Source of the DNA: Podospora anserina | Lineage: Eukaryota | Direction: 5' to 3' | DNA length: 64,000 nucleotides | Assembly: GCA_017654855.1 (NCBI GenBank) | Contig: CM030334.1 | Location: 3,658,001 to 3,722,000, forward strand | Made by a program: the position numbers and the translations under genes | The notes under the pieces: generated by a model | Databases searched by the model: none | What the model saw: the letters and a program-made list of their open reading frames with translations, nothing else | Told to the model about the DNA's origin: nothing | In this document: in pieces, positions 1 through 64,000 of the stretch | How positions within the stretch are numbered: the stretch's first letter is position 1 | Layout of the letters: each line of letters opens with the position of its first letter

Positions 1-2
1 TC

Positions 3-419
<417 letters not shown>

Positions 420-945
420 GTGGTTGATCTACAGTCATGGGACACACTTGTACATACTGGAAGCTTGGGAGGCGGTCAAAGGGCATGATGGTGGTCTGGT
501 GGTGATGATGATGGTTGTGGTACGGGAATAACATCATGTCATGGTCAAGGTGGATACAGAAACTCACAAGGCCCCCCCCATCTCCATATCTACCCTGCCA
601 ATTCCGAACTCCATCCAATTGCCGCCAAACTAGTCCGAATCCTGCTTAGGATCTCCATCGCGATTCATAATCCTAGGGACCTTTGAGGTGATTTGACCAA
701 TCACAACCTCGAACTTTTGTTGATTGTTCGCCCACGTTGCATGAACTAACGCAGACACTATTTCTCGCTATTATTCCTTGGCGGTCGATTTGATGCCCGT
801 CGGCATCGAGTTTGGGATCGATAACCCCCTCCTTTCCGCTGTCTCGGGATTGCTTTTTGATCCTTCGTGCTATCTCTTCCCGGTATTTTTTGGTCAGAGA
901 TTCAAGAATCCGATACCTTTTTATTTTTATTTTGTTTTACCCACA

Positions 946-2015
946 ATGGCTGCAACAACCACCGTGACGGTACCCCATATGGGCGGTATCAAAGTCGGGT
1001 ATCGGCTTTCGTCTCCGTCAGGCTCCATCGACAAGACCAAGCCCACGGTCGTCCTCATCAACTCGATGTGCACGACTGTTTCGCTGTTTGATGACCAGTT
1101 CTCCAATGAAGAGCTGACTTCGGCCGTGAACCTTTTGGCTATTGAGCCTCTGGGTCATGGCTCGACTTTTGCTCTCAAGAGGGAAAACTTCACCTACTGG
1201 GACACCGCGGAGATGGCGCTTCAGGTTATGGACGCGTTGGGAGTTGAGAAGGCTTTTGCTTTGGGAACCAGCCAGGGCGGATGGTATGTTTGTTGTTTTA
1301 TGCTGAGAAGAGAAGGGGCTAACAACAGTCTGCAGGATGGTTGTACGCATGGCTTTGCTTGCTCCTGAGCGGGTAAGTTGATGTCTCAATGTCTCCACCA
1401 GAGAGTGTTACTAACATGAGTAAGATTCTTGGCCTACTTCCTCTCGGTACATCAATGGACTCGGAGTCTGCCTACTCGCGTACTCAAGGGAGCTGGGACC
1501 CAGCTGCTGTTCTCACTCCTTTCTTGGAAAAGTGGTCGGTTTCCGAGTCAACCCCTGACTTTGTTGTTGACCAGCAATGGAGGGGCATGGTCACTGGCCT
1601 GGGATTCGGTGCTGCCCCAAAGCCAGAGCTGTTGGCTTTCTGGGATGAGACGCTGAAGCAGGTCTATGTTGGAGATGAGGGCAGAAAGAAGGTCAGGATG
1701 GCCCTGACCAATTTGCTGGAGCGTGACGGTCTCTTGTTGAGATTGCGACACATCAGGTGCCCTGTTTACTGGTTGCAGGTGAGTTTGCTCTATTGTGATT
1801 GCTTTTTCGAGACGGGATGAAATCTGACACAAGAACAGGGAGAGCAAGATCCAGTTTTTGGAGTAAAATTGCCGGCTGAGCACATTAAGTTGTTCACCAG
1901 CTCCCCCGAGGCTACCTTGACGCTTGTTCCAGGTGGAGGACACTTCTTGAATGCCACCAGTCCTCGTGAGGTTCAAGAGGCGCTCTTGAGAATGGTGAGC
2001 AAGTATTCTGCTTAA
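946..2015 (+). CDS. Alpha/beta hydrolase fold protein (multi-exon)
   Basis: Motifs LLAIEPLGHG, GTSQGG nucleophile elbow and C-terminal GGGHFLN. GT-AG introns join ORFs 778..1368 and 1389..1820. Stop TAA at 2013-2015. Confidence 0.85.
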
Positions 2016-2337
2016 AAGGTTTGGGTAAAGCTCGATTGTCCTTGTGACTACATGTACAGTACTAGGATGTGGCGACGGACATAATGCCGCAGACACTAGC
2101 CCCTGGGGTAAACCAAATAAATCAGGGAACAGCTCTTTTTGTTGTTGTCATTGACTCCACCTGTTCGAAGCTTGACCTCTCAGATGTTGTCCTCACTGAC
2201 CACCCCGCATCAACATGCATCAACGCCACCAACAAGGGTTTAATCTCCTGTGGTCTCATCACAGCGATGACACAACATTCCGCCTCTCACTCAATCAACA
2301 ACTTCACAACACTGAACACTCACGCCCTGTTCGAAAC

Positions 2338-3324
2338 ATGTCTGAAGCAAAGAACATCATCATCACCGGCGCCTCCGGCCTCGTCGGCCCGCTCCTGGCC
2401 TCCCGCCTCCTCAACTCCCCAGAATACCGCCTCGTCCTCACCGACCTCCACCCCCCCATCCTCCCCCCCAACGTCACCCACCCCTCCAACGCGACCCTCC
2501 TCCAAGGCGACATCACCTCCCCTGCCTTCATCACCACCCTCCTCACCGCCGCCCAGCCCCTCCACGCAATCTTCCTGTTCCACGGCATCATGTCCGCCGG
2601 CTCGGAAGAAGACTACGACCTCTCCCTCAAAGTAAACGTCGACTCGATCCGCCTCATCACCGACCAGCTCCGCCTCACCAATCCCGGCTGCCGCGTCATA
2701 TACGCCTCCTCCCAAGCGGTATTCGGACAGCCTCTACCCCAGGGAAAAATCACCGACGACGTGCTGCCCACGCCGGAAAGCACCTACGGCTGCCACAAGC
2801 TCATGACGGAGTCGTACCTCACCTCGCTGCACAGAAAGGGGTTTTTGGACGTGTTTATTGCTCGGTTTCCCACCATTAGTGTCAGGCCGGGGAGGCCGAC
2901 GGCTGCGGCGTCGAGCTTCCTGTCGGGGATTATAAGGGAGCCGATGAGGGGGGTGGAGTGTGTGGTCCCGATTGAGGACAGGGGTTTCAAGAGTTTTTTG
3001 GCTTCGCCGAGGACGATAGCGGAGAATTTGGTTAGGGTTTTGGGGTTAGGGAGTGGGTGTTTGCCTGTGCATAGGAGGGTGATTCAGTTTCCGGGGGTGA
3101 GTGTTTCTGTTCAGGAGATGATGGATGCGTTGGGGAAGTTTGGCGGGGAGGATAAGTTGGGGTTGGTGAAGGAGGTGCGGGATGAGGGGTTGGAAAGGAT
3201 TTTGAGGAGCTGGCCGACGGATTTTGACTTGAGCACGGCGGAGAGGTTGGGGTTGGTGGTTGATGAGGGGCCGGGGGCGGAGGGGATTGTGTGGGAGTAT
3301 GTGAGGAGTTTGGGGAAGGTGTAA
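2338..3324 (+). CDS. NAD-dependent epimerase/dehydratase (extended SDR, D-erythronate dehydrogenase-like)
   Basis: IIITGASGLVG Rossmann motif, YGCHK (YxxxK), RFPTISVRPGRPTAAASSFLSGIIREP. Confidence 0.9.
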   Translation: MSEAKNIIITGASGLVGPLLASRLLNSPEYRLVLTDLHPPILPPNVTHPSNATLLQGDITSPAFITTLLTAAQPLHAIFLFHGIMSAGSEEDYDLSLKVNVDSIRLITDQLRLTNPGCRVIYASSQAVFGQPLPQGKITDDVLPTPESTYGCHKLMTESYLTSLHRKGFLDVFIARFPTISVRPGRPTAAASSFLSGIIREPMRGVECVVPIEDRGFKSFLASPRTIAENLVRVLGLGSGCLPVHRRVIQFPGVSVSVQEMMDALGKFGGEDKLGLVKEVRDEGLERILRSWPTDFDLSTAERLGLVVDEGPGAEGIVWEYVRSLGKV

Positions 3325-3511
3325 AGAATGAAGAGATCACGTTATGGTCGTAGATGGGTGTATATAAAGTATTGCTATCTACCCAAGTCACAGGTTCCTC
3401 AAGCTCGTCATGTACCTTACTAGACAGGTCACGAGATGACAGGTAAAGGAATTTCCGCCCCCTCGAGGCCACAGTATGCCTGTTCATGAGCCCTCCACAG
3501 TCCTCTCCCAT

Positions 3512-4442
3512 TCATTTTTCCGGAAGTATCGCCCGATACTTTGCCCACATCTCGTACATTCGCACGACTTGACCCCTTGTAAACTCGGTCGCGCACTCAT
3601 CAGAGACGTACGACATGTAGTTGTGAACAGGGTCCTTGCCTTCCAAGTGGGGACATGTATTCAGGTCCAGGTGGCAGGTGCCCTTCATCTCCTGGGTGTA
3701 ATGATGATAATCGAACTTGGGGGTGTCAATAACGCCATCGTCCGGATCTGTTGGGTCGCACGGGTTCTCAGGATCGCGGACTTCAAACGTGTGCGCGAGT
3801 CCGAGCCAGTGGCCTATCTCGTGAACGGCTGCCTTCCCTTGGCTCCAATAACTGTGTCCACCTCCAGGCACCGTGTTGCTCTTGATGACACAGCCATCGA
3901 GCGGCCCACCCATTGACCACGGCAACGTGCAAAATCCGCCTTTAGTAGCATTCTTCCATGGGACGAAGTAGAGGTTGAGTGTCCTCTGATCGCCTTCATG
4001 CAACAACGACTGCATGTCCACCCAATCTTGTGACCCGGGTGTCTCAAAAGACCAGGCTTTTGTCACAAACCAATGATTTTTGGTATGGTTGAAGGTGATA
4101 CCAGCGGGTGCGAATGAGTCTTTGATCACTTGAACCTGCCGATGGATGTCCTCGTCCTGTTTGGTTGAGACTTGGTCAGCATACCTTCATAGCTTGTATT
4201 ATGTCGTGCATTGTACTTACTGAAAGATAACCATCTTGACGCCTTTTTGAGCGGGCAACAACATGAACTATGAGTTCGATGGGAGGAGGAAGAAGATATA
4301 TTTGCCGTCTTCTCATACCGAGGTGGCTTCTGTCGATGGGTGGTGAGGGAAAGAGAGTGGCATTCTCGTTGCCACAGGTGAACATTGCCGAGACAGGCGA
4401 TGACAGTGCAAGGCCGAAGAGGAGGGTATGCGCAAGTTGCAT
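3512..4442 (-). CDS. Secreted M43 (pappalysin-like) metalloprotease, two exons
   Basis: Signal peptide MQLAHTLLFGLALSSPVSA, zinc motif HEIGHWLGLAHTF and Met-turn HNYMSY. Confidence 0.88.
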
Positions 4443-4899
4443 GGCGATGAGTCTTGGGCATCAGGGCACCGAGTAGTTTGAGGTATCTGGAGAGGAAGAT
4501 GGCAAAGAGGAAGAGCGTGAAGCTGTGGTATTTTTGCTCGCAAGAACTGTGCAAGGCTTTATACCTGCTTCGAAAAATTGGACGAGCGCCATTGTCGAGT
4601 TTAGCATTGAGAAGGAAAGCTACCGGGATAGCTTATCAGTGTTTCCCAAAGTCAACTTTGATGTGCGTGGAAGTATCACAGTGCTTATATGGTGCGAAGG
4701 CGTTGGAGGCTCGGTGGGTGGCCAACCCCACTTAAGTGTGTTTGCTCCCCCGCTCTTTCGATCCCGATAGCATTTAGATAGCAAACCTTCTCAGCTTCAA
4801 TAACTTTTTGCACCATCAGCCAGTCATCAAACACAGCAGCCTAATGACCCCACTGAGAAAGCCTTGACGCCTGTACACGACGTAGTCTGTGTTGTTCAG

Positions 4900-7722
4900 A
4901 TGGCACTGACCATCACTTGCCATCCCCCACTGGGCGCCATCCACATCCTCGAGCCTAACCTCTCGCTCGTCTGTCTCAAAGCACAGCCACAAGGCTCGGT
5001 TCGATGACTAATATCGTCTCAAACTAGGTTCAATTCGTTGTTGGAGTCCCTCCCACCGTTAGCGACGTTAGGATCTGGCACAACTGCACGACGACTGGCG
5101 AATGGTCTGAATTAGGCCTCACCGAAGTGCGCATCACTCGTCACCTGGACACTTGCGAGAACCAAAATGTGTTGACAGCTCCTTAGTCCACAGCCTTGCC
5201 TCGACTTGATAATCTCCACGACCGCAAGTATTTCACAGGCGCAATCCTGACCCTTACTGAGGCATCCACGTGGATAGGCCTCTTCAAATTCACGGTCAAG
5301 CTTCGGGTCAGTAAAGATGCGCCATGGCTCTGGATCAAGGACATTGATGGGAGTGAAGATGGCGAGGTCGTGCTTCCTGCTACTCACACCCCAAGCACCA
5401 ATTTGTCAAGCTACCTGGACGATATCAGTAGAGATATCGTGGTAACCCCAAGGCAAGCCGTCACCAGCGCGGCAACGCAAACCGTGTGGGAATTAAAAGC
5501 CAGTACACCAGCTGCTCAGGGCCAAACCTGCGGTCGTGCATTTTACTCTCTAGGCAAAGCAATCGATTGCATTCGGTGGCTTGGTATTGTTCGCCACAAC
5601 GATGCTTGGTTTGGGCCGCGGCATGGCCGAGATATTTTTTTACTCAACGAGGGAGCTGTAATGCTTTCGTTTCTGAGGCGGGATGGGCTGCACGTTGTCA
5701 TCATAGCCATCAGCGGGATCGACAATCTGTTGACCACGCTTGTTTCAAACGAGAATGGACAGATTCTGATTTCGTCAAGGAACGATGGACCTGAGTCAGC
5801 TCATGCCCGTGTGTTAGTTGCTGTTGACAAGACATGCGAGGAAGCCATTGCTGCTGCTATGAGGCCAGTCAGGGAATTTGTTCGGGGCCATAGGAGCAGC
5901 ACTTTCGCTATGGGCCTACGAAATGCAGGCTCAGCCAGCGTTGGCGAAACAACAAGGCTTCAAGCATGGTATGACGGCTTTGCTTACTGCACCTGGAACG
6001 GGCTAGGACAATATCTCTCGCCAAGCAAGATTCTCGATGCGCTCACCAGCTTGGACAAGAAGGGAGTCAAGCTCACAACTCTTATCATTGATGACAACTG
6101 GCAGTCTGTTCAGCTTGAGCCTGGAAAATCCGACTTTTACAGGCAGTGGTCTGACTTTGAGGCAAACAAGGAGCATTTTCCTGGTGGCTTGAAGAGTCTC
6201 ATCACAGCTATCAGATCAGTGTCTCCCTATATTCAATTCATTGCCGTTTGGCATGGTATTTTTGGTCATTGGGGAGGCATTGCACCTAGTGGAAAAATAG
6301 CCAAGGTGTACGCAATGAGAACGTTCAAAAGGCGTGAAGGAATCTTTCTGGGCGGTGGGGACATGACGACAGTCGATAGGAGCGATACTGAGCGGCTGTT
6401 TGATGATTTTTACAGGTCAGTAACTATCTATGAGGCGACACAGCGTCACAGCTGATGAACAAGCAGGTTTCTGTCTGACGCAGGTGTGGACGCAGTCAAA
6501 GTCGACACGCAAAGTTTCCTAGACTACGCAGACCATGCCGACGACAGGCTCGCCTTGATCACAGCGTACCAGGACGCATGGAGGCTGGCATCCCTCAAAT
6601 ACTTTGGTGGTAGGGCCATCGCTTGTATGGCGCAGATACCACAAACGATGTACTACTCGTTCCTGCGAGAAGACCTTCCCAAGCCGATGGTGAGGACATC
6701 TGACGACTTCTTCCCGGATGACCCAAGGCAGGTCCCTCCATCTGATGGCGCTCAAAGAGGTATGCTGACTCCAAAACCAGCTCCCACTCCTGGCACATTT
6801 TCTGCAACGCCCACAACGCCCTTCTCATGCAGCATTTTGACGTCCTCCCAGACTGGGACATGTTCCAAACCAGCCATCAATACTCCCGCTTCCACGCCAC
6901 AGCACGATGTGTTTCCGGTGGTCCAATTTATATCACTGACACGCCGGGTGAGCACGACCTCGACCTGATCGAGCAAATGACTGCAAAAGCCCCAGACGGT
7001 AGACTCCTCGTGCTTCGAACAGAGAAGCTGGGGAGGACGGTGGGGATGTACACCGGGCACTCAGAGACTCAGTTCCTCCAGGTCAGAGCGGAGCATTACC
7101 GGGTCGTTATCACGGCAGTGTTTAATCTTGATAATGTGCCGCGAACAAAGCTAGTCTCGCTGAGTTACTGTGAGCCATCTCTAGCGGGAGATGAAGCGGG
7201 CTACTTATTCCGGGTGCACAGCTCTGGAAAACTTCTCAGACACGCTGATGGGAGTCTGGCCATCATGGAGCTTCACTTCGGGCCGCACGACTGTCACATC
7301 ATTACCAGATACCCAGTCCGCCGGTTTCAGCAGACTGATGTGGCTGTCTTGGGACTGTTAGGAAAGATGGCGGGGGCTGCTGCTGTGATGGCAACAACTT
7401 ATAAAGTTCTGCCAGAAACATCAGAAATCCAGGCAGATCTTGAGTTGAAGGCGCTGGGGAATCTTGGTGAGAAATGGATTCGTCCGTTGAAGCTACAAAA
7501 AGCTGACCCAAATTAACAGGCCTCTACGTGTCTGCCAACAGCCGCCCGCTCGTCGGTCCGGTGAAGGTGATTGTCGGCGGCGGCCCAATGGCCAAAGTCG
7601 AGCCTTTAGGATTGGACCCATTTATCCTCGAGTTTGACCTGGAAGGGCTGTGGCCGGGAGAGAACCGTTGTGGGAAGGGTAACTCACAGGTGTTAGTCAC
7701 AGTGATTGTGCCACTGCTTTAA
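4900..7722 (+). CDS. GH36 raffinose synthase / seed-imbibition (Sip1)-like alpha-galactosidase, multi-exon
   Basis: Motifs YCTWNGLG, LIIDDNWQS, VWHGIFGHWGG, VKVDTQ, RTSDDFFP, PDWDMFQT and SGGPIYITD across ORFs 5196..6455, 6486..6968, 6827..7516 and 7528..7722. Confidence 0.9.
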
Positions 7723-8749
7723 TGTGCACGTTGTGGACATGAAAAATAGAGATTGGTGCCATGGTGGTTTGAATGGAGACCTTGAAAGAAAACTACTTTG
7801 TAAGCCTTTCAAGATGGTTGACTCCCAACTTCATATTTAAATCTAAACATCCCTTTATATAAATACAATCGCCTAGAAAAATAGAACTCCGCAGGGTTAT
7901 ATCCATTAACCGGATGCCGCCGGCCTAGCGCGGAGTATGAAATTCTCGAATTCCCGAAAATCGATAACGACACATCGTTGCTGTCTGCCTTTTCCGCCGT
8001 GATCCAAGCATTTTTCAAGTTTGGTTCATCCCTTGCGAAATAGGCTCTGAATTGTTCATTGAAGATGCTTAGCAAGACCAACTGCGCTTCGGCGGCTGTG
8101 GTGTAGGCCCAGTCATCTGATGATATTGTGCCCTTGAGCCCGGTAATCCCCATTGCATCTGCTCTCTGTAGGTTGATATTGCTTTCGCCCTGATCAGGAG
8201 GGCTCGGACGCACGACTTCATTGTTCCTCATCTTGACTAGCTAATCACGAGAATCAGGGGCAAGGGGGGAACAACGCCTGATGAGGATAAACCGTTCTGG
8301 CAAGGTAAGTAACCTGTCTGTTCTATGTGCGCCGAATCTGCGCTGACATGTCATAGTTCTGATCTACGAAAAAGAGTCAGAGTGTACTGTACATGGAGAC
8401 ACACGATACAGAATGATCTGGGGCCATGAGTTTAAAACATGCTACACCTTCGGCGTGACAAGGGCTGTAATATCAGAGCTTGGAACTCATGGTTCAATTC
8501 AGGCTAATAATCTTCAATGGCCTCGAAGAGCGTGATACTGAAAGAAGAAGAAGAAAAATACAGTCTTGGTGATCCTGAGCGCGTATTTTATCCTCCCTCG
8601 CATGGCCCGTGCCCTTGTTGGCCTCAGGCCTTTGCCAAGTCCTCCAATATCCTACTGGGCCAGTGAGATTCCTTTGATACCCGCCATGCCTCTGATTGTC
8701 TGCCTCACTTTCGACGAGAGGCTCACGACTTGCAGTTACCCCTCCTTAC

Positions 8750-9209
8750 GGTGGTATCGTCAATGTTGTTGGTCGTGGTCGCAGGTGGTTGGCTTTTGCC
8801 GTGTGACATTCGGGGATGATATGCCCGGCACAGGATGCGACGAGTTCCGAGGCAACGACAAGAAAGCCGGGTGTACGGGAGAGAACCTGGTGCCACGATC
8901 TCTCCGTGTCCCGAACGAAGCCTTGTGCTACTTCTATTACGAGCCTAGATGTTTGGGGTCATTTGCCTCATACGTGCCCGATCACTCGTGCATGTCGGGC
9001 GAGAACTGGCCCGGAGCTGGCGAACAGGTAAAATCATTCAAATGTGTAAGTGTACCCCCAAGGCTCCTTGCTTACTTAGTTACTCCTCATTGACATTCTT
9101 TGATAGTGGGAAAAGGCACCCTCAGAAAAAACACCCTGATAAGCGCGTTGCTTTTGAGAAGGTGCATAGAGCCTTGCGTCAATGGCAAAGCGATTGGGAT
9201 GAATATTAA
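8750..9209 (+). CDS. Small cysteine-rich hypothetical protein (beta/gamma-crystallin-like pattern); structure uncertain
   Basis: SLRVPNEALCYFYYEPRCLG...SCMSGENW...VKSFKC followed by a GTAAGT donor. Start not resolved. Confidence 0.3.
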
Positions 9210-9362
9210 CTATATCAAGCACCTGATGGGACATGGGAGGAGATATAACATTACTAGTAGAATGTGAGAATTAGGGTTTAATCTATATGCTTTTGTTTCC
9301 CTTTTTGTCCTTTTCTCAAACATCTCTCTTGAAGCTAGATCCACTTTCGTGTCAATGGAGCC

Positions 9363-9470
9363 GTGCTGGTTTCTGTCGACGAGTCGCGCGATGTCGTGGA
9401 ACCAGTGACTAAGTGACGGACAATTGAGGGCTTCCCATTGGCCAACCAAAAAATCAATGCTTGAGGCACA
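9363..9470 (+). repeat. Dispersed direct repeat, copy 1 (copy 2 at ~14144-14233)
   Basis: Shared core ACGGACAATTGAGGGCTTCC(C)ATTGGCCAACCAAAAA(A/G)TCAATG(C/G)TTGAG(G/C)CACA plus upstream GTGCTxGTTTCTGTCxACxAGT. Confidence 0.85.
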
Positions 9471-9553
9471 ATATACCTTGAAAGATAGTAACAACGATAG
9501 TCAAAAGTACGTCAAATGATAGCGAAAGCGATTTCTATCATCGTTCAAGGCCC

Positions 9554-12500
9554 CTAAAATCCCGTTGTGCCCGCCGCTGTTACCTGATGAAGGCGTATTT
9601 CCTCTGGAGACCAACCCTCGCAACTGGGCAAGGCCGCTATGTGATGGTATATGTCATATTTGCCAGGCAGCCCAGGGGTATCAAACTTTGTAGCTACATA
9701 TCTGTAATTGATCGGAGGTGCTTTGCGATGGGGTAAAGGCATTGGTAACCCATCACAGTCAGTCAGCCTTCATTCTTGACAGCACCAAACCACAAAGATC
9801 AAATGCGACGCAATACTCAAATTCAGATAGCTACAGAAAAATTTTTAAGACAAAGGAAGAAGAAAACTAACTGCCTTGAGCCCCTCCAGTTTTGGCGGAA
9901 GGAGAGCCGAAAAAACCCGAACCTGATGCCTGCCCCGGCTTCGTACTATTCATAGCACCACCACTTTGGTTATTACTGCTGCCAAATATTCCTCCGGAAG
10001 GAAACGCAGCAGTAGGGGCATTGGAGAATGACGAAGGAGCGGGAGCCTTGGCGACTGATGTAAAGGCATTTGTGCCGGAGGGAGCAGAGAATAAAGACGC
10101 TGAGTTCGGAGTTGATGGATTACCAAACACTGAAGAGCCCTTGGGGCCAAAAAGCGAAGAAGCCGTTGGTGCAGGATCACTCGTTCCGAATAGCCCACCA
10201 GTGCCGGGCGTGGCTGGTTTAGTGCTAAATACCCCGGACGTGGATGGTGTGGTGGTGAATAACCCACCAGACCTGGGGGCGGGTGTGTTCTTCATGTCCG
10301 CGAAGAGTGAGCGGGGAGCTGGGGCTGAAGTAGAAACAGGAGCGGAAGATCCCGAAACACGTGGTGTACCAGTGCTTGTCGAAGAAGAGGAAGGTGTGCG
10401 GCCGAGTGTAGTGGTTGACTGTCGGCTCCCAGCAGTTGCTGTTCTCTCGGTTTCGATGCTTGGTATCGGAGCTGGGCTCTGGCTAGGTCCCCGCCTCAAA
10501 ACAAGGCCGGTCCCCCCAATTGCCATCCCGTTTCTGCTCGACGCAGAGAACGAAGGCAAGCCTCTTGGCTGGAACGCTCTGCACGCAGCATGTCCACTCT
10601 GGAGCTTGGTAAGTTGGACTTGCAGCTCTTCTCTCTCCTGCCTTACTGAACGTGATTCAGCGGCAACCTTTTCGACATCTTCATCTGTCATGTTAGGAAC
10701 CATGTCAGGATCGAGGATGGTTGGGAGGTGGCGCAGAAGACAGTTTTCCAGTCCGAGGACCACAACATTGTCAATGAAGATGTCAAGTGACCTCTGTAAG
10801 ACAGATCTCAGCGCAGTCCATTCCAAAGACCAAATATCTCCCGGGAAAACTCACGTCATAATAATTGGCCATGCTCTCAATGATTTTGTCTGTTCCAAAA
10901 TCACTAGACGGGGTTGCCTCTGAAGCTGCTTCCAACACAGCTCTCGACACATGTTCATGGGTCAACCCTTCCAGATTTGGATACACCTTCTCAAGTTGAC
11001 GGGCGGTTTGCTGAACTCGCCGCTCCCCCCCCCTCCGGCTTCGTGTGTTCTTGAGCAAGGGCATAGGATCGTACCCATTCATGTAGTGATACAGCAGTTC
11101 CTGAAGCTTGACACCTAGCAAAGACGCCTTTTCTTGAAAGAATGGGGCAACGTACTCTCTCAGGAGTGCCTGTGCCGTCTTGGGGTCTCTTCCGACGATA
11201 TGATCTATGAGCTTCTCGGTAAAGCCCTGACAAATTTCCGTGATCAGTTTGATATGACGTTCGGCGATGTCCTCCCAAGGCTGTGATTGATCCCGGAAGA
11301 GACGGAGCGTCAATCGATCATTGGGTGAGCCCGGAAACTCGGTGCCCTGGTTCTCAGAGGCCATGGCTTCCAACTCGCCCTTGAGATTTGCGAGCGAAAC
11401 GGTTGCTGGGTCTTCAAAAGGATAATGTTCAAGAAGCTGGTGAAGATGGGCTGCAAGCTCTGGCTCAGAACATTCATTTTCTTCGTTGTCAGATTCACCG
11501 TCATCAGAGTCCCTGTCCTGGTTATCGCCGTCCCAAAGAATCTTGCGTCGACTACCTTTGACCAACAAAACGTGTGCAAAGACTCTGTTGAGGTCCCTCA
11601 CCAAGGCGCGCAACTTCTTGATTCGAGCATCGGTGTATTCGGTCGAGTCTGGATCAGGATACAAACCGCCAAAGAAATCGTCAAGGTAGTTGCCCCTAAC
11701 TGCTTCGCCAGCAAGCTCACGGAAACGGGAACTGATCTTGGTGAGGTACGTTCTCATGGCCTGTGGTGTTGAACGTTGCTCGCCCAGTTCCTTGAGTCGA
11801 CTTTGACGTTGCTTGATCAAGTGTTCAATGTCATCGATGAGCTCTGGAAGTTTGCGCTGAATGTGTGCCAAGAGAACCTGGCTGAGCTTGTCCCTGAGAG
11901 CCTCAATGCCCCTGTCCTGAGCCTTGATTGTTGCCCACACTCCGTTTCGAAAGAAGTTCTTCTCGGCCTCATCACGTTCGCCATCTGTTGACGTGGTCTC
12001 CATATGAGTTCGGTTGCGTAGCACATGCCAGCCGAGTGCCAGTTTGTGAGAGCCTTCCTTGTTCTCCGCCAGACGCAAGTATTGGCCTTCGTTGTGGGAG
12101 CCCTGGTCAACCTTATCGGGCTTGGTGATGATTCCCAGGGTTCGCCCTCGGGTAGGATCGTGTTTTTTCGCTTCATTCAAAACCTTTTGGGCAGCCAGCT
12201 CACTTTGGGCTGAGACAACGGCGAGGATGATGCTGTTCTTCTGGCGCATATACTTTTCTGCGAGCCGATCGACCACAGCAACACCGCCGGCCTCTTGGTT
12301 CTCTGTCTCATTATGATAGAAACCGGGGAGGTCGACAAGCGTCAACTGTGGAACAACAGGGCCGGAAATTTCCACCCGGAGGACTTGTTCTGAGAATGTA
12401 CTTGATCCCGAGCCGACACCCATGACATCTTTGGCTTCCTCGATGATAGCAGGAAGTTCGTCGTTGTTGAGGCCGGTTCTGTCAAAGACATGATCGTCCA

Positions 12501-12795
12501 CATCGCCAGCATCATTCTGGATCTGGACGTTGACTTTCGTCTGGGAGGCTTGGCGAAGCACCAACTCAGTTGCAAAGCGCGTGCAGAGTCCGTCTTTGAT
12601 AGGAAAGCGGACACGAGAGATGGCCTCCAGGACGGAGCTTTTTCCGGATGATTGATCGCCAACAACGATGAGTTGAGGAAGTTGGACAAATTTTCCTAGG
12701 CCAAGTTTTCGAAGCTCGTCAATAGTGTCAAGAAGGGCGCGCTGCTCAGCGGCGAGCTGCTGCACTACTGCGAGATCTAGCTGAACAGCAGCCAT
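9554..12795 (-). CDS. Mx-like dynamin-family GTPase with FG-repeat tail and putative GLEBS-like last exon; predicted exons 12795-10855, 10793-9872, 9720-9554
   Basis: G1 LPQLIVVGDQSSGKSSVLE, G2 LCTRFATE, G3 LVDLPG, G4 TKPD. Intron GTGAGT(10854)..TTACAG(10794) restores the GED segment YYD/RSLDIFIDNV. A second intron GTTAGT(9871)..AAAG(9721) is in frame with ORF 9554..9742. The third exon is less certain than the first two. Confidence 0.9.
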
Positions 12796-13129
12796 GTTTG
12801 GAGTTGGTTAGGTGGTAGGCTTCTGGATACAGTTTTGGGGGAACCATGATGGATATTTGTATGGGTTGGCACAGTTCGACTGACCGCCCCGAAGAAGCTA
12901 ACCGCCGACCTGGCCAGGGTACTCTGCCGCGGGCTCACTTGGCTTGGTTCAGCTGAGCATTTTTAGGAAGCTCAAAGGCGGGCAGTGGTCATGGAAGCGG
13001 TTGTGACTCTGGGGTTGATAACCCAAATTGGAGGCCTTGCCAAGATTTTGACGATGGTTGGACCAGTCAACAGCCAGGCACTCTGTGACCAAACGTGCAG
13101 AGGAATGGTTTGCGTGCAGATGGCCCACA

Positions 13130-13830
13130 AAATGTTGGCCAAGAATGACCTCCTTCCAGACCAGTCGAGCCAGCAACTGGCACACGTCAGTGGATCCAAC
13201 GGCGACACGCTCCGCATACATGCTCGAAATCGACCCTGTTGTGTGTCTGCCACCGTCCCCATCTCTCCTTTCAAGCATCATCACCTTGTACCCCCATCCA
13301 AGATCATGTTCAGTCAGATCAGAGTAGCATGAACTCTCTTTCTGCCTGAAGCGCATGTTCATCCATCCAACCTGGTTGCAACTTGATGGTTCCAAGCTCC
13401 TATCATAGTACTTTCTGCGTTCAGCCTTCAAGGGTGGCTCAACAGCTCCATTCATGTCGTCATTGAGCCGCGCAAGGCGTTTGCATTCTGTCGTATCATG
13501 TCCCAGGCTCTGATACCAAAAACCCAACATCGATTTCGTATCCCTCTGCCAATACGTTCAATTTCCTGGCAATACCAGTTCCATATATATGACCAAGAGC
13601 CAACCCATGAGAACCAGGACCAGCTGGGCCCCACGGGTTGGCTGGTCATTTCTGAGAGGCGGCGAGTGTGAAGAGGTAGAGGACACCATAGCAGAAACCA
13701 GTCGAAATAGATGGTTGGCAGCCTGCGGTAGATATCAGTATTCAACTGCCGCTTGATCTGGCGTGCCACACCAGCAAAGGCGTTGTATACGTCTGCTTGC
13801 AGTGACAAGTCTCAGGTTAACCCTAACCCT
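13130..13830 (-). pseudogene. Truncated, frameshifted C-terminal region of a HET-domain (PF06985-type) protein
   Basis: DVYNAFAGV...LPTIYFDWFLLW...RR...PSWSWFSWVG, then YKVMMLE...AERVAVG in another frame. These motifs typically follow a HET domain. The HET core itself is absent. Confidence 0.6.
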
Positions 13831-14143
13831 CATCTCCCGGAAAGACAACAAACAGTCGAGGACTCAGTTGGAGTTTTTCGCAGACATGACAGAGCTTGTC
13901 GCCGGGCCGAGGCGTGACAGGCCCGGGACAAGGAGCATCTCCCGGTTGGCGTGCGGGCCTGGGTCTTGGTCGGAATCCACGGTCATTTCACTGCGGCCTT
14001 CGGATGCTGAGTTGGCGAGTCTTCTGACCGTGCTAGAAGCTGGGCAAAAAGAAAATCCATCATGGTGAGGACGGAGGACGCGAGAAAGCGGGGCGTAAAG
14101 AAAGCAGTAAATAGAGAGAAGCTGGGGTTCGTGTTAAGGGAGC

Positions 14144-14233
14144 AGTGCTTGTTTCTGTCCACAAGTTGCTGAAACCAGTAACGGACAATTGAGGGCTTCC
14201 ATTGGCCAACCAAAAAGTCAATGGTTGAGCCAC
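14144..14233 (+). repeat. Dispersed direct repeat, copy 2
   Basis: Near-identical to 9416-9470 over about 55 bp, with looser similarity upstream. Confidence 0.85.
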
Positions 14234-14587
14234 AGCTAACCCTAGGGATCTTCCCAAACTTAACCACTTGGGCTTTAACCCTGACAAGCCACGATGTTCA
14301 ATGTCAACCTGTCAGACCGGCCAAACCATCGCCCGTCAGTCACATAATGCGCCCTGCCAAGTCTCCCAACATCTGGAACCGAGTCCTGGTAATCTGCCTG
14401 CCGGCGTCAAAACAATATGGCGCAGCTGTTAAAAAGAGAGGCTTCGCCAAGACGGGATGGCAACATATAACATCTCTCATCGACAGTTCGACTGAGTGTG
14501 GAGGTCTTTGGCATACACTCCTGAGAACCTCCCCTAACTGACTCTTCTCCAAGCTAATACTCCAAGTCTTGCGGCATCCTTTTAATC

Positions 14588-15621
14588 ATGGCAAAGCGAT
14601 CCAAAACATCCTACTACAGTGTCGACCCCCCTTTCGTCTACGCTGCTAGCGCCATCGTCGAGGGCATCTTTACACTCTTTTTCCTGTGCACGTTTGGCTA
14701 CAGCGCCTTGCGAATCTCCAAAATACGCCCAATATGGCATTATTACGCCGCTACCATGTCCGCTTTGATCATGTAAATATTTCCCTTCACCGCTGACAAT
14801 ATTCAGGCAACTCACAATCAGTCATAATAGTGGCTACATTCTCCGCATAGCCTCCTTCTCCGTTTACGCTTACTACAACACACCTGAAGTCTATCTCTCC
14901 TTTGAAGACCGCTACCTTTTAATGCTCCTATCAGCAAAACGACTCGAACCCGTCGCTCGTCTATTCCGACACGTGGGCGCAGCTCTTTGTAGTGTTTTGC
15001 TTGTGGAATTTGGTCAACGCTACAGCTGGCCATCAAACGAGAGGGCACTTATTATCCGGGCCGGAAGGGCAGCCATGTGGACGCTGGCAGGGGTGGCAAC
15101 GGTGCTGGGCTTGACACATTGCATCATGGCGGAGAGAGAAATTAATCCTGACTTGACGGTTGTCGGACGCTTGGGAATGCCACGACTGGATGATGTGTTC
15201 AACGGCAGCAAGATAGCTTCTGTTGTAATCTCTGCAACACTACTCGTCCTTTTTGTCGGGGGGCTCACTATCCTGGGAATGGCAATGTACGCATCTTGTT
15301 CAAACCCATCGAAAGGAAGGAAGACCGGGCCAGTCATTCTCATAGAAGTAAGTATCAGTTCGTATGTCTTATTACAGCTGTGGGCCCTGGTGTTAATTAT
15401 GTCCACCGCAGATCCCCAGCCTGCTCCTTCTTGCCTCTGTGATTTTGGTAATCGTGAGAGGTTGGAATATGGCCGAAGTCTCTCTACTTCTACACCCTTA
15501 CCGTAGGGCTACCAGGGACATTGATTGGTGGTACTGGGCTGAACTTGCTCTAGATCGCTTTGGCACCTGGATGGTTCTTTTTGTTATTTATAGGGCTGGC
15601 AAAAAGGCCGGTGGCGGCTGA
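14588..15621 (+). CDS. Multi-pass membrane protein, multi-exon, function unknown
   Basis: Successive hydrophobic ORFs 14588..14776, 14922..15506 and 15439..15621 separated by GT..CTGAC..AG introns. Confidence 0.6.
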
Positions 15622-15727
15622 CACCCGGCAAGATAAACAATGATAATAATGTACCAAGATATTTACCAGGTGACTAAGAATCTGAAACAAATGACCACCA
15701 CCTCAATATCTCCTGCCAAGCCTTTAA

Positions 15728-17281
15728 TCATTTGTCCTCGTCAGGGAACTCACAATCATCATCTGACACATGATCCTCTACCTCAACAAGGCCATCAAGG
15801 TCAGACAGTTGATCGTCTGCCTCGTCAAAATCGTCGTCCTCTTCCTTATCCTCCTCGCCACTCTCCTCGCCACCCTCCTCCTCCTCGCTCTCCTCGTCAC
15901 CCTCCTCCTCCTCGCTCTCCTCATCGTTCTCCTCATCGCTCTCCTCATCGCTCTCCTCATCGCTCTCCTCATCATCATATGACTCCACAGGGGAGCCAAT
16001 AATTTCAAACCCCTGGGCCCCAGTAACCTCATCATCAAGCTTCTCACACTTGGTCTGAAACTCAACGCATTGAACCAACAGCTCATCGTTCCTGGCGGCC
16101 AAGACATTATGACTGAACATCATATCCTCACACTCCTGTCGGCGTTTTCTGCAGTCGTCCTTCATATCTTCCAGTTCCTCAATAAGCCTCTTTTGTATAT
16201 TCTCCAGCCCCTTGACAACCTTACTTTGCTTATGATGGTCACCGTGCAATCTCACGTGTAATACCAGCAGCTCCTTGTACGCCTGACGCCTCTTCAAATA
16301 CGTTTCCTTTTGTTCGGCGTGGTCGTTTTGCAAGCTTTGCAGTTTCGCAAGGAAGAATAACTTTCGCGATTCTGCCTCAGTGGCGCGCCGGTCTTCCTCT
16401 TTCAACTGCTCCTTCATCTGCTGGACCTCCTCCTCAAGACTGTGATTGCGCTCGAGGGCCACGTTCAGCTCAGCGGATTGGGCATGGTAGCGGCTCTTCA
16501 GTGCGAGGTCAGACTCTTCCAAGTTCTGGTGCTTGTCTTGCAACTCGCCGTGTTCCTCCTTCATCTGGTTGTGCTTCTTCTTCCACTCGTCGCCCTGCTC
16601 CTGCAACATGATGCAGTTTTTGCAGAGAGAATCCACCGTCGCGGTCTCCCAGCGGAATTTCTTCTGGAGTTGTTCATTAGACTTCATGGACTCGTCATAC
16701 TTCGTCTTCCACGACTCGCAATCCCTCCTGGACTGGTCATGCTCCTCCTTGGACTGAGCGCACTCCTCCTCCAACTTGGCGCAGTCCCTCCGCAAGTCAC
16801 CGACCTTGAGTCTCTCCCAGGCGAGTTGCGTCTGAAGCAGGTCGGCATTATGCATCGCGTTCACGGCATCCCGATGGCGCGACAGCTGATGGCGCAACTG
16901 CAAGTCGGAGATCTCCCGCTGGTGAAGGGAGTTGATGGTCGAGATTTGCTCGTCGTAGTCCTTCTCAATGGCGGCAATCTGCTCGGCGTGTGTGGTGGAA
17001 GAGCAGGCAATTTTGTGCTGGCAGGCGGCCAGCTCCTGGGAGAGCTTCAACTGCCGCTCATGCAAATCGGTAATTTCGGAGGTCCGCTGTTGGAGCTTCC
17101 AATTCAGTGCTGCCCTCTGAGTAATGTACATTTTTCTGTTGATGTCGCTAGCCTCCTCCTCGGCAGCGAGGGCTTTGGTGAGCTCCTCAACCTCTTGACG
17201 TAGTTCCTGGAGATCGGGGGCCACCATCTGGACCAGCCCGGCCAGCCTCTGTTGGACCGCTTTGAATTGATCAGGCATCAT
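15728..17281 (-). CDS. Long coiled-coil protein with acidic repeat tail
   Basis: 517-aa ORF rich in E/K/Q/L heptads. C-terminus carries DEES and EEEEGDEES repeats. Confidence 0.75.
   Translation of the reverse strand: MMPDQFKAVQQRLAGLVQMVAPDLQELRQEVEELTKALAAEEEASDINRKMYITQRAALNWKLQQRTSEITDLHERQLKLSQELAACQHKIACSSTTHAEQIAAIEKDYDEQISTINSLHQREISDLQLRHQLSRHRDAVNAMHNADLLQTQLAWERLKVGDLRRDCAKLEEECAQSKEEHDQSRRDCESWKTKYDESMKSNEQLQKKFRWETATVDSLCKNCIMLQEQGDEWKKKHNQMKEEHGELQDKHQNLEESDLALKSRYHAQSAELNVALERNHSLEEEVQQMKEQLKEEDRRATEAESRKLFFLAKLQSLQNDHAEQKETYLKRRQAYKELLVLHVRLHGDHHKQSKVVKGLENIQKRLIEELEDMKDDCRKRRQECEDMMFSHNVLAARNDELLVQCVEFQTKCEKLDDEVTGAQGFEIIGSPVESYDDEESDEESDEESDEENDEESEEEEGDEESEEEEGGEESGEEDKEEDDDFDEADDQLSDLDGLVEVEDHVSDDDCEFPDEDK
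15850..15975 (+). repeat. Coding tandem repeats (12-bp CTCTCCTCATCG and 27-bp units)
   Basis: Directly visible. They encode the acidic tail of the coiled-coil protein on the minus strand. Confidence 0.85.
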
Positions 17282-18179
17282 GCAGGGACAGACTTGCTAA
17301 TGCTGGTAGTAGGAGAGGGTGTGGATGAAGGGTGGAAAGGAAGAAGCGAGAGAAGTTTCCGAGGGCGAATTTTTAATCCAGAAATTCTTTTCCAAACTTT
17401 TGTGGCTTTCCAGTGTTCAAAACGCTATGTTGGGCGCTGGCAAAAAACTCAAACATCATGGTCTCCTCCACACAGTCACCTCCAACGGTGAAGCTTTCGC
17501 CACCGCAGGAACGGAACGCCAACATGCCACTGATCTGAACTCTGTTTTGTGCGATGGGGCACGGATTTTCTCTGATGGTGATGTCTGCGCAGATGGCAAC
17601 TTGTTTTACAAAGAGAAAAATGATGAAGACGAAAAAGAGAGAAATAAGATGAGGTCGTGTGTCGACACTTAGTTACCTTACCTAGGTATCTGGGCGCGAG
17701 ATGAAGCGTGGTGGTCGGTTTAAGGTTCGGCACGTGCCAGCCTCAAGGTAAGTATTGACTTGCGTTGCGCAGTGTCGGTTGATGTTGTCGACAGCGTGAC
17801 TCCTTCAGAAAAAGGGCAGCCCTCTTCACAATCATAATCATATTCATTGCCTACATCGCACTTACCTTGAGCAGAAGAGTTGAGGTTCGGAAGGTTCCAC
17901 CCTGAAACATGTGTCCACGGTGGACATGTTGCGTCTGGGAAGGCGCGAGTTAGGTAACTCAGCCGAGCAACAAACATCATCAAGGCATTTGGAAGCAGGT
18001 GCATCTGGTGGCCGCGGATAGGTGTCGCGAGACAAGTCACAATGCAATCAGCGTAACCACAACAGGGAAGGTGACTACCACCTCCCAGTGTCCATAAGAC
18101 ATTGTCTTTTCGTCTCCATTCCAGTACTTGCTGTCTTCCATGCTTTCAGAACGAAACAATCAGTTCCCAATCTGCCATC

Positions 18180-18961
18180 ATGCAATTCCCCAACAACGTC
18201 CTGGCTTTCGGTAGCCTCTTTGTCGCCGCTGGCTATGCTCAGGACACAGATACCTCCACCTCGGCAGTCGACACCACCCTCATAACCTCCGTCAGCATCG
18301 AGCTCTCCACCACAGGCACCACACTGTCCAGTGCCACGGATATCTACAGCGGCACTGTCACCGACGCCTTGGGCGATTCCACCGGCCTCATCAAACCTCG
18401 CCCCACCACCGAGGGCGGCGGCCCTCTCGACACAGTCTACGCCTGCGGAGACACCACCGTCATTGACCAGTTCAGCTACGGCTCTCCCCTAGTGAAGGAC
18501 TGCTGGGACGTCTACAACGGTCTGGACGGGAAAACCGACCCTTGGTATGCCGTCCGTGTGTTTGCTCCCAGCCAGCTCCACGTCACAATTTGTGTCTCGC
18601 AAGCTGACAAACACGTACTTTCTTTCCAAACAGGATCCTGGATCACATGTGGGAGCAGCGTGCTTTTGCGTCGTCGGGTACCTGTGTCATCGGCGCCCAG
18701 ATCGTTAGCCAGACCGACTATCCTTCGTATGTTGGCAGTGAGGACTTTCGCATCGCTATCAAGAAGTCGATTGAGCAGTTTGCCAAGAAGGATGACAAGA
18801 GCCAGGAGCTTGTCGGCACCAAGGGTTATATGCAATGCGGCACGTTTTTTCCGTGCTATTCCCTTGCCTGTCAGAGTATGGTATCTTGAGCTAACAACAT
18901 GGTCTTTCGACTTGCAGAGCCCTGGCATGCCACGGTTGAGTGGGGTATCTACTACAACTAA
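18180..18961 (+). CDS. Secreted Ecp2/Hce2 effector-like protein, three exons
   Basis: Signal peptide MQFPNNVLAFGSLFVAAGYA, S/T-rich linker, then CGDTT..SPLVKDC..GTCVIGA..VGSEDF..SIEQF..VGTKGYMQC..VEWGIY, which is the Hce2 pattern. Confidence 0.8.
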
Positions 18962-19177
18962 GCGGCACCTCCAATCTCCCCGGTTGATTTGAATTGTTTG
19001 AGTCATGGTTATTGCCTTTGAGATTTGTACGGATATTTGGCCATGAGCTTATAGAGTTATTGTTGTCATATCCGAAGTGGGGCAATTTGAAAGATGGAAA
19101 CCTCTTGAGAAACACCGTTATCGATACTTATGCTGATGCAAGTTGTGATGCTTTTTTGACTCCCCATATGCAACCGT

Positions 19178-20059
19178 CTATTTGACATCCCCAAACCTCT
19201 CCTGCAATGCCGCATGCAACTTGCCAAAAACCCCATCATGCCACCCCTCGGCCTGCTTCCACTCGTCCGCAGGCAACGTCCTCTCCATAAACCTCAGCCA
19301 CCCCCCCACAATAAAATCGGCATGCGAAGCCCTGTCCCCAAGCAGAAAGGGCCCGTTTTCATTCCGTTTATACAACTCCGCCAGGCCCGTTAATGTCTGT
19401 TTCAGCGACTCCAACATATGCACCCTCTTCTCCCCATAAACCCCCATATCCTCCCACGATTTCGCCCCAAGCCGTCTCACAAATTCGTCTTTGATTCCTT
19501 GTTCAAACTCCTTATCCCACTTCATCCCCGACGCCATCAACGCCGTGTGCAGGGTGAACGCCCAATCAACATTCGTGTTAAACTTGGAATAGTCCTTGTG
19601 CTGAACATCCTCCCTCTTGCTCAGCGGAATCAAGACCTCCTCCGCGCCAGGACAGACATAATTCAGGTCGGGCTGCTCGGGAAACAAATCCCCGGACCCA
19701 GAGTCGGGGAACGTCTCCTGAAGGTAGAGCGCAATGTCGAATGAGTCGCCGACAATCGCGCCGGTTATGCTGTCTTTTAGCACCGGTAGAGTGTAGTAAT
19801 CAGTCCCGTCGGCGAATTTCCGGCAGGCCGACGCCCCGAGCCCCTTGCGGACTTTGGTGATGTCGAGCATCTGCACCCATTCTGTCTTGTAGGGGATGCC
19901 TTTGAAGTTGAGGGCGTAGCGGGCCTTCCAGGGGTTGGGGGCCGCGGTGTTCTTTTCGCGGGGGACGGCAAAGGCGATGTCGTAGTAGATCAGGCGAGGG
20001 TCCGATGCCATGGTGTTTGCGTTGTTGTTTCCTGCTGTGTTGTCAACGGGAAAGCTCAT
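19178..20059 (-). CDS. Glutathione S-transferase family protein
   Basis: PNPWKARYALNFKGIPYKTEWV, YTLPVL, VGDSFDIALYL and GPFLLGDRASHADF. Confidence 0.9.
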   Translation of the reverse strand: MSFPVDNTAGNNNANTMASDPRLIYYDIAFAVPREKNTAAPNPWKARYALNFKGIPYKTEWVQMLDITKVRKGLGASACRKFADGTDYYTLPVLKDSITGAIVGDSFDIALYLQETFPDSGSGDLFPEQPDLNYVCPGAEEVLIPLSKREDVQHKDYSKFNTNVDWAFTLHTALMASGMKWDKEFEQGIKDEFVRRLGAKSWEDMGVYGEKRVHMLESLKQTLTGLAELYKRNENGPFLLGDRASHADFIVGGWLRFMERTLPADEWKQAEGWHDGVFGKLHAALQERFGDVK

Positions 20060-20579
20060 GTGTTGCTTAGGGGTGTTGATTGCTCAAGTTATTATTCATG
20101 TTTCCCCCACATTCTCCTCGGATTTATTTATCGACTTCCTGTCTCGGGTGGGCATCCAATTTCGGTCTAAACAGATCAGGATGACTCAGCATGATATCAT
20201 AACAATCAACACACGATATCCACCCCTTGGTCCAATCAACACCTCAAGCGTTGCGGGGGAAGCACCCGATCGGTTGCCAAGCCACGGGGCGATGCCTTGT
20301 CATACGAGGTACCATGCGGTTGGCAGCGAGCAGATATTCTTCCTCTTCACGAAATGAGAAGCGATCGATTTTCAGTTCTGCACAAGGCAGTAAAGTGCTG
20401 ATTGGTGAGACATTATTTTGGTATTGAAACAACTCTACGCTGTACCCAACACCCCTTCATGATCCCGTCGTCGTAATACTTCAACTCTTCGCTGTGACCA
20501 TCCTGCCTGATCGTATAACTACTTCGTATCCATGTCCAATGTATCAAAAATAAACTAGTCAACACCTCGCCATGCTTGT

Positions 20580-21303
20580 TCAATGGCAACAAAGTGTAGG
20601 GTCCTTCGTGGCAGTTGTTTGTCCCACGCTGTGAGTTGTTAACGAGTCTGCACATGGTGCGAGGTAGACGAACAACAACAAAAAAGAAGCAGGACTTACG
20701 CATCACGCGCACCGAGTGGCTCCCAGTGAAACATGAAGGACCCGAGATATGCCCCAAGAAAAATGCATATAATGATGTACCCATTGTAGTACATCGCCAA
20801 CCTGTGGTCCCAAGTTCTTGTTAGCTCACCACCCAAAATACCCAACCAAGAGAAAGGTGGTATCAAACTCACAGCATGATGAAGTATCCCACCGCAAACT
20901 GTACCATGTGCAAGGCTGCCCTGACCGCTTGCTCCCAGATCTTCGGCCTGTACCCCTGCGTAACGTCGACATTGTGCTGCCCAGCCAATGCCTCACGATG
21001 TTTCTTGACCAGGTACCGGTCATACTCCTTCGTCAACCTCCTCAAGGCTTCCATCGTGATGGCGAGCAACAAAACGCCGACGCATGACCCACCAAACATT
21101 TGGTTTGAGGTGATTTTCCACGACGAGGAGATGAAGCAGGAGTCGATCGTGTTCCAGTTCCAGAGCATGCTAATTTTGCAACCGGTGCCGCCGCCGTGGC
21201 CATGGCCGCCGCCGGCTGCCGCAGCAGCAGCGGTCGAGGTTGTCGTGGCGATCACACTGGTGATGGTTGAGGTGGGTGTCATGTCGTGGTTGGCGTGGTC
21301 CAT
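20580..21303 (-). CDS. Ctr-family copper transporter, three exons
   Basis: His/Met N-terminus MDHANHDM, CKISMLWNWNTIDSCF, MLxxM (YFIML/LAMYYNG), GxxxG and a C-terminal CCH. Confidence 0.9.
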
Positions 21304-22293
21304 TTTGGGTGTGTGGATGCGGAATATTAACTGTTGTTTGTGTCTGAAGTGAGGCCGTAGCAAGATCGAAGCTGTAGCAAAACTGAGTCAAAATTGATCA
21401 GCAGATGGATTGGTGGTCAAAAGTTGAGCTGGATAAGGTTTTGTAGTAATTCTTTCGAGGGTGGGGTCCCCAGGGCAGGTCCAAATAAGGTTGAGAGGGA
21501 AGAACGCCTCTCGAGAAAGTGTACCAGGAAAGAAAGAGGCTGTTGGGGCGGGCAATCAGCGGCGGACAAGCACCACATTAATACCTTGTTTTAAACACAA
21601 CAGGGTGGCGCTTTCGTGAGACGTGAAGTGTTCTTTTTTGGGTCAAAGAAACCATCAACTCCTGAAGCACTATCTGTTGTGGATGGAGAATGAGCATGTT
21701 GTGATAGGTGTATGCTGCAGCAAATATGATGATAACTGGTGAACATCATGGCCTCACCCTGGCTTGACCGAGATGGGGGGAGATGGGGTGGGCCCACACT
21801 GAGCACGTTTGAGCGAGTAGATGGCTCGTTAGACCCCTGTGGCCAACGGTTGTGATGTGAGCAGTACCAATGAATGCAGAACAACCGATGGGAGCTTGCA
21901 TGGAACCATGGCGTTTTCGTGTTCTGGGTTTCTGGATAGCAGCTGCAATGTGGTGCCTTCTTGGCGGGTTGCACAACTTCACACGGAAGCATCGAATGAA
22001 GTTGATGATTTGCAGTCAGCGTCGTGGACTCCGGTCGGGACTCAGGAGATGGAAGTCGGAAGTCGGGAGCTGGTCACTTGGCAGGAGTGCTTGGGTAAGG
22101 ACCCTGATGGCCGCCACGCCCTGCCAAGAGCAACTGATATCTCCACCGACCTCTATCTTGCTCAAAGCCACTCAGATGCATACGATCTTCTAGCTTGTGA
22201 ATACGGCGCACCTGACAGCCCTGTTATCATCGAAACCCTGTGTCTGAGCTGGAGTTTGTTCGCCATTGGGTGCTTGGAACGAGATTGATGAGG

Positions 22294-24715
22294 CTACAGA
22301 AGCTTCCTCAACACCTCCTTATTCATGAGACAACACCGACAGCGAGGGGCTTTTCTCTTGGGTATTTCTATCCACTCGTACGACTCTCGATGACGGCGTG
22401 ACTTCTCACAGCCTTCCATTTCAATGATGTTTTCGTAGCCTCGATGTGTCCTTTGATAGATGTTCGCATATCTCCTATTTAGCTCGCCATTGAGTGGTTC
22501 CCGGCCCGCCTCATTGGTAGCTACCACGCCGATGGAGTTCCACACGTTCTGCTCGTGCCATCGCAAAGGTAGCTGCTTCTCCGCAAAGGCCGGGATCGTT
22601 TGATTGTGTAGATGTGTCGCCCCGGCGACCGCATCTGCTGAATGAATCCAGTTAACCGAAGTAGAACGATCGGTGTTTGCTTGGTGGAGTTGTGTTATTA
22701 TTTGGAGGACTCTACCTTTATAGGACAGGAAGTGTTTGACTTCCAACTGATTAGTGTCACTCAGGGAAGGCATCCCGGAATAGGATCCATGTTCGTCGAC
22801 TGGGTTCAATCGGAAGAGAGCAGAGGCTTTTGGGTCGGAAGCATTGTGTTTCACACCAATATCAAATTGATCCTCCTCTCCCTCCTGGATTTTGATGAGA
22901 TTACCCTGCGGGGAATCCTGATCCTCACCAAATCTTTGCAGGTACCCCGAGCTGATTTCGACAGCCATCGCCGTGCGTGGGTTGGTAGAAATGCATCGCA
23001 GCTGGGGCAGCCAAGCGACATACCCGTTACTGGCGACGGCAAGGTCGTTGGTCTCTATGCCAGCCGTAAAGTTCGCAGAGCTCGTAGAACTATAGCCGAA
23101 AACCTCGACGCCAGGTACTAGAGAAGCCATACAGGAGCATCGGAGTGAACCAAGTGTTACGCTCTCAGGAAGTCGGCGCAGATCCGCGATAGGCACAGGT
23201 AGATCAGTGCAATCTCGGAGTCCCTCGTGCCACACTACCCAGTACAGTAGATCCATACCAGCCTGACGGATAGATGTCCAGGTACCTGTGCGAAAGAACC
23301 TCACTTTTGGGAACTTGGAGCAGATCTACCCGTAGAGAGACTGGGGTGCGATATAGATGGCTGCCTCGATCGTGCTAGGCCCGGTGTGTTTGTGCTTTTC
23401 CTCTCCTGCGTCCACAGCCCTGCGTTGCTCGATGAAGTTCAAGATCCAACTCAGCTTCTCGAAGTAGGTTTGTATGAGGGGGTGGCCGGATTCAATCTTC
23501 TCCTTCTCAAGTCCCGGAAATCCGGTTTCGGTCCATGTTTTGATGTAGTCTGCAAGCTGTTCGGCGCCGCATGTTTCGTCGCCCGTCCATCCGTAACACT
23601 CCATGCATTCCATTACATTGGAAAGGTAACAATCCTGACAGATCTCCAAGTTTGCATTCCATTGGAGCTGAACCCGGGAACCCCCAGTTGACATAGATTA
23701 TACCTCTCTCCACCGCTACCAACACAAGAGCTGTGGCGAGCTGGCCTACGTACGCCATCTTCTCATCGCTGAGGCCATACTGGGCGCTGATGACTTGTTT
23801 TGCGGCTTTTGCGTGGTTAGCGCTCGTTGCGATGGGCTTATCCGAACTTGCGACACCCGTTACAATCAAATTCGAAAGGGCTTTCCCTTCCCTCCACTCT
23901 TGTACCGCCCAAGCATTCCCTCTCTCACCGCCTGTCGGGATATTGATGAGTATCTTTGGTTGTGCCACTGCTATGACAGTCCGATCGCCCACGGTAAGTT
24001 GCACATCATCCCCATTGATCCAAAGAAAGGCTGAGGCAATGATGGTGCAATTCGATGACCCTTCCAACGTGACAAACTCAACCTCCTCATCCTGAATTGA
24101 CCCGAAGACCAGAGAGAAGATACGCGCAAGCTCCTTTGAGTTTGGTGTTCCAAAAGCCCTTCTCATATCTTGAACATGCAAACCCGAGTTCCGCAGTATG
24201 ATTACCACTGAATCGACGATATCGACAGGAATAAGTTGATCGCTGTAACCGGCGGTAGCCCCAATGGCATTTGTGAGTTGACTTCGAGAACATCGTAGCT
24301 CCGGGATTTTGGTGAGACCCTGGTGGACAAGCATGTCGTAGAATACATCATCGATCTCTGCGTCGGTCAGGAACGCCTTGAGGCTTGTTGCCAAAAGGAA
24401 GGAAGTGACATAACAGGGTGCGTGCTTTCGGATAAACTGAGAGATTCCTCCTGAGCTGACTCCAATGTTGACCAGAAAGCTACCTAGTCTCTCATTTTGG
24501 CCTCTGCTCGACAAAGCTTGCATTCCGTCACTGATCCTGTCAGGGTGAACAATGATACTCGACCCGAGTGCTTCGAGAGCGAGGACCGCCGAGCTTTGCA
24601 AGTCCTCTTGCTGCGACGCACGAAACAGGCCCCAAAAGAAGCCGGCTGTCTTGAAGAGTGTGTTGTCAATCGACCATTGTGTTTGTACGACGTCCGGATT
24701 TCCCGGCTCGGCCAT
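22294..24715 (-). pseudogene. Large conserved-hypothetical gene disrupted by a frameshift (~23640) and an in-frame stop (~23326)
   Basis: Three consecutive ORFs. ...ECKLGD continues as ICQDCYL in a shifted frame with no intron signal. ORF 22294..23304 is in frame with 23326..23694 across a TAG. Confidence 0.6.
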
Positions 24716-25867
24716 GATGTGCAGCGCGTGTCCGTTAGCAAGGGAGATTTTCGATAAAATATGTGGCAAATGGCTACCTTAGCGAATATTTTGTTCTTGA
24801 TCAGTCGGCTGAAGACGGGTCGGTTAGAAAAGCCAAGACCAAGAGAATACCTCTATCGTCTGGTTCTGCAGGGACAAACAGTGCCAGGGAAACCTAGCAG
24901 GGAGAACATGGTTCTGTTTTGTGGAAGGGTTTAACAATTGTTATCTAAATCTCCACCGCTGTTTTATTGAAATTGCACATGTCGGTGCAGGCCAAATGAC
25001 CAATGGGTGAAAGACAAACCAGTTGGCAAATATCCAGGACGCTTGACATTGGTTCAAGACAGGCGTGGCTGCATGTGCGAGCTTTGGTCACCCAGCTCGG
25101 GCGAAAGTGACGTCTGCATGGGATGACTGGTGATGTTGCTGTTATTCGTTATCCCACGCGGAAGCGGTCAGAGGAGTAGATATACCCCCAAGACTGAGAA
25201 GGGCGGTGATCAATGCTGAGGCAATACCGACAAGGAAGAGTCCGGTGTGTAGTGATTGTATGGTTTGTGTCTTGAGAACCGGAAGGCAGTCCAAAATCGA
25301 ACTGAGCATGGTAGCCGACCTGGGTAAGCGATCATAGAAGAGCACATTGATGACTTAACGAGGTGGCCCCTCTCAGTAGCTGGGCAACCGGCCTCGCCAG
25401 CTGCCAGCCCGCCCTGCAATGGCTGGGCCAACCAAGTACTTGAACAACGAGTGGGTCCACGGCCAGCACTCTAGGTTCAAGTGACAGCCTCACAGCTTCT
25501 TTTATTGCCTTAAGTTTGAGAGGGGTTAGTCTTTGGAGTCTTGCATCTCCCAGCCATGGTGTATGGCGGCCGGATCAGTGCTCAGGTGAGTGACTACTGG
25601 GGAATCCCTAGTGTTGTATGTTTTTGCTATCTTTTACTGTTTTCTTTTATGACATTTTATGAGGGACCTGACAAAGGGCCCGCCTTTTCACCAGACCCAA
25701 ACCCGGTTGCTCTTAAGGTGGATTTTCCTATTTGTTTACTTTTGAACTGAACAACCAACAACCAATATTGTAATACCAATTGCCAACCAATTTCTGGCCT
25801 TTTGGCCCTCATTTTCGCGGCCAGTGACTTGCCTAGGCCACTAGCCCAACACATGTTGTCGGCCGCC

Positions 25868-26878
25868 TCAATATCTTGTCGCGGTGGGAAGTTCAAATAC
25901 CTGCCTGGGAGCCTCAAACTCATGTGCATTTGCCCTGGTTTCCATTTCCAATCCCCCCATGTGTTTCTCCTGGTCTTTTGGAACATCATGTGGAGGTGGT
26001 GGCGTCTTTGATGCACGCATGAACCGGATGAAGAAATAGACTGCTATCCCAACTGCAATCATGGCTACTCCTATCGAGACACCAATTCCGATTTTGGCCC
26101 CGGTCGACAGGTCGGAGGATTGGATCGCGGGCTGTGGCTCGGAGGTGCTCGATGGTGTTGTACCCCCCGAAATTGTCGATACTGGACCACCTGGTTCAGT
26201 CACCGGTCGAAATATCGTTTGACCGGTTGGGGATGTGGAGGATGTGGTTGTCAGTGCGGCGAGAAGCGGGTTGGCGGTCTTCCACCAGTTGACGACTTCG
26301 CTGTCACTCTCCTGCCACATTATCGGTATTCCCTTGGCCAAGACCATCAGCCTCGTGCTCGCTATGATGTCGGACAAGGCCCCAACTGGCTCAGTGGTCA
26401 CCCAGACGTTCGTCATGGTCGAGTGCCGTGGTATGGTTGAAGCGCAGTCCCTTGTGTTGGCCCAATTTGTTGACGCCCATGGCCTATCAGGAGTGAAACC
26501 TCTGTTTGCACGAGATGTGAGATGGATATTCAGAAGAAAGGACCAGATCTACACGCACGAGGGGCAGCACAGCCAAGCCGTCGTTCCTTTTGGAGCTAAC
26601 GCCTTCTGCGAGTAGTCAGATGCTGTTGTTGGAAAATCGCTTTCCAGAGAAGCCACAGGTGCCCATCCGCTGGGACATATGCCGGGCGAATAGTAGTACA
26701 CCGTATGCAGATCCAGTGACTGAGTGCCCGGTGGATAGCACTCAGTGGCCTCTTCCCAAAAGGCCGCGACGTAAAACCCCGCAATGCCACTTCCGATGAA
26801 GGAAGTTGTGGAGAGACATGTTGATGGCCCGGTGAAAACCGTCGTGACAGGACCGACGTTGTCCAGTGGCAAAGCCAT
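25868..26878 (-). CDS. Single-pass membrane protein with Cys-rich ectodomain and S/T stalk, two exons
   Basis: VTTVFTGPSTC..YYYSPGICPSGW..CCPS, then LSTGAKIGIGVSIGVAMIAVGIAVYFF transmembrane segment and a C-terminal FELP. Confidence 0.75.
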
Positions 26879-27657
26879 TGACGCAGTGAGGAGTACCTAG
26901 CTGGCAGACCACAGGAAGATGTCACGAACGAGGAACGAGACAGAGGAAGTTCAAAACATTAAGGTCGATGCGGTTGGTTATTTAGCCGTCTGACCGACAG
27001 ACAGTATAGCTATTAAACGATGTAGTATCGAAGTCTAATCCAGGGGTCAAAGGGGCCTGAAACCGAACCTGATTGGACTTTATGCAAGCTATCGGAGATA
27101 TACATCAGCGCAGCCGGCCCGGCGGCTACTACCTGCAGCTCTTCCACTTGAAGTAAAATAACACCAGACGGGTACTTAGGCAGGTGGTTTATTTGACTAT
27201 ACCAATCTGCATCTTGATATCATTAGCTTGGCCATCATGGCAATGTGTTATAGACCACCTCATCAAGTTCCATGCCAATGAGCAAGCTTGCCGAGGTCGG
27301 TACCCATGTCACACAGATCGAACTTCTCGCGTGCGCTGTGTAGCGCCAACCACCCCTCCACCAGCAAACGGAGGCATATGGCTAGACCTGGTGATGCATT
27401 TCACATTTCGGATGGTCCATTCGACTACACAAGTGGTATCATGATTTGACGCTCGAAACAGACTTTGTTTGCCGGTGTGTCTCATTTTCGAACTCCTCCG
27501 ATATGTAGAGCCAGGAGCCAGCAGGCTCCTACACTAAAAGGCAGGCAAGATATCACTGTGTCTGGGGAGGGGCATCAACCAACTCATCACCACATCCTTC
27601 AACACATCAACGAATCAAGTACCAACACAAACAAATGGCACCTATCATATACTCACC

Positions 27658-27867
27658 ATGGCCGACCAAGATAAGGGCAAAGCCGACTCCAACAAACTCG
27701 CTGTTCCAAAAGGTGGCAACGGTGGAGGCGGCGGTGGTGACAACGGCGATGGCAATGGCGATGGCGGCGGTTCGAGCGCTAACTCTACCTACTCTGGCTC
27801 CACTTTAGTTGGATCCGATACCTCTGGAGGCTCTGACATATCGGGAGAGACCCTCTCCGGACAGTAA
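27658..27867 (+). CDS. 69-aa Gly/Asn/Ser-rich small protein
   Basis: Strong start context CACCATGG, C-ending codon bias and a clean stop. No recognisable domain. Confidence 0.5.
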   Translation: MADQDKGKADSNKLAVPKGGNGGGGGGDNGDGNGDGGGSSANSTYSGSTLVGSDTSGGSDISGETLSGQ

Positions 27868-28299
27868 CCGGGAATGGAGCTGACTGGGCATCTTCGTACC
27901 TCGCGTAAGTGACTATGGCCGAATTAAAGGTGCTCTAGATTGATCTAACCGGTCGTTCTGCAGATGAAGGGCTGGAACCAAATATGGAGGATCTCTTTAA
28001 AATGGTTTCGGACGTGATTGATGGTGGCTGGTAAGGGGATCGCAGAAAGGAGGAGTCTGTGGAAACTAAGAAATAGACCTGCCTAGAATTAGCACGAAAA
28101 AATCCACCTTATGAACCTCAATTTCGATTTGTACTGTTTATTCGTGACACTTAACATGTACACAGTTAGACACTGTCGTTCTCAATCCTTCTGTAGGCCT
28201 CCGTCACTGTTCTGCCAGTTTCCTTTTCAAACCCTTCAGTTGTCATGAAGTTGTGGGGCGATAAGTGGGGAATGGTGGAGGACGGTGTTTTATAGGCTT

Positions 28300-29400
28300 T
28301 GCTGAGCTTTGGAGGATGATTCTTCTTTTTCAACAATACAACGCTTTCCTCCTCGATTTTGATGATATATTGCCTGGTCATTTGAGCCCACGCCAACGGA
28401 CCACAAAGTCTTTCGCGTCTTCGAGAGACCCGAGTGCCGCCTTCCTGCCCTGCTCGAACACTTCTTGCTCATATCGGCCAATCGCATTTCTGAGGATAAG
28501 CTTTGAGCTCTTGACATCAATGGACACCAAAAGCAGGTTGTCGACATCTGCCAGAGCTTGGTTGAGGCCTTGACCTGGAGCTATGTACGGTCAGCTTTCC
28601 AAGTCCGAAAACAGTAAGCCGTGAAGTAGAACGTACCAGGAAGCAAGGCAAGGCATGAGCCGCATCTCCCGCCAGTGTTACCCCCCCTCTCCTGCCATCC
28701 CATGGGACCGTGACCCAATACTTAAGTTGTGACACAAAAAAAGTCGCGTCATTCGGCATTTGATCGATTGCCGAGCGGAACAGCTCAGCGAAGTTTGCTT
28801 CGGCAGCGCGTTTCTTGACCAGGACACGTGCCTCCTCTCACCCACGATGGGAACCTTGATGGGCTGGGGTTGGGTCCACATCAATGCCGTGTGGAAAAGT
28901 CCAAGTTGATGGACCATTCGGATTGAGAACTTCTTGGACTGCGTTTCGTGTTAGTGCACACCCCAATTTGTGAACAACAGGGAAAGAACGAAGCAGCACT
29001 AACAAACGTCTTCCCTGGCATCGTAGCCACAAAACACACCTTCGACTATTCCCTCAAATTTTCAGCCAACTTTACGTCCCCATATCTCACCAACCCATTT
29101 GCAATCGCAATGGTAGACATCACTCCTTCCATCAAACAACCACCTCCTCACAAAGCTGCTCGCCCCACCTTCGGCACCAATCACCACATCCACCTCTTCA
29201 GCTCTCCCCATCACACCCAACAAATAGCCCCACCCACTGGCCTATCCTCCACCACCGCCTCCAAGTCCCTAATCTCAACACCCCATCGTACATCCAACCC
29301 TTGTGAACACAACTTCCTCATTCTCGTCCTCGACATCCGCCTACAGTCAGGAGCTGGGATCTTCGCCATCAACTCCCCTGATTGCCGTTGTAAAACGGAA
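28300..29400 (-). pseudogene. Degenerate FAD-dependent monooxygenase remnant
   Basis: GVTLAGDAAHALP and GQGLNQALADVDNLL (GD motif), plus a DG-like VDVVVGAEGG segment. Frames are broken and no intact GxGxxG start was found. Confidence 0.6.
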
Positions 29401-30156
29401 TCTCGTCCACGGGTTTGTCATATGGGTAAGTCGAATCGCCGTACGCGGTGTGGATACCTGAGTGGAGGTTCTCAGGCAGCATGCGAGTTATCACGGGCCA
29501 GGCCCAGTGCAGGATCATAGTCCATTCACGGGCATATGTGGTGTGTTCGGGGTGTTTTTCAAGTCGTATTGCAGAAACCGCAAACGACGCGCCTTACGGA
29601 AGGGTTCGGCAATAATTGCTAAAAGTATATGATATCGAGATTCGGCTAAAATATGGCCAACAATGTGCCAGGACGATTTGTTCACAGTCACTCCCAGGCA
29701 CATGTGCGTCACCTTGTATTTCCAATCGGTGCCTCGGGAGTTAACCCGTCCAGTAGAAGACAGTATTCCACACAGCCATCGTTGAGCACCATTCAAGGTA
29801 TCTCATCACAACCCGGCATGGGCGAGAAGACACCGCAGGGAACAAAATGCAAGCCGACTTGGGCAAACGTGTAAAAGCAAGTGTGAAGACTGATGTGAAC
29901 AGGGAAAAGATCGAGAACATCAAAACACCGGAAAGCCGTATAGCTGCGAGAATAGTCCCAGTAGCCGACTCCGACGGTAATCTCCTCCTGCACGTAGTCT
30001 CGGGCAGCAATATGGACCCTGCAACAGTAGTTTCGGTGTGGTCGGTGGCCTCCGTGTTTGATGTGCCCCAGTCTGCCCGTCCATTTCCAGCCAAGAGGAT
30101 CGAACTGGCGCTGGCCCTACACCAACTGCAACAACTGAGCGTCTTCTCACCGAAAC

Positions 30157-31695
30157 CTAGTAAGGACACTTCCCACAGTACCCGCACTCGTCTGCCGAAC
30201 AAGCTGTGTAATCGGGCAGCTCCTCCTCATAGTCGTAGCCGTACAGGTTGTCGTGGCTGTACCGATGATCTTCATCGCTGTCGTCCTCGTTGACATCAGT
30301 CTCGGGGTCAAAAGAGTCATGATCAGATCCCTGAGTTTCAGGCTCGCCAACCCCATCATCACTCTCATCTGTCAAGGCCCCACCCTGCAACCCCCACCGA
30401 GCCTTGACTGCATCAGAAAGCGCATCGTTCACATCCGCAAGCCGCTCACGTACTTCTAGCCCGCCAATTCCCGCATACCTCAGCTCCATCTTCTGGTCAG
30501 GCATGTCGGAGACAACCTCGATGATCATATCAATGAGACTCTTGAGCTGTGCAAGCTCAGCCTGGTGATCCAACTCCCAACGTTGGACATCCTCCCTGAC
30601 GTCCTTGATCTGAATATCCGCCTTTTTAAACAGCCCCTGGGTGTGAAAGGCGAGAATGAACGTGGGGGTTTGGGAGACCCATAGACGGGGCAGTTCCTCG
30701 GCAAGATGATCCTTCTTGTCCTTGGTGTAGATGCTACGGGTCTTGAGATCAAAGACTTGAGCTTGCGGGATAAGCTCACCGCCGAATTTGACATTGATGG
30801 TGGACTCGGCTAATGTAGCAGTGGTCTGGGATGCAAGTCCCATGTCAGCTTCAGAGAGTAAATCCGCAAGAGATGTCTGATCCTTGACGGTTGTGGACGA
30901 GGTGCTATTGACCGAGGAAGGGCCTTGAGCATGGGGCTTGATGTATCCATCTGCTTCGAAACGAACTAGGATGCGATGACCACCGAAGGTATATCGAACG
31001 ATGCGTTGGTGCGAGGCCGACCCCTTGACATCAGGCTCCCAGATGGTATTAGCCTCGGGAAAGCTGTGACCATATCCACGGACTCCGGGAATGATCTCGG
31101 TGGGTGTGTTCTCACGTCTCGTGAAGAAGACGGTATTGTGGATTTTTTCAACGAGGATTCGGAACGGCTTGTCTTGCCGGCGAACAAAGCGAAGGAGGTT
31201 GCCCAAGGTGCTTCCACAAGCCACGATATCAACCTCGGGAGAGATGTTGTTGTCCGCCTCCATGGCAGCGATAACACACGGCTCCAATGGGTGCTTCGGG
31301 AATCGGGCGGCGTTTTTGTCTCGGAAGTAAGTCCCATTGTCTTCGTTGAGACGCGACGGAGATGCAACTGGAGCCCACAAAGGTGGCTTGCCTATCGTCA
31401 AGAACAAGCATTCTGTCAGCAACATCTCTGATGCACGGATAACGGCAGATTTACCAGGCACAAGGATCGTTGGTGCGGCTTCCTTCCCCTCAAGCCAGTT
31501 GTATGATGTGATGAGTCTGCAGTCGCGGATCGAAGGTGAGGCGATCTTGCTGTTGAGATTCATATCGAGATCAGATATCTCGATGGTTTGAACCAGGTTC
31601 CCCAATGGCGGAGGAGGAGATGCCTGGGCCTTCGAAGCGTCATCATACTTCCGGTTAGTGTAGCGGCTGCGAGATTTGTACCAAGTCGAAGTCAT
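30157..31695 (-). CDS. Conserved fungal hypothetical protein with Rai1/DXO-like motif order and a C-terminal Cys cluster
   Basis: 512-aa ORF, possibly with an in-frame intron near 31400-31455. Motifs GYGHSFPE, HQRIVRY, VRFEADG, DLKTRS, LWVSQTP and terminal CSADECGYCGKCPY. Confidence 0.75.
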   Translation of the reverse strand: MTSTWYKSRSRYTNRKYDDASKAQASPPPPLGNLVQTIEISDLDMNLNSKIASPSIRDCRLITSYNWLEGKEAAPTILVPGKSAVIRASEMLLTECLFLTIGKPPLWAPVASPSRLNEDNGTYFRDKNAARFPKHPLEPCVIAAMEADNNISPEVDIVACGSTLGNLLRFVRRQDKPFRILVEKIHNTVFFTRRENTPTEIIPGVRGYGHSFPEANTIWEPDVKGSASHQRIVRYTFGGHRILVRFEADGYIKPHAQGPSSVNSTSSTTVKDQTSLADLLSEADMGLASQTTATLAESTINVKFGGELIPQAQVFDLKTRSIYTKDKKDHLAEELPRLWVSQTPTFILAFHTQGLFKKADIQIKDVREDVQRWELDHQAELAQLKSLIDMIIEVVSDMPDQKMELRYAGIGGLEVRERLADVNDALSDAVKARWGLQGGALTDESDDGVGEPETQGSDHDSFDPETDVNEDDSDEDHRYSHDNLYGYDYEEELPDYTACSADECGYCGKCPY

Positions 31696-33339
31696 GGTAT
31701 GGTGTTGGGCAATGGTGAAGATATGGGAAGAAGCGATGCAGCAGAGGGATCAGAATGAACGACGTATTAGTTGAATTTCAATGCAGGAAGGATGCCGAGG
31801 ACAGAGTATAAATGTTGGCTCTCGCTAGTTGACCGGCGACTCGATGCCGTTGCGTTTGCACCTGGGGTGCAGTGCATACCCGTGTTGACTCACACCCCTT
31901 TATTTTTCACAGCGGCCCTTGCCACAAAATAATTGAGACTCTAAAGCAGGTTAAAATGCCTTGAAGGATGGTCCACAGGTCTTTACAGATAGTCAATAGG
32001 CCTTAAAACATAGTTTATAGGCCTTTGAGGATAGTTAATAGGCTTTAGAAGATCATTCAAAGGCCTATGGATTTACTTTCGAGGTATAGTTTATAGTATA
32101 ACATGGGTTAACTTACTTTTGAGTGTCAACTATTTTGTGGTGAGGGTGCTAGGTTCGGCGTGATGAGAGGAAAGGAGCTGGGCTGCAACGTGGGGGAAGT
32201 ACACCCAGACTATCAGTTCGAGCGAAATCCAATGCTGATTCTGGAAGACATACTGCCAAAAATTGAGGAAGATTTCTCTTCCCCTTTTTACATTGACTCC
32301 CCCCTATCTTCCAATGGCCTCAGGCGCATAAGCGCCAACGGAAAATAAAACTTAAAAATAAGAACGGGGCGGCAAAAATAAATTTCGGGATTCTAGTGCC
32401 AATGAGGCATATATGGAGAATGCATTCCTAAAATGCATGATAGTCAACTGCCTAATTCTACTCTTTTGACTGGATAAATACTAACTTTGCCAGCCCGTTT
32501 TCATGATCGTGCTATGCTGCCTTAGTTGAAGATTCGGCTGGGTTTATTAATCCCTGCGGCACAGCGGAACCCCTTAGCCTAGCCTCACCGCGTATTAGAC
32601 AAATATAAGGTTATTTACTCCCTCGAGCCTAGCTATAGATCCTAGATCCTAGATTCTAAATTCCTAAGGATATAGATTCCACTATTATATAACAAAGTGA
32701 TTCATACTATTAAACCAAACTAATCGGTAGTTAACTTTGCATAGAGAGCTATAAGCTTTTATTATATCGTTAGTTCTATATTTCTAATATAAACGTATTT
32801 ATTAATAAATAATAAAACTTAATAAATTACTAAATTATAACTCTCTCTCTAGTTTAAACCTTTATCTCTCTAAACTTACCGACTCCTTTTACGTTTAATA
32901 AAGACAGCGATACTTACTACGTAATAACGAAAAGCCTACACCTAAAAACGCTATTAAAGGAATATTAGTAAGATTTTATACGGACCAATTATATCCTTAC
33001 GGTAGTTAAACACCTTAATTAAAGAACAATTTCGGTTTAACACTAATCCATTAATTCTAAATTTCTATAGTAAGTTAGCCGGAGCGTATAGTAACGTTAC
33101 GCTTCCTTCGAACTATTACTGGGGTTAATTATTATTATTATAAGTTTATTTTACGTTATTAATTTATTTATCGTTTTAAAAGAAGTTATAAACTATAATA
33201 TTATTATTTAAACGGAGAAATATATATTATTTTTATAGGATTAAAAATATAAAAAATATTTGTTATATAAATATATTTAGTCCTTTATACCCTTTTGGTA
33301 GTAAACGAGAAAAAAAATAAAAAAGAGAAAGAAAGCGAA

Positions 33340-36300
33340 AGTTAAAATATTAAATATTTTAAGAGAATAAAAATATTATAATACGTCTTAAATAATAGTT
33401 AAAAACTATTTTACGCCTTTCTACCGTAAAAGTATATATATAGTATTCTAGTAGTAGCTATAATACGTTTTTATTATTATAAGTAATTTAGTGCCTGTCT
33501 TTTCCTAAATTATATAAATAATATACCGGATTACTTAGCTAATTTGGATTTTCTATAGTAGCCGTAACTATTTGGATACGCCCGATATTCGTATTAATAT
33601 AAGCGTTAGTATAGTCGAACGATAGATAGGTAGTAACTGAATTAACATTTATCGTCTGTGTGCAGGATCCCGATGCCGTATCCCAGATCTTGATGGTATT
33701 ATCGTGCGAGCCCGATGCCACGCGCTGGCCGTCCGGCGAAAACGCGACCGACAAGACCGAGCCGCCATGGCCCTCTAACGTCTGTGTGGAGGATCCCGAT
33801 GCCGTATCCCAGATCTTGATGGTATTATCGTGCGAGCCCGATGCCACGCGCTGGCCGTCCGGCGAGAACGCGACCGACAAGACCAAGCTGCCATGGCCCT
33901 CTAACGTCTGTGTGGAGGATCCCGATACCGTATCCCAGATCTTGATGGTCTTGTCGTGCGAGCCCGATGCCACGCGCTGGCCGTCCGGCGAGAACGCGAC
34001 CGACCAGACCAAGTCGCCATGGCCCTCTAACGTCTGTGTGCAGGATCCCGATGCCGTATCCCAGATCTTGATGGTCCTATCGTCCGAGCCCGATGCCACG
34101 CGCTGGCCGTCCGGCGAAAACGCGACCGACAAGACCGAGCCGCCATAGCCCTCTAACGTCTGTGTGGAGGATCCCGATGCCGTATCCCAGATCTTGATGG
34201 TATTATCGTGCGAGCCCGATGCCACGCGCTGGCCGTCCGGCGAGAACGCGACCGACCAGACCGAGCCGCCATAGCCCTCTAACGTCTGTGTGGAGGATCC
34301 CGATGCCGTATCCCAGATCTTGATGGTATTATTGTGCGAGCCCGATGCTACGCGCTGGCCGTCCGGCGAGAACGCGACCGACAAGACCAAGCTACTATAG
34401 CCCTCTAATGTCTATATATAAGTATTCTATTATATTTTTATAACTGGTCCCGTATTAAGCTATCCAGGCTTTTTTTCCTTAAAGATTTTCTTTATTAAGC
34501 TACTAATTAGTATAAATATAAGGATTAATATATATATTTAAAGAGGGGCTTACTTTATTATTTATCTATAGGCTAGAGTAAACCGGTATGTATCGCGAAT
34601 AAAACTTATTAATTACCCCCGATTTTCGCGTTCCTATAGTAATTTTAATTTAATTTTTTAATATTTAATAGTTCGGTATTTATTAGTAGGCCCTCGAGCC
34701 GCCCTATAGTAATAACTTTACCTAATATTATACGGAAAAAACTTAAAACTTTAAATTAATAAAGGTAGCTCCGACGTAAAAACTTATTAATAGACTCGAC
34801 CTTATCGCGGGTAGAGTTATATTTATTTAAATAATTAATTTAATATATATACGAATACCGTACTATAGTTAACGGATCTAGATTAGGCTACTTAATTTAG
34901 TCGATAGGGAATCCAGGAACGCTAAAGCCGTAGATATTACAACGTAGTATATTAATTAAAATTTGTAACGATCGTGAGACGATAGAGCGGTATATATATT
35001 ATATCCCGGAAGGGAAGATTTCCCTAAATACCTTTTAAACTAAAAAGTCTTTAATAGATTAATAAACGAACGTAATAATATAATTTCGGAGCGTTAAAAA
35101 AGAATTATAAAGCCCTACGATTTTTGCTAAAACTTCGCGATTATTAAAGTATCGAGGGGGTATATCTACTAAAGACGGTAATTTATTTAACGTAATTAAT
35201 CGATATATAACCGAAACGACGGTTAATATATTTTTATAAAGCTTAAAGTATTTTAAACTATAGATCTAGCTTATTATTCATTTATAAAGGGTATTTAATT
35301 CGGGCGGAAGTACCGTTAATATTTTTTTAATTTCCTATCCCGAGATACCGGTAAGTTCCTAATAAACTAAGGTTATTTAAAGGAAAGTACTATATACGTT
35401 CGACGATAAATAGGCCCGGATAGTATTTTATATATTATTATTATATTAATTTTATTTCGTTAATAAATCGATTTTAAATTAAATATAATTAATAATAACT
35501 GTAAATATAAATTTTTTATTTAACTTAAAATATAATTTTACTTTTTATATTATATCGTTAAAACCCTTTTTGATATTCGGTTAATTACGATTAAATATAA
35601 TTTATTTAATATTTAAATATATCGATAACGTTTTAATAATAAAATTAATAAATCGGTTTAAATCTCGGGTATATTTATTAAATATATTAATAATTAAATA
35701 GGTATTTTATAAATGCGGATCCTTAAGAATATTAATAAAGATCTTTAATAACGCCTCTTAGGTATTTATATTTTCGAAAAATTATTTCCCTATTTAATCG
35801 TACCTTTACTATACGTACGAAATAAGCGATAATTAATAATTAATAAGAAAGAATATTAGGCCGCGAAGGATAGCCGTAGTGTTATTTATATATATATTAG
35901 TAGCTTAATAGAAGAAAAACGAGATAGTTATAGTATTAGGGATCGACTTTATTAATTTATTAATAATTTTATAAAGTAATATCGTTTTACCTTTATCGGG
36001 GTCGCCTTTAATTTATAGTAGCCGGCTATTTTAATTATTACATTATTATTTAAAATCGTTATTATCGAGGACCTAGTAATACGAGCCTATTAAAAAGCCG
36101 CCTTTAACTTACTCGATATAGCTTTTATCGTTATACGGATCGGTTATTCGGAGACCTTATAGATAAGTATAGTCCTAGAGATCCGTTATATATTAACTAA
36201 TCTTCTAAAGAACGCCTAATTACTATCGAAAGACTTTGATATATTTCTGTACTTTAATAAGTAGGTTATTAAAAGCTATACGTAATTCCTTTATTTTCTT

Positions 36301-37400
36301 AGTAAGATCTTTTAATACTTAAAGACGGCTAGTAAATATAATTATTTTAAACCTCGAAATTAACGCTACGTTAATATCTTTAATATACTATAATTTTTAA
36401 TCCTAACCATTATAGTTAATAGTTTTTCGGAAAAAGTTTTTAGTTTAAATATAGTAAAACCGAATAATATTTTATATTTAAAAATCGATAATAAATTTAT
36501 ATAAATTAATAAAACGCTCCGTAAAGTTACCCTTTAAGTTAAGCTTTATATTTTAAAGTAATAATAATAATTTTATTATAATAAAATAATATATTTATAA
36601 CGTAACGTAAATAAATTTATCCCGGTTCGCTTTTTTAATAGCGGCGGGGTTCTTTAGGAGGAGGAGTACGAGGGATATACTTATTATAACGATAGAGGCG
36701 TATAGTAGGTCTTTAATAATATTTTTAATATAGTTTTCGACCTATTCTATAATTCCGGCGACTTTTATTATAATATCCTAAAAAATAATCTCGTATCTTA
36801 ATAGTATTATACTAACCTTTTTATTTTCTATATACTTTAAATTAAGTTCCGTTATTTTTTTTAATTTCTTTCGACGTACGATCGGATCGTTTTAGGGGAC
36901 TTAATTCGTAATTTTAATATCGTTCGTTTAATTCGACGCTAATTAGGATATAAATAAAATTATATTTTTTTAAATTAACGCGAACGAAATAATTTAAGCC
37001 GGGTTAATAATATACCTTTAATAAGTACTTTAAATAAAAATTATTTATATTTAGTAATTTGATCGGGCTTTTTTTCCTTAAGAGTATCGTAGGCTCTATC
37101 TTAAAGAGAGGTATCCGTAACTAAGTTTTCTCCGATCTTTACTATTTAGCTATTTATTACCGTTTAAGGTACCCTTGCGGCCTTATCGCTAATATTACTT
37201 AGAACGGCTAATGTTTTGTTTAAAGGGGTAGGCGATATTATTAGAGTAGAGGTTTAAGAGGTATTTATCGTTAATTGCGAGAGTAAAGGGGTTACTATAG
37301 TCGATAAAGCGGCTTGCTTAGGGCGAAGAACGGAAATTAAAGTTTATTAATAGGGGAAGGAGGGTTTACCGCTAATCCGTACCTTCTAATGAATTCGCTG
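33340..37400 (-). pseudogene. RIP-inactivated NLR of the NWD/HNWD family (NACHT_N + NACHT + WD40)
   Basis: De-RIP-readable SL*DRAYDTLK (NACHT_N, ~37090), ITDPYNDKSYIE*VKGGFL (~36100-36160), Walker A RLL*IKGDPDKGKT (~35980-36030), WD repeats, and C-terminal NVL*LLLEY (originally VLWLPPEY). Confidence 0.9.
33656..34411 (-). repeat. Six near-identical 126-bp WD40 repeats of HET-E/HNWD type, open frame
   Basis: TLEG(H/Y)GxxV(W/L)SVAFSPDGQRVASGSxDxTIKIWDTASGSxTQ repeated six times, GC-rich, no stop codons. Confidence 0.97.
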
Positions 37401-38089
37401 AGGCGATGCTACTATATATTTCCGGACCGTCCTATGCCTTCGACTTCTCCCGACTCTTTTTTTTTTATTTGAATAATCCAAACCTCTTCCTTGGACTGCT
37501 AGCTATAACCTTCTCGTGTACTTTCGATTAGGGGCGTATTTGTCGCAGTTGTATTAAAGATAGTTAAAGAGATCGACGATGGATTTTTTAAGCAGTTGCC
37601 GCGGAGTTGAAGCCTAACGATATGATGTGGCTGGCTCACGCGCTAATAGAAACTTCCCAAAACGCTTTGAGGCCGCTATCTGCAGGCAGAACTCTGGAAG
37701 GCATCCTCGATAATCGATAGCTACATAAACAACGACATGAAATCACTTCTAATCTCCCTTGCGATCGTTTTAGATAGGCTCCTCAGGAAAAGATACTTTA
37801 AGGTACGCAGTTGGAATAATGTAAAAAGGTAAGCGCAGTCATACCAAGGCCACCAAATCCGTCAGAAAAGGATTTGCTGTGCGGGGCCGAAAGGGAAGCG
37901 TAGTGGCCCGTGCCGTGGCGTCCCTGAAACAGATGCAGGGGTCACCCTCTGTGGGGCGTGGGCCCAGGCCCACTGCCTTGCTCTTCTTCTTGCCTTGCAG
38001 CCAGAACCACTGCCTTTTTCTTCACCAACTCACCAATACAACCACGTATTGCCCACACTTCGTTGCCTCCGACACCCTCTAATATTATC

Positions 38090-38450
38090 GCAGGATGGTC
38101 AGTTCTGAACATCAGATTTCCCTGGAAATGACAGTCTGGGTGGAGAAGGAAACAGTTTCGATGCACGTTGTCACCGTTGTTGCCATCCTTTTCCTACCTG
38201 CTACGTTCATATCGGTAAGGAACTGCCTCACATCTAGCTGCTTGATATCTTCTAATCTTGTTACCAGAAATTCTTGCAAAGTGGAATCATTCAGGTAAAG
38301 GGATCCGAGGAGTTTTAACGGCAGTAGCAGCTGCACACAGGGGCCTTTGCGCTCTACGTTGAGATATGCATCCCGCTAACCGCAATAACGTTATTTGTAT
38401 GGTTTATGGTCAATTATCGAGGAAAGAACAAGTCATTGAGGAATCTGTCG
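38090..38450 (+). pseudogene. C-terminal fragment of a fungal CorA-like membrane protein
   Basis: KETVSMHVVTVVAILFLPATFIS / intron / FLQSGII ... AFALYVEICIPLTAITLFVWF, i.e. two TM helices, interrupted by stops. Confidence 0.55.
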
Positions 38451-39822
38451 GAGGGCACAAGTCAATCGGGTGGTGGACAGGACCGAAACTGTGGTCTAGA
38501 TCTCCCGGTTTCTATAGATTACACATTTTATTCGGGCAAAGGTAAACCTGATTTTCAGAGTCGTTTGCAAGTTACCTACCTTAATCATATTAGTCATATA
38601 TCTCCTCAATGAGACATTGTGATATGATCTCAGGGTGACCAGGTTCCCTCAAGCCATACTGATCTACTGTACTCCAGTGACTGATACTAATAAGTATTTT
38701 GACATCCGCATCAGCATCCCATTGCCTACCTGCTTGAGTAATCTTGCACCGCGCAAAATGAAGAACCTAAGTGTAAAAGCCGTGATATAAAGAACCTGGT
38801 CAGCGAGGGGACTGTAAGTTTCTCTGGCTTTGCAGTGTGTGATACGCAGTCAGGATCATGAACCATGACTCTATAGCAGTAAAATGAAGCTCGGATATCG
38901 GTACTGCATACTAAGTAAGCTAACCACCTCTACCTTATTATCATGTTAGTAACCAAGCTCAAACAAAGGATCAATGATGTTAGGACAGAATCCCAGGCTC
39001 GGCAATAACCTAGAGCAATTATAAGAACTTCAAGATAGTAATTTTACCGTAAAGTTTAATATAGACTAACATCTCCCGTCCTTTAAGTTTCTGACTTTTG
39101 ATAGAGGTCAGGCGGGACCCACTTTACTGCCCCTGAGCCCCTGAACGTCGTTTGTTAATATACCTAAGCTACTCAAATCTTGAACCCCTTCAATCACACT
39201 CTATCCTAGAAAAACTGTCCCAACGTCTTGAACTCAACGACCAGGGCATAGAATAGCACCAACCATCGGTCTTTGTAAACTATCCCTATCCCTAAGCCTG
39301 GGTATCTACCATAAGGCCAAGCTTAGTAGCATTGGAACCCCGCAAAACACACCCCGCACTTCCCTAAATGCCAAGTGCCGCATTCAGGGGTCCAAATAGA
39401 TTAAATAATCAACGTTAGACCTCCCGCAAGGCGTCCGTAATGCCCTAAACCACTAAAGACCGCTAAATGTAAGGTATTCCGCTTTAAACCCGAGATTAGG
39501 CTGCACGCTGAACCTCGCGATGACGGTAGACGGATGACGGGAAGCTTCATGTTTGCGGGGACCCCGCAATTAATTCACCGTACTAAGTCGCGAGCTGGAT
39601 TAGAGAATACTGGGGATGCCTGATGTGCCGACGCGAATACCAGCGTTCTATTAATACAGGAAACTCACGATATCAGAATGGGCTCAAGTCCACCATCACA
39701 CCCTCGCTCATTTGATACCCTATTTCCCTTCGGCTCATATTTTTATGCCAATCCCTCCTCTGTCTTGCATCTTTGAACCCATCCTCAACCTTTTCCGTTC
39801 CACCAAGACCACCACATCCACC

Positions 39823-41090
39823 ATGTCTTCTTGCAACAGCAACAACAACAACAAGAAGATCTGCATTGTTGGTGCCGGCCCGTCTGGCCTAGCTCTTAGT
39901 GCTCTCCTCGAAAAGTAGGGCGGTTGGGACTACGTTATTTATGAAAGCAGTGCTAAGGATGTCCCACCTCGTGGTAGCTGCCTCGATCTCTACCCTGGCA
40001 GCGGTTAAAGAGCGTTAAAGGACGTTAGTGTCTTTAAAGAGTTTAAGAAGTACGCCCGTTACGGTAATACTACTATCTATCGCCTCTTTAGCCATAAGGG
40101 CGAGAATTTCTTTGACTTTAGTGAGGGCCGTAATGCCCCTAAGATCGACCGCTGGGCTTTTAGAAAGGTCCTCCTTAGTGGTATCCCTAAAGAGAAGGTT
40201 TATTAGAAGAAGCTAGTTATTAGTACTACCTGTAACGAGAACGGGTAAATCGTTTTTAATTTTGCTAATAGAACTATTATTTCGGGGTTCGGGCTTATAG
40301 TCGGCACCGATAATACTTAATCTAAAGTACGGTATTTAATAAGAAATCCCTCGTCGATTATTTCCCTTCCGCTCTAGAAAATTTTAGCTACTTAAATATT
40401 AATAACGCTCGATAAGTAACCGACGCGAAGCTATAATATAGTAATAATTTATTTATTACTACTAAAATCCTCTCTAGCGGTCTATATTATAAAAAGATAA
40501 AGGAACTTTACCGTATAAAGTCTATAATCGTTATAGGTAAAAGTATTTATATATTTAATAGTAAATAAGGTAACGGGTATTACCGTATTAATATCGGTAT
40601 TCCTAGCCCCGAGAACTTTACTGACGCCGGTCTCGTCGATATTAAAAATTAAGACGCGTTTAAAAAATACTTTTTAGGAAATAACCTTTTTAACCTTTAC
40701 TCGGATAAAATAAAGGAGATTATTAATTAAAGTTAAGGTCCCTTTAGATTTTAGATTATATATTACTTCCCTATAAATAATCTTAATTAAAAAACTATCC
40801 CGGGCGTAACGTTAATTAGCGATATTATTTATATTATAATACTATTCGTTAGTAATAGTGTTAATTGCGTTATAAGAGATACGATTATCTTTATTAGAAA
40901 GTTAAAGGAATTGGGCGTTAACGAGGAAGTTATTATTGTTTATAAGAGGGAAATGTTCCCTTTCGTTATTAATATTATTACGAGAAGTCTTTAGAGCTAA
41001 AAAATGTTTTTTAAAAAGGAGGCTCTTAAAACCTTTATTAAGGTTATAAGCTTTAGGAAGTTTTTAATTAATACGATTAACTATATTTAA
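39823..41090 (+). pseudogene. RIPped FAD-dependent monooxygenase
   Basis: ICIVGAGPSGLALS, LIVGTDNT*SKVR (originally VGADGAWSKVR) and GVTLISDIIY..FVSNSVNC (originally IGDAAH..PFVGDGVN). Confidence 0.88.
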
Positions 41091-41559
41091 TAATAATTTT
41101 TATTTTATAATATCTTTATTACTTTTTCTATATTTCTTTATCTTTATAATATTATAATTTTAATAGCGATACTTTTATTCTAGTTTAGTATTAATATAGG
41201 TTAAGGGTATCGAGGATTTTAATCCCGGATAAATTTAATTTCCTCGTAATATAATCCCGGACTAATAGTGGATTTACTACTTTACTCGATAGGCTAACTA
41301 AACTACTATAATTAAGACTAATACCGTTAAAGTAAGTTTTTTAACGTTTAGGGCTGAGAACCTACTTAAACTTATCCAAGAAAATAGAAAGGTATATAAA
41401 ACATTACGGCACTTAGTGCTAATACTATTTACAGTACCCTTATTATAAAGGGTTACTAGTCCACGGTTAAAACTTCGCGAAGTATACATAATATTTATTA
41501 TCGGTTATAAAAGATTCCTTATTTAATTCTTCCCTACGATATACCGCCCACTATTCCCA

Positions 41560-42190
41560 ATCACATTAACAATCCTCACGCTTCTTTTAGCTTCTTCTAA
41601 TAAATCGAGTTTTTATACCGGCTAAGCCTCTACCTAATAACTGGACGCTTTTTAAGAGTCTTCTCATCCTCCCTACTCTTAACCCGTGCTAGCCACTCTT
41701 TAATATTAATATCCACGCTAATTAAGTTCGTTATATATTTTAGTATCTTTATAAACTCTAAAGCTTTATCCGCTATATTAAAGTTATTAACCTGCATCTT
41801 AAACTTATTTCTATCCGGATTAAAGTAGTATATCGAGGTGCTTATACTATGGTTAACAGGCCAGTGGGGCAGGATACCGCGGGCCTTTTTTTACTCGTAG
41901 TTAGTAATAAAATCTTCGAGAAAGTTAAATATAAAAGCGATATAGTAAACTATTACTATTATAGGGCGCTTATCGGCTAGGATCTATTTATAATTATTAT
42001 TTTACATAATAACTATTCTATAGTGCTCTTCGTCCTACTAGATAAAGCTAGCTTTAGCGTTTTAAAGTACTTTACGTTTATCGAAAAAATCGAGGTACTA
42101 TTTAACTATAACCTCGAACTTTTTAGGGGTTATTTTAATACCGAAGTGGCCGATAAAGAAGGGACTAACGAGTTTCTCCGTAATTACTAT
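41560..42190 (-). pseudogene. RIPped VOC/glyoxalase-family protein (BphC-like extradiol dioxygenase annotation class)
   Basis: DEEHYRIVI, YIAF, and GILPHWPVNHSISTSIYYFNPDRNKFKMQVNNF (originally NHGMSTSMYYFDPDGNEFEMQVDNF). Confidence 0.8.
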
Positions 42191-42609
42191 ATTAAAGTAT
42201 TACGTAATTAGGCTAAATAAGTTACGAGATATAGCGGTTATATAATTAGTAATAGCGATTATATAATTTTAATATAATATTCTTTAAAATATATTAATAT
42301 AGAGATACCTCGTTTTATTAAATTAATAGTTAACCGTAATATACTAAAGCGGATTTAGTCGTTATTACCTAGAGTCTTATAGGGTACGGTAATAAGGTAA
42401 GTATTTTAATTTAGTACTTTAAGGCCCGTAAATACCCGCCATAAGCTATTAGGCGGATCCGATCTATCGCCTGAGGGGAGGGGAAGACGGTTTTATAATA
42501 GCGATAATATTAAGATAGATCTTACTCGAACTTTAAGTTTGGAGCTATTTCTAGCTTACACCTTTATTATTAATTTTTTTATATTAAAAGTTATCGTTAT
42601 ATCCGAATA

Positions 42610-44230
42610 GATCCCTATTCTCTAACACCTAACTATTAGGCTAATTTATAGGGTAATAAGGAAAGTCGGTATTACATAGTTTCTTAATATTTAATATACA
42701 ACCTTAAAAAATCGCTTTTTATATACTAAGCTTTTAAAGTCGTACCCATTAAACTACCCCCGTATCTAATATAATATCTTTAATATAATAACCCTCGCGC
42801 CTATTTCATTAAGCCTAGCGAACGGCTACTAATAAAAGTATATATTAATTTAATAGTCTTTAAAGTTTCTAGAGTTTAAGTAATTAAATACGGAATATTT
42901 AATACTTAATATCGCTATACTTAATTTCTAAGTAAACGGTTTTAAATAGTTAGTTTTGGCCCTTATTTATAGTAGTGCCTTTACGACGGGAAGTAATTTT
43001 TATCTATAGTATAATCTCGTTCGTATCGTTTAAAAAAGTATTAAAATTAAAAAACTAATTATTATTATAAATATTAAATAAAATTTATTTATTAAAATTA
43101 AAAACCTTAGGTTATTAATATTACTTTAATTACCGATTAAATATCCTTAACTTCCTTTACTCTTCTACTATAAAGGCTATAAACTATAAGCTAAATAACG
43201 GCCTTAATGATTAAAAATAAAGCTTACTTTAAATTAAATACTATATTATAGGGTTCGGTAGTAATAAGTACCGCGTAATTTATATTAACGAGAGTTCGGG
43301 GGCGGTATCGGGTACTTTCTATCTCCACTCTAAAAAGCTATTATTTAACTAACTGATTTCGATGAGCGGTTCCTCTCCAGTTAAAGCTAAGTAACTAGAA
43401 TTTATTAAAGGGTTATTTAAAAGGGTATTATAGCTTTTTAATATTTTAGAAATTAACGAGACGGCCTAAATTTAATAACTATTAACGGTCCCGATAGAGG
43501 ATATTAGGGAAAAGATTATATGTAAAGTACTAATAGTGCCTATTATCGATAGCGATTTAATTTTAAGAACTATATTTTATACTTAGATAGTTAACTTAGC
43601 TCGGATAGTAAAGTTATTTTTAGGAATATAATAGTATAAGCGAATTATATTTAGCGATTATAAAATAAATAATAACGTTTACGGCCTAAAATTAGTTATT
43701 AAAGTAAATATAATACTTAAGACTATAGCGATTTTCCTAGCTACTACTCTAGATCCTATCGACCGAAAGCTAGCGCCTAAAATCATCTCTAGGTATAGCC
43801 TTAACGCTTCCGCTATTATTAACTTATAAAAGTTTTTTAAAGTTATTCTTAACCTCGTAACCGATATTTACTAGGTTTAGAGTAAAAACTTTCGTTAAAT
43901 TTTAGTCGTAGGCCGGGCTAAAGGCATTCCTATACTACTTTAACGTTCCGAACCTTTAGGATGGGCCGTGGAAAGGCTATACGACGTATATCCTTAATAT
44001 CGTATTTATCCTATAGAACTACCGTAAATTTCTTTTTATTAATTAGTAAAAGGTAAGCGACTAGTAAACCGAGGACGCTATTACTTTTATCTATAACGAG
44101 GCTCCTTAGCCAGCATATAAAATAGGGGCACAAGAGGGCGCTATAGTGTATTACGCTCCTAAGTAGGGTAAAGAGGACTAGTCTCGGTTTATTTCTGGCG
44201 AGATTCCTAAAGAGATTAGGCGAAGAGATA
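42610..44230 (+). pseudogene. RIPped type-B carboxylesterase
   Basis: GIT*FLNI*YTTLKNRF, GFGSNKYRVIYINESSGA (originally GFGGD..GESSG) and FNVPNL*DGPWKGYTTYILNI (originally NPWDGPWKG.ATHILD). Confidence 0.8.
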
Positions 44231-44739
44231 TTTTGTAGAAGCTTATAAAGTAAGAGATGCTGGACAAGGTTATAGACGCTTGGGACTTCTTTATAAAGGG
44301 CCCGAAATAGGAAAAAAAAAGGAGTAGCCTAGATTTGCTTCGATAGTTTCTTAATAGATGTCATCGCCTTGTCTTAGACTTATTTATTACATACCGTCAC
44401 AGTAATTAGTTCCCCATTGTGTTTCCCGCATTTGTCGGAGAACTATCCTTGCAGGCCTAAACTAGCCATCGCTCCCTAGCATAGTACTCGGCGAGCTAAA
44501 GTCCGCTTAACCCGAGTATACCGGCGCCGACGCTAAACCTGTTCTCCACATAACCTCTATAATACTTAGCGGTGTGCTTTTTTACCCCGCAATCCTAGGG
44601 CTTACAGGTACTATTATAGTTATATTTGTAAGCCCCGAGCTACTAAGTTTCAAGTTTTAATAGTATTCTATCTACCTACCTTAAGGCCGGGAAATATAAT
44701 TTATATTTACCGTAACGAAACGATTGCGATTTAACGCTT

Positions 44740-47240
44740 TAAGCGTTAATAGTTTAGGTCTAACGCCTAAAAGACTTACTATATATAAACGGGCCCCCTT
44801 AGTATGCGAGGAGTGTAGGGTAAGAAAATGCCGGTGCGATAGAGTAATTCCCTATTACTTTAGCTATAAAAAGAAATTTTTTAATTATATATACTTTACG
44901 GATATTTAGGAAAAGACTTAGTAATATAAGTAAATGCTTAACCGATATCCTTTTTAATTATATAGTTAATTATTTATTTAATATAATTCGCTCGTTAAGG
45001 TTTAAATTAAAAAAACTTAAAGAATAGACCCGGCTAGCCGATTAAAAGAGTAAAGCCGAGTTTAGTATAACGGTAGAAAATATAATTATTATTTTAGATT
45101 AGTATTAAAAGAATTAGGTACCTCCTAACTTAAAAGTAACCGCCGAGCCCGTTAATACTTTATATTATAGTGTTAATAATACTATACTACTAGTACCGCC
45201 GATAATATTTATTTTAATTACTATTAACGTAAATACTTCGTCCGTACTTAACCGGTAATTACTAGAGTTAACTTTTACCGCAAATAAACCTTTGTCCTAG
45301 ATCGGACCTTTTCTTAGGATTACGGTTAGTCTATTAAATAAAATAGCGGCGCCTCCTACTCCTTAAGTATATTCCTATAACCGTCTGTTCGGAGTCGGTA
45401 CTATTATATAGTCTTTATTATTATATTGATATATTAATAAGCTTATAGACCTATATTTTTACCGCCTTTATCGTATATATTTTATTTTTTATTAACCTAC
45501 GTTTATAAAGTAATATCGATAATTATAGGAACTATTATAAATAAATATAGAAACTTACTTTAACCTATATAAATAAAAGAGCCTAGTTAAAACCTTCCCG
45601 GCTACCGTTAATACTATCTTTATACTAACTTCTTAATTTACCCCGGGGTCCAATACGGAAAAAAATAAAATTAAGGCCAGTAATTTCTTTAATATAATTT
45701 AAAAGTTTAATTTACTTAAGATTATTAACGAAGAGGTTAATATTAAATTAGTCTAACTATTTTTACTTATAGGCTTCTATCTTCAAAGTATAAAGTAATT
45801 TTTAAAATATTAAAATATTATTAATTTAACTATTAAAATAATATAAAATATAAATTTATATATAAATATATACGATATTCGGAAGAAAGGGCTATTACTA
45901 TATTACCCTAGTTAGTTAAAGGAAAAAATACGTATAAAAGTCTAATATAATTATATATTTTTAAACCGAGAAATCTCTATATCGTTTAGTAAGCTACTTA
46001 TAATATTTAAAGGTAACTAACTAAAGCTTCCGGAGGCCATTAATAACGAATACTTTTCTAAAGTTAAGGGCAAACGAAATACTTAATTAAGTAACTATCC
46101 TAATTAAATCTCTTCCTATATCGAGACCATTAAGCTCTATAAGTTTCTTAATTAAATATTGGATAGAGAAAAAGATAGAGCGGAAACCCTAATAAACATC
46201 TACTCTAATATACAAGCCTTACTTAATCTAAATACTAGGATTATAGAATAGCAAAATACACTACCTAGATACCTTTAGTATAATAATATTATAGAGAATA
46301 GATAGTAAAACCTCGCTTCGACCCTAGGGAGCCTCTTTTTACCGGACTTTTTAAGGTAAGTAAGGCGGCTCTATACACGATTTTTATACGTTAGAGTTCT
46401 TATACTAAAACCGGTACTTAAATAATTCTTTTAAAAATAACGATATACGCTAGTTATTCTATAAGTAAGGGGCAATCCGAGGGTTATGCGGGTATAAGAC
46501 TTTATACTGTCGGATATTACGGTATAATATATACTTTTAGTAAATTCTTTTATTAAATATTTAAATATTTATATTCGTAATTAAAGTTTTATAGCTTAGT
46601 AGTATAATATAAACTATAGGTCCAATTATCCTAAACGCACGTTATAAAGAAATAACTTACTAACGAATATATAAACCTTTATACGTATAGTAGTACCTTA
46701 TTAATAGGCCTACTATACTTATTTAATAAATTTATTATAAAGCGTAATTTACTTAAGCTTTACCTTCGTCGCCTCTCACAGTATACGGCGCTAAGTAATA
46801 TCGCAACTAAATCTTACCACCTTTTATAAGAAAGTTCGAAGCGCCTTCTCCCGGAAAAGGGTGCCTCTAATATATAGATACCTTCTTGCTCCGCGGTAAG
46901 TAATATAGTATAAGTACCCGACCTAGACCTAGCTACCTACCTTAGTTAGCCGATAATACCTACTAGTATAACACCTCTAACCTCGGTTAAGGCTAGAACA
47001 TATATATAGTATTTAAGTCTTTTCCTCGCGCTTCACAGAATATACACCTATCTATAATAAACAATGTCTAATAATAACCTATTACTATCGGCGCTTAACC
47101 CTTTACTTATAGGTTCTATAAATATAATAAATAATAATATTAGTAGCTTAAATAATATACCGGAGTTCTAGGAAATACCTTTTCTTTTTTAATTAGAGTT
47201 TTACTAACTTTATAATTTTACTCTCTCGCAGTTCGAATAA
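44740..47240 (+). pseudogene. RIPped Zn(II)2Cys6 transcription factor
   Basis: KRAPLVCEECRVRKCRCDRVIPYYFSY, where the final Cys residues have mutated TGT/TGC to TAT/TAC. A long degraded body follows, with fungal TF-like segments such as LNREISISFSK. Confidence 0.8.
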
Positions 47241-47369
47241 TACAATTTACGGATAGGCTTCTAAACGATATTATAATAATTAATATAATATTAATATAGG
47301 TAATAACTATAATAAACTACCTATAAAATAGTCTTTCGAAATACTTTAAACCCTAAATATAATTTCGCT

Positions 47370-48761
47370 TAACCCAAAAAAAGTTTAATACTCTTTTATA
47401 TTATTAATTTATAGTTCATTATATAGGTTAATCTCACTTAGAATTTTACGCCCCAGTAACCCTTTAAGCTATATACGGCTCCTCTTACTCTCCTCTTTTA
47501 TCCTTTAAAACTTCTTTTTAATATTACCGTCCTTCTCCCCACTAAAGTTAAAAGTAAAAATACCTACCGCCGAGAACGGTAGGAAATCCTTATATATAAT
47601 CGGCTCGTAAATTATAACCCCCTCTTTTAAAAGTCTATCTATATATATTAACCCCTCTAGCTTATAAGCGCTAGTAACGGCTACCTTATCTTTAATAACC
47701 TAATAATAGAAATATATTAATCTTTCCTTCCTAAAAACCTCTTAATTATTAAAGTACTCGATAAATACCTCCTTTAGTACTTTATTAAAGTTTTTATTTT
47801 CCTTTTTATTCCGACTAATAGCTTTAGCGAGTAAAGTATCGTAGAGCTCTCTACCTTTTTTAATTATAATAGTACCGCGCTATTCTACTTTTCTAAACCG
47901 AGCGGTATACGTTCCGTTAACGGTATAATTAGTATTATTAATAAAAGTAACTCTTTCCTCTAAAGCCTTAAAACTAATTTATCGAAAAAGAATCTCGCAC
48001 TTCCTTTTAGAAGGTCCCTCGATACAGTCTTTTACTAGGAGGCCCTAAGAAATTATTCCTACTTAAACGGTATCGATATTTAGGGTATGTAAAGTAAGGT
48101 AATTAATATATATTAAAGGAAAGTAAATAATATTAGTTATTATTAAGTATTTTTTTTTTAAGGTAAGGTACGTCTTTAAAGGAATAAAGGATCGGAAATA
48201 CTATTTAAAAATCTTAAAAGATTTAGTAATTAGGTTATTAGTATTTTAGGCCGTAAAGTTAATTAAAGTAAAGGTCTCCGTTTAATCGATTAAATCGATA
48301 AGCCTAGAGGAAAAAAGCTATTTAGTAGAGAGGATAAAGGTAGCTATCTCCCGGACTTTCGGGGAGGAGATAAGGTCTGGTCGGAGGACGGTAGTAAAGA
48401 CTCGGAAGGGGTTCTTTCGGAGGGATTCTTCGGTCTAGGGCCGGAAAGCCGTACCGTAGAGGGGAAAACCGATTATTTTAAAGTCGTAGTAGCCGACGGG
48501 GAATATACTTATAACGGCGAAAAGGCGGCTAATTATATATATTTCTTGCTAGGTGCTTAGTTTAATAGCGTTATAGCGCTTAAGCTAAAAGCGAGAGGGG
48601 AGGTCGTTAAGGCTTTAGCCGCGGGACTAGAGGGTAGTAATATCGACTTAGTTAATAATATTTACGAGCTTACTATAGAGGGATACTTCGGTTTTATATA
48701 TTTCTAAGAGGGCCTATACGAAGCGAGTCCGGAGGTAATCTAGATCCTATCTGTACGGTAT
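47370..48761 (-). pseudogene. RIPped DUF1338 / YdcJ-HglS-like 2-oxoadipate dioxygenase/decarboxylase
   Basis: LRTRFV*ALLEIYKTEVSLY (originally FAQALSEMYKTEVPLY), LKRYNAIKLST (LERHGAIRLGT), YINYLTLHTLNID (HINHLTPRTLDID) and EPIIYKDFLPFSAVGIF (PITYEDFLPxSAAGIF). Confidence 0.85.
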
Positions 48762-49775
48762 ATGAGTTTGGAGGCTAAAAAATTATAAAAGGAATATAAA
48801 AATAGTATACGGCTTTAGCTCCTCGTGGAAGGTAGATCCGTTTTATAGGATAATTAAAGGTATTATAAATGTAATATATAATTACTTTTATTAAATATTT
48901 TATAAGATATTTTATAGGATATTCTATAGATTAAATAAGTAAATATTAATATAGAATATATAAGTTAGATAACCGTAAATAATCGCTAAATTAAGTAGTA
49001 AATAAAGGAGATTTATACTTTACTATTAAAATATCGGTTACGAATATATAATAAAACCTTAAATAATAAAGAGCCGGCCTTTTCCGGAAGGGTTATTACG
49101 GTAAAATAAATAATTATATTATACTTATTTTAAAAGGTTATAATAAGGTACGTACTACGTATATTAATATATACTAAGCTTCTAATCTACCCTATATACT
49201 ATTTCCGTACGGTTTATTACGGCTTAAAGTAAGCGGTAATAGTGCGGAACTAAGTATGCCGCTTTAAAGTAAGACCACCGGATTATTATTTATTATTACT
49301 TACGGCTATATAATATATTAGTAAGGCCTATAGTGCTATATAATACCTTGATTTTCCTAATCCTATATTACTTTATATAGTAACGTTTAAGTATAGTTAA
49401 TAGTACTACTTAAAGACTTTAGAGCGGGCTTTAAGCACGTTAAAAGAGAACCCTTTTCTTTATAATATTTAAATTATTTTATAGTAAACTATTTATAACT
49501 TATAGGCTAATAGCTTTTATTACTTTATTATATAAGTTATTAATATTAAGTAGCTGTAAATTAACGACTTTATTAATACTTTTATAAATATTATTTCCGT
49601 ATTTAAGGGCTAAAGTAATATTTTACTTTCTATCGTAGAGACCGGCTTTTAAGCTTAAAGTAACTAGGTAAAACGGGATTTCTATTAAAATATTTTAAAT
49701 ATCAAATATAATAATTTATATTAAAAGGATAGTTAAATAAATATATTATTACTATCAAAACTATTTACTTTATAC

Positions 49776-50566
49776 CTATACAAGCCACTCCTTAAACTAT
49801 ATTACCGCTGTTCTCCGCACCCTCTCGAAACCCTTTACCTTAATAAGGTTCTCTCGGTTACCCTTAATAAAGAAACCGTAGTTTAGGCTAAAGAAATATT
49901 AATAGTTAAAAGGTATACTTAACTTAGGGATTTTAATTATAATGTAAGTTTTAAGTTCTTCGGTAAATTAAAGATTAATTTCGGAGGCGATAATCTATAC
50001 TAATATATTAATATTAGAAATCTCTTCTTTTATTAAGAAAGTTAGGTAAACCGTAGCGATATAGTCGACGAGCGGAGTATCCGACTTAATATTAAGCTAG
50101 AAAGTAGCTTAGCCGCTATAGTAATAGCTAATAGTATTAAACTTACCGTATTAAGTACGGAGGTACTTTATTAAAGAAATTATTTTTAGTTTACGGACGG
50201 CCTTATTATTTTTCTTTATAAAGTTTAGGAGATTAAGTTTGCTTTACTTTACCGGGTTATTAATTAGATTTACGGATAGAATAATACTATTAAAGCTACG
50301 AGATTATTAGCGATAGGAGCTTAAAAATATTATAGAGAGTAGACTTATAAGTTAGGGATATAGACGGTCGCCCTAACCTCTATAGTATAGTTATCGGCGA
50401 ATAACTTTATATTATTAAAGGTCTAACTATATAAATCGTAAATTACGATAATACCTATATCCGGGTTAGAACTAGTAATATAGTATATCTAGCCGCTTAC
50501 CTTAACCTCCTTGCCCTACGGCTCGCCGTCCTACTTAAAGCCCTTTAAATAATATTCGCTTATTAT
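49776..50566 (-). pseudogene. RIPped dienelactone hydrolase family protein
   Basis: SEYYLKGFK*DGEP*GKE (MSECCLKGFKWDG), IYDLYS*TFNNIKLFADNY..VYIPN and ISYYYSG*A (originally GYCYGGWA nucleophile motif). Confidence 0.82.
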
Positions 50567-51009
50567 AATAATTAGGAAAGAATATTTATTAAGTAAAATA
50601 ATTTTTTAATAGTATTTATAAAACTAATAATCGTACGTCGAGTAAAAGGGTAGATATATAAAGTTATATATATACTATTTACCTTATTGTATTTCTATAG
50701 TGGAAGACGGTATTATATTATTATAAAGTCCCGGCGAAATTAGATATATACGGACCCGTAAATAAACTGCTTCCGCTTTACTTCCGCCCTAGATCTATAT
50801 AACTCTACTCGGGAAAGTGGACGCTGTATATAGCTATTTATCCGGGGAGGAATAAAATTTAATAAAAATAATTCGACGTATTTACTATAGTTATACTCCT
50901 TTTAAATACTTTAATTAGATTTTATATCTTTATTTTAGATCTTTAACCGAATTTTATTTAAAATTTTTTATCTCGCTCTACTTATTTAGCGATATTATAA
51001 ACTAATAAA

Positions 51010-52128
51010 ATATTTATCCTAATAATTTAGAGAACCGTAATAGTTAAAGAGATTAGTAACCCCGAGGTTCTTTAGTTTAAGTCCGACTGGGCTATCCTAT
51101 AGTTAACCGAAGGCTAGGTCCTCGTAAAGAATAAGATTTCCGGTATTAACTATATCGATATATATTTCCGTACTAGTCTTTACTTATTACTAAAGCCTAA
51201 AATCCTAAATAAAAAAGTAGCCGGTATAATTATAGTACTCGGGCCGAAGACGGAGGAGTTTAATTTTAAAGTCGGCGATAAAGTTATTTAGCTCGCTAAT
51301 ATTAGTTATACTAAGTACTTTACGGTCCTAGTAGCTAAGACCCTTAAGCTGCTAGATACCGTGTTTTACGAAGATGCCATTGCTAGCTTTATGAGTGGTC
51401 TGATAGTGCTGGCTTTCGCTAGGGACACCTATATAGTTTAGCCTGGTAATTGGGTTTTATTTTATATAACGGTAAGCGGTATTAGGTTTTTAATAATGTA
51501 ATTATTTAAATACGTTGGTACTAAAGTTATTAATATAGTTAGTAGCCTAGAGAAAATTAAATTGGTTAAGAGCCTCGGTGTAAACTATATTATTAATTAT
51601 AAAAGTAAGGAAGGTAAGGATTAGGTTAAGATAATAATGGATATTATTAGTGGGAGAGGCGTCGATGTGGTTTATAACTCTGTTAGAAAGGATATATAGG
51701 AGGGTAGTTTAGCCGTTATTAAAAGGAAAGGGATTATAGTTTAGTTCGGTAACTCTAGTGGTTTTATCCCACTATTACCTTTAAAGTAAGTTTTAATACT
51801 TATCTATAAAATAATCTTAGTAACTAATTAGGTTATAGCCGCCTTATATTAAAGTATATTAAAATTATTAAACTAACTCTATTTAACTATATTACTACCC
51901 GTAAAAAGTTTAAGGGCTATATTAATAAGCTCTTTAGTCTTCTCGCATTTAGCGCACTTAAGGTTAAGATTTATAGCCTATATTTCCTCTCTAATGCTAA
52001 GTAGGTATATATTATAAGTTTATTCTTTTATAAGTAATAAAATAAGTTAAATATTAACTTAACCTAATAAATAGGATTTAAAAGGAAGGAAGACGATTAA
52101 TAAAATTTTAATTAAGGTTTCTAAATAA
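51010..52128 (+). pseudogene. RIPped NADPH:quinone oxidoreductase (zeta-crystallin/Qor, MDR family)
   Basis: VLVKNKISGINYIDIYFRTSLY (originally GINYIDTYFRTGLY), GRGVDVVYNSVRKD and FGNSSG. Confidence 0.85.
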
Positions 52129-52809
52129 AGTAATTTATATTTTTATAAAAAATAAAAAAATCGGTAATAACGTTAAAGTTAAATATAATTTTATTTTAAA
52201 ATACCCGACTTTATTATTATTAAATTATAGGCTACTATATATATAGTTCCTATAGTAATTAAACTTTTTTAATATCCGTTTAACCTAGAAAAAACCTAAA
52301 CTAATTCGAGATCCGTTCTTAATTTACTATCCGGAAACTATATATATTTTTTTAAATATAATAACCGATTTATAAAAATACTAGTACGTTATCCGGCATA
52401 TTTATTTATTTTAAAAAAGGGTAAAAAAGGGATTAACTTAAACCCTCTTAATACCTTTTTTATACTATTATATTAACTATTAATAAAATAACCGGTATAT
52501 CCGGAATAATATTATTATATACCTTAGCTCCGTCAGTATCGCCCCTTCGGGGCAATATAATCTCCGTAATAACGTACGAGCTCCGAGTGTTCGATCTCCG
52601 ATCCTCTAAGCGGGGGGAGAAAGTAGATTTACAGCAGCGGGCGGAATTAAAGTAAGAAAGGGATGTATTATTGGAAAAGGAGTAATTTAAATTAATAAAT
52701 AATAATAATAAAAATTATTATTTAAAATATATTATTAATATTATATTACTTATTTACTACTATCTTATCGTTATTTAAATAATTTTCGTTATTATTCTCT
52801 ATAGGTACT

Positions 52810-53737
52810 ATATCGTCGTTTAACTATCTTATTCGTTTCCGCGATACTATAAGCAATTCTCGCTTTAACGAGCCTAAGATCTTATTAGTATCCGAGTTCG
52901 ATAAAGCTATAGTAAAGGGTACTTTAAAGGCCACCGTTTTCGAGGGCAGTAGCCCCTTTAACGTTACACTAATATCTAAAGCGGTTAAGGTATAGGAAGT
53001 TCTTTCCCTATTAATTATTAAAGATATATTAATTATAAAGTACGTCGGACTTAATTATATTAAATATAATAAAGTTATATAGGATATTTTAAAAATTATA
53101 TTACTAATATAAAATTTTTAATAGTTTAGGAAGGTAACCGCAAGCCTCCTCTATACCCTTCTATTTTTATTAAGCTACGCGCTTTTATTATAGGTTATAA
53201 AGAGGATATCCCTATTCCAAAACTTATTTAAAATAATTAATTCGATTACGAGGGTAAATTAATTATTATTATCGGTAAGACTAATAAAAATATCCTTAAA
53301 GAAAAAGCTTTTAAATATATTATTAGTTTTATCGTTACTAACGATATTTCTATTAAAAAATAGTAGCGTAACCCCGCCTTCGCCGGCGGTATCCCATAAT
53401 AGTGCTTTAGTAAAGGCTTCGATAAATTCGCCCCCGTCGGCCCTCTACTTATCTCCCCCAAAATTATTAATAACGCCGGTAACCTCTAGCTTTAAACTAT
53501 TATTAACGGTAAAGTATAATAAAATATTAATACTAACGATCTCCTTTTTAGTATTAAAAAGATTATTACTTTTATTAGCTAGGGTATTACTCTCGAGGTT
53601 AGTACTATTATTATAATAGGCACACTTACGGGTATTACTATAGATATAAAGGAGCTAAAGTGGCTTAAAAATAATAATATTATTAAAGTTAAGATTAAAG
53701 AGTTAAATAGTATTAAAAATAAAATAGTTTTTAAATA
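52810..53737 (+). pseudogene. RIPped fumarylacetoacetate hydrolase (FAH) family protein
   Basis: LIRFRD..FNEP, YVGLNY, DYEGKL, NDISIKK, GGIP**CFSKGFDKFAPVGP and IIIGTLTGI (originally TGTPAG). Confidence 0.88.
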
Positions 53738-54960
53738 GTAATATATATATTTAATATAATTAAATAAAAATCTATAGAACTAACTTAACTTTTATTATTT
53801 TTTTAATAAAACTACGTTCCGTATAGTTATTATAAATCTATTTATTTTTAAAATACTTTACCGACGTCCTAATAATATTTATTAAGTGCTAAATATTAAA
53901 TATATAAAATTCTTACCGATCGTAATTTACTTTTCCTTTATTGTTTTAACTTTACTTTAAAGATAAGTATAAGTATATAGTTAAGTAAGCTGGATATAAA
54001 AATAAAATTAAATAAATACTATTATATTATAGCGTAGCGTAAAGCGGATATAATAATAAAAATATATTAAAAACCAATTAAATACCTAATATTATATCGA
54101 ATAACTTAATTATAGTTACCGTAACTAGTATTTTTCTAGAAGCGAAAAACTCGGCTTTATACAGGAATTTATCGAACTTAAAGAAAGTAATACTATTAAC
54201 TAAACCCTTTTTACTATAGTAATAGAATATTACTTACTTATTTTCCAATAAAGTTATCCGAACGATCCAATAACTATTAAAATACTTTATAAAAATTATT
54301 TATAATATATAACCGTACCGAAAATAAAACTTTTTATATTTCTTATAGCTACTAAAATTATTTTTCAAAATCTATATATTAATATACTCGCTTCCTTCTA
54401 AAACATATATATTTTCGCACTTAAATTTAACTAACTAAAAGATCGTTAATATAAAATTTAGAAAGTTACTAAGGGATTTTAAATTTACGATTTACCTTAG
54501 AGTACCAATATTCTTTTTATAGTATAAGTAATAGTAAATAAAAATAGCGTTAGGGGTTCCCTAAATAATAAATTTAACGCCTTTATAAAAGCAAGATCCT
54601 TTTATAGCTTTAGCTATTATTACCGATAATAGTAATAACTTAAAATAATAAATAAAATTAATAGTAAAACGGCGTTAAATTAGAGAAATAAAATAAACTT
54701 TACTTTTCTTCTATATCTTAATAAATATAACCCTTATTCCGGGTTCGGGTTAATAGTATACGGATTTTAGGCGGCTTCCAACCCTATCTCCCATTTACAT
54801 ACGGCAAACTACTTCCGGTTATAGGACTAATAATAGTACCGATTATATAAAGAGAATAGTGTAAGGCTATAATTAATATATATTAAAGCGATATCCATTT
54901 ATAATAATAACCTACTATTATTATTACCTTAAAATATAATTAAATAAAACTTAATTTATA

Positions 54961-55960
54961 ATAATAAACCGCGTTAATATTTCCGGGGCTAAGAGCTTAA
55001 CCCTCTTAACACTCTCAATAAAAGACTAGTTCTATACCGACATTGCCTCTAAAAATGTCGAGCCCCTCTGGACCGTCCTTAACAAAATAGTTCCACCAAA
55101 GCTAAACCCTAGCTCGGTAATTACCGCCTGGCCCTATAAAAACCTCCGACCCGTGTTTATATAAAGCGGGATTATCGTTTTAATAGAGAAAGTAAAGCAT
55201 TATATACTTATACTAATAAACCCTACTATATAAGCACCCTACACTACCGACACTATTTACGCCGGTCTTTAGCTTATCCTGCTAGGAGAAACCGCCCCTA
55301 CTTATAGATACGTGGCCTTTACCCTAAGGTTCATCGTTAAAGGATCTCGCGGTTTTACCGCGGTAGAGGGGCAGAAGCTAATAATAGAGTGTAAAAATAT
55401 TATTTTTACCCCGTTTTAGCACTAATATAACTACGGCAATAAAAGTAATAGGCCGATAATATAGTTAGACGGGCTAGACTTACCCGTATACCGCTTCCTC
55501 CCTATAAACTTTATAGAGAATTACGAGGAAGTTAAATATCCTAGTAAATTATTAAATAATAATAACTAAAAGCTCCTCTAGGCTCCGGTATAAACTATAT
55601 TAAATAAGAATAAAGAGACTGAAATTTATATATAATATAATTATAAGTCTAGGGAATATAGGAAGTACCTATCTAAAACTATTTTTAAGTAAGCGGAAAG
55701 AATTAACGCCGGAATTATTATTAAAAAAGTAAGGGAGACGGTATTATTTATATATTATATATATAAAGGAGAGGGGTACTCGACTATTATTTCGCTAGAG
55801 GGAAAGGAAGAGAAGGTTTAATAGAAAGGTAAAGATATTTTTACTATTCTAGCGTGAAGTATAATCTTTTATACTTATACGTAAGAGTATAGGAATATAT
55901 ATTTATTTACTATTAATAATAAATTAATAATTAAGTCTTTAGAATTATATAAAAAATAAA
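54961..55960 (+). pseudogene. RIPped gentisate 1,2-dioxygenase-like bicupin
   Basis: NVEPLWTVL, APYTTDTIYAGL*LILLGETAPTYRYVAFTLRFIVKGSRGFTAVEG (originally GLQLILPGETAPAHRH..ALRFIVEG) and *LDGLDLP. Confidence 0.9.
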
Positions 55961-56039
55961 AACTAAAGTAATATTATATCTTAACTAAAAATAATAATTA
56001 TATACGTACTTTAATATCTAACCGTATATAAAGCCCCCT

Positions 56040-57248
56040 TATTTCTACTTCTTAATAAATAATACTTTTACTAAAGCCTTAGCTTAAGTTAATTAAACCG
56101 GACGCCCCAGTATAATAAATTAAAGACTAAAGTCGGCCAGCAGTTCTTCAGCAGATAGACCACTATCCTTAATAGCCTAATACACCTCTTAATCGGTTCC
56201 AAAAGTAGCTATATACCAGATATTCTTCTACGTTTTAATTATTTCTTTAGCTTCGCTCGAATAACTTTAAATATTTTTTATAATTATATAAAACGAAGAC
56301 CTTTTCGCGTAACTATACTTTAATTTATATATATAAACGTTAAAGAACCTAAATATTATTTATAATAAATAAACGATCCTCTATATCTCGATCTTATATA
56401 ATAATATAATAAATATTCCTCTTAAACGCAAATACTCTAAAGCCAACACAAAAGAACCGTTTTGCAACTTAATTAACTCCCGCTTCTCTCGGTAATTTAC
56501 TCTCTCTTAAGTGCGGAGGACGTACCCGTTATAAATTATAATATTATATTACTCGTCGATAATAAATTAACGAGGTATAAACTTATTATAATCGGGGTGC
56601 GAAGCGGGAATCTCTTTAATCTTTATACTAAAATCTTCTATTAGTATTATAACGTTATAATAATTAATATTAATAATATTATTATTCTCGTAAAGCAATA
56701 AAACCTTATAACCGCCCTACGAAAAGGGAAAGGTATAAACTTGTACTCGAAAGTTAGGATCGTTTAGGGCTATAATAGCGGCAAGAAAGCTACCTAGTGC
56801 AGCATAGACATCCAGAATCGTACTAAGCTTAATAACTATAGTAAAGTAACTATCTATAGTATTATAAAGCTCGGAGGTAATTTTCTATATAAGGCTAAAG
56901 TAAAACTAAGAAGAATATTAATCGTTAATATTATTAATATTAAAGCGTTAGGCCTAAAAAAATCTATCCCTAGCTAGGTTCTCCTAACCCTTTATAAATA
57001 ATATAAACCAATTATATCTTAAAATAAATAAAGTTATATATATAGATAGAGAGAAATATAGAAAAATAATATACCTACTAGCGAAGACGATTAAGCCTTC
57101 GGAACTCTAGAACTTTCTTTCGTAAGTACGGGATAATAACGCTCTTATAGTCCGGCGTAGTGTCCCCTATAGTGGTTAAAAGGATATATATTTCTCTAGG
57201 ATTAATTACGGTTAAGGCGCTATATTCCCAGTTTACTCCTCTATCCAT
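56040..57248 (-). pseudogene. RIPped FtsJ-like SAM methyltransferase
   Basis: ILDVYAALGSFL (originally LDxCAAPGGF), *GGYKVLL, IIYNGYVLRT*ERVNYREKRE and AKRSSFY. Confidence 0.7.
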
Positions 57249-58879
57249 TTCGTCTAAAGTTACAACAAAAGGCGGTGTAAAGAGTTAAATTATTATTCAA
57301 ATAAAGAAGTTAGCGGTCTTCCTTAGAAAAAACAACCCCCCAGCGCCTTTAACAATTATAGCTATAGTATAGTATTTGCTGTGGCCTACCGTGAGGCGGA
57401 CTTATGTAATAAAATGGACTGGCTAATGTCCTTCCTTACGTTACATTCTAAGCACCTAGGTTCGGCAAATTAAGCGTCTTAGTTAGCTAGAGACTACAGA
57501 GCAAGCTGCTTCACTAATAATAGTGCGCTAAGCAGGTTAGCAATAAACAGAGGTCGAGTAATAGCTATGGGCAAGTGCAGTGAAGAAATGCATCGAGGCC
57601 TACAGTGAAATTTGTTATTTTATTAGGCGAATCGAATTTTACAAACGCAGGGTAAGGTATGCTCTGCCACTAGCCGTTTGCTCATTGATAGCAGTATCTG
57701 CTTAGGTACCTATCGAAGTACTTTTAAAAAACTCGATATCATCGATATTATTCATATATTAAGTCTAACAGAAATGGAGGAAACGCTATTAGATTTCTTT
57801 CCTCTATTTTCATCTCCACTAATTACTAAATATAACCTCTCTATTAGTCTATACACCTCCCGTTCCGACTCAACTATAAGCTCCAACTACCCCGAGCAAA
57901 TATTTTCCTATCTTTATAATATTATTATTAGTAACTTAAATAATATTCTCGAGCTAAAACCTTACTTTAAACGAGGGAGCTGTAAAATCCTTAGTAATTT
58001 TACTAAAAAATACTCTACCTTTATAATAGCTAACTTCACTTATAAAAATTCTTAATATTCTAAAGCTAGCTAAAGGAGCGGAAAGGTCACTATTTTAATC
58101 CGGGGCTACGAAAATAATAGATATTATACTACTATTTTTAACTAGCGATACGAACGATATAAGAAATTTAATAATTTAGAGTTAGATAAATCTACCTACA
58201 TTAACCGAGTCTATTATCAACTCAAAAAATAGGCCGGGATTAGCATAGAAATGCGAAGCTCAAGGGAACCGAAAAAAATACCGCCTTACAAAAATAACCT
58301 ATATAAAGGGTATAGAAAAGGGTTTTATAAAGGCTAATTATACGTAAATAACGGTATAATGTAAAGTTTATAAATATACGGTATATATACTTAAATGCCG
58401 ATAGGATAGTAAGGGTCTTAGATAAAACAAAAGTCCTATTAATTTTAAGAAGTTATTTATATTTTACATTTATATATACTTCAGTATTTTATTACTGTTA
58501 GTCAAATCTTAGGTTAAATAAATTACCCGGTATTAATATAAAAGTATCCCATTAATTTTTAATTAGTTTACGCGAAACTTCTAAGCATGCCCGACAGGGA
58601 TCTATACTAAATATTATTATATTCGTCTAACAAATCTTATAAGTCTATTATTACTAAGCTTAAAAGCCGGCTACAGTATTACTTACGTAGGTTACTACCT
58701 TTTTCATGTTCTTTAGCTATATCGCCGTTTAACTACGTCGGAACCTTTATTTGTTATATACAATAGGGACTACAGGTTACGGTAATTTCGATTATAGAAT
58801 TATTATTCCGATATTTAATAGCTATATATCTAAGAATCTAGTAGGTTAATAGGGACGTATAAAGAGCTTACTTAAGCTC

Positions 58880-59215
58880 ACCGAAACTCTTTCTCCCCAT
58901 ATCTCTTACGATATTGTCAAACCTATTTAGAATCTTAGACCTAGTCTACATTATTTATTAAAAGCTTGCTTCTACGACTTTTAGTAGGTCGCTTTTATAA
59001 ACGTTATATTAGAAAAAAGCTGTACTAATTTTTGCTTTTAGCCTCCCCTAACCTTTAACGGACTAAAACTTAAGTGGAGAGCTTAATAAACTTATCGAAG
59101 TATCTATACCAGCTCAGACCCGATCCCCGATGTCGCTATATCTTTATCGCTACTCGGAACTCACTCGTCCCTTTAAACTGCTTGTTTAAGATAGCTAAAT
59201 TGCTGTTTATGCTAT
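58880..59215 (+). pseudogene. N-terminal fragment of a fungal CorA-like protein
   Basis: LYQLRPDPRCRYIFIATRNSLVPLNCLFKI resembles the DPxCRxIFI..S..PLxCS..M start of this family. The similarity ends abruptly. Confidence 0.4.
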
Positions 59216-59399
59216 CCAATTTTAATTTAATTTGGGCCAGGAATCTACCAACATAGTACCGTAGGTAGGTAGGTATATTAATCCTAGTAGCATTAAGCAA
59301 TAACGGCATTTCCTACTAAAAAGCATATTACGGGGTTCTTATAGCAAAATAATTAGTTAAATAGGTAAATACTAGATAGTTACTAGGTACCCTACTATA

Positions 59400-60100
59400 A
59401 CCGCCCTGCCCACAAATCGCTTTACTCCTTAACCTTAACCACCCCCTCCTCAACAACCTACTTAACCCCACCCCCCCTAACCCACCCACCATAATCCTAC
59501 ATATACCTCCCCTTCCTATCCTCTCCTTAACCAAAACCTCCTCCTTTTCCACGCCAGCCCACTATATCCCCCCCAAACTCTCCCTATCTAACCCAACCTC
59601 ATACTCTACCCCCGGCTCCAACCAATCTACCCCCGTAAGCTGCACCGACCTTCTTACCTTCCTCTCCCTCCCCTTATCATCCACCTCCTACCCTTTCTCC
59701 GCTATAGCCTTAGGCACAGGCCGCACCTTATTTACACCACCACCCCTCCCAAACGGGGTTAACAACTCAACCGGTATGTCGGGGTATAGAGTCAGGTAGA
59801 ATGCCTCGTCTATATTGCCCCTAATGCGCGTGATCGCGGAGCGGTTAACGCGGAGGGAGTAAGTTTCGACTTTTTAGCGGGAGGGGAGGGCGTGGATTGT
59901 GATTATATGGTTAGTAAGGGCGGAGGGGAGGGATAAGGGGTAGTTAAAGGTAAAGAGGGTAATGGGGTGAGGGACGGTGGAGGTTATAGTAAGGGTTAGG
60001 AGGGGGGGTAGGGAGTAAGTAGTAAAGGAGTAAGTTAGGGGTATAAGGGTAATTTTAATATAGACTTTAGGGGGAGGGGAGGGGGGAGTAATAGTTAAGG
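59400..60100 (-). pseudogene. RIPped hypothetical gene
   Basis: Readable frame LRVNRSAITRIRGNIDEAFYLTLYPDIPVELLNPFGRGG..DWLEPGVEYEVG, with a C-rich 5' and G-rich 3' composition like intact genes in this window. Confidence 0.5.
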
Positions 60101-60829
60101 AAAATATAATTAATAATATTTTATAATTAATAAACTAAAAAATAAATATTTATTAGTTAAAAGGTTAATAAACTAAAATTCGTTCGGTTAATTTCTTTAA
60201 GATATTTATAGTAAGTTAGAAAGGAAGGATATTACGAAATTAATAATAAAATAGGTTCTTATAAAGTCTCCGTTAGCTTTAAAAGAAAAGGCTAATAATA
60301 AAAATCAAATAATAAAGTTATTAGTAAAGTATAAAGGAAAATAAAAAAAAAAAAAACGGTTTACGTAATATAGTTTTATATATTAATTAAATAAACTTTA
60401 TATTTTATATAATTAAATACCAGTTTTTATCTTAATATTTTTACCGAATTAAATCCTAAAACTTTAGGAAACCTCTTCTATAACGTTATCCTAGCTTCCT
60501 CCTAGATCTATTTTTTTAATATAAAGTAAAAAAGTAATAAATATCCTCTCTTAAAACGTAACGTAATTAAAGAGGACTATAATCTTTAACTATAAACTAA
60601 TATTTATTAAAGCCGAAGTTTAGTTTAACTTATTATACAGAATTAAATAAAATAATTTTATATATAATTAATAGCCTTATAGAGGTCCAATATAACTATA
60701 CTTTATTAATATTTATAAAAATAAAATTAATATATATAAACTATTATCCGATTATTTTAATAAAGTATAATAAATAAATATAAATATTTTACTCCTTTCT
60801 TCTTATATTTCTCTTTTATATTAAACGAA

Positions 60830-61800
60830 AGAAATATATCCTCTCCGAGCCCTCTTACTTACCTCGAGTCTAACTCTCGCCTACCCTAGCGTCCTACTAA
60901 TTACCCCTAAATAAAGCCTTAAAGTTATCTCTAAATAAATAGAGCCTAATACCGGTAAGGACTTCTCCGAAAACGAAACCCCCCTCCCTAACCGTTTTAA
61001 TAAAGTTAAAACCGCTTTCCGCGACGCTATCGAGCTTACTTCCGTCGTCCTTTCCGTTATTAAAACCGATAAAACTATTTATTAATACTATTTTTCCCTA
61101 AATAATTATAAAGAAATTACCCGCATTTTCCGTAACTTAAATAATAACGGCGAAAGCTATAAAATATTAAGGAATTTCCTCGTATAAACTACTAATTTTA
61201 ATAATACTTATAGCGACCGTAAACTAATATACTCGGATAACTATAATACTAATCGCCCTTTTATCGTAATCTATCCTAAGGCGTTTAATAAGAAAGTAAT
61301 TAATAATTTAAAAAAGAAAGACCGTAAAGATAAGGATACGAAAGCCTTTTATACGGGTTATGCGGAGGATAGGGCGGATATTAAGGATCACGTTAGCTTT
61401 ATAAGTAATACTAAAAAGCCTACCTTTAATAGTAATAACTATTATTAACGTATATAAATAATAAAAGTACTTTAATACTCTTAATATAACGCTTTTATAT
61501 AAGTACCTACACTATAATCTAATTATCGGGGCTTACTTTAGGTCTATTATTAACGACCCTAATAGATAACTAAATTATAAGCCTATTATTATTTATAATT
61601 GGTTACTTAAGGAATTAACGAGGGTAAATATTAATAGTTATACTTATTACGTAGCGGTAAGTTATATAAAAAAGAATTATAAATAAAATCGGTACTAATA
61701 TTATTAATAGGAAGTATACTAATCTTTAATTTATTAGAAAAAGTTTTAGGCCCCGCGTAAAGGTATTAATAATACCGATCCTAATTATAGTAACTAAACC
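60830..61800 (+). pseudogene. RIPped secreted zincin metalloprotease (M35-like HExxH + YG..NADSY)
   Basis: TAFRDAIEL, TLLYKYLHY (originally LLHEYLH, ~61495-61515) and NYKP..VNINSY (originally GYGP..NADSY). Confidence 0.65.
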
Positions 61801-62349
61801 TACGAAACTTAATTACTTACTTAAGTCGGGTACTTACTTACTTACCCCTAAAAACTTTTAAACAATAATTTATATTACACTATTATAAAACTTTTAAATT
61901 ACTTTATATAAAATAAAATATATTTTTAATCTTTTAATTAAAAAATTACCTAAATAATTAATTTAATTTAAATTAAAATATATTTTTAAATAAAAGTTTA
62001 AACTTTTTTTCTAATTACTTTAAATAACCTATAAAATTTATAAAAAATATTTATTTAATAAAGCTACCTCTTTAAAAAACGAATTTACCGTTAACCCTAA
62101 TATAGTTTTAATAGGTAACTTAAAGGGTAATAACTACAACTTTAAATCTCTATATAGCGTTAGCCCCCTTTTTTAAACGTTAAATAACTTTAAATATTTA
62201 GTAAAATTTTAAATTATAAAGTTTAAATTATTATAGTAAATAAAATATTTATATTAAATTTAACGAAAAAAATATATATAGGTTTATACTTATTTATCGT
62301 ATTTACTACTCCGGTTTATTTATACTACTCCGACTAAACGAAGATAGTA

Positions 62350-63760
62350 ACTCTACGGGCTCTAGTAAATCGAGTCGAGGAAGCGAACTAAGAGGTAGCG
62401 GGGAGTCTAACGGAGGTAAAGAGCCTAAACGTAGGGGGGAGAACTACTATAGTAGTATTTCTCCCGAATTATCTGCTCTAATCCTCCTACGCTTACCACT
62501 AAATAATACCTACGATAACTCGTCTTCTAAAGCCTCTAAGTCCCTAAAATACTTCGTTATAACCGGCAATCCCCTCTCGTTATATATTAATTTAACTTTC
62601 ACCGGTTTCTCCGGCTTATAACTAATAATTATATCGAACGTATCTTATAGCTTTAAGTAATCTCCTATTAACCATACGTCCCTCCACTCTTCGGGTTTTA
62701 TTTAAAAGAACTTCCGTTCCTAGGGGTCTCTATATATATTATACAGAACAATTATATCCCAAACGTTATAGCGATAGAGATTTTCTTTAGTAACGAAAAT
62801 AGGAAAAGATATAGGTAGTTCTTATATACTAATATTAACGGATATAAGGAAATTAATTAAACCCTTAAACTAAAAATTAAAAAGCTTTTAAATACGAGAA
62901 GGTACTTTAACTCTTCCGGAATAAAGGTATATATTATTATACTAAAAAAATAATTAATTCTAAAGTATAATTAGAAACTACTATCTTAAACTAAGCCTAC
63001 CTCGTATATAGATTCGCCTTTATTAAATAAAACGATATTACTAAATATACAATCCTTTGCCCAGTATCCAGCTATATTAGTAAAGCCGTGGGTATAACGG
63101 TTATAATTAAAATAATTTATATAGTAAAAAAGCGTCGGGTAAAGTTTAATATTTTTTTCCTAACGCGGTTTAAAACTATCGTACTTTATTTACTAAGGCG
63201 GAAGGACCTAAAATATAGTAACGTCGATATCCTCCTAACTATATAGCTTAGGATAATATATAAATAGAGCCACCGCTATATTATAGATAGAAACGGCAGT
63301 TAGTTCCACCAATCGTATCTTAAATTTTCGAAACCCGATTTTTAAACTTTAATATACTTATATAATCTATCTAAAATATTAATCTTAATTACTATATAAA
63401 TCTCAAATCTTAATCGTAACAAAGTATATACTTTAAAAGAAAAAGAAAGAATAGCCGGGTCGAATCCGTTATATAATTACTTTATTTACTATAGAGTACT
63501 ATCGTAAAGGGTTTCGTACTCTAGTAATAGATAGCTTTTCCCAACAAAATACCCGCGGCTCTCGAAAACTAAGATTATTAATAGAAAACTATTAATAAGC
63601 TATACTATATTTAGCTCTACTAACTCTATTAAAAGGATAATTCGAATCGCTTTAACGAATATATAGTAGTATTTAGGATTAAGGACTTCGATAGAAACCT
63701 CGGAAAGCCTTTTCCTTAATAACGTTTCTTTATTTATTACTAACGATAACCGGTATGGTA
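62350..63760 (-). pseudogene. RIPped conserved fungal hypothetical protein
   Basis: ELVELNIV*LINSF (AQLVDG-like), RLVELTAVSIYNIAVALF and AGYWAKDCIFSNIVLFNKGE (originally GYWAE..IFGGVVLFDRG). Confidence 0.6.
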
Positions 63761-64000
63761 ATAGCTATAGTTTTAATTTAATATTATTATTCGATAATTA
63801 ACGAAGGTAGGAAACTTTTTATATATATATAGAATCTTTCTAAATAGAAAATAAAAGTAAAGAAATTAAAAAGAATAAAAAGTAAAGTGCGAGGTAAGTA
63901 TAGCCCTATAAAACATTATTTATAATTAATCCCTATATAACCTTAACCATAAGCTAGCGGCTAACTAAATTATACCGTAACTTTAAAATATCGAGACATC

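Follow-up and report, generated by a model that had tools for sequence, protein, structure and literature searches.

An Mx-like dynamin gene of Podospora anserina with an FG-like tail and a downstream exon homologous to the GLEBS of Nup98

Gene structure and the phenylalanine-rich tail

The window (the whole stretch of 64,000 nucleotides of Podospora anserina DNA that was analysed) carries on its minus strand, at 12795–9554, a gene whose product lies one residue away from PODANS_3_10470. The N-terminus is identical to that of PODANS_3_10470 and the unspliced 955-aa product differs from P0263 (P. anserina S mat+) solely by S696P; the gene is PODANS_3_10470 or a near-identical allele. Exon 1 (10855–12795, minus strand, 647 codons, ATG at 12795) encodes the GTPase domain, the middle/stalk region and the start of the GED, while exon 2 (9872–10793, minus strand), in frame with it, encodes the remaining GED followed by a tail rich in S, T, G, P and A. 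The two are separated by intron 1 (10794–10854, minus strand; 61 nt, GTGAGT..CAG), which lies inside the GED and is spliced out in RNA-derived contigs, so that the open reading frame at 9867–10703 is the continuation of that at 10783–12795. A 975-aa protein (P0270) was considered as an isoform and rejected, as it represents in-frame read-through of the 60-nt intron 1 in a relative.

The 670-aa frame at 10783–12795 (minus strand) matched the Pfam families Dynamin_N (E 5.1e-32, 111.6 bits) and Dynamin_M (E 7.5e-20, 71.7 bits), each above its cut-off, and both domains were present in all 53 orthologues. The GED, split by intron 1 in the window, was matched by Pfam in neither of its pieces at E ≤1 and in 35 of the 53 full-length orthologues at E ≤0.01. 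The best nine PDB matches were all Mx1 or Mx2 (109–129 bits), compared with 91 bits for Drp1 and ~70 bits for dynamin-1. By these match scores the protein appears closer to Mx than to Drp1, Vps1, dynamin or OPA1, in agreement with the original prediction of an Mx-like dynamin, and several members of the family are already named 'Mx' in database records. A HET fragment had been proposed as a neighbour; the nine neighbouring frames at 12.9–15.5 kb gave no Pfam match, and this neighbour was not confirmed.

The tail comprises residues 725–955 (231 aa) and, as predicted, is rich in S, T, G and P with spaced phenylalanine motifs after the GED (S 48, G 33, T 28, P 27, A 26, F 14), with 19 charged residues and phenylalanine as the sole aromatic residue (no Y or W). 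Its motifs include RSLFA, GGLFT, SGVFS, GGLFG, SSLFG, SSVFG, ASLFS, GGIFG and SGFFG. The FG-like repeat region proper spans residues 811–942 (9909–10304, minus strand; 132 aa), in which 13 phenylalanines, ~10 residues apart, are flanked by small or aliphatic residues and separated by charge-poor spacers; five form FG and eight follow L, V or I. By hand count, eight of the nine L, V or I residues in 811–955 immediately precede a phenylalanine, which identifies the tail as a repeat rather than a mere matter of composition. LFG and F columns recur in the orthologue consensus, and phenylalanine-rich tails of 200–350 aa are recurrent across the family. Pfam Nucleoporin_FG scored 19.9 bits on the window tail (E 1.4e-3), under its cut-off of 32.2, and matched 5 of the 53 orthologues at E ≤0.01. 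A search against longer proteins with the tail as query (residues 85–278 of the frame at 9867–10703) returned two orthologues and no nucleoporin at E ≤10. Between P. comata and the window protein, 21 of 231 residues differ in the tail and 11 of 724 before it (hand count). No scaffold domain of nucleoporins was detected by Pfam in the window protein or the 53 orthologues, and the protein is not classed as a nucleoporin.

A terminal exon homologous to the Nup98-type GLEBS

Downstream of the tail lies a frame of 54 full codons and a stop (9554–9720, minus strand; stop at 9556–9554), which was the best frame of the window with two profiles built without it. Its core (9590–9649, minus strand; Y-H-H-I-A-A ... 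W-S-P-E-E-I-R-L), with a glutamate pair at 9604–9599, aligns with the EELRL core of the Nup98 GLEBS. A hidden Markov model (HMM) built from 11 orthologue C-termini, with the window excluded, ranked the frame at 9557–9769 (minus strand) first of 1777 six-frame segments (E 5.6e-5, runner-up 0.11). An HMM of 11 nucleoporin GLEBS segments likewise ranked it first of 1777 (E 9.8e-5, runner-up 0.11), with the mild circularity that those segments had been found through a profile in which the window was 1 of 12 rows. The runner-up matches, at 21594–22073 (minus strand) and 15194–15439 (plus strand), were dismissed as noise. Comparison of the two profiles with hhalign gave a probability of 98.8% (E 6e-17). 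The same circularity attaches to this comparison and to the further results below that draw on the nucleoporin segments.

Out of 1.84 billion proteins, the dynamin C-terminus profile retrieved 142 at E ≤1e-3, including 11 long FG-rich proteins matched at residues about 50–350; all eight of these that were examined carry the Nup98–96 autopeptidase domain and Nucleoporin_FG. The GLEBS motif was also observed on F-box, BTB, Deltex-C, ankyrin and helicase proteins. The fungal nucleoporin GLEBS-segment profile in turn matched the human Nup98 GLEBS peptides that were solved with Rae1 (4owr_B, E 1.2e-7; 7byf_B; 3mmy_B; 7vpg_B). The human Nup98 string that the original prediction had given is that of the solved peptide, and the identities drawn from it (I, A, E, S, EE and RL) hold. 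The dedicated Pfam family PF21240 (Nup98_GLEBS) gave weak matches at the same place in three of six fungal Nup98-family proteins, stayed under its cut-off in all six, and matched none of the 12 dynamin C-termini, window exon included, at E ≤10. In the PDB, neither the exon by itself nor the dynamin profile found a GLEBS chain, and the ESM Atlas returned nothing usable with the exon as query. Taken as a sequence relationship, the downstream 54-codon frame is a homologue of the Nup98-type GLEBS, the likeness originally proposed.

In the alignment of the exon with the 11 orthologue C-termini, I27, S37, E39 and E40 are invariant (12/12). The equivalents of the glutamate pair form salt bridges to two arginines of Rae1/Gle2, as described in passages of PMC3783196. 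All 11 nucleoporin segments share an invariant D-Y and basic residues after EELRL and a tyrosine four residues before the serine; the window exon has H-Q instead of D-Y and cysteine instead of the tyrosine, and scores only ~19 bits. With these positions changed and a score this low, the Podospora exon may bind Gle2 weakly or not at all.

The exon recurs among relatives, as the original prediction anticipated. The motif ends 11 of the 120 relatives listed, all of them among the 74 of at least 800 aa; these 11 annotated models ending in the GLEBS exon belong to Xylariales. All 10 metagenome loci that reach 44% identity and have >1100 nt of following sequence contain a GLEBS frame downstream on the same strand, and no locus at ≤43% identity does. 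The full-length GLEBS-bearing proteins P0134, P0169 and P0203 come from NCBI genome annotation rather than from RNA contigs, and P0039 (Logan, 937 aa) terminates in the FG tail. Nucleotide identity between loci L015 and L024 is 0.75–0.87 in most 60-nt bins up to the GLEBS stop (0.43–0.63 in gap-rich bins) and 0.28–0.43 beyond the stop of the GLEBS frame. The frame begins 0–60 nt past the tail stop in relatives, and its scores in the loci L001, L002, L003 and L006 are 13–25 bits. By these comparisons the GLEBS exon is a hallmark of the clade.

The last intron and its transcripts

The GLEBS frame is separated from the tail by a candidate last intron (9721–9871, minus strand; 151 nt, phase 1). 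Its donor, GTTAGT (9866–9871, minus strand), contains the in-frame stop TAG at 9869–9867; CTGAC occurs twice, at 9766–9762 and 9762–9758, and the acceptor AG at 9722–9721 is the first AG beyond. A junction of 9872 with 9720 would be in frame and give a protein of 1009 aa, compared with 955 aa unspliced. Every signal named in the original prediction (a stop within the donor, a CTGAC branch site and a first downstream AG that splices in frame) is thus present. The usual fungal donors are GTAAGT and GTGAGT, and GTTAGT is not among them. A donor GTTAG[TC] with a stop inside was also inferred in L002/L003 and L006, the introns of metagenome loci being placed from sequence signals alone. Retention of the last intron leads to a stop within 1–3 codons in eight of nine distinct loci, and retention of intron 1 in the same genes to a stop after 7–57 codons.

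The contigs of all four runs, from four studies, skip intron 1 (CT..AC on the plus strand) and are therefore RNA-derived, an origin that rests solely on this joint. In none of the four RNA-derived contig sets is 9872 joined to 9720, and the predicted splice was thus not recovered for this organism: two contigs (X1, 9555–10793; X3, 9460–10793) are colinear through the last intron and past the GLEBS exon, and two (X13 and X14) stop inside the intron, at 9817 and 9807. Because rare variants are lost from contigs, these four sets could miss a minor isoform. All six annotated models of the Podospora species complex (949–955 aa) end at the stop within the donor. Read-through of the tail's stop codon was rejected as a way of reaching the GLEBS in the window, where the 151-nt intron sets the two frames out of register; tail and GLEBS frames coincide in L002/L003 and L007, where read-through would be possible.

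A putative two-isoform gene, its alternatives and its relatives

With the GLEBS on a separate last exon behind a donor that holds an in-frame stop, two products are possible from this gene. On balance we consider it probable that the locus encodes a two-isoform Mx-like (MxF-type) dynamin carrying a Nup98-type FG and GLEBS module, with the long form putative. The dynamin would have gained, after its GED, the N-terminal module of Nup98/Nup145N, in which a GLEBS comes after cohesive [LVI]F[G/S/T] repeats. Retention of the last intron would give the 955-aa main product that ends after the FG-like tail, the form found in all RNA contigs, and splicing the 1009-aa GLEBS form, presumably minor or conditional. 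At the nuclear pore, the FG-like tail may let the GTPase enter FG-repeat phases, or adhere to them and to transport receptors, and the GLEBS may dock it, by way of its conserved glutamates, on the propeller of Gle2. An oligomerising GTPase of the Mx type would thereby be stationed at the cytoplasmic face of the pore, the side of mRNA export. Retaining the intron could also cap the amount of free GLEBS, a sensible restraint given that overexpression of GLEBS in human cells titrates RAE1 and stops mRNA from being exported (passages of PMC2133102 and PMC3783196). The long isoform in P. anserina, its binding to Gle2 and its action at the pore are what we infer from this arrangement.

A less likely alternative is that the exon is a relic: the ancestral gene of the clade spliced to the GLEBS, whereas in the P. 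anserina lineage removal of the intron has ceased, translation stops in every case at the TAG at 9867 and the frame is a still recognisable remnant in a long 3' UTR. The lack of the joint in all four RNA contig sets, two of them colinear through the intron, the end of all six Podospora models at the donor TAG, the loss of the D-Y and the tyrosine conserved in nucleoporins with a score of ~19 bits, and the departure of GTTAGT from the usual donors all agree with such decay. However, the frame remains open over 71 codons with donor, two branch sites and first in-frame AG intact, its score falls among those of the nearer relatives L001, L002, L003 and L006, the GTTAG donor recurs in L002/L003 and L006, whose exon is well kept, and transcripts still cover the whole exon. 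We regard it as unlikely that the tail is a generic disordered, low-complexity extension unrelated to the nuclear pore, its FG-like motifs, and here the GLEBS, being without transport function. Such a tail would explain why Nucleoporin_FG stays under its cut-off in the window and matches so few orthologues, why the tail evolves fast relative to the remainder of the protein in P. comata and why its search returned two orthologues and no nucleoporin, but the arrangement of [LVI]F is strongly non-random with phenylalanine as the sole aromatic, and long phenylalanine-rich tails recur in the family. Moreover, the tail is joined to a homologue of the very motif that FG repeats flank in Nup98, which suggests a common origin of the whole module.

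Two further readings concern the downstream frame itself. That the 62-codon frame with its own ATG (9742–9554) is a separate small gene or downstream ORF yielding a free GLEBS peptide is very improbable, even though the ATG at 9742 does open the frame, a 62-aa predicted protein is on record on 12 contigs, and many small proteins bear nothing but GLEBS-like motifs. Against it, the 0–60 nt between tail stop and GLEBS frame in relatives leave no room for a promoter, eleven annotated models fuse the GLEBS to the dynamin, the RNA contigs link it to the dynamin mRNA without a break, and the ATG falls within the putative intron and is not a conserved feature. A near-length search with the 62-aa frame returned only itself. 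Chance resemblance to a GLEBS is rejected: the motif is short, and single-sequence and Pfam searches gave nothing, but two profiles free of the window placed the frame first of 1777 at E about 1e-4, its position is exactly that of the exon of orthologues, and the hhalign probability is as high as given above.

The two-isoform dynamin that we favour shares with animal Mx proteins (MX1/MxA, MX2/MxB) and the fungal MxF clades a common architecture of GTPase, middle/stalk and GED, whereas animal Mx proteins have neither the FG-repeat tail nor the GLEBS of the fungal protein. MxB reaches the pore through its N-terminal region. Activity of MxB at the nuclear pore is described by Langley et al. (PNAS 2025, PMC11789081), the source of the MxF clades, where fungal Mx-like proteins, recognised only recently, are termed uncharacterised. 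In the article itself the word 'nucleoporin' is absent, and in the passages shown 'nuclear pore' is used for MxB only.

In Nup98, Nup116 and Nup145N, a GLEBS embedded in GLFG repeats anchors Rae1/Gle2 (passages of PMC2133102 and PMC3783196). The dynamin protein likewise combines FG-type repeats with a GLEBS homologue holding the salt-bridge glutamate pair, and the closer relatives L002 and L006 even keep A-D-Y after the motif, whereas D-Y is lost in Podospora and most Xylariales. Unlike the Nup98 type, however, it has no autopeptidase, Nup96 part or pore-scaffold binding region, its GLEBS stands at the extreme C-terminus and not between repeat blocks, its repeats mix FG, FS and FT, and the Pfam cut-offs of Nucleoporin_FG and Nup98_GLEBS are missed. 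The GLEBS motifs of Bub1 and Mad3/BubR1 bind Bub3. They resemble the dynamin motif as short acidic-pair motifs over the top of a Rae1-like WD40 propeller, while the matches examined for the dynamin-exon profile included Nup98-family proteins and no checkpoint kinase; Bub3 is a possible alternative partner. As in retained last introns that act as fungal isoform switches, retention here leads to a stop in 1–3 codons and splicing would add a functional C-terminal peptide, but in contrast to known switches the case is drawn from conservation and contigs, with no spliced read in this species.

On a broader and more speculative reading, which we think improbable as it stands, a Sordariomycete Mx-like clade captured the FG and GLEBS module of Nup98 as a pore anchor or bait. 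This would bring an immune-type, oligomerising GTPase onto Gle2 and into the FG phase. The protein would either intercept genetic parasites (retroelement particles, viruses) that must dock on GLFG repeats or the Rae1–Nup98 platform, or guard that platform. The conserved intron with its stop in the donor would then be a switch between FG-only and FG plus GLEBS forms, and the GLEBS on F-box, BTB, Deltex-C, ankyrin and helicase proteins would belong to a wider Gle2-docking network.

No description of an Mx-like dynamin with an FG tail and a GLEBS was found in the articles searched. For annotation, the last exon is probably missing from most models of the Mx-like dynamin family. The GLEBS, usually ascribed to Nup98 and Bub1/BubR1, emerges as a mobile short motif on many unrelated fungal-type proteins, and if the last intron is a regulated switch, the gene would represent compact isoform control by a stop codon within a splice donor. 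The tail offers fungal Mx-like proteins a concrete candidate partner (Gle2/Rae1) and a candidate site of action, the nuclear pore. Mammalian MxB is a parallel in that it too acts in association with the pore, but the fungal protein would do so by very different means, through a module copied from a nucleoporin.

An Mx-like dynamin with a phenylalanine-rich tail

The minus-strand gene (12795–9554) opens with a 670-codon frame (12795–10783) matching Pfam Dynamin_N (5.1e-32) and Dynamin_M (7.5e-20), which is split within the GED by a 61-nt intron (intron 1, GTGAGT...CAG, 10854–10794, minus strand). A second frame downstream of this intron closes at a TAG (9869–9867, minus strand), and the product made without the proposed last splice has 955 residues and, apart from S696P, is identical to the P. 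anserina S mat+ protein PODANS_3_10470. A PDB sequence search placed Mx1 and Mx2 first among solved structures (top nine sequences, 109–129 bits), ahead of Drp1 (91 bits), with Vps1 and dynamin-1 behind, so that the original prediction's label of Mx-like dynamin is fair; fungal MxF clades have been described by Langley et al. (PMC11789081). The contig of a close relative, P0270 (975 aa, Logan), reads through a 60-nt intron 1, adding 20 residues inside the GED; we rejected this as an isoform and consider it an ORF-calling artefact of genomic DNA in which intron 1 is open in frame.

The tail (residues 725–955) is rich in S, G, T, P and A and has 14 F but lacks both Y and W; residues 811–942 contain 13 F spaced about ten residues apart. 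Five of these 13 form FG (GLFG, SLFG, SVFG, GIFG and FFG), and by hand count eight of the nine L, V or I residues within 811–955 stand immediately before an F, which indicates a repeat pattern beyond mere composition. Equally F-rich tails occur in orthologues of 850–1040 aa from Sordariales and Xylariales. The predicted FG-repeat tail was recovered as a spaced L/V/I-F and FG pattern but not as a Pfam assignment: the tail appears FG-domain-like in make-up, yet lies outside the curated Nucleoporin_FG family, because that model scored 19.9 bits against a cut-off of 32.2, matched only 5/53 orthologues at E<=0.01, and a search with the tail as query returned just two orthologues and no nucleoporin.

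Other plus-strand genes of the window include an NAD-dependent epimerase/dehydratase (2200–3321), a raffinose-synthase-like gene in two frames (5187–7513) and a frame with a weak match to Hce2, a necrosis-inducing factor (18075–18989; 24.5 bits, just below the cut-off of 25). An adjacent HET fragment had also been proposed, but no Pfam HET match was found in nine frames of 12949–15508 at E<=1 (E<=0.001 for one frame).

Relationship of the proposed last exon to nucleoporin GLEBS

Single-sequence searches of PDB, Pfam and Atlas with the proposed last exon (9720–9554, minus strand) returned nothing informative. Among the 120 relatives listed, 11 annotated Xylariales/Amphisphaeriales models end in F-Q-H-I-C-A ... 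Y-S-P-E-E-L-R-L, with which Y-H-H-I-A-A ... W-S-P-E-E-I-R-L of the window aligns without gaps; a twelfth regular-expression match (P0096) was false, being located inside the GED. An HMM of the eleven C-termini, excluding the window, placed the frame 9557–9769 (minus strand) at the top of all 1777 segments from six-frame translation of the 64-kb window (E 5.6e-5; runner-up 0.11). A twelve-sequence profile that included the window matched 142 of 1.84 billion representatives at E<=1e-3, eleven of them long (1060–2152 aa), FG-rich (33–63 FG) and matched at residues about 50–350; in all eight that were scanned, both the Nup98-96 autopeptidase S59 domain and Nucleoporin_FG are present, and three have Nup96 too. 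An HMM solely of these nucleoporin segments, a set recovered with a profile containing the window's own row, which makes the comparison mildly circular, again ranked the window frame 1/1777 (E 9.8e-5). A profile built from them also matches human Nup98 GLEBS peptides crystallised on Rae1 (4owr_B, 1.2e-7; 7byf_B, 3mmy_B and 7vpg_B), and comparison of the dynamin and nucleoporin profiles gave 98.8% probability (E 6e-17). The glutamate pair that makes conserved salt bridges with Rae1/Gle2 in GLEBS (PMC3783196) corresponds to a pair invariant in 12/12 dynamin sequences. Pfam Nup98_GLEBS (PF21240) detects fungal GLEBS poorly: it fell below its own cut-off in 6/6 fungal Nup98-family proteins (P0261, P0215, P0181, P0135, P0208 and P0236), matching the same residues in three and missing three altogether, and its silence on the dynamins is consequently of little weight. 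The GLEBS likeness noted originally is thus upheld, and the comparative evidence points clearly to homology.

GLEBS-type motifs are also widespread outside nucleoporins, in proteins encoded elsewhere (P0121–P0262). Dozens of small proteins carry 2–5 tandem copies without FG repeats, and one or two copies occur on F-box (P0191), BTB (P0133) and ankyrin-repeat (P0226) proteins. The motif also accompanies a Deltex C-terminal domain (P0243; Nup98_GLEBS 61.5 bits), lies on a protein with part of a UvrD-like helicase (P0187) and is present in P0128, another but distant dynamin.

Conservation and processing of the proposed last intron

Among 80 metagenome loci encoding relatives, a same-strand downstream GLEBS-like frame is present in ten (L001, L002, L003, L006, L007, L015, L016, L020, L024 and L025). 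This group comprises every locus that reaches 44% identity and extends >1100 nt downstream; none of those at <=43% identity has such a frame. Together with the 11 annotated models, these 10/10 qualifying loci bear out the conservation expected of the exon, and they represent about eight independent cases, since L002/L003 are 98.6% identical over the compared stretch and L024/L025 give identical matches. Nucleotide identity between L015 and L024 in 60-nt bins is mostly 0.75–0.87 up to the GLEBS-frame stop (0.43–0.63 in gap-rich bins) and falls to 0.28–0.43 beyond it. In every such locus the FG-tail frame closes shortly before the GLEBS frame, so an intron must be inferred, here from sequence signals alone; the putative donors GTTAGT (L006) and GTTAGC (L002/L003) contain the stop, as in the window. 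Retention of this intron would bring a stop within 1–3 codons in 8/9 distinct loci (L001 is exceptional, at 52 codons), while retention of intron 1 in the same genes lets reading continue for 7–57 codons. In L002/L003 and L007 the GLEBS frame is in register with the FG tail, with a single stop between, so that stop-codon read-through would be a further possible route to the motif in these relatives, though not in the window. One record, P0095, carries the label Lasiodiplodia mahajangana (Dothideomycetes), yet its C-terminal motif nearly matches the one in Nemania sp. (Xylariales, P0070), possibly through mislabelling, contamination or transfer.

On the minus strand of the window, the predicted signals proved exact on re-reading: a GTTAGT donor containing the stop (9871–9866), two overlapping CTGAC branch sites (9766–9758) and an acceptor at the first AG downstream of them (9722–9721) would define a 151-nt phase 1 intron, removal of which preserves the frame and gives 1009 aa. 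Use of these signals in P. anserina was not seen. RNA-derived contigs from four runs of four studies (X1, X3, X13 and X14) all skip intron 1 and are therefore cDNA-derived, from processed mRNA, but the 9872-to-9720 joint occurs in none of the four sets; since such contigs drop rare variants, a minor spliced form may exist in this species. X1 (colinear 9555–10793) and X3 (colinear 9460–10793) cover the whole GLEBS exon with the last intron kept. X13 and X14 end inside the intron (at 9817 and 9807, about 50–60 nt past the stop), beside a separate low-depth contig at 9441–9802, a weak hint that a proximal 3' end or poly(A) site may lie at 9802–9817 (minus strand). Two differences from the window, 10649 A>G (plus strand; S696P, the S mat+ state) and the synonymous 9894 G>A (plus strand), are common to all four runs, so the window strain differs from the RNA-sequenced strains.

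Probable module capture and proposed alternative products

Comparative sequence evidence indicates that the gene of this clade is an Mx-like dynamin with a probably captured FG-plus-GLEBS module of a Nup98/Nup145N-type nucleoporin. Capture is favoured over convergence because closer relatives keep A-D-Y-x-x-G-R after the core, like nucleoporins. All six gene models from the Podospora species complex terminate at the stop within the donor. A gene with two isoforms, which on balance we favour, best fits the clade-wide position of the stop at the donor, the presence of the unspliced intron in mRNA of P. anserina and the preservation of the exon. The main rival, to which we give less credence, is that the exon has merely gone silent in Podospora, where it has lost D-Y and one conserved Y and scores only about 19 bits.

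In a two-isoform gene, most of the protein would be of the FG-only form, with the FG-plus-GLEBS form rare or made on cue. When the Nup98 GLEBS is overexpressed, Rae1 is mislocalised and export of poly(A)+ RNA is blocked (PMC2133102, PMC3783196), so it would be sensible to keep free GLEBS tightly limited. Across the literature searched, at the level of main texts, neither FG repeats nor a GLEBS had been described on a dynamin or Mx protein and this gene was not named; 'nucleoporin' has zero occurrences in the main text of the MxF paper (PMC11789081). The predicted protein may bind Gle2, reside at the pore and act in defence, and it would join a known GTPase family to a known motif in a previously undescribed combination.

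Follow-up and report, generated by a model that had tools for sequence, protein, structure and literature searches.

On the minus strand of the window, the 64,000-nucleotide stretch of Podospora anserina DNA analysed here, lies a disrupted NLR gene that is almost certainly, judging by its sequence, the NACHT_N-NACHT-WD40 pseudogene NWDp2/nwdp-2. Its 5' coding part (34684..37506; an N-terminal stretch, NACHT_N and NACHT) has been destroyed by RIP: ATA stands in place of the start codon, the Walker A motif has become GDPDKGKT, and the upstream frame (34699-37431) contains 69 stops in 911 codons, with NACHT_N and NPHP3_N still detected by Pfam. This part would also include a small intron near its 5' end. 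A putative 50-nt intron in a het-e-like position (34634..34683), suggested by a frame change and by alignment, has a RIP-altered donor that is retained as GTAAGT in a twin copy of the gene on contig C6. There follow, on the same strand, the pre-WD linker with a cryptic repeat (34412..34633), RIP-saturated as far as the array edge, an array of six tandem 126-bp WD40 units in open frame (33656..34411), recognized by repeat, composition and unit comparison, and a C-terminal tail carrying RIP stops (33350..33655). The 3' flank (32202..33349) has homologues beside nwd6, het-e and hnwd3.

The succession of a NACHT domain and 126-bp WD40 units of high internal conservation places the locus in the NWD/HNWD family, and the presence of NACHT_N without HET in P0001, with no HET domain match in the window, places it in the HET-less NWD subtype; the intact relative P0005 also has NACHT_N. 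At their four hypervariable positions, the units read in order LLHN, SWHN, SLDR, LWHK, LLHN and SLHN. The assignment to NWDp2 rests on the first unit code (LLHN) and on SWHN and SLDR, all of which match Table S4 of Paoletti et al. 2007 (PMC1805685), and on the existence of an unlinked RIP-mutated partner, the C6 copy, which is NWDp1 because its codes SWLK, WQHK and WQHM are those given for NWDp1 in the same table. The published NWDp-1 primers fail to discriminate between the two copies (0/3 and 1/2 mismatches), and the published NWDp-2 reverse primer, read by eye, runs through the Asp-Asn stretch and has the marks at unit bases 81 and 84. The names het-e, hnwd3, het-d, hnwd1, nwd1 and nwd2 were assigned here by domain content and unit codes, that of het-e being also backed by 97% identity to P0154 over exon 1. 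A further locus is presumably het-r, given its repeat type.

The WD40 array differs strongly from the rest of the pseudogene. Tandem Repeats Finder places it at 33653-34413 (period 126, 6.0 copies, 94% matches), and a stop-free frame of 290 aa (34411-33542) includes six Pfam WD40 stretches. Its GC content is 0.612, with 86 CpA+TpG per 756 bp, compared with a GC content of 0.266 and 25 CpA+TpG per 2990 bp in the 5' flank, and 0.264 and 27 per 1095 bp in the 3' flank. With an intact relative as reference, 94 of the 96 scorable Q/H/W/C/M codons of the exon are RIP-hit (7 more are altered otherwise), whereas in the array, where 62 conserved CpA/TpG cells could be scored, RIP has hit 6 (4 more altered otherwise; Fisher P = 3e-33). 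Overall, the array carries roughly 10-19% of the possible RIP marks, while the coding flank carries 98%. These values bear out a first-pass annotation that had remarked on a near-clean WD40 cassette within a RIP-wrecked NLR, and the sharp edges that it set at about 34395 and 33655 are where it placed them. On the 5' side, RIP marks reach base 18 of unit 1 (34394) and about 27 in-register bases are saturated; on the 3' side, the array is clean up to the end of homology at 33653. The same annotation called the array 'near-pristine', which holds in so far as it is largely unmutated, but pristine it is not, as units 1-3 share a C>T at base 13 that turns the His of GH into Tyr, and C>T changes recur at base 81 in five of the six units and at base 84 in four, unit 4 having neither. 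All six units are distinct from one another (4-12 nt). Towards either end of the duplicated segment (32202-32650 and 37400-37950), RIP fades gradually over the outermost ~500 bp, in both copies; the array edges are sharp. Elsewhere in the window, a further GC island (about 0.53), which has not lost all of its CpA/TpG, lies at 59400-60000, within a RIP-saturated block at 40.2-64 kb.

The twin, nwd6 (NWDp1; G000:C6:3355483-3360987), is also RIP-killed in this genome and also has a largely spared array. It is 86-88% identical to the window over 32202-37950, and transitions make up 487 of the 510 differences counted in the 5' part. An excess of C>T/G>A changes, a loss of CpA/TpG and a homologous partner mutated likewise mark the window gene as a RIP-inactivated duplicate; nwdp-2 and nwd6 are RIP-mutated over the 5.75 kb that they share, near saturation in the coding part. 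Transversions between the copies are more frequent in the 3' part (28/1452; 32202-33655) than in the 5' part (23/3532; 34412-37950; P = 0.0001), which suggests a swapped 3' module. The edges of the twin array mirror those in the window, the clean side being 5' instead of 3'. A much less mutated stretch extends ~150 nt into the 5' linker, and the 150 nt ahead of the twin array (L027:5366-5515) keep 15 CpA+TpG, versus 2 at the same place in the window and 0-5 per 150 nt over the next 2.5 kb of the twin. Judging from its sequence, this linker stretch may have come as a tract out of a live allele of nwd6. At the other end, within the array, the last unit (unit 4, L027:5894-6019) carries 8 private transitions.

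Four strain runs were compared over 31300-33781, a stretch that takes in the last unit of the array and none of the others. In each of them one contig covers 31300-32253 with no difference, and the left junction is the same. In addition, every run yielded a contig that crosses the 3' flank free of gaps, at 32/644, 68/594, 114/1171 and 112/1044 differences. Being gap-free marks these contigs as the window's type, since the other four homologous flanks have a 4-bp insertion at 33025, and they would represent differently RIP-mutated alleles of the same pseudogene. Several other features lie nearby or share parts of the locus. At 31916-32149, 52 bp off the unit end, is a 234-bp element that resembles a MITE: its ends are 39-bp inverted repeats, and the genome has about 20 matches to it. 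On the plus strand, a 3' fragment of a CorA-like gene (38143-38609; weak Pfam match, E 0.008) starts right at a terminal-repeat remnant, with no evident 5' part at the other end of the unit. The stretch 38723-40300, within which a possible FAD-binding gene begins, has an 89% identical copy at G000:C2:236593-238172. Finally, a remnant with the het-e/nwdp-2 tail and 3' flank and a single unit fragment is found on contig C2 (L035, G000:C2 ~409000-409860).

We compared 74 units from 10 loci of this genome, and built a tree from the 35 units of the five closest loci, the other 39 being excluded as too distant. The six window units form a single clade (support 95/86), and none is identical to any unit at another locus among the 74. 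The nearest het-e unit to each window unit is 7-14 nt away, and the units of het-d, het-r, hnwd1, nwd1 and nwd2 are at least 28 nt away. All six window units have Ser (TCC) at unit residue 39, via an A>T change, in a GGA-TCC context that occurs in 0 of the 68 other units and, by a genome-wide pattern search, nowhere outside the array; encoded by another codon (TCA), Ser39 also occurs in units of het-d, hnwd1 and nwd2, which are distant from these. Among intact proteins, Ser39 is found in four of the five units of P. pseudocomata P0005, a comparison of residue rather than codon as P0005 is known as protein only, and five het-e-type proteins, with 33 units between them, have it in none.

Further comparisons point to the same affinity. 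A protein search returned three intact relatives (P0003, P0004 and P0005). The twin exon is P0003 plus C>T/G>A changes alone (0/700 codons fail), whereas the window exon contains codons that RIP does not explain, 17 against P0003, 19 against P0004 and 9 against P0005; therefore the two copies derive from distinct lineages, that of the window being nearest to P0005. At unmasked sites, transversions relative to het-e amount to 1.7% in the window and 0.09% in the twin. The tail begins with TINV in the window, as in P0005, and with TLNV/TLNI in het-e and the twin, and P0005 contains GDLVW units resembling window unit 4. In its type (Ser39), the array belongs to the lineage of the gene around it, a signal that comes down to one fixed transversion, Leu8 and the tail residue. 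With the array as query, protein searches gave mostly long unrelated WD40 proteins and two Podospora matches among the 120 listed; with the tail as query, 6 proteins were obtained from 7 candidates, and a P. anserina nwd6 allele with its array was not among them.

How did the array come to be so clean? The first-pass annotation, like Paoletti et al. 2007, had the array rewritten after RIP from live HNWD paralogues, of which het-e is the only close one, with a possible role as a silent store of specificities for them. For nwdp-2 we consider this improbable. Window units do average 12.2 nt from het-e units, and the NACHT of the intact relative is just 57% identical to HET-E; exchange between het-e and nwd6 has been published (PMC12222747) and is visible here; and unit 4, which has neither the base-81 nor the base-84 mark, differs from het-e unit 7 by 7 nt. 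However, het-e has the entire 3' module in common with nwdp-2, from the tail through the 3' flank to the transposon end, at about 3% transversions, so that a general likeness to het-e needs no late import. Moreover, the window units are monophyletic, their private marks are missing from 11 of 11 het-e units, and the other paralogues are at the distances given above. An origin of unit 4 in het-e was judged unnecessary given the P0005 GDLVW units. Thus of the annotation's proposal, the resetting of the array by recombination probably stands, in view of the sharp mirror-image edges, but live paralogues as the source are not supported for this copy, with no identical unit and a single clade; repeats clustering together and apart from functional paralogues are what the annotation itself had said would count against it, and this is largely the pattern obtained. 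A silent donor reservoir likewise finds no backing at the window copy, whose private marks occur in 0/11 het-e units, 0/5 hnwd3 units and none of the units of the five het-e-type proteins; because het-e and hnwd3 units have none of them, donation is not seen in this genome. A live Ser39-type donor could nevertheless exist in another strain.

The pattern that the annotation predicted, near-identity to live units and mixing in the tree, is found at the C6 twin and not at the window, in this one genome. The twin array consists of four units of het-e (Thr39) type, of which units 2 and 3 are 1 nt from het-e units 7 and 8, and in the unit tree they intermingle with those of het-e. A reservoir role would fit nwd6 better than the window copy. 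As a separate observation, het-e units 6 and 8 (L025:4584-4961) read WQHM, a code that strain S lists for NWDp1 and not for het-e, and het-e unit 7 reads SQHK, one residue off the WQHK of NWDp1. That het-e or nwd6 repeats were collapsed or misplaced into the pseudogene by the assembly is scarcely credible: such arrays are hard to assemble (PMC12222747), but the six units differ among themselves and from every other locus, and, according to PMC1805685, the same unit codes were obtained from a different assembly and the array had 2-8 units by PCR in six isolates, a length polymorphism set out in its Table 2.

We lean towards a repeat-limited recombination that reset the array from its own Ser39 lineage and was followed by shuffling in place. 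Damaged units would have been replaced late by units of an unmutated copy of the same lineage, in an exchange confined to the repeats, the donor being either an intact allele at nwdp-2 or an older nwd6 type, neither of which is in this genome. The flanks would by then have diverged, and the short unlinked array may have attracted little further RIP, as PMC1805685 and PMC10787394 describe for short unlinked repeats. Unequal exchange and conversion, which are reported to occur within arrays (PMC2873952), would afterwards have spread a few new marks and reordered the units. Consistent with this last step, RIP marks are common to blocks of units, so copying between units of the array went on once some RIP had occurred: among 78 cells there are 11 hits, distributed 5, 3, 1, 1, 1 (P = 0.00017 if independent, in a clustering test that the sequence-context bias of RIP could inflate). 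Derived variants are common to units, as in concerted evolution, and the unit order differs from that of strain S (Table S4 of PMC1805685, where the S order comes from an older assembly). Counting against a reset from the array's own lineage, a genome-wide pattern search of this P. anserina genome revealed no unmutated Ser39 donor, Ser39 is also encoded by TCA in distant units, and a PCA of populations shows nwdp-2 repeat variation overlapping that of het-e (PMC12222747).

A possible but less probable course is that the original array simply survived, whether through a low susceptibility of short-period tandem arrays to RIP or through inter-unit conversion that is biased to C:G and purges the marks. 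The array's lineage agrees with its own NACHT and tail, a Ser39 donor is absent from this genome, and PMC1805685 leaves open that the repeats are refractory to RIP. Furthermore, the transversion distance between the window and twin arrays (1.6%) is of the order of that in the flanks (0.65% in the 5' part and 1.9% in the 3' part), so the array need not postdate the split of the copies. On the other hand, unbiased copying among damaged units should leave the array with the load of its flanks and could not cut it from 98% to 10-19%, which would call for input from a live copy, biased conversion or suppression of RIP, and survival would have to invoke strong bias or protection. The saturated in-register bases lie at one edge per copy and at opposite ends in the two copies, which would fit recombination tracts better than a protection borne by the array, and unit 4 of the twin was hit by its private transitions within the array. 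On the favoured reading, the array is a by-product of repeat turnover.

A further lead comes from the ends of the unit. The outer ~460 bp of the 3' flank (32202-32661) is the 'R' end of a family of Fot1/pogo-like DNA transposons whose terminal repeat is ~180 bp long, and beyond the 5' coding part a 33-bp remnant of the opposite ('L') terminal repeat (38110..38142, minus strand) is inverted relative to 32202-32234 and 82% complementary to it, the bracketed length being 5941 bp. Both ends of the nwdp-2 unit thus carry inverted terminal repeats, one of them merely 33 bp long. The twin terminates at the same terminal base, and the 33-bp end is absent from it. The terminal motif occurs 38 times in the genome, versus 6 times in a control, and 24 of 30 fetched matches belong to the ~180-bp terminal repeat family (two incomplete). 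A DDE_1 transposase remnant (E 8e-21) lies within one copy, next to its end, after which a reading of the ends as Mutator or hAT was dropped. The Enterprise ends bufo/schoutedenella were set aside on their published description, which gives them no terminal inverted repeats. We found no target-site duplication; the sequences flanking the two ends agree at 6 of 8 bases at best, with no TA on both sides.

Ends of this family lie 3' of nwdp-2, nwd6, het-e and hnwd3, and 5' of het-d, hnwd1, a NACHT_N-NACHT gene, a truncated HET-NACHT gene, an NB-ARC-TPR gene and a SesA-NACHT-WD gene (end positions in G000: C5:716943, C8:737069, C6:3360987, C3:3093693, C5:485050, C6:578946, C7:2850971, C6:3557533 and C6:1491039). 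An NLR-type gene or remnant lies within about 8 kb on the inner side of 14 of 26 ends (the 24 above and two more), a count that includes several stretches picked for their NLR and has no matched control. Tentatively, the Fot1/pogo-type family might move repeat-bearing NLRs of Podospora as cargo and make chimeras of them: nwdp-2 would be a 5.9-kb cassette, het-e, hnwd3, nwd6 and nwdp-2 would have exchanged the 3' module (WD array, tail, flank and transposon end) between them, with the opposite end lying upstream of het-d, hnwd1 and other NLRs. If so, duplicates would arise by transposition and be killed by RIP, and the sensor arrays would stay readable through repeat turnover. Enrichment of TEs near such NLRs has been published (PMC13449251), and a named transposon end bordering several NLR genes would be a concrete candidate for the 'direct mobilization' speculated on there. 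In literature searches and in passages of PMC13449251, its preprint, PMC8092012 and PMC9262711, we found no description of this element as bracketing such NLRs; the supplement of PMC13449251 may cover it.

Several known systems invite comparison. Pack-type elements are gene-carrying non-autonomous DNA transposons, and those of the Fot1/pogo group within Tc1/mariner resemble the nwdp-2 unit in that a host gene lies between inverted terminal repeats; both copies of the unit end at the same base, and the DDE_1 remnant adjoins another copy of the end. The nwdp-2 unit differs in having one end of 33 bp and in showing no target-site duplication; the four strain runs, all with the same left junction, sample no empty site. 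In trypanosome VSG pseudogenes, chicken immunoglobulin pseudogenes and Borrelia vls, all donor-cassette systems, a silent copy likewise keeps variable recognition sequence usable for conversion, but for nwdp-2 we found no transfer into a live gene, and neither selection nor a mechanism dedicated to such transfer has left a sign. Within the family, nwd6 shares with the window copy its boundaries, its death by RIP and its spared array, and differs by its Thr39 units, P0003-type exon and clean 5' edge. The het-e gene (G000:C5 ~717900-722150) shares the repeat clade, tail, 3' flank and transposon end, and differs in being intact, in having a HET domain in place of NACHT_N, and in that its 11 units are without the window marks.

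The closest comparison is with the published NWDp2/nwdp-2 itself. As described in PMC1805685, PMC12222747 and PMC13449251, it too has a RIP-saturated NACHT and flanks, a stop-free WD array, an unlinked RIP partner and the same repertoire of unit residues, and the window represents another allele of the same locus, with the six units reordered and three codes unlike those listed for strain S. Paoletti et al. 2007 (PMC1805685) described NWDp1 and NWDp2 as pseudogenes that RIP had killed but whose WD repeats were intact, and proposed replacement from active loci, an idea of rescue that PMC13449251 restates. The clean array and its rescue by conversion are therefore already in print for this very gene, as the first-pass annotation had supposed for the species, and the finding itself is ordinary. 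What the window adds is that the 2007 argument, by which clean repeats reflect exchange with active loci, is a poor fit to this allele of nwdp-2, whose array retains the mark of its own lineage. The question of why an array free of selection avoids RIP is thereby reopened, and nwdp-2 offers a natural test of RIP on tandem arrays.

Follow-up and report, generated by a model that had tools for sequence, protein, structure and literature searches.

The region spanning 39.7–56 kb of the window (the whole 64,000-nucleotide stretch of Podospora anserina DNA that was analysed), possibly reaching further to the right, is very probably an ectopic chromosome 3 duplicate of the gene cluster Pa_1_21750–Pa_1_21840 that has been inactivated by RIP. 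Positions 39745–55968 consist of heavily RIP-mutated pseudogenes of ten families (Table 1), and the segmental duplicate measures at least 16 kb. A preliminary description of this DNA had counted nine genes between 39823 and 55960; the first gene begins at 39745, a small minus-strand gene at ~54240–54614 had been overlooked (three genes were listed between the dioxygenase and the HglS-like gene, where protein accession numbers place four on chromosome 1), and RIP mutation continues to the end of the window at 64000.

Table 1 Features of the dead cluster and of its surroundings, in window coordinates.
Feature	Position	Strand	Basis or remark
NWD-type NLR gene (NACHT_N, NACHT, WD40), RIP-mutated, left context	32500..37300	-	Pfam
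FAD monooxygenase pseudogene, copy of Pa_1_21840	39745..41087	+	14 in-frame stops
Onset of RIP-type amino-acid changes	39898	.	inside FAD monooxygenase pseudogene
VOC/glyoxalase-fold pseudogene, Pa_1_21830 by position	41651..42217, approximate	-	PDB names and position
Carboxylesterase pseudogene, Pa_1_21820 by position	42700..44300, limits approximate	+	PF00135
Zn2Cys6 regulator pseudogene, Pa_1_21810 by position	44805..47300, end approximate	+	motif and position
HglS/DUF1338 pseudogene, copy of Pa_1_21800	47412..48773	-	20 in-frame stops, alignment gap-free
Dienelactone hydrolase family pseudogene, Pa_1_21790 by position	49770..50642, upper limit approximate	-	PF01738-bearing matches
Zinc-type quinone oxidoreductase pseudogene, Pa_1_21780 by position	51109..52100, end approximate	+	ADH_N and ADH_zinc_N
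FAH-family hydrolase pseudogene, Pa_1_21770 by position	52850..53729, start approximate	+	FAA_hydrolase
Tenth, small pseudogene, Pa_1_21760 by position	54240..54614, approximate	-	GFA-like by eye
Gentisate 1,2-dioxygenase pseudogene, copy of Pa_1_21750	54847..55968	+	21 in-frame stops
More RIP-mutated DNA, right of cluster	55969..64000	.	RIP indices

That the stretch is RIP-mutated, as first proposed, was confirmed by both RIP indices and RIP reversal. In 2-kb bins, positions 1–32000 have a GC content of 0.48–0.55, a TpA/ApT ratio of 0.45–0.72 and a (CpA+TpG)/(ApC+GpT) ratio of 1.11–1.42; at 40001–64000 the corresponding values are 0.25–0.38, 1.40–1.64 and 0.07–0.49, with CpA and TpG depleted in the AT-rich tract. 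Dinucleotide counts change over between 39901 and 40001. An N-terminal alignment of the FAD monooxygenase pseudogene shows codons 1–51 to be exactly those of QC764_121840, with RIP-type changes starting at codon 52.

For three pseudogenes, RIP was reversed at the amino-acid level by permitting only T-to-C and A-to-G restorations, and the products were compared with the chromosome 1 proteins. Identity rose from 61–87% to 98–100%: from 82% to 99.5% in exon 1 and from 62% to 100% in exon 2 of the FAD monooxygenase, from 65% to 99.1% in the HglS/DUF1338 gene, and from 61% to 99.5% in the gentisate 1,2-dioxygenase. Three control substitution rules with equal degrees of freedom gained at most 2.0 points, and the opposite-direction rule at most 0.7. 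RIP-type changes account for 417 of the 424 amino-acid differences, leaving seven that are not. Among 464 inferred sites the context is CpA at 312 (67%), CpT at 136, CpC at 10 and CpG at 6. The three genes carry 14–21 stops apiece, with 54 stops standing in place of Gln (36), Trp (15) or Arg (3), and show no frameshifts (0–1 gaps).

Family calls, made on translations in which stops were read as X, upheld all nine families named at the outset, seven of them by Pfam, PDB or protein matches and the VOC and Zn2Cys6 genes mainly by position. The FAD monooxygenase pseudogene (exon 1, 39745–40341; intron, 40342–40415; exon 2, 40416–41087) finds PF01494 on 12 of 12 protein-search matches, the best being QC764_121840 (E 2e-86), but against Pfam alone it reaches E 0.0012, below the cut-off. 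The HglS/DUF1338 pseudogene matches PF07063 over model positions 1–384 of 386 (E 2e-88) as well as PDB entries 6w1g and 2rjb (E ~1e-65); its closest protein is P. comata VBB73809, with PODANS_1_21800 in the same protein cluster. All six PDB matches of the gentisate 1,2-dioxygenase pseudogene, whose start codon is now ATA, bear that name (best E 9e-37), and its closest protein is P. comata VBB73804, clustering with PODANS_1_21750. FAA_hydrolase was found at 53130–53729 (E 1.1e-32, model positions 23–214 of 214), ADH_N and ADH_zinc_N in a single frame at 51109–51288 (E 2.7e-5) and 51496–51789 (E 4.4e-12), and PF00135 at 43125–43565 (E 5.4e-7; 29.4 bits for a cut-off of 27; model positions 138–291 of 515). 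The dienelactone hydrolase pseudogene gave no match in Pfam or PDB searches; a representative search yielded 83 matches at E<=0.001 over query residues 112–291 (best 1.1e-28), and PF01738 DLH is present on 18 of the best 20 of these 83.

The two calls by position are suggested mainly by collinearity with Pa_1_21830 and Pa_1_21810. The VOC pseudogene has three non-significant PDB matches named glyoxalase or FosA (E 0.4–1.2) and no match in the Pfam search, and the Zn2Cys6 pseudogene has a Cys-rich motif at 44805, with Zn_clus at E 0.14, below the cut-off. The small tenth pseudogene, without a match in the Pfam search, is probably GFA-like (zinc-binding carbon-sulfur lyase family); a Cys/His pattern recognised by eye after RIP reversal occurs at a chance-level rate, 1.5 per kb against 0.4–0.9 per kb in control stretches, which we judge no better than chance.

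The best matches of the three reconstructed genes are 1_21840, 1_21800 and 1_21750 (contigs of 1.1–9.0 Mb), and six of the ten pseudogenes were assigned to chromosome 1 counterparts by family and order. In P. comata (VBB73804/09/13), P. pseudoanserina and P. bellae-mahoneyi, accession numbers step by five from dioxygenase to HglS and by four from HglS to FAD monooxygenase. Published tables list genes 21750–21830 as Cupin_2, unknown, FAA_hydrolase, ADH, DLH, DUF1338, Fungal_trans, COesterase and Glyoxalase, and matches of gene 21840 bear PF01494; the order 21750–21840 is the window order reversed. The published annotations are FAA_hydrolase for Pa_1_21770, a putative quinone oxidoreductase for Pa_1_21780, DLH for Pa_1_21790, a transcriptional activator (Fungal_trans) for Pa_1_21810, COesterase for Pa_1_21820 and Glyoxalase or putative biphenyl-2,3-diol 1,2-dioxygenase for Pa_1_21830, and Pa_1_21760 carries GO:0016846. 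The native genes have signals in published expression tables. As had been predicted, intact co-located homologues exist: the set is annotated intact on chromosome 1 in P. anserina and its six sister species (all seven of the complex), and the same genes also lie together in other Sordariales and in Aspergillus. Protein records suggest that donor and dead copy are present in one assembly.

The intact left flank is Podospora chromosome 3: its open reading frames fall, by exact look-ups, into protein clusters 3_10380, 3_10400, 3_10470, 3_10450, 3_10430 and 3_10420 (contigs of 3.0–4.2 Mb), and the dead cluster lies beyond Pa_3_10420. The NLR gene of the left context (NACHT_N, E 1.5e-15; NPHP3_N, E 5e-9; WD40, E 5e-79, six repeats) has WD40 repeats at 33542–34426, a 126-bp tandem repeat free of RIP mutation. 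To the right, 55969–64000 contains no Pfam family at E<=0.01, the single match at E<=1 within 55980–59600 being Zn_ribbon_3CxxC (E 0.04); this DNA may or may not be part of the same duplicated segment. The dead cluster is nested among other RIP-mutated DNA. Words sampled from the tract were present at fractions of 0.78–1.00 in 17 of 24 listed runs (five studies, one species label), one of which may be the source of the sequence itself.

Under duplication followed by RIP, a chromosome 1 segment of ~16–20 kb would have been copied into chromosome 3, and premeiotic RIP would have detected the duplication and attacked cytosines of both strands by deamination until divergence of the copy exceeded 20%, killing all ten copied genes and removing the ATG of the dioxygenase. 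RIP ordinarily mutates both copies, so an untouched donor calls for an extra assumption: an outcross may have brought an intact donor together with the mutated copy by re-assortment, or mutated donor alleles may have been purged by selection, the spare copy taking the load. The unmutated homologous codons 1–51 of the FAD monooxygenase pseudogene are likewise not what RIP of the entire repeat, in its simplest form, would predict. An intact copy accompanied by RIP-degraded ones has a precedent in the 70-kb region of Melanconium sp., as presented in the available text of Vogan et al. 2021 (PMC8092012).

Arrival of the chromosome 3 copy from another lineage, where it was present or mutated beforehand, would explain the untouched chromosome 1 cluster, whether by introgression through hybridisation or as cargo of a Starship/Enterprise-type giant transposon; we consider this improbable. 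It would suit an intact donor facing a copy saturated with RIP changes and surrounded by other RIP-mutated DNA, and in FAD exon 1 the P. pseudoanserina allele is closer (one non-RIP difference) than the S mat+ chromosome 1 model (three, plus a 5-residue indel), although the S mat+ gene model may merely be annotated differently. The HglS and dioxygenase copies, however, are equidistant from alleles of several species. According to the same available text (PMC8092012), Podospora has giant transposons with host genes, and the Enterprise-like Melanconium region, with one annotated copy and three at ~30% GC, likewise sets a large, intact multigene segment beside RIP-degraded copies; the Melanconium region opens with a tyrosine-recombinase gene and shows target-site duplications, but neither feature was found in the window. 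At the thresholds used, 31700–64000 contains no tyrosine-recombinase or transposase domain, and the palindromic target CTACCTAGGTAG is not present anywhere in the window.

The preliminary description had instead seen a cluster erased en bloc; read as the organism's only copy, destroyed in place, it would mean loss of the pathway. All ten window genes are indeed dead by RIP, and a self-comparison of the window in purine/pyrimidine space detected the WD40 tandem repeat and no second cluster copy. Yet PODANS_1_21750, 1_21800 and 1_21840 are recorded in the same species and are 98–100% identical to the RIP-reversed window copy, the flank is chromosome 3 and not chromosome 1, and the native genes have expression signals; what was erased is a redundant copy whose original is annotated intact, and loss in place is very unlikely. 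Ordinary decay or a compositional isochore without RIP would fit the low GC taken alone, but is refuted by the one-way changes (the opposite-direction rule again), the CpA context, the TpA/ApT and CpA+TpG values and the frameshift-free genes, and is hardly credible.

The native cluster may be a C6-regulated, gentisate-type catabolic cluster, in which the FAD hydroxylase would produce a gentisate-like diol, the cupin dioxygenase would open the ring and the FAH enzyme would hydrolyse the product, with the esterase, DLH, quinone reductase, VOC, DUF1338 and GFA-like enzymes in side steps. The gentisate core recognised initially (gentisate dioxygenase and FAH hydrolase) is present, together with the FAD monooxygenase and C6 regulator, and this core is already known as the fungal gentisate catabolism cluster. 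As far as the available text of each source goes, Greene et al. 2014 define that cluster by an FAD salicylate-hydroxylase-like enzyme, gentisate dioxygenase, fumarylpyruvate hydrolase and a C6 factor (PMC3914699), and 'model 2' of a bioRxiv study (10.1101/343673) is the same gene set; both share with Podospora the co-located gentisate 1,2-dioxygenase, FAH-family hydrolase, FAD monooxygenase and C6 factor. The ten Podospora genes, in contrast, include no stilbene dioxygenase, aldehyde dehydrogenase or MFS transporter, and the available text of neither source names DUF1338/HglS-like, DLH, quinone oxidoreductase, carboxylesterase, VOC or GFA-like members. The suggestion that the combination was undescribed fails for the core; the extended set was found in neither source, and our literature search located no printed account of such a set with DUF1338 and no paper joining 'DUF1338' and 'gentisate'. 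Despite its mutations, the DUF1338 copy retains full-length likeness to the HglS/YdcJ 2-oxoadipate dioxygenase/decarboxylase (6w1g, 2rjb), but it is dead, with 20 stops, and the Podospora gene sits in a gentisate-type cluster rather than a lysine-catabolism context.

Segmental amplifications make up ~1.5% of the P. anserina genome according to the main text of Espagne et al. 2008 (PMC2441463), where one of them is given as 20 kb and its gene content is not stated. Like those duplications, the present tract is a host segment with C:G to T:A changes, nested among repeats; in their worked example, a triplication, 69% of differences are non-RIP, compared with 7 of 424, counted at the amino-acid level, here. 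The dead cluster copy offers a clear instance of a process that is already known.

[quoted passage not shown] Over positions 1–32000, the same measures are about 0.50–0.55, 0.45–0.72 and 1.11–1.42. Within the mutated tract lies a block of pseudogenes, three of which, corresponding to an FAD monooxygenase, an HglS/DUF1338 protein and a gentisate 1,2-dioxygenase, have their best matches in chromosome 1 genes with protein records from the same species. For each codon at which the block differs from these proteins, we checked if T-to-C or A-to-G reversion yields the residue found on chromosome 1. At the protein level, and for these three of the ten genes, such reversal accounts for 417 of 424 amino-acid differences and raises identity from 61–87% to 98–100%, while three control rules applied to the same bases (the opposite direction and two transversion rules) gain at most 2.0 points. 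The three genes, at this level, show the C:G-to-T:A-only pattern expected of a RIP relic. The expected preference for the CpA context is likewise present, as TpA excess and CpA/TpG depletion, and CpA is the context of 312 of the 464 inferred RIP sites (CpT 136, CpC 10, CpG 6). Fifty-four in-frame stops across the three genes replace Gln, Trp or Arg residues, the start codon of the dioxygenase pseudogene is now ATA, and alignments to the chromosome 1 proteins contain 0–1 gaps and hence no frameshifts. Since the differences between copy and donor are almost purely of the RIP type, they point to a young duplication. Tracts of GC skew are barely wider than in a control stretch (SD 0.25 vs 0.20).

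Of nine intact open reading frames in the leftmost 32 kb, eight had exact counterparts in the protein collection, six of them in clusters with Podospora chromosome 3 members (3_10380, 3_10400, 3_10470, 3_10450, 3_10430 and 3_10420). The annotated order of the corresponding genes on chromosome 1 is exactly that of the window, reversed, and in three sister species the accessions lie 5 records from the dioxygenase to the HglS gene and 4 from there to the FAD monooxygenase. Self-comparison of the window in purine/pyrimidine space (36-mers) revealed neither a second copy of the block nor a repeat common to the RIP-mutated blocks. The block is shown to be an inactivated copy at an ectopic site, saturated with RIP changes. 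It is best read as a large, clean RIP relic of a segmental duplication, a feature of known kind; Espagne et al. 2008 (PMC2441463) describe one segmental amplification of 20 kb. The preliminary description of a cluster erased by RIP is confirmed for the block itself and partly supported as an interpretation; the pathway is probably not lost, the chromosome 1 original being annotated as intact. Between 0.78 and 1.00 of the sampled words of 44001–54000 occur in 17 of 24 listed runs (five studies, one species label), one run being maybe the source and no RNA run being listed among those with the words; seven runs guessed to be RNA contain almost none of these words and are uninformative on expression.

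Features of the window and their chromosome 1 counterparts. Pa_1_21840, Pa_1_21800 and Pa_1_21750 are best protein matches; annotations are from rows seen in published supplementary tables (PMC3689799 Table S1, PMC6709928 file 5, PMC3869774 file 2).
Feature	Window position	Strand	Chromosome 1 gene	Chromosome 1 annotation
NWD-type NLR gene	32500-37300	-		
WD40 tandem repeats of the NLR gene	33542-34426			
Ten-pseudogene block	39745-55968		Pa_1_21840 to Pa_1_21750	
FAD monooxygenase	start 39745; exon 1 39745-40341		Pa_1_21840	
VOC protein			Pa_1_21830	Glyoxalase
Carboxylesterase			Pa_1_21820	COesterase
Zn2Cys6 regulator			Pa_1_21810	Fungal_trans activator
HglS/DUF1338 protein			Pa_1_21800	DUF1338
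Dienelactone hydrolase (DLH)			Pa_1_21790	DLH
Quinone oxidoreductase			Pa_1_21780	quinone oxidoreductase
FAH-family hydrolase			Pa_1_21770	FAA_hydrolase
GFA-like frame	about 54240-54614	-	Pa_1_21760	unknown function
Gentisate 1,2-dioxygenase			Pa_1_21750	cupin, gentisate dioxygenase
Stop-free frame	57627-58055	+		
C-rich, then G-rich block	59400-60250			

Our data suggest that the cluster would have been duplicated from chromosome 1 to chromosome 3, with RIP then mutating the copy. The expectation that both copies of a RIP relic be mutated does not hold, as the chromosome 1 genes compared here are annotated as full-length. An intact donor calls for re-assortment or selection and does not speak against RIP having acted on the chromosome 3 copy: re-assortment following an outcross may have joined the intact donor with the mutated copy, or selection may have purged mutated donor alleles, the spare copy taking the mutations. 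A comparable case is reported for a 70-kb region of Melanconium (PMC8092012), where a single intact copy is accompanied by three of about 30% GC. Alternatively, the copy may have come from another lineage or aboard a giant transposon. Exon 1 of the FAD monooxygenase agrees in the window copy with P. pseudoanserina (poly-Asn length, and Trp in place of the Cys of S mat+) and departs from the chromosome 1 model of S mat+, which could reflect differing gene models or hint at the copy's origin; domain scans of the RIP-mutated DNA found no recombinase or transposase domain, and the Enterprise target site CTACCTAGGTAG is absent from the window.

On its left side, the proposed chromosome 1 duplication reaches beyond the point where RIP-type changes begin. 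The FAD monooxygenase gene, previously taken to begin at 39823, starts 26 codons upstream of that ATG; its codons 1–51 show no difference from the chromosome 1 type, changes of the RIP type setting in at codon 52, about nucleotide 39898. Being homologous but unmutated, these codons imply that homology extends to the left of RIP onset. A mild TpA excess is seen at 38.8–39.5 kb. Further left, an NLR gene (NACHT_N, NACHT and six WD40 repeats) is heavily RIP-mutated in its N-terminal and NACHT parts (GC 0.17–0.31), which places the block among clustered RIP targets, an arrangement that Espagne et al. report for repeats at large. The 126-bp WD40 tandem repeats of this gene (GC 0.62–0.64) are without RIP signature, which could result from repeat homogenisation or conversion from paralogues.

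To the right of the dioxygenase, RIP-mutated DNA continues to 64000, with no recognisable family in the domain scans. The sole Pfam match at E ≤ 1 within 55980–59600 is Zn_ribbon_3CxxC (E 0.04), and a search to the right of the dioxygenase for a SAM-methyltransferase motif, looking for Pa_1_21740, returned one unconvincing match. A 142-residue stop-free frame in a patch of weaker RIP (GC 0.36–0.43), with no Pfam match at E ≤ 1, could belong to a gene neighbouring the cluster on chromosome 1 or could have arisen by chance. Amid RIP-mutated DNA, a C-rich low-complexity block is followed by a G-rich one, GC skew passing from -0.78 to +0.79 within 500 bases; a repeat search around it (58800–60800) gave low-complexity matches only and no clear inverted repeat.

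The nine family assignments made earlier from the sequence are all correct, seven with direct statistical support; those of the VOC protein and the Zn2Cys6 regulator are weak and derive mainly from position. In a six-frame scan with stops read as X, Pfam at E ≤ 0.01 recovers four of the nine: carboxylesterase, HglS/DUF1338, quinone oxidoreductase (seen as two alcohol-dehydrogenase-type domains) and FAH hydrolase (FAA_hydrolase at E 1e-32, lying 1.1 kb upstream of the dioxygenase). The HglS/DUF1338 pseudogene matches PF07063 over nearly its full length (positions 1–384 of 386, E 2e-88) as well as solved HglS (PDB 6w1g, E 1.6e-65). Although the dioxygenase region has no Pfam match at E ≤ 1 on stop-read-through frames, all six of its PDB sequence matches are named gentisate 1,2-dioxygenase (best E 9e-37), and PF07883 occurs in 120 of 120 homologues among the matches listed. 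Pfam alone gives a sub-threshold Rossmann match for the FAD monooxygenase, and PF01494 is found in 12 of its 12 protein-search matches. For the dienelactone hydrolase, an exhaustive representative search yielded 83 matches at E ≤ 0.001, PF01738 being present in 18 of the 20 best; the segment itself has no PDB match at E ≤ 10. Neither this region nor the VOC region matches Pfam at E ≤ 1 on stop-read-through frames; searched as exact segments, the VOC, DLH and GFA-like parts give no match at E ≤ 10, and two other minus-strand frames of 41000–56000 have no PDB match at E ≤ 0.01. Three PDB matches of the VOC protein, named glyoxalase or FosA, are non-significant, and the regulator shows Zn_clus at E 0.14 in the window.

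The earlier count of nine genes missed one. Chromosome 1 carries a small gene, 21760, between the FAH hydrolase and the dioxygenase, and the corresponding gap in the window holds a minus-strand frame, bringing the number to ten. After RIP reversal, this frame has a Cys/His pattern that, judged by eye, is similar to that of the GFA family; the rate of GFA-like motifs in the gap is no better than chance.

The cluster of Greene et al. 2014 (PMC3914699) and 'model 2' of a 2018 preprint (bioRxiv 10.1101/343673) share one core with the block: a gentisate 1,2-dioxygenase (bicupin), beside it an FAH-family, putative fumarylpyruvate hydrolase, an FAD salicylate-hydroxylase-like monooxygenase and a C6 factor, the last weak in the window and seconded by the annotation of Pa_1_21810. 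The stilbene dioxygenase (sdoG) and MFS transporter of the Greene cluster are absent from the window scans and from the chromosome 1 rows read, and the six extra genes of the ten-gene set are named in neither paper in the parts seen. The view that this combination had not been described therefore stands for the extra genes, within those parts, and fails for the core. No paper in the literature searched has 'DUF1338' and 'gentisate' together, and Pa_1_21750, 21760, 21770, 21790, 21800, 21810 and 21840 have no main-text mention there.

The preliminary description named a lack of clustering elsewhere as evidence against a cluster; homologues do co-occur in other genomes. HglS-like and dioxygenase homologues apparently share a contig in 12 cases, with longest-contig sizes matched by eye, of which five are small (13.6–45 kb): Triangularia setosa (contig 24446), Aspergillus keveii (27471), Cercophora samala (40063), Rhypophila decipiens (45462) and one further contig (13641). 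By the same size matching, an FAD monooxygenase homologue apparently lies on the same contig in T. setosa, T. verruculosa and R. decipiens, and the HglS-like and dioxygenase locus tags of Cercophora sp. LCS_1 are four apart. Judged from such sequence records, the HglS–dioxygenase pairing is conserved well beyond Podospora. A metagenome scan with the HglS alignment gave 80 loci, four of them fungal-like (L001–L004, 64–66% identity), with no dioxygenase or FAD monooxygenase orthologue nearby and a weak cupin in L002 only.

Close homologues of the HglS-like protein (tag ..0400140) and, in another strain's annotation, of the FAD monooxygenase (tag ..0400050) occur in the basidiomycete yeast Cutaneotrichosporon cavernicola, their locus tags being nearby, and rank among the Sordariales matches, which may mean that part of the cluster was transferred horizontally. 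The native HglS-like gene of P. pseudopauciseta is annotated as two models (265 + 200 residues), and the 265-residue form recurs in several further assemblies; the gene may be broken in some lineages. Native cluster genes show expression signals in rows of published supplementary tables: Pa_1_21800 is up 7.5- to 8.4-fold and Pa_1_21830 about 3-fold in a PaRid deletion strain, and for Pa_1_21790 a rise of about 41-fold is given for late ageing.

It is conceivable, though on balance we consider it unlikely, that the native ten-gene cluster encodes an undescribed gentisate-type branch in which a DUF1338/HglS decarboxylase and a GFA-like zinc protein work with the dioxygenase and the FAH hydrolase. 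For example, a DUF1338/HglS-family oxidative decarboxylase could supply the pathway from an aryl-2-oxoacid, and a GFA-like zinc protein could isomerise maleylpyruvate with a thiol.

As a natural record of RIP, the block is unusually clean: a whole ten-gene cluster was copied and killed almost purely by C-to-T change while the donor was apparently spared. Given the chromosome 1 DNA, the ancestral sequence would be known for at least 16 kb, along which RIP load, its context, strand tracts and the behaviour of edges would be measurable. The block also raises the question of how the genome keeps one copy safe, and it cautions in annotation against taking a cluster in AT-rich DNA for 'lost' when it may be a spare copy. 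Of more interest as a lead is the native cluster, Pa_1_21750 to 21840, an expressed, conserved and uncharacterised gentisate-type cluster with a DUF1338 enzyme.
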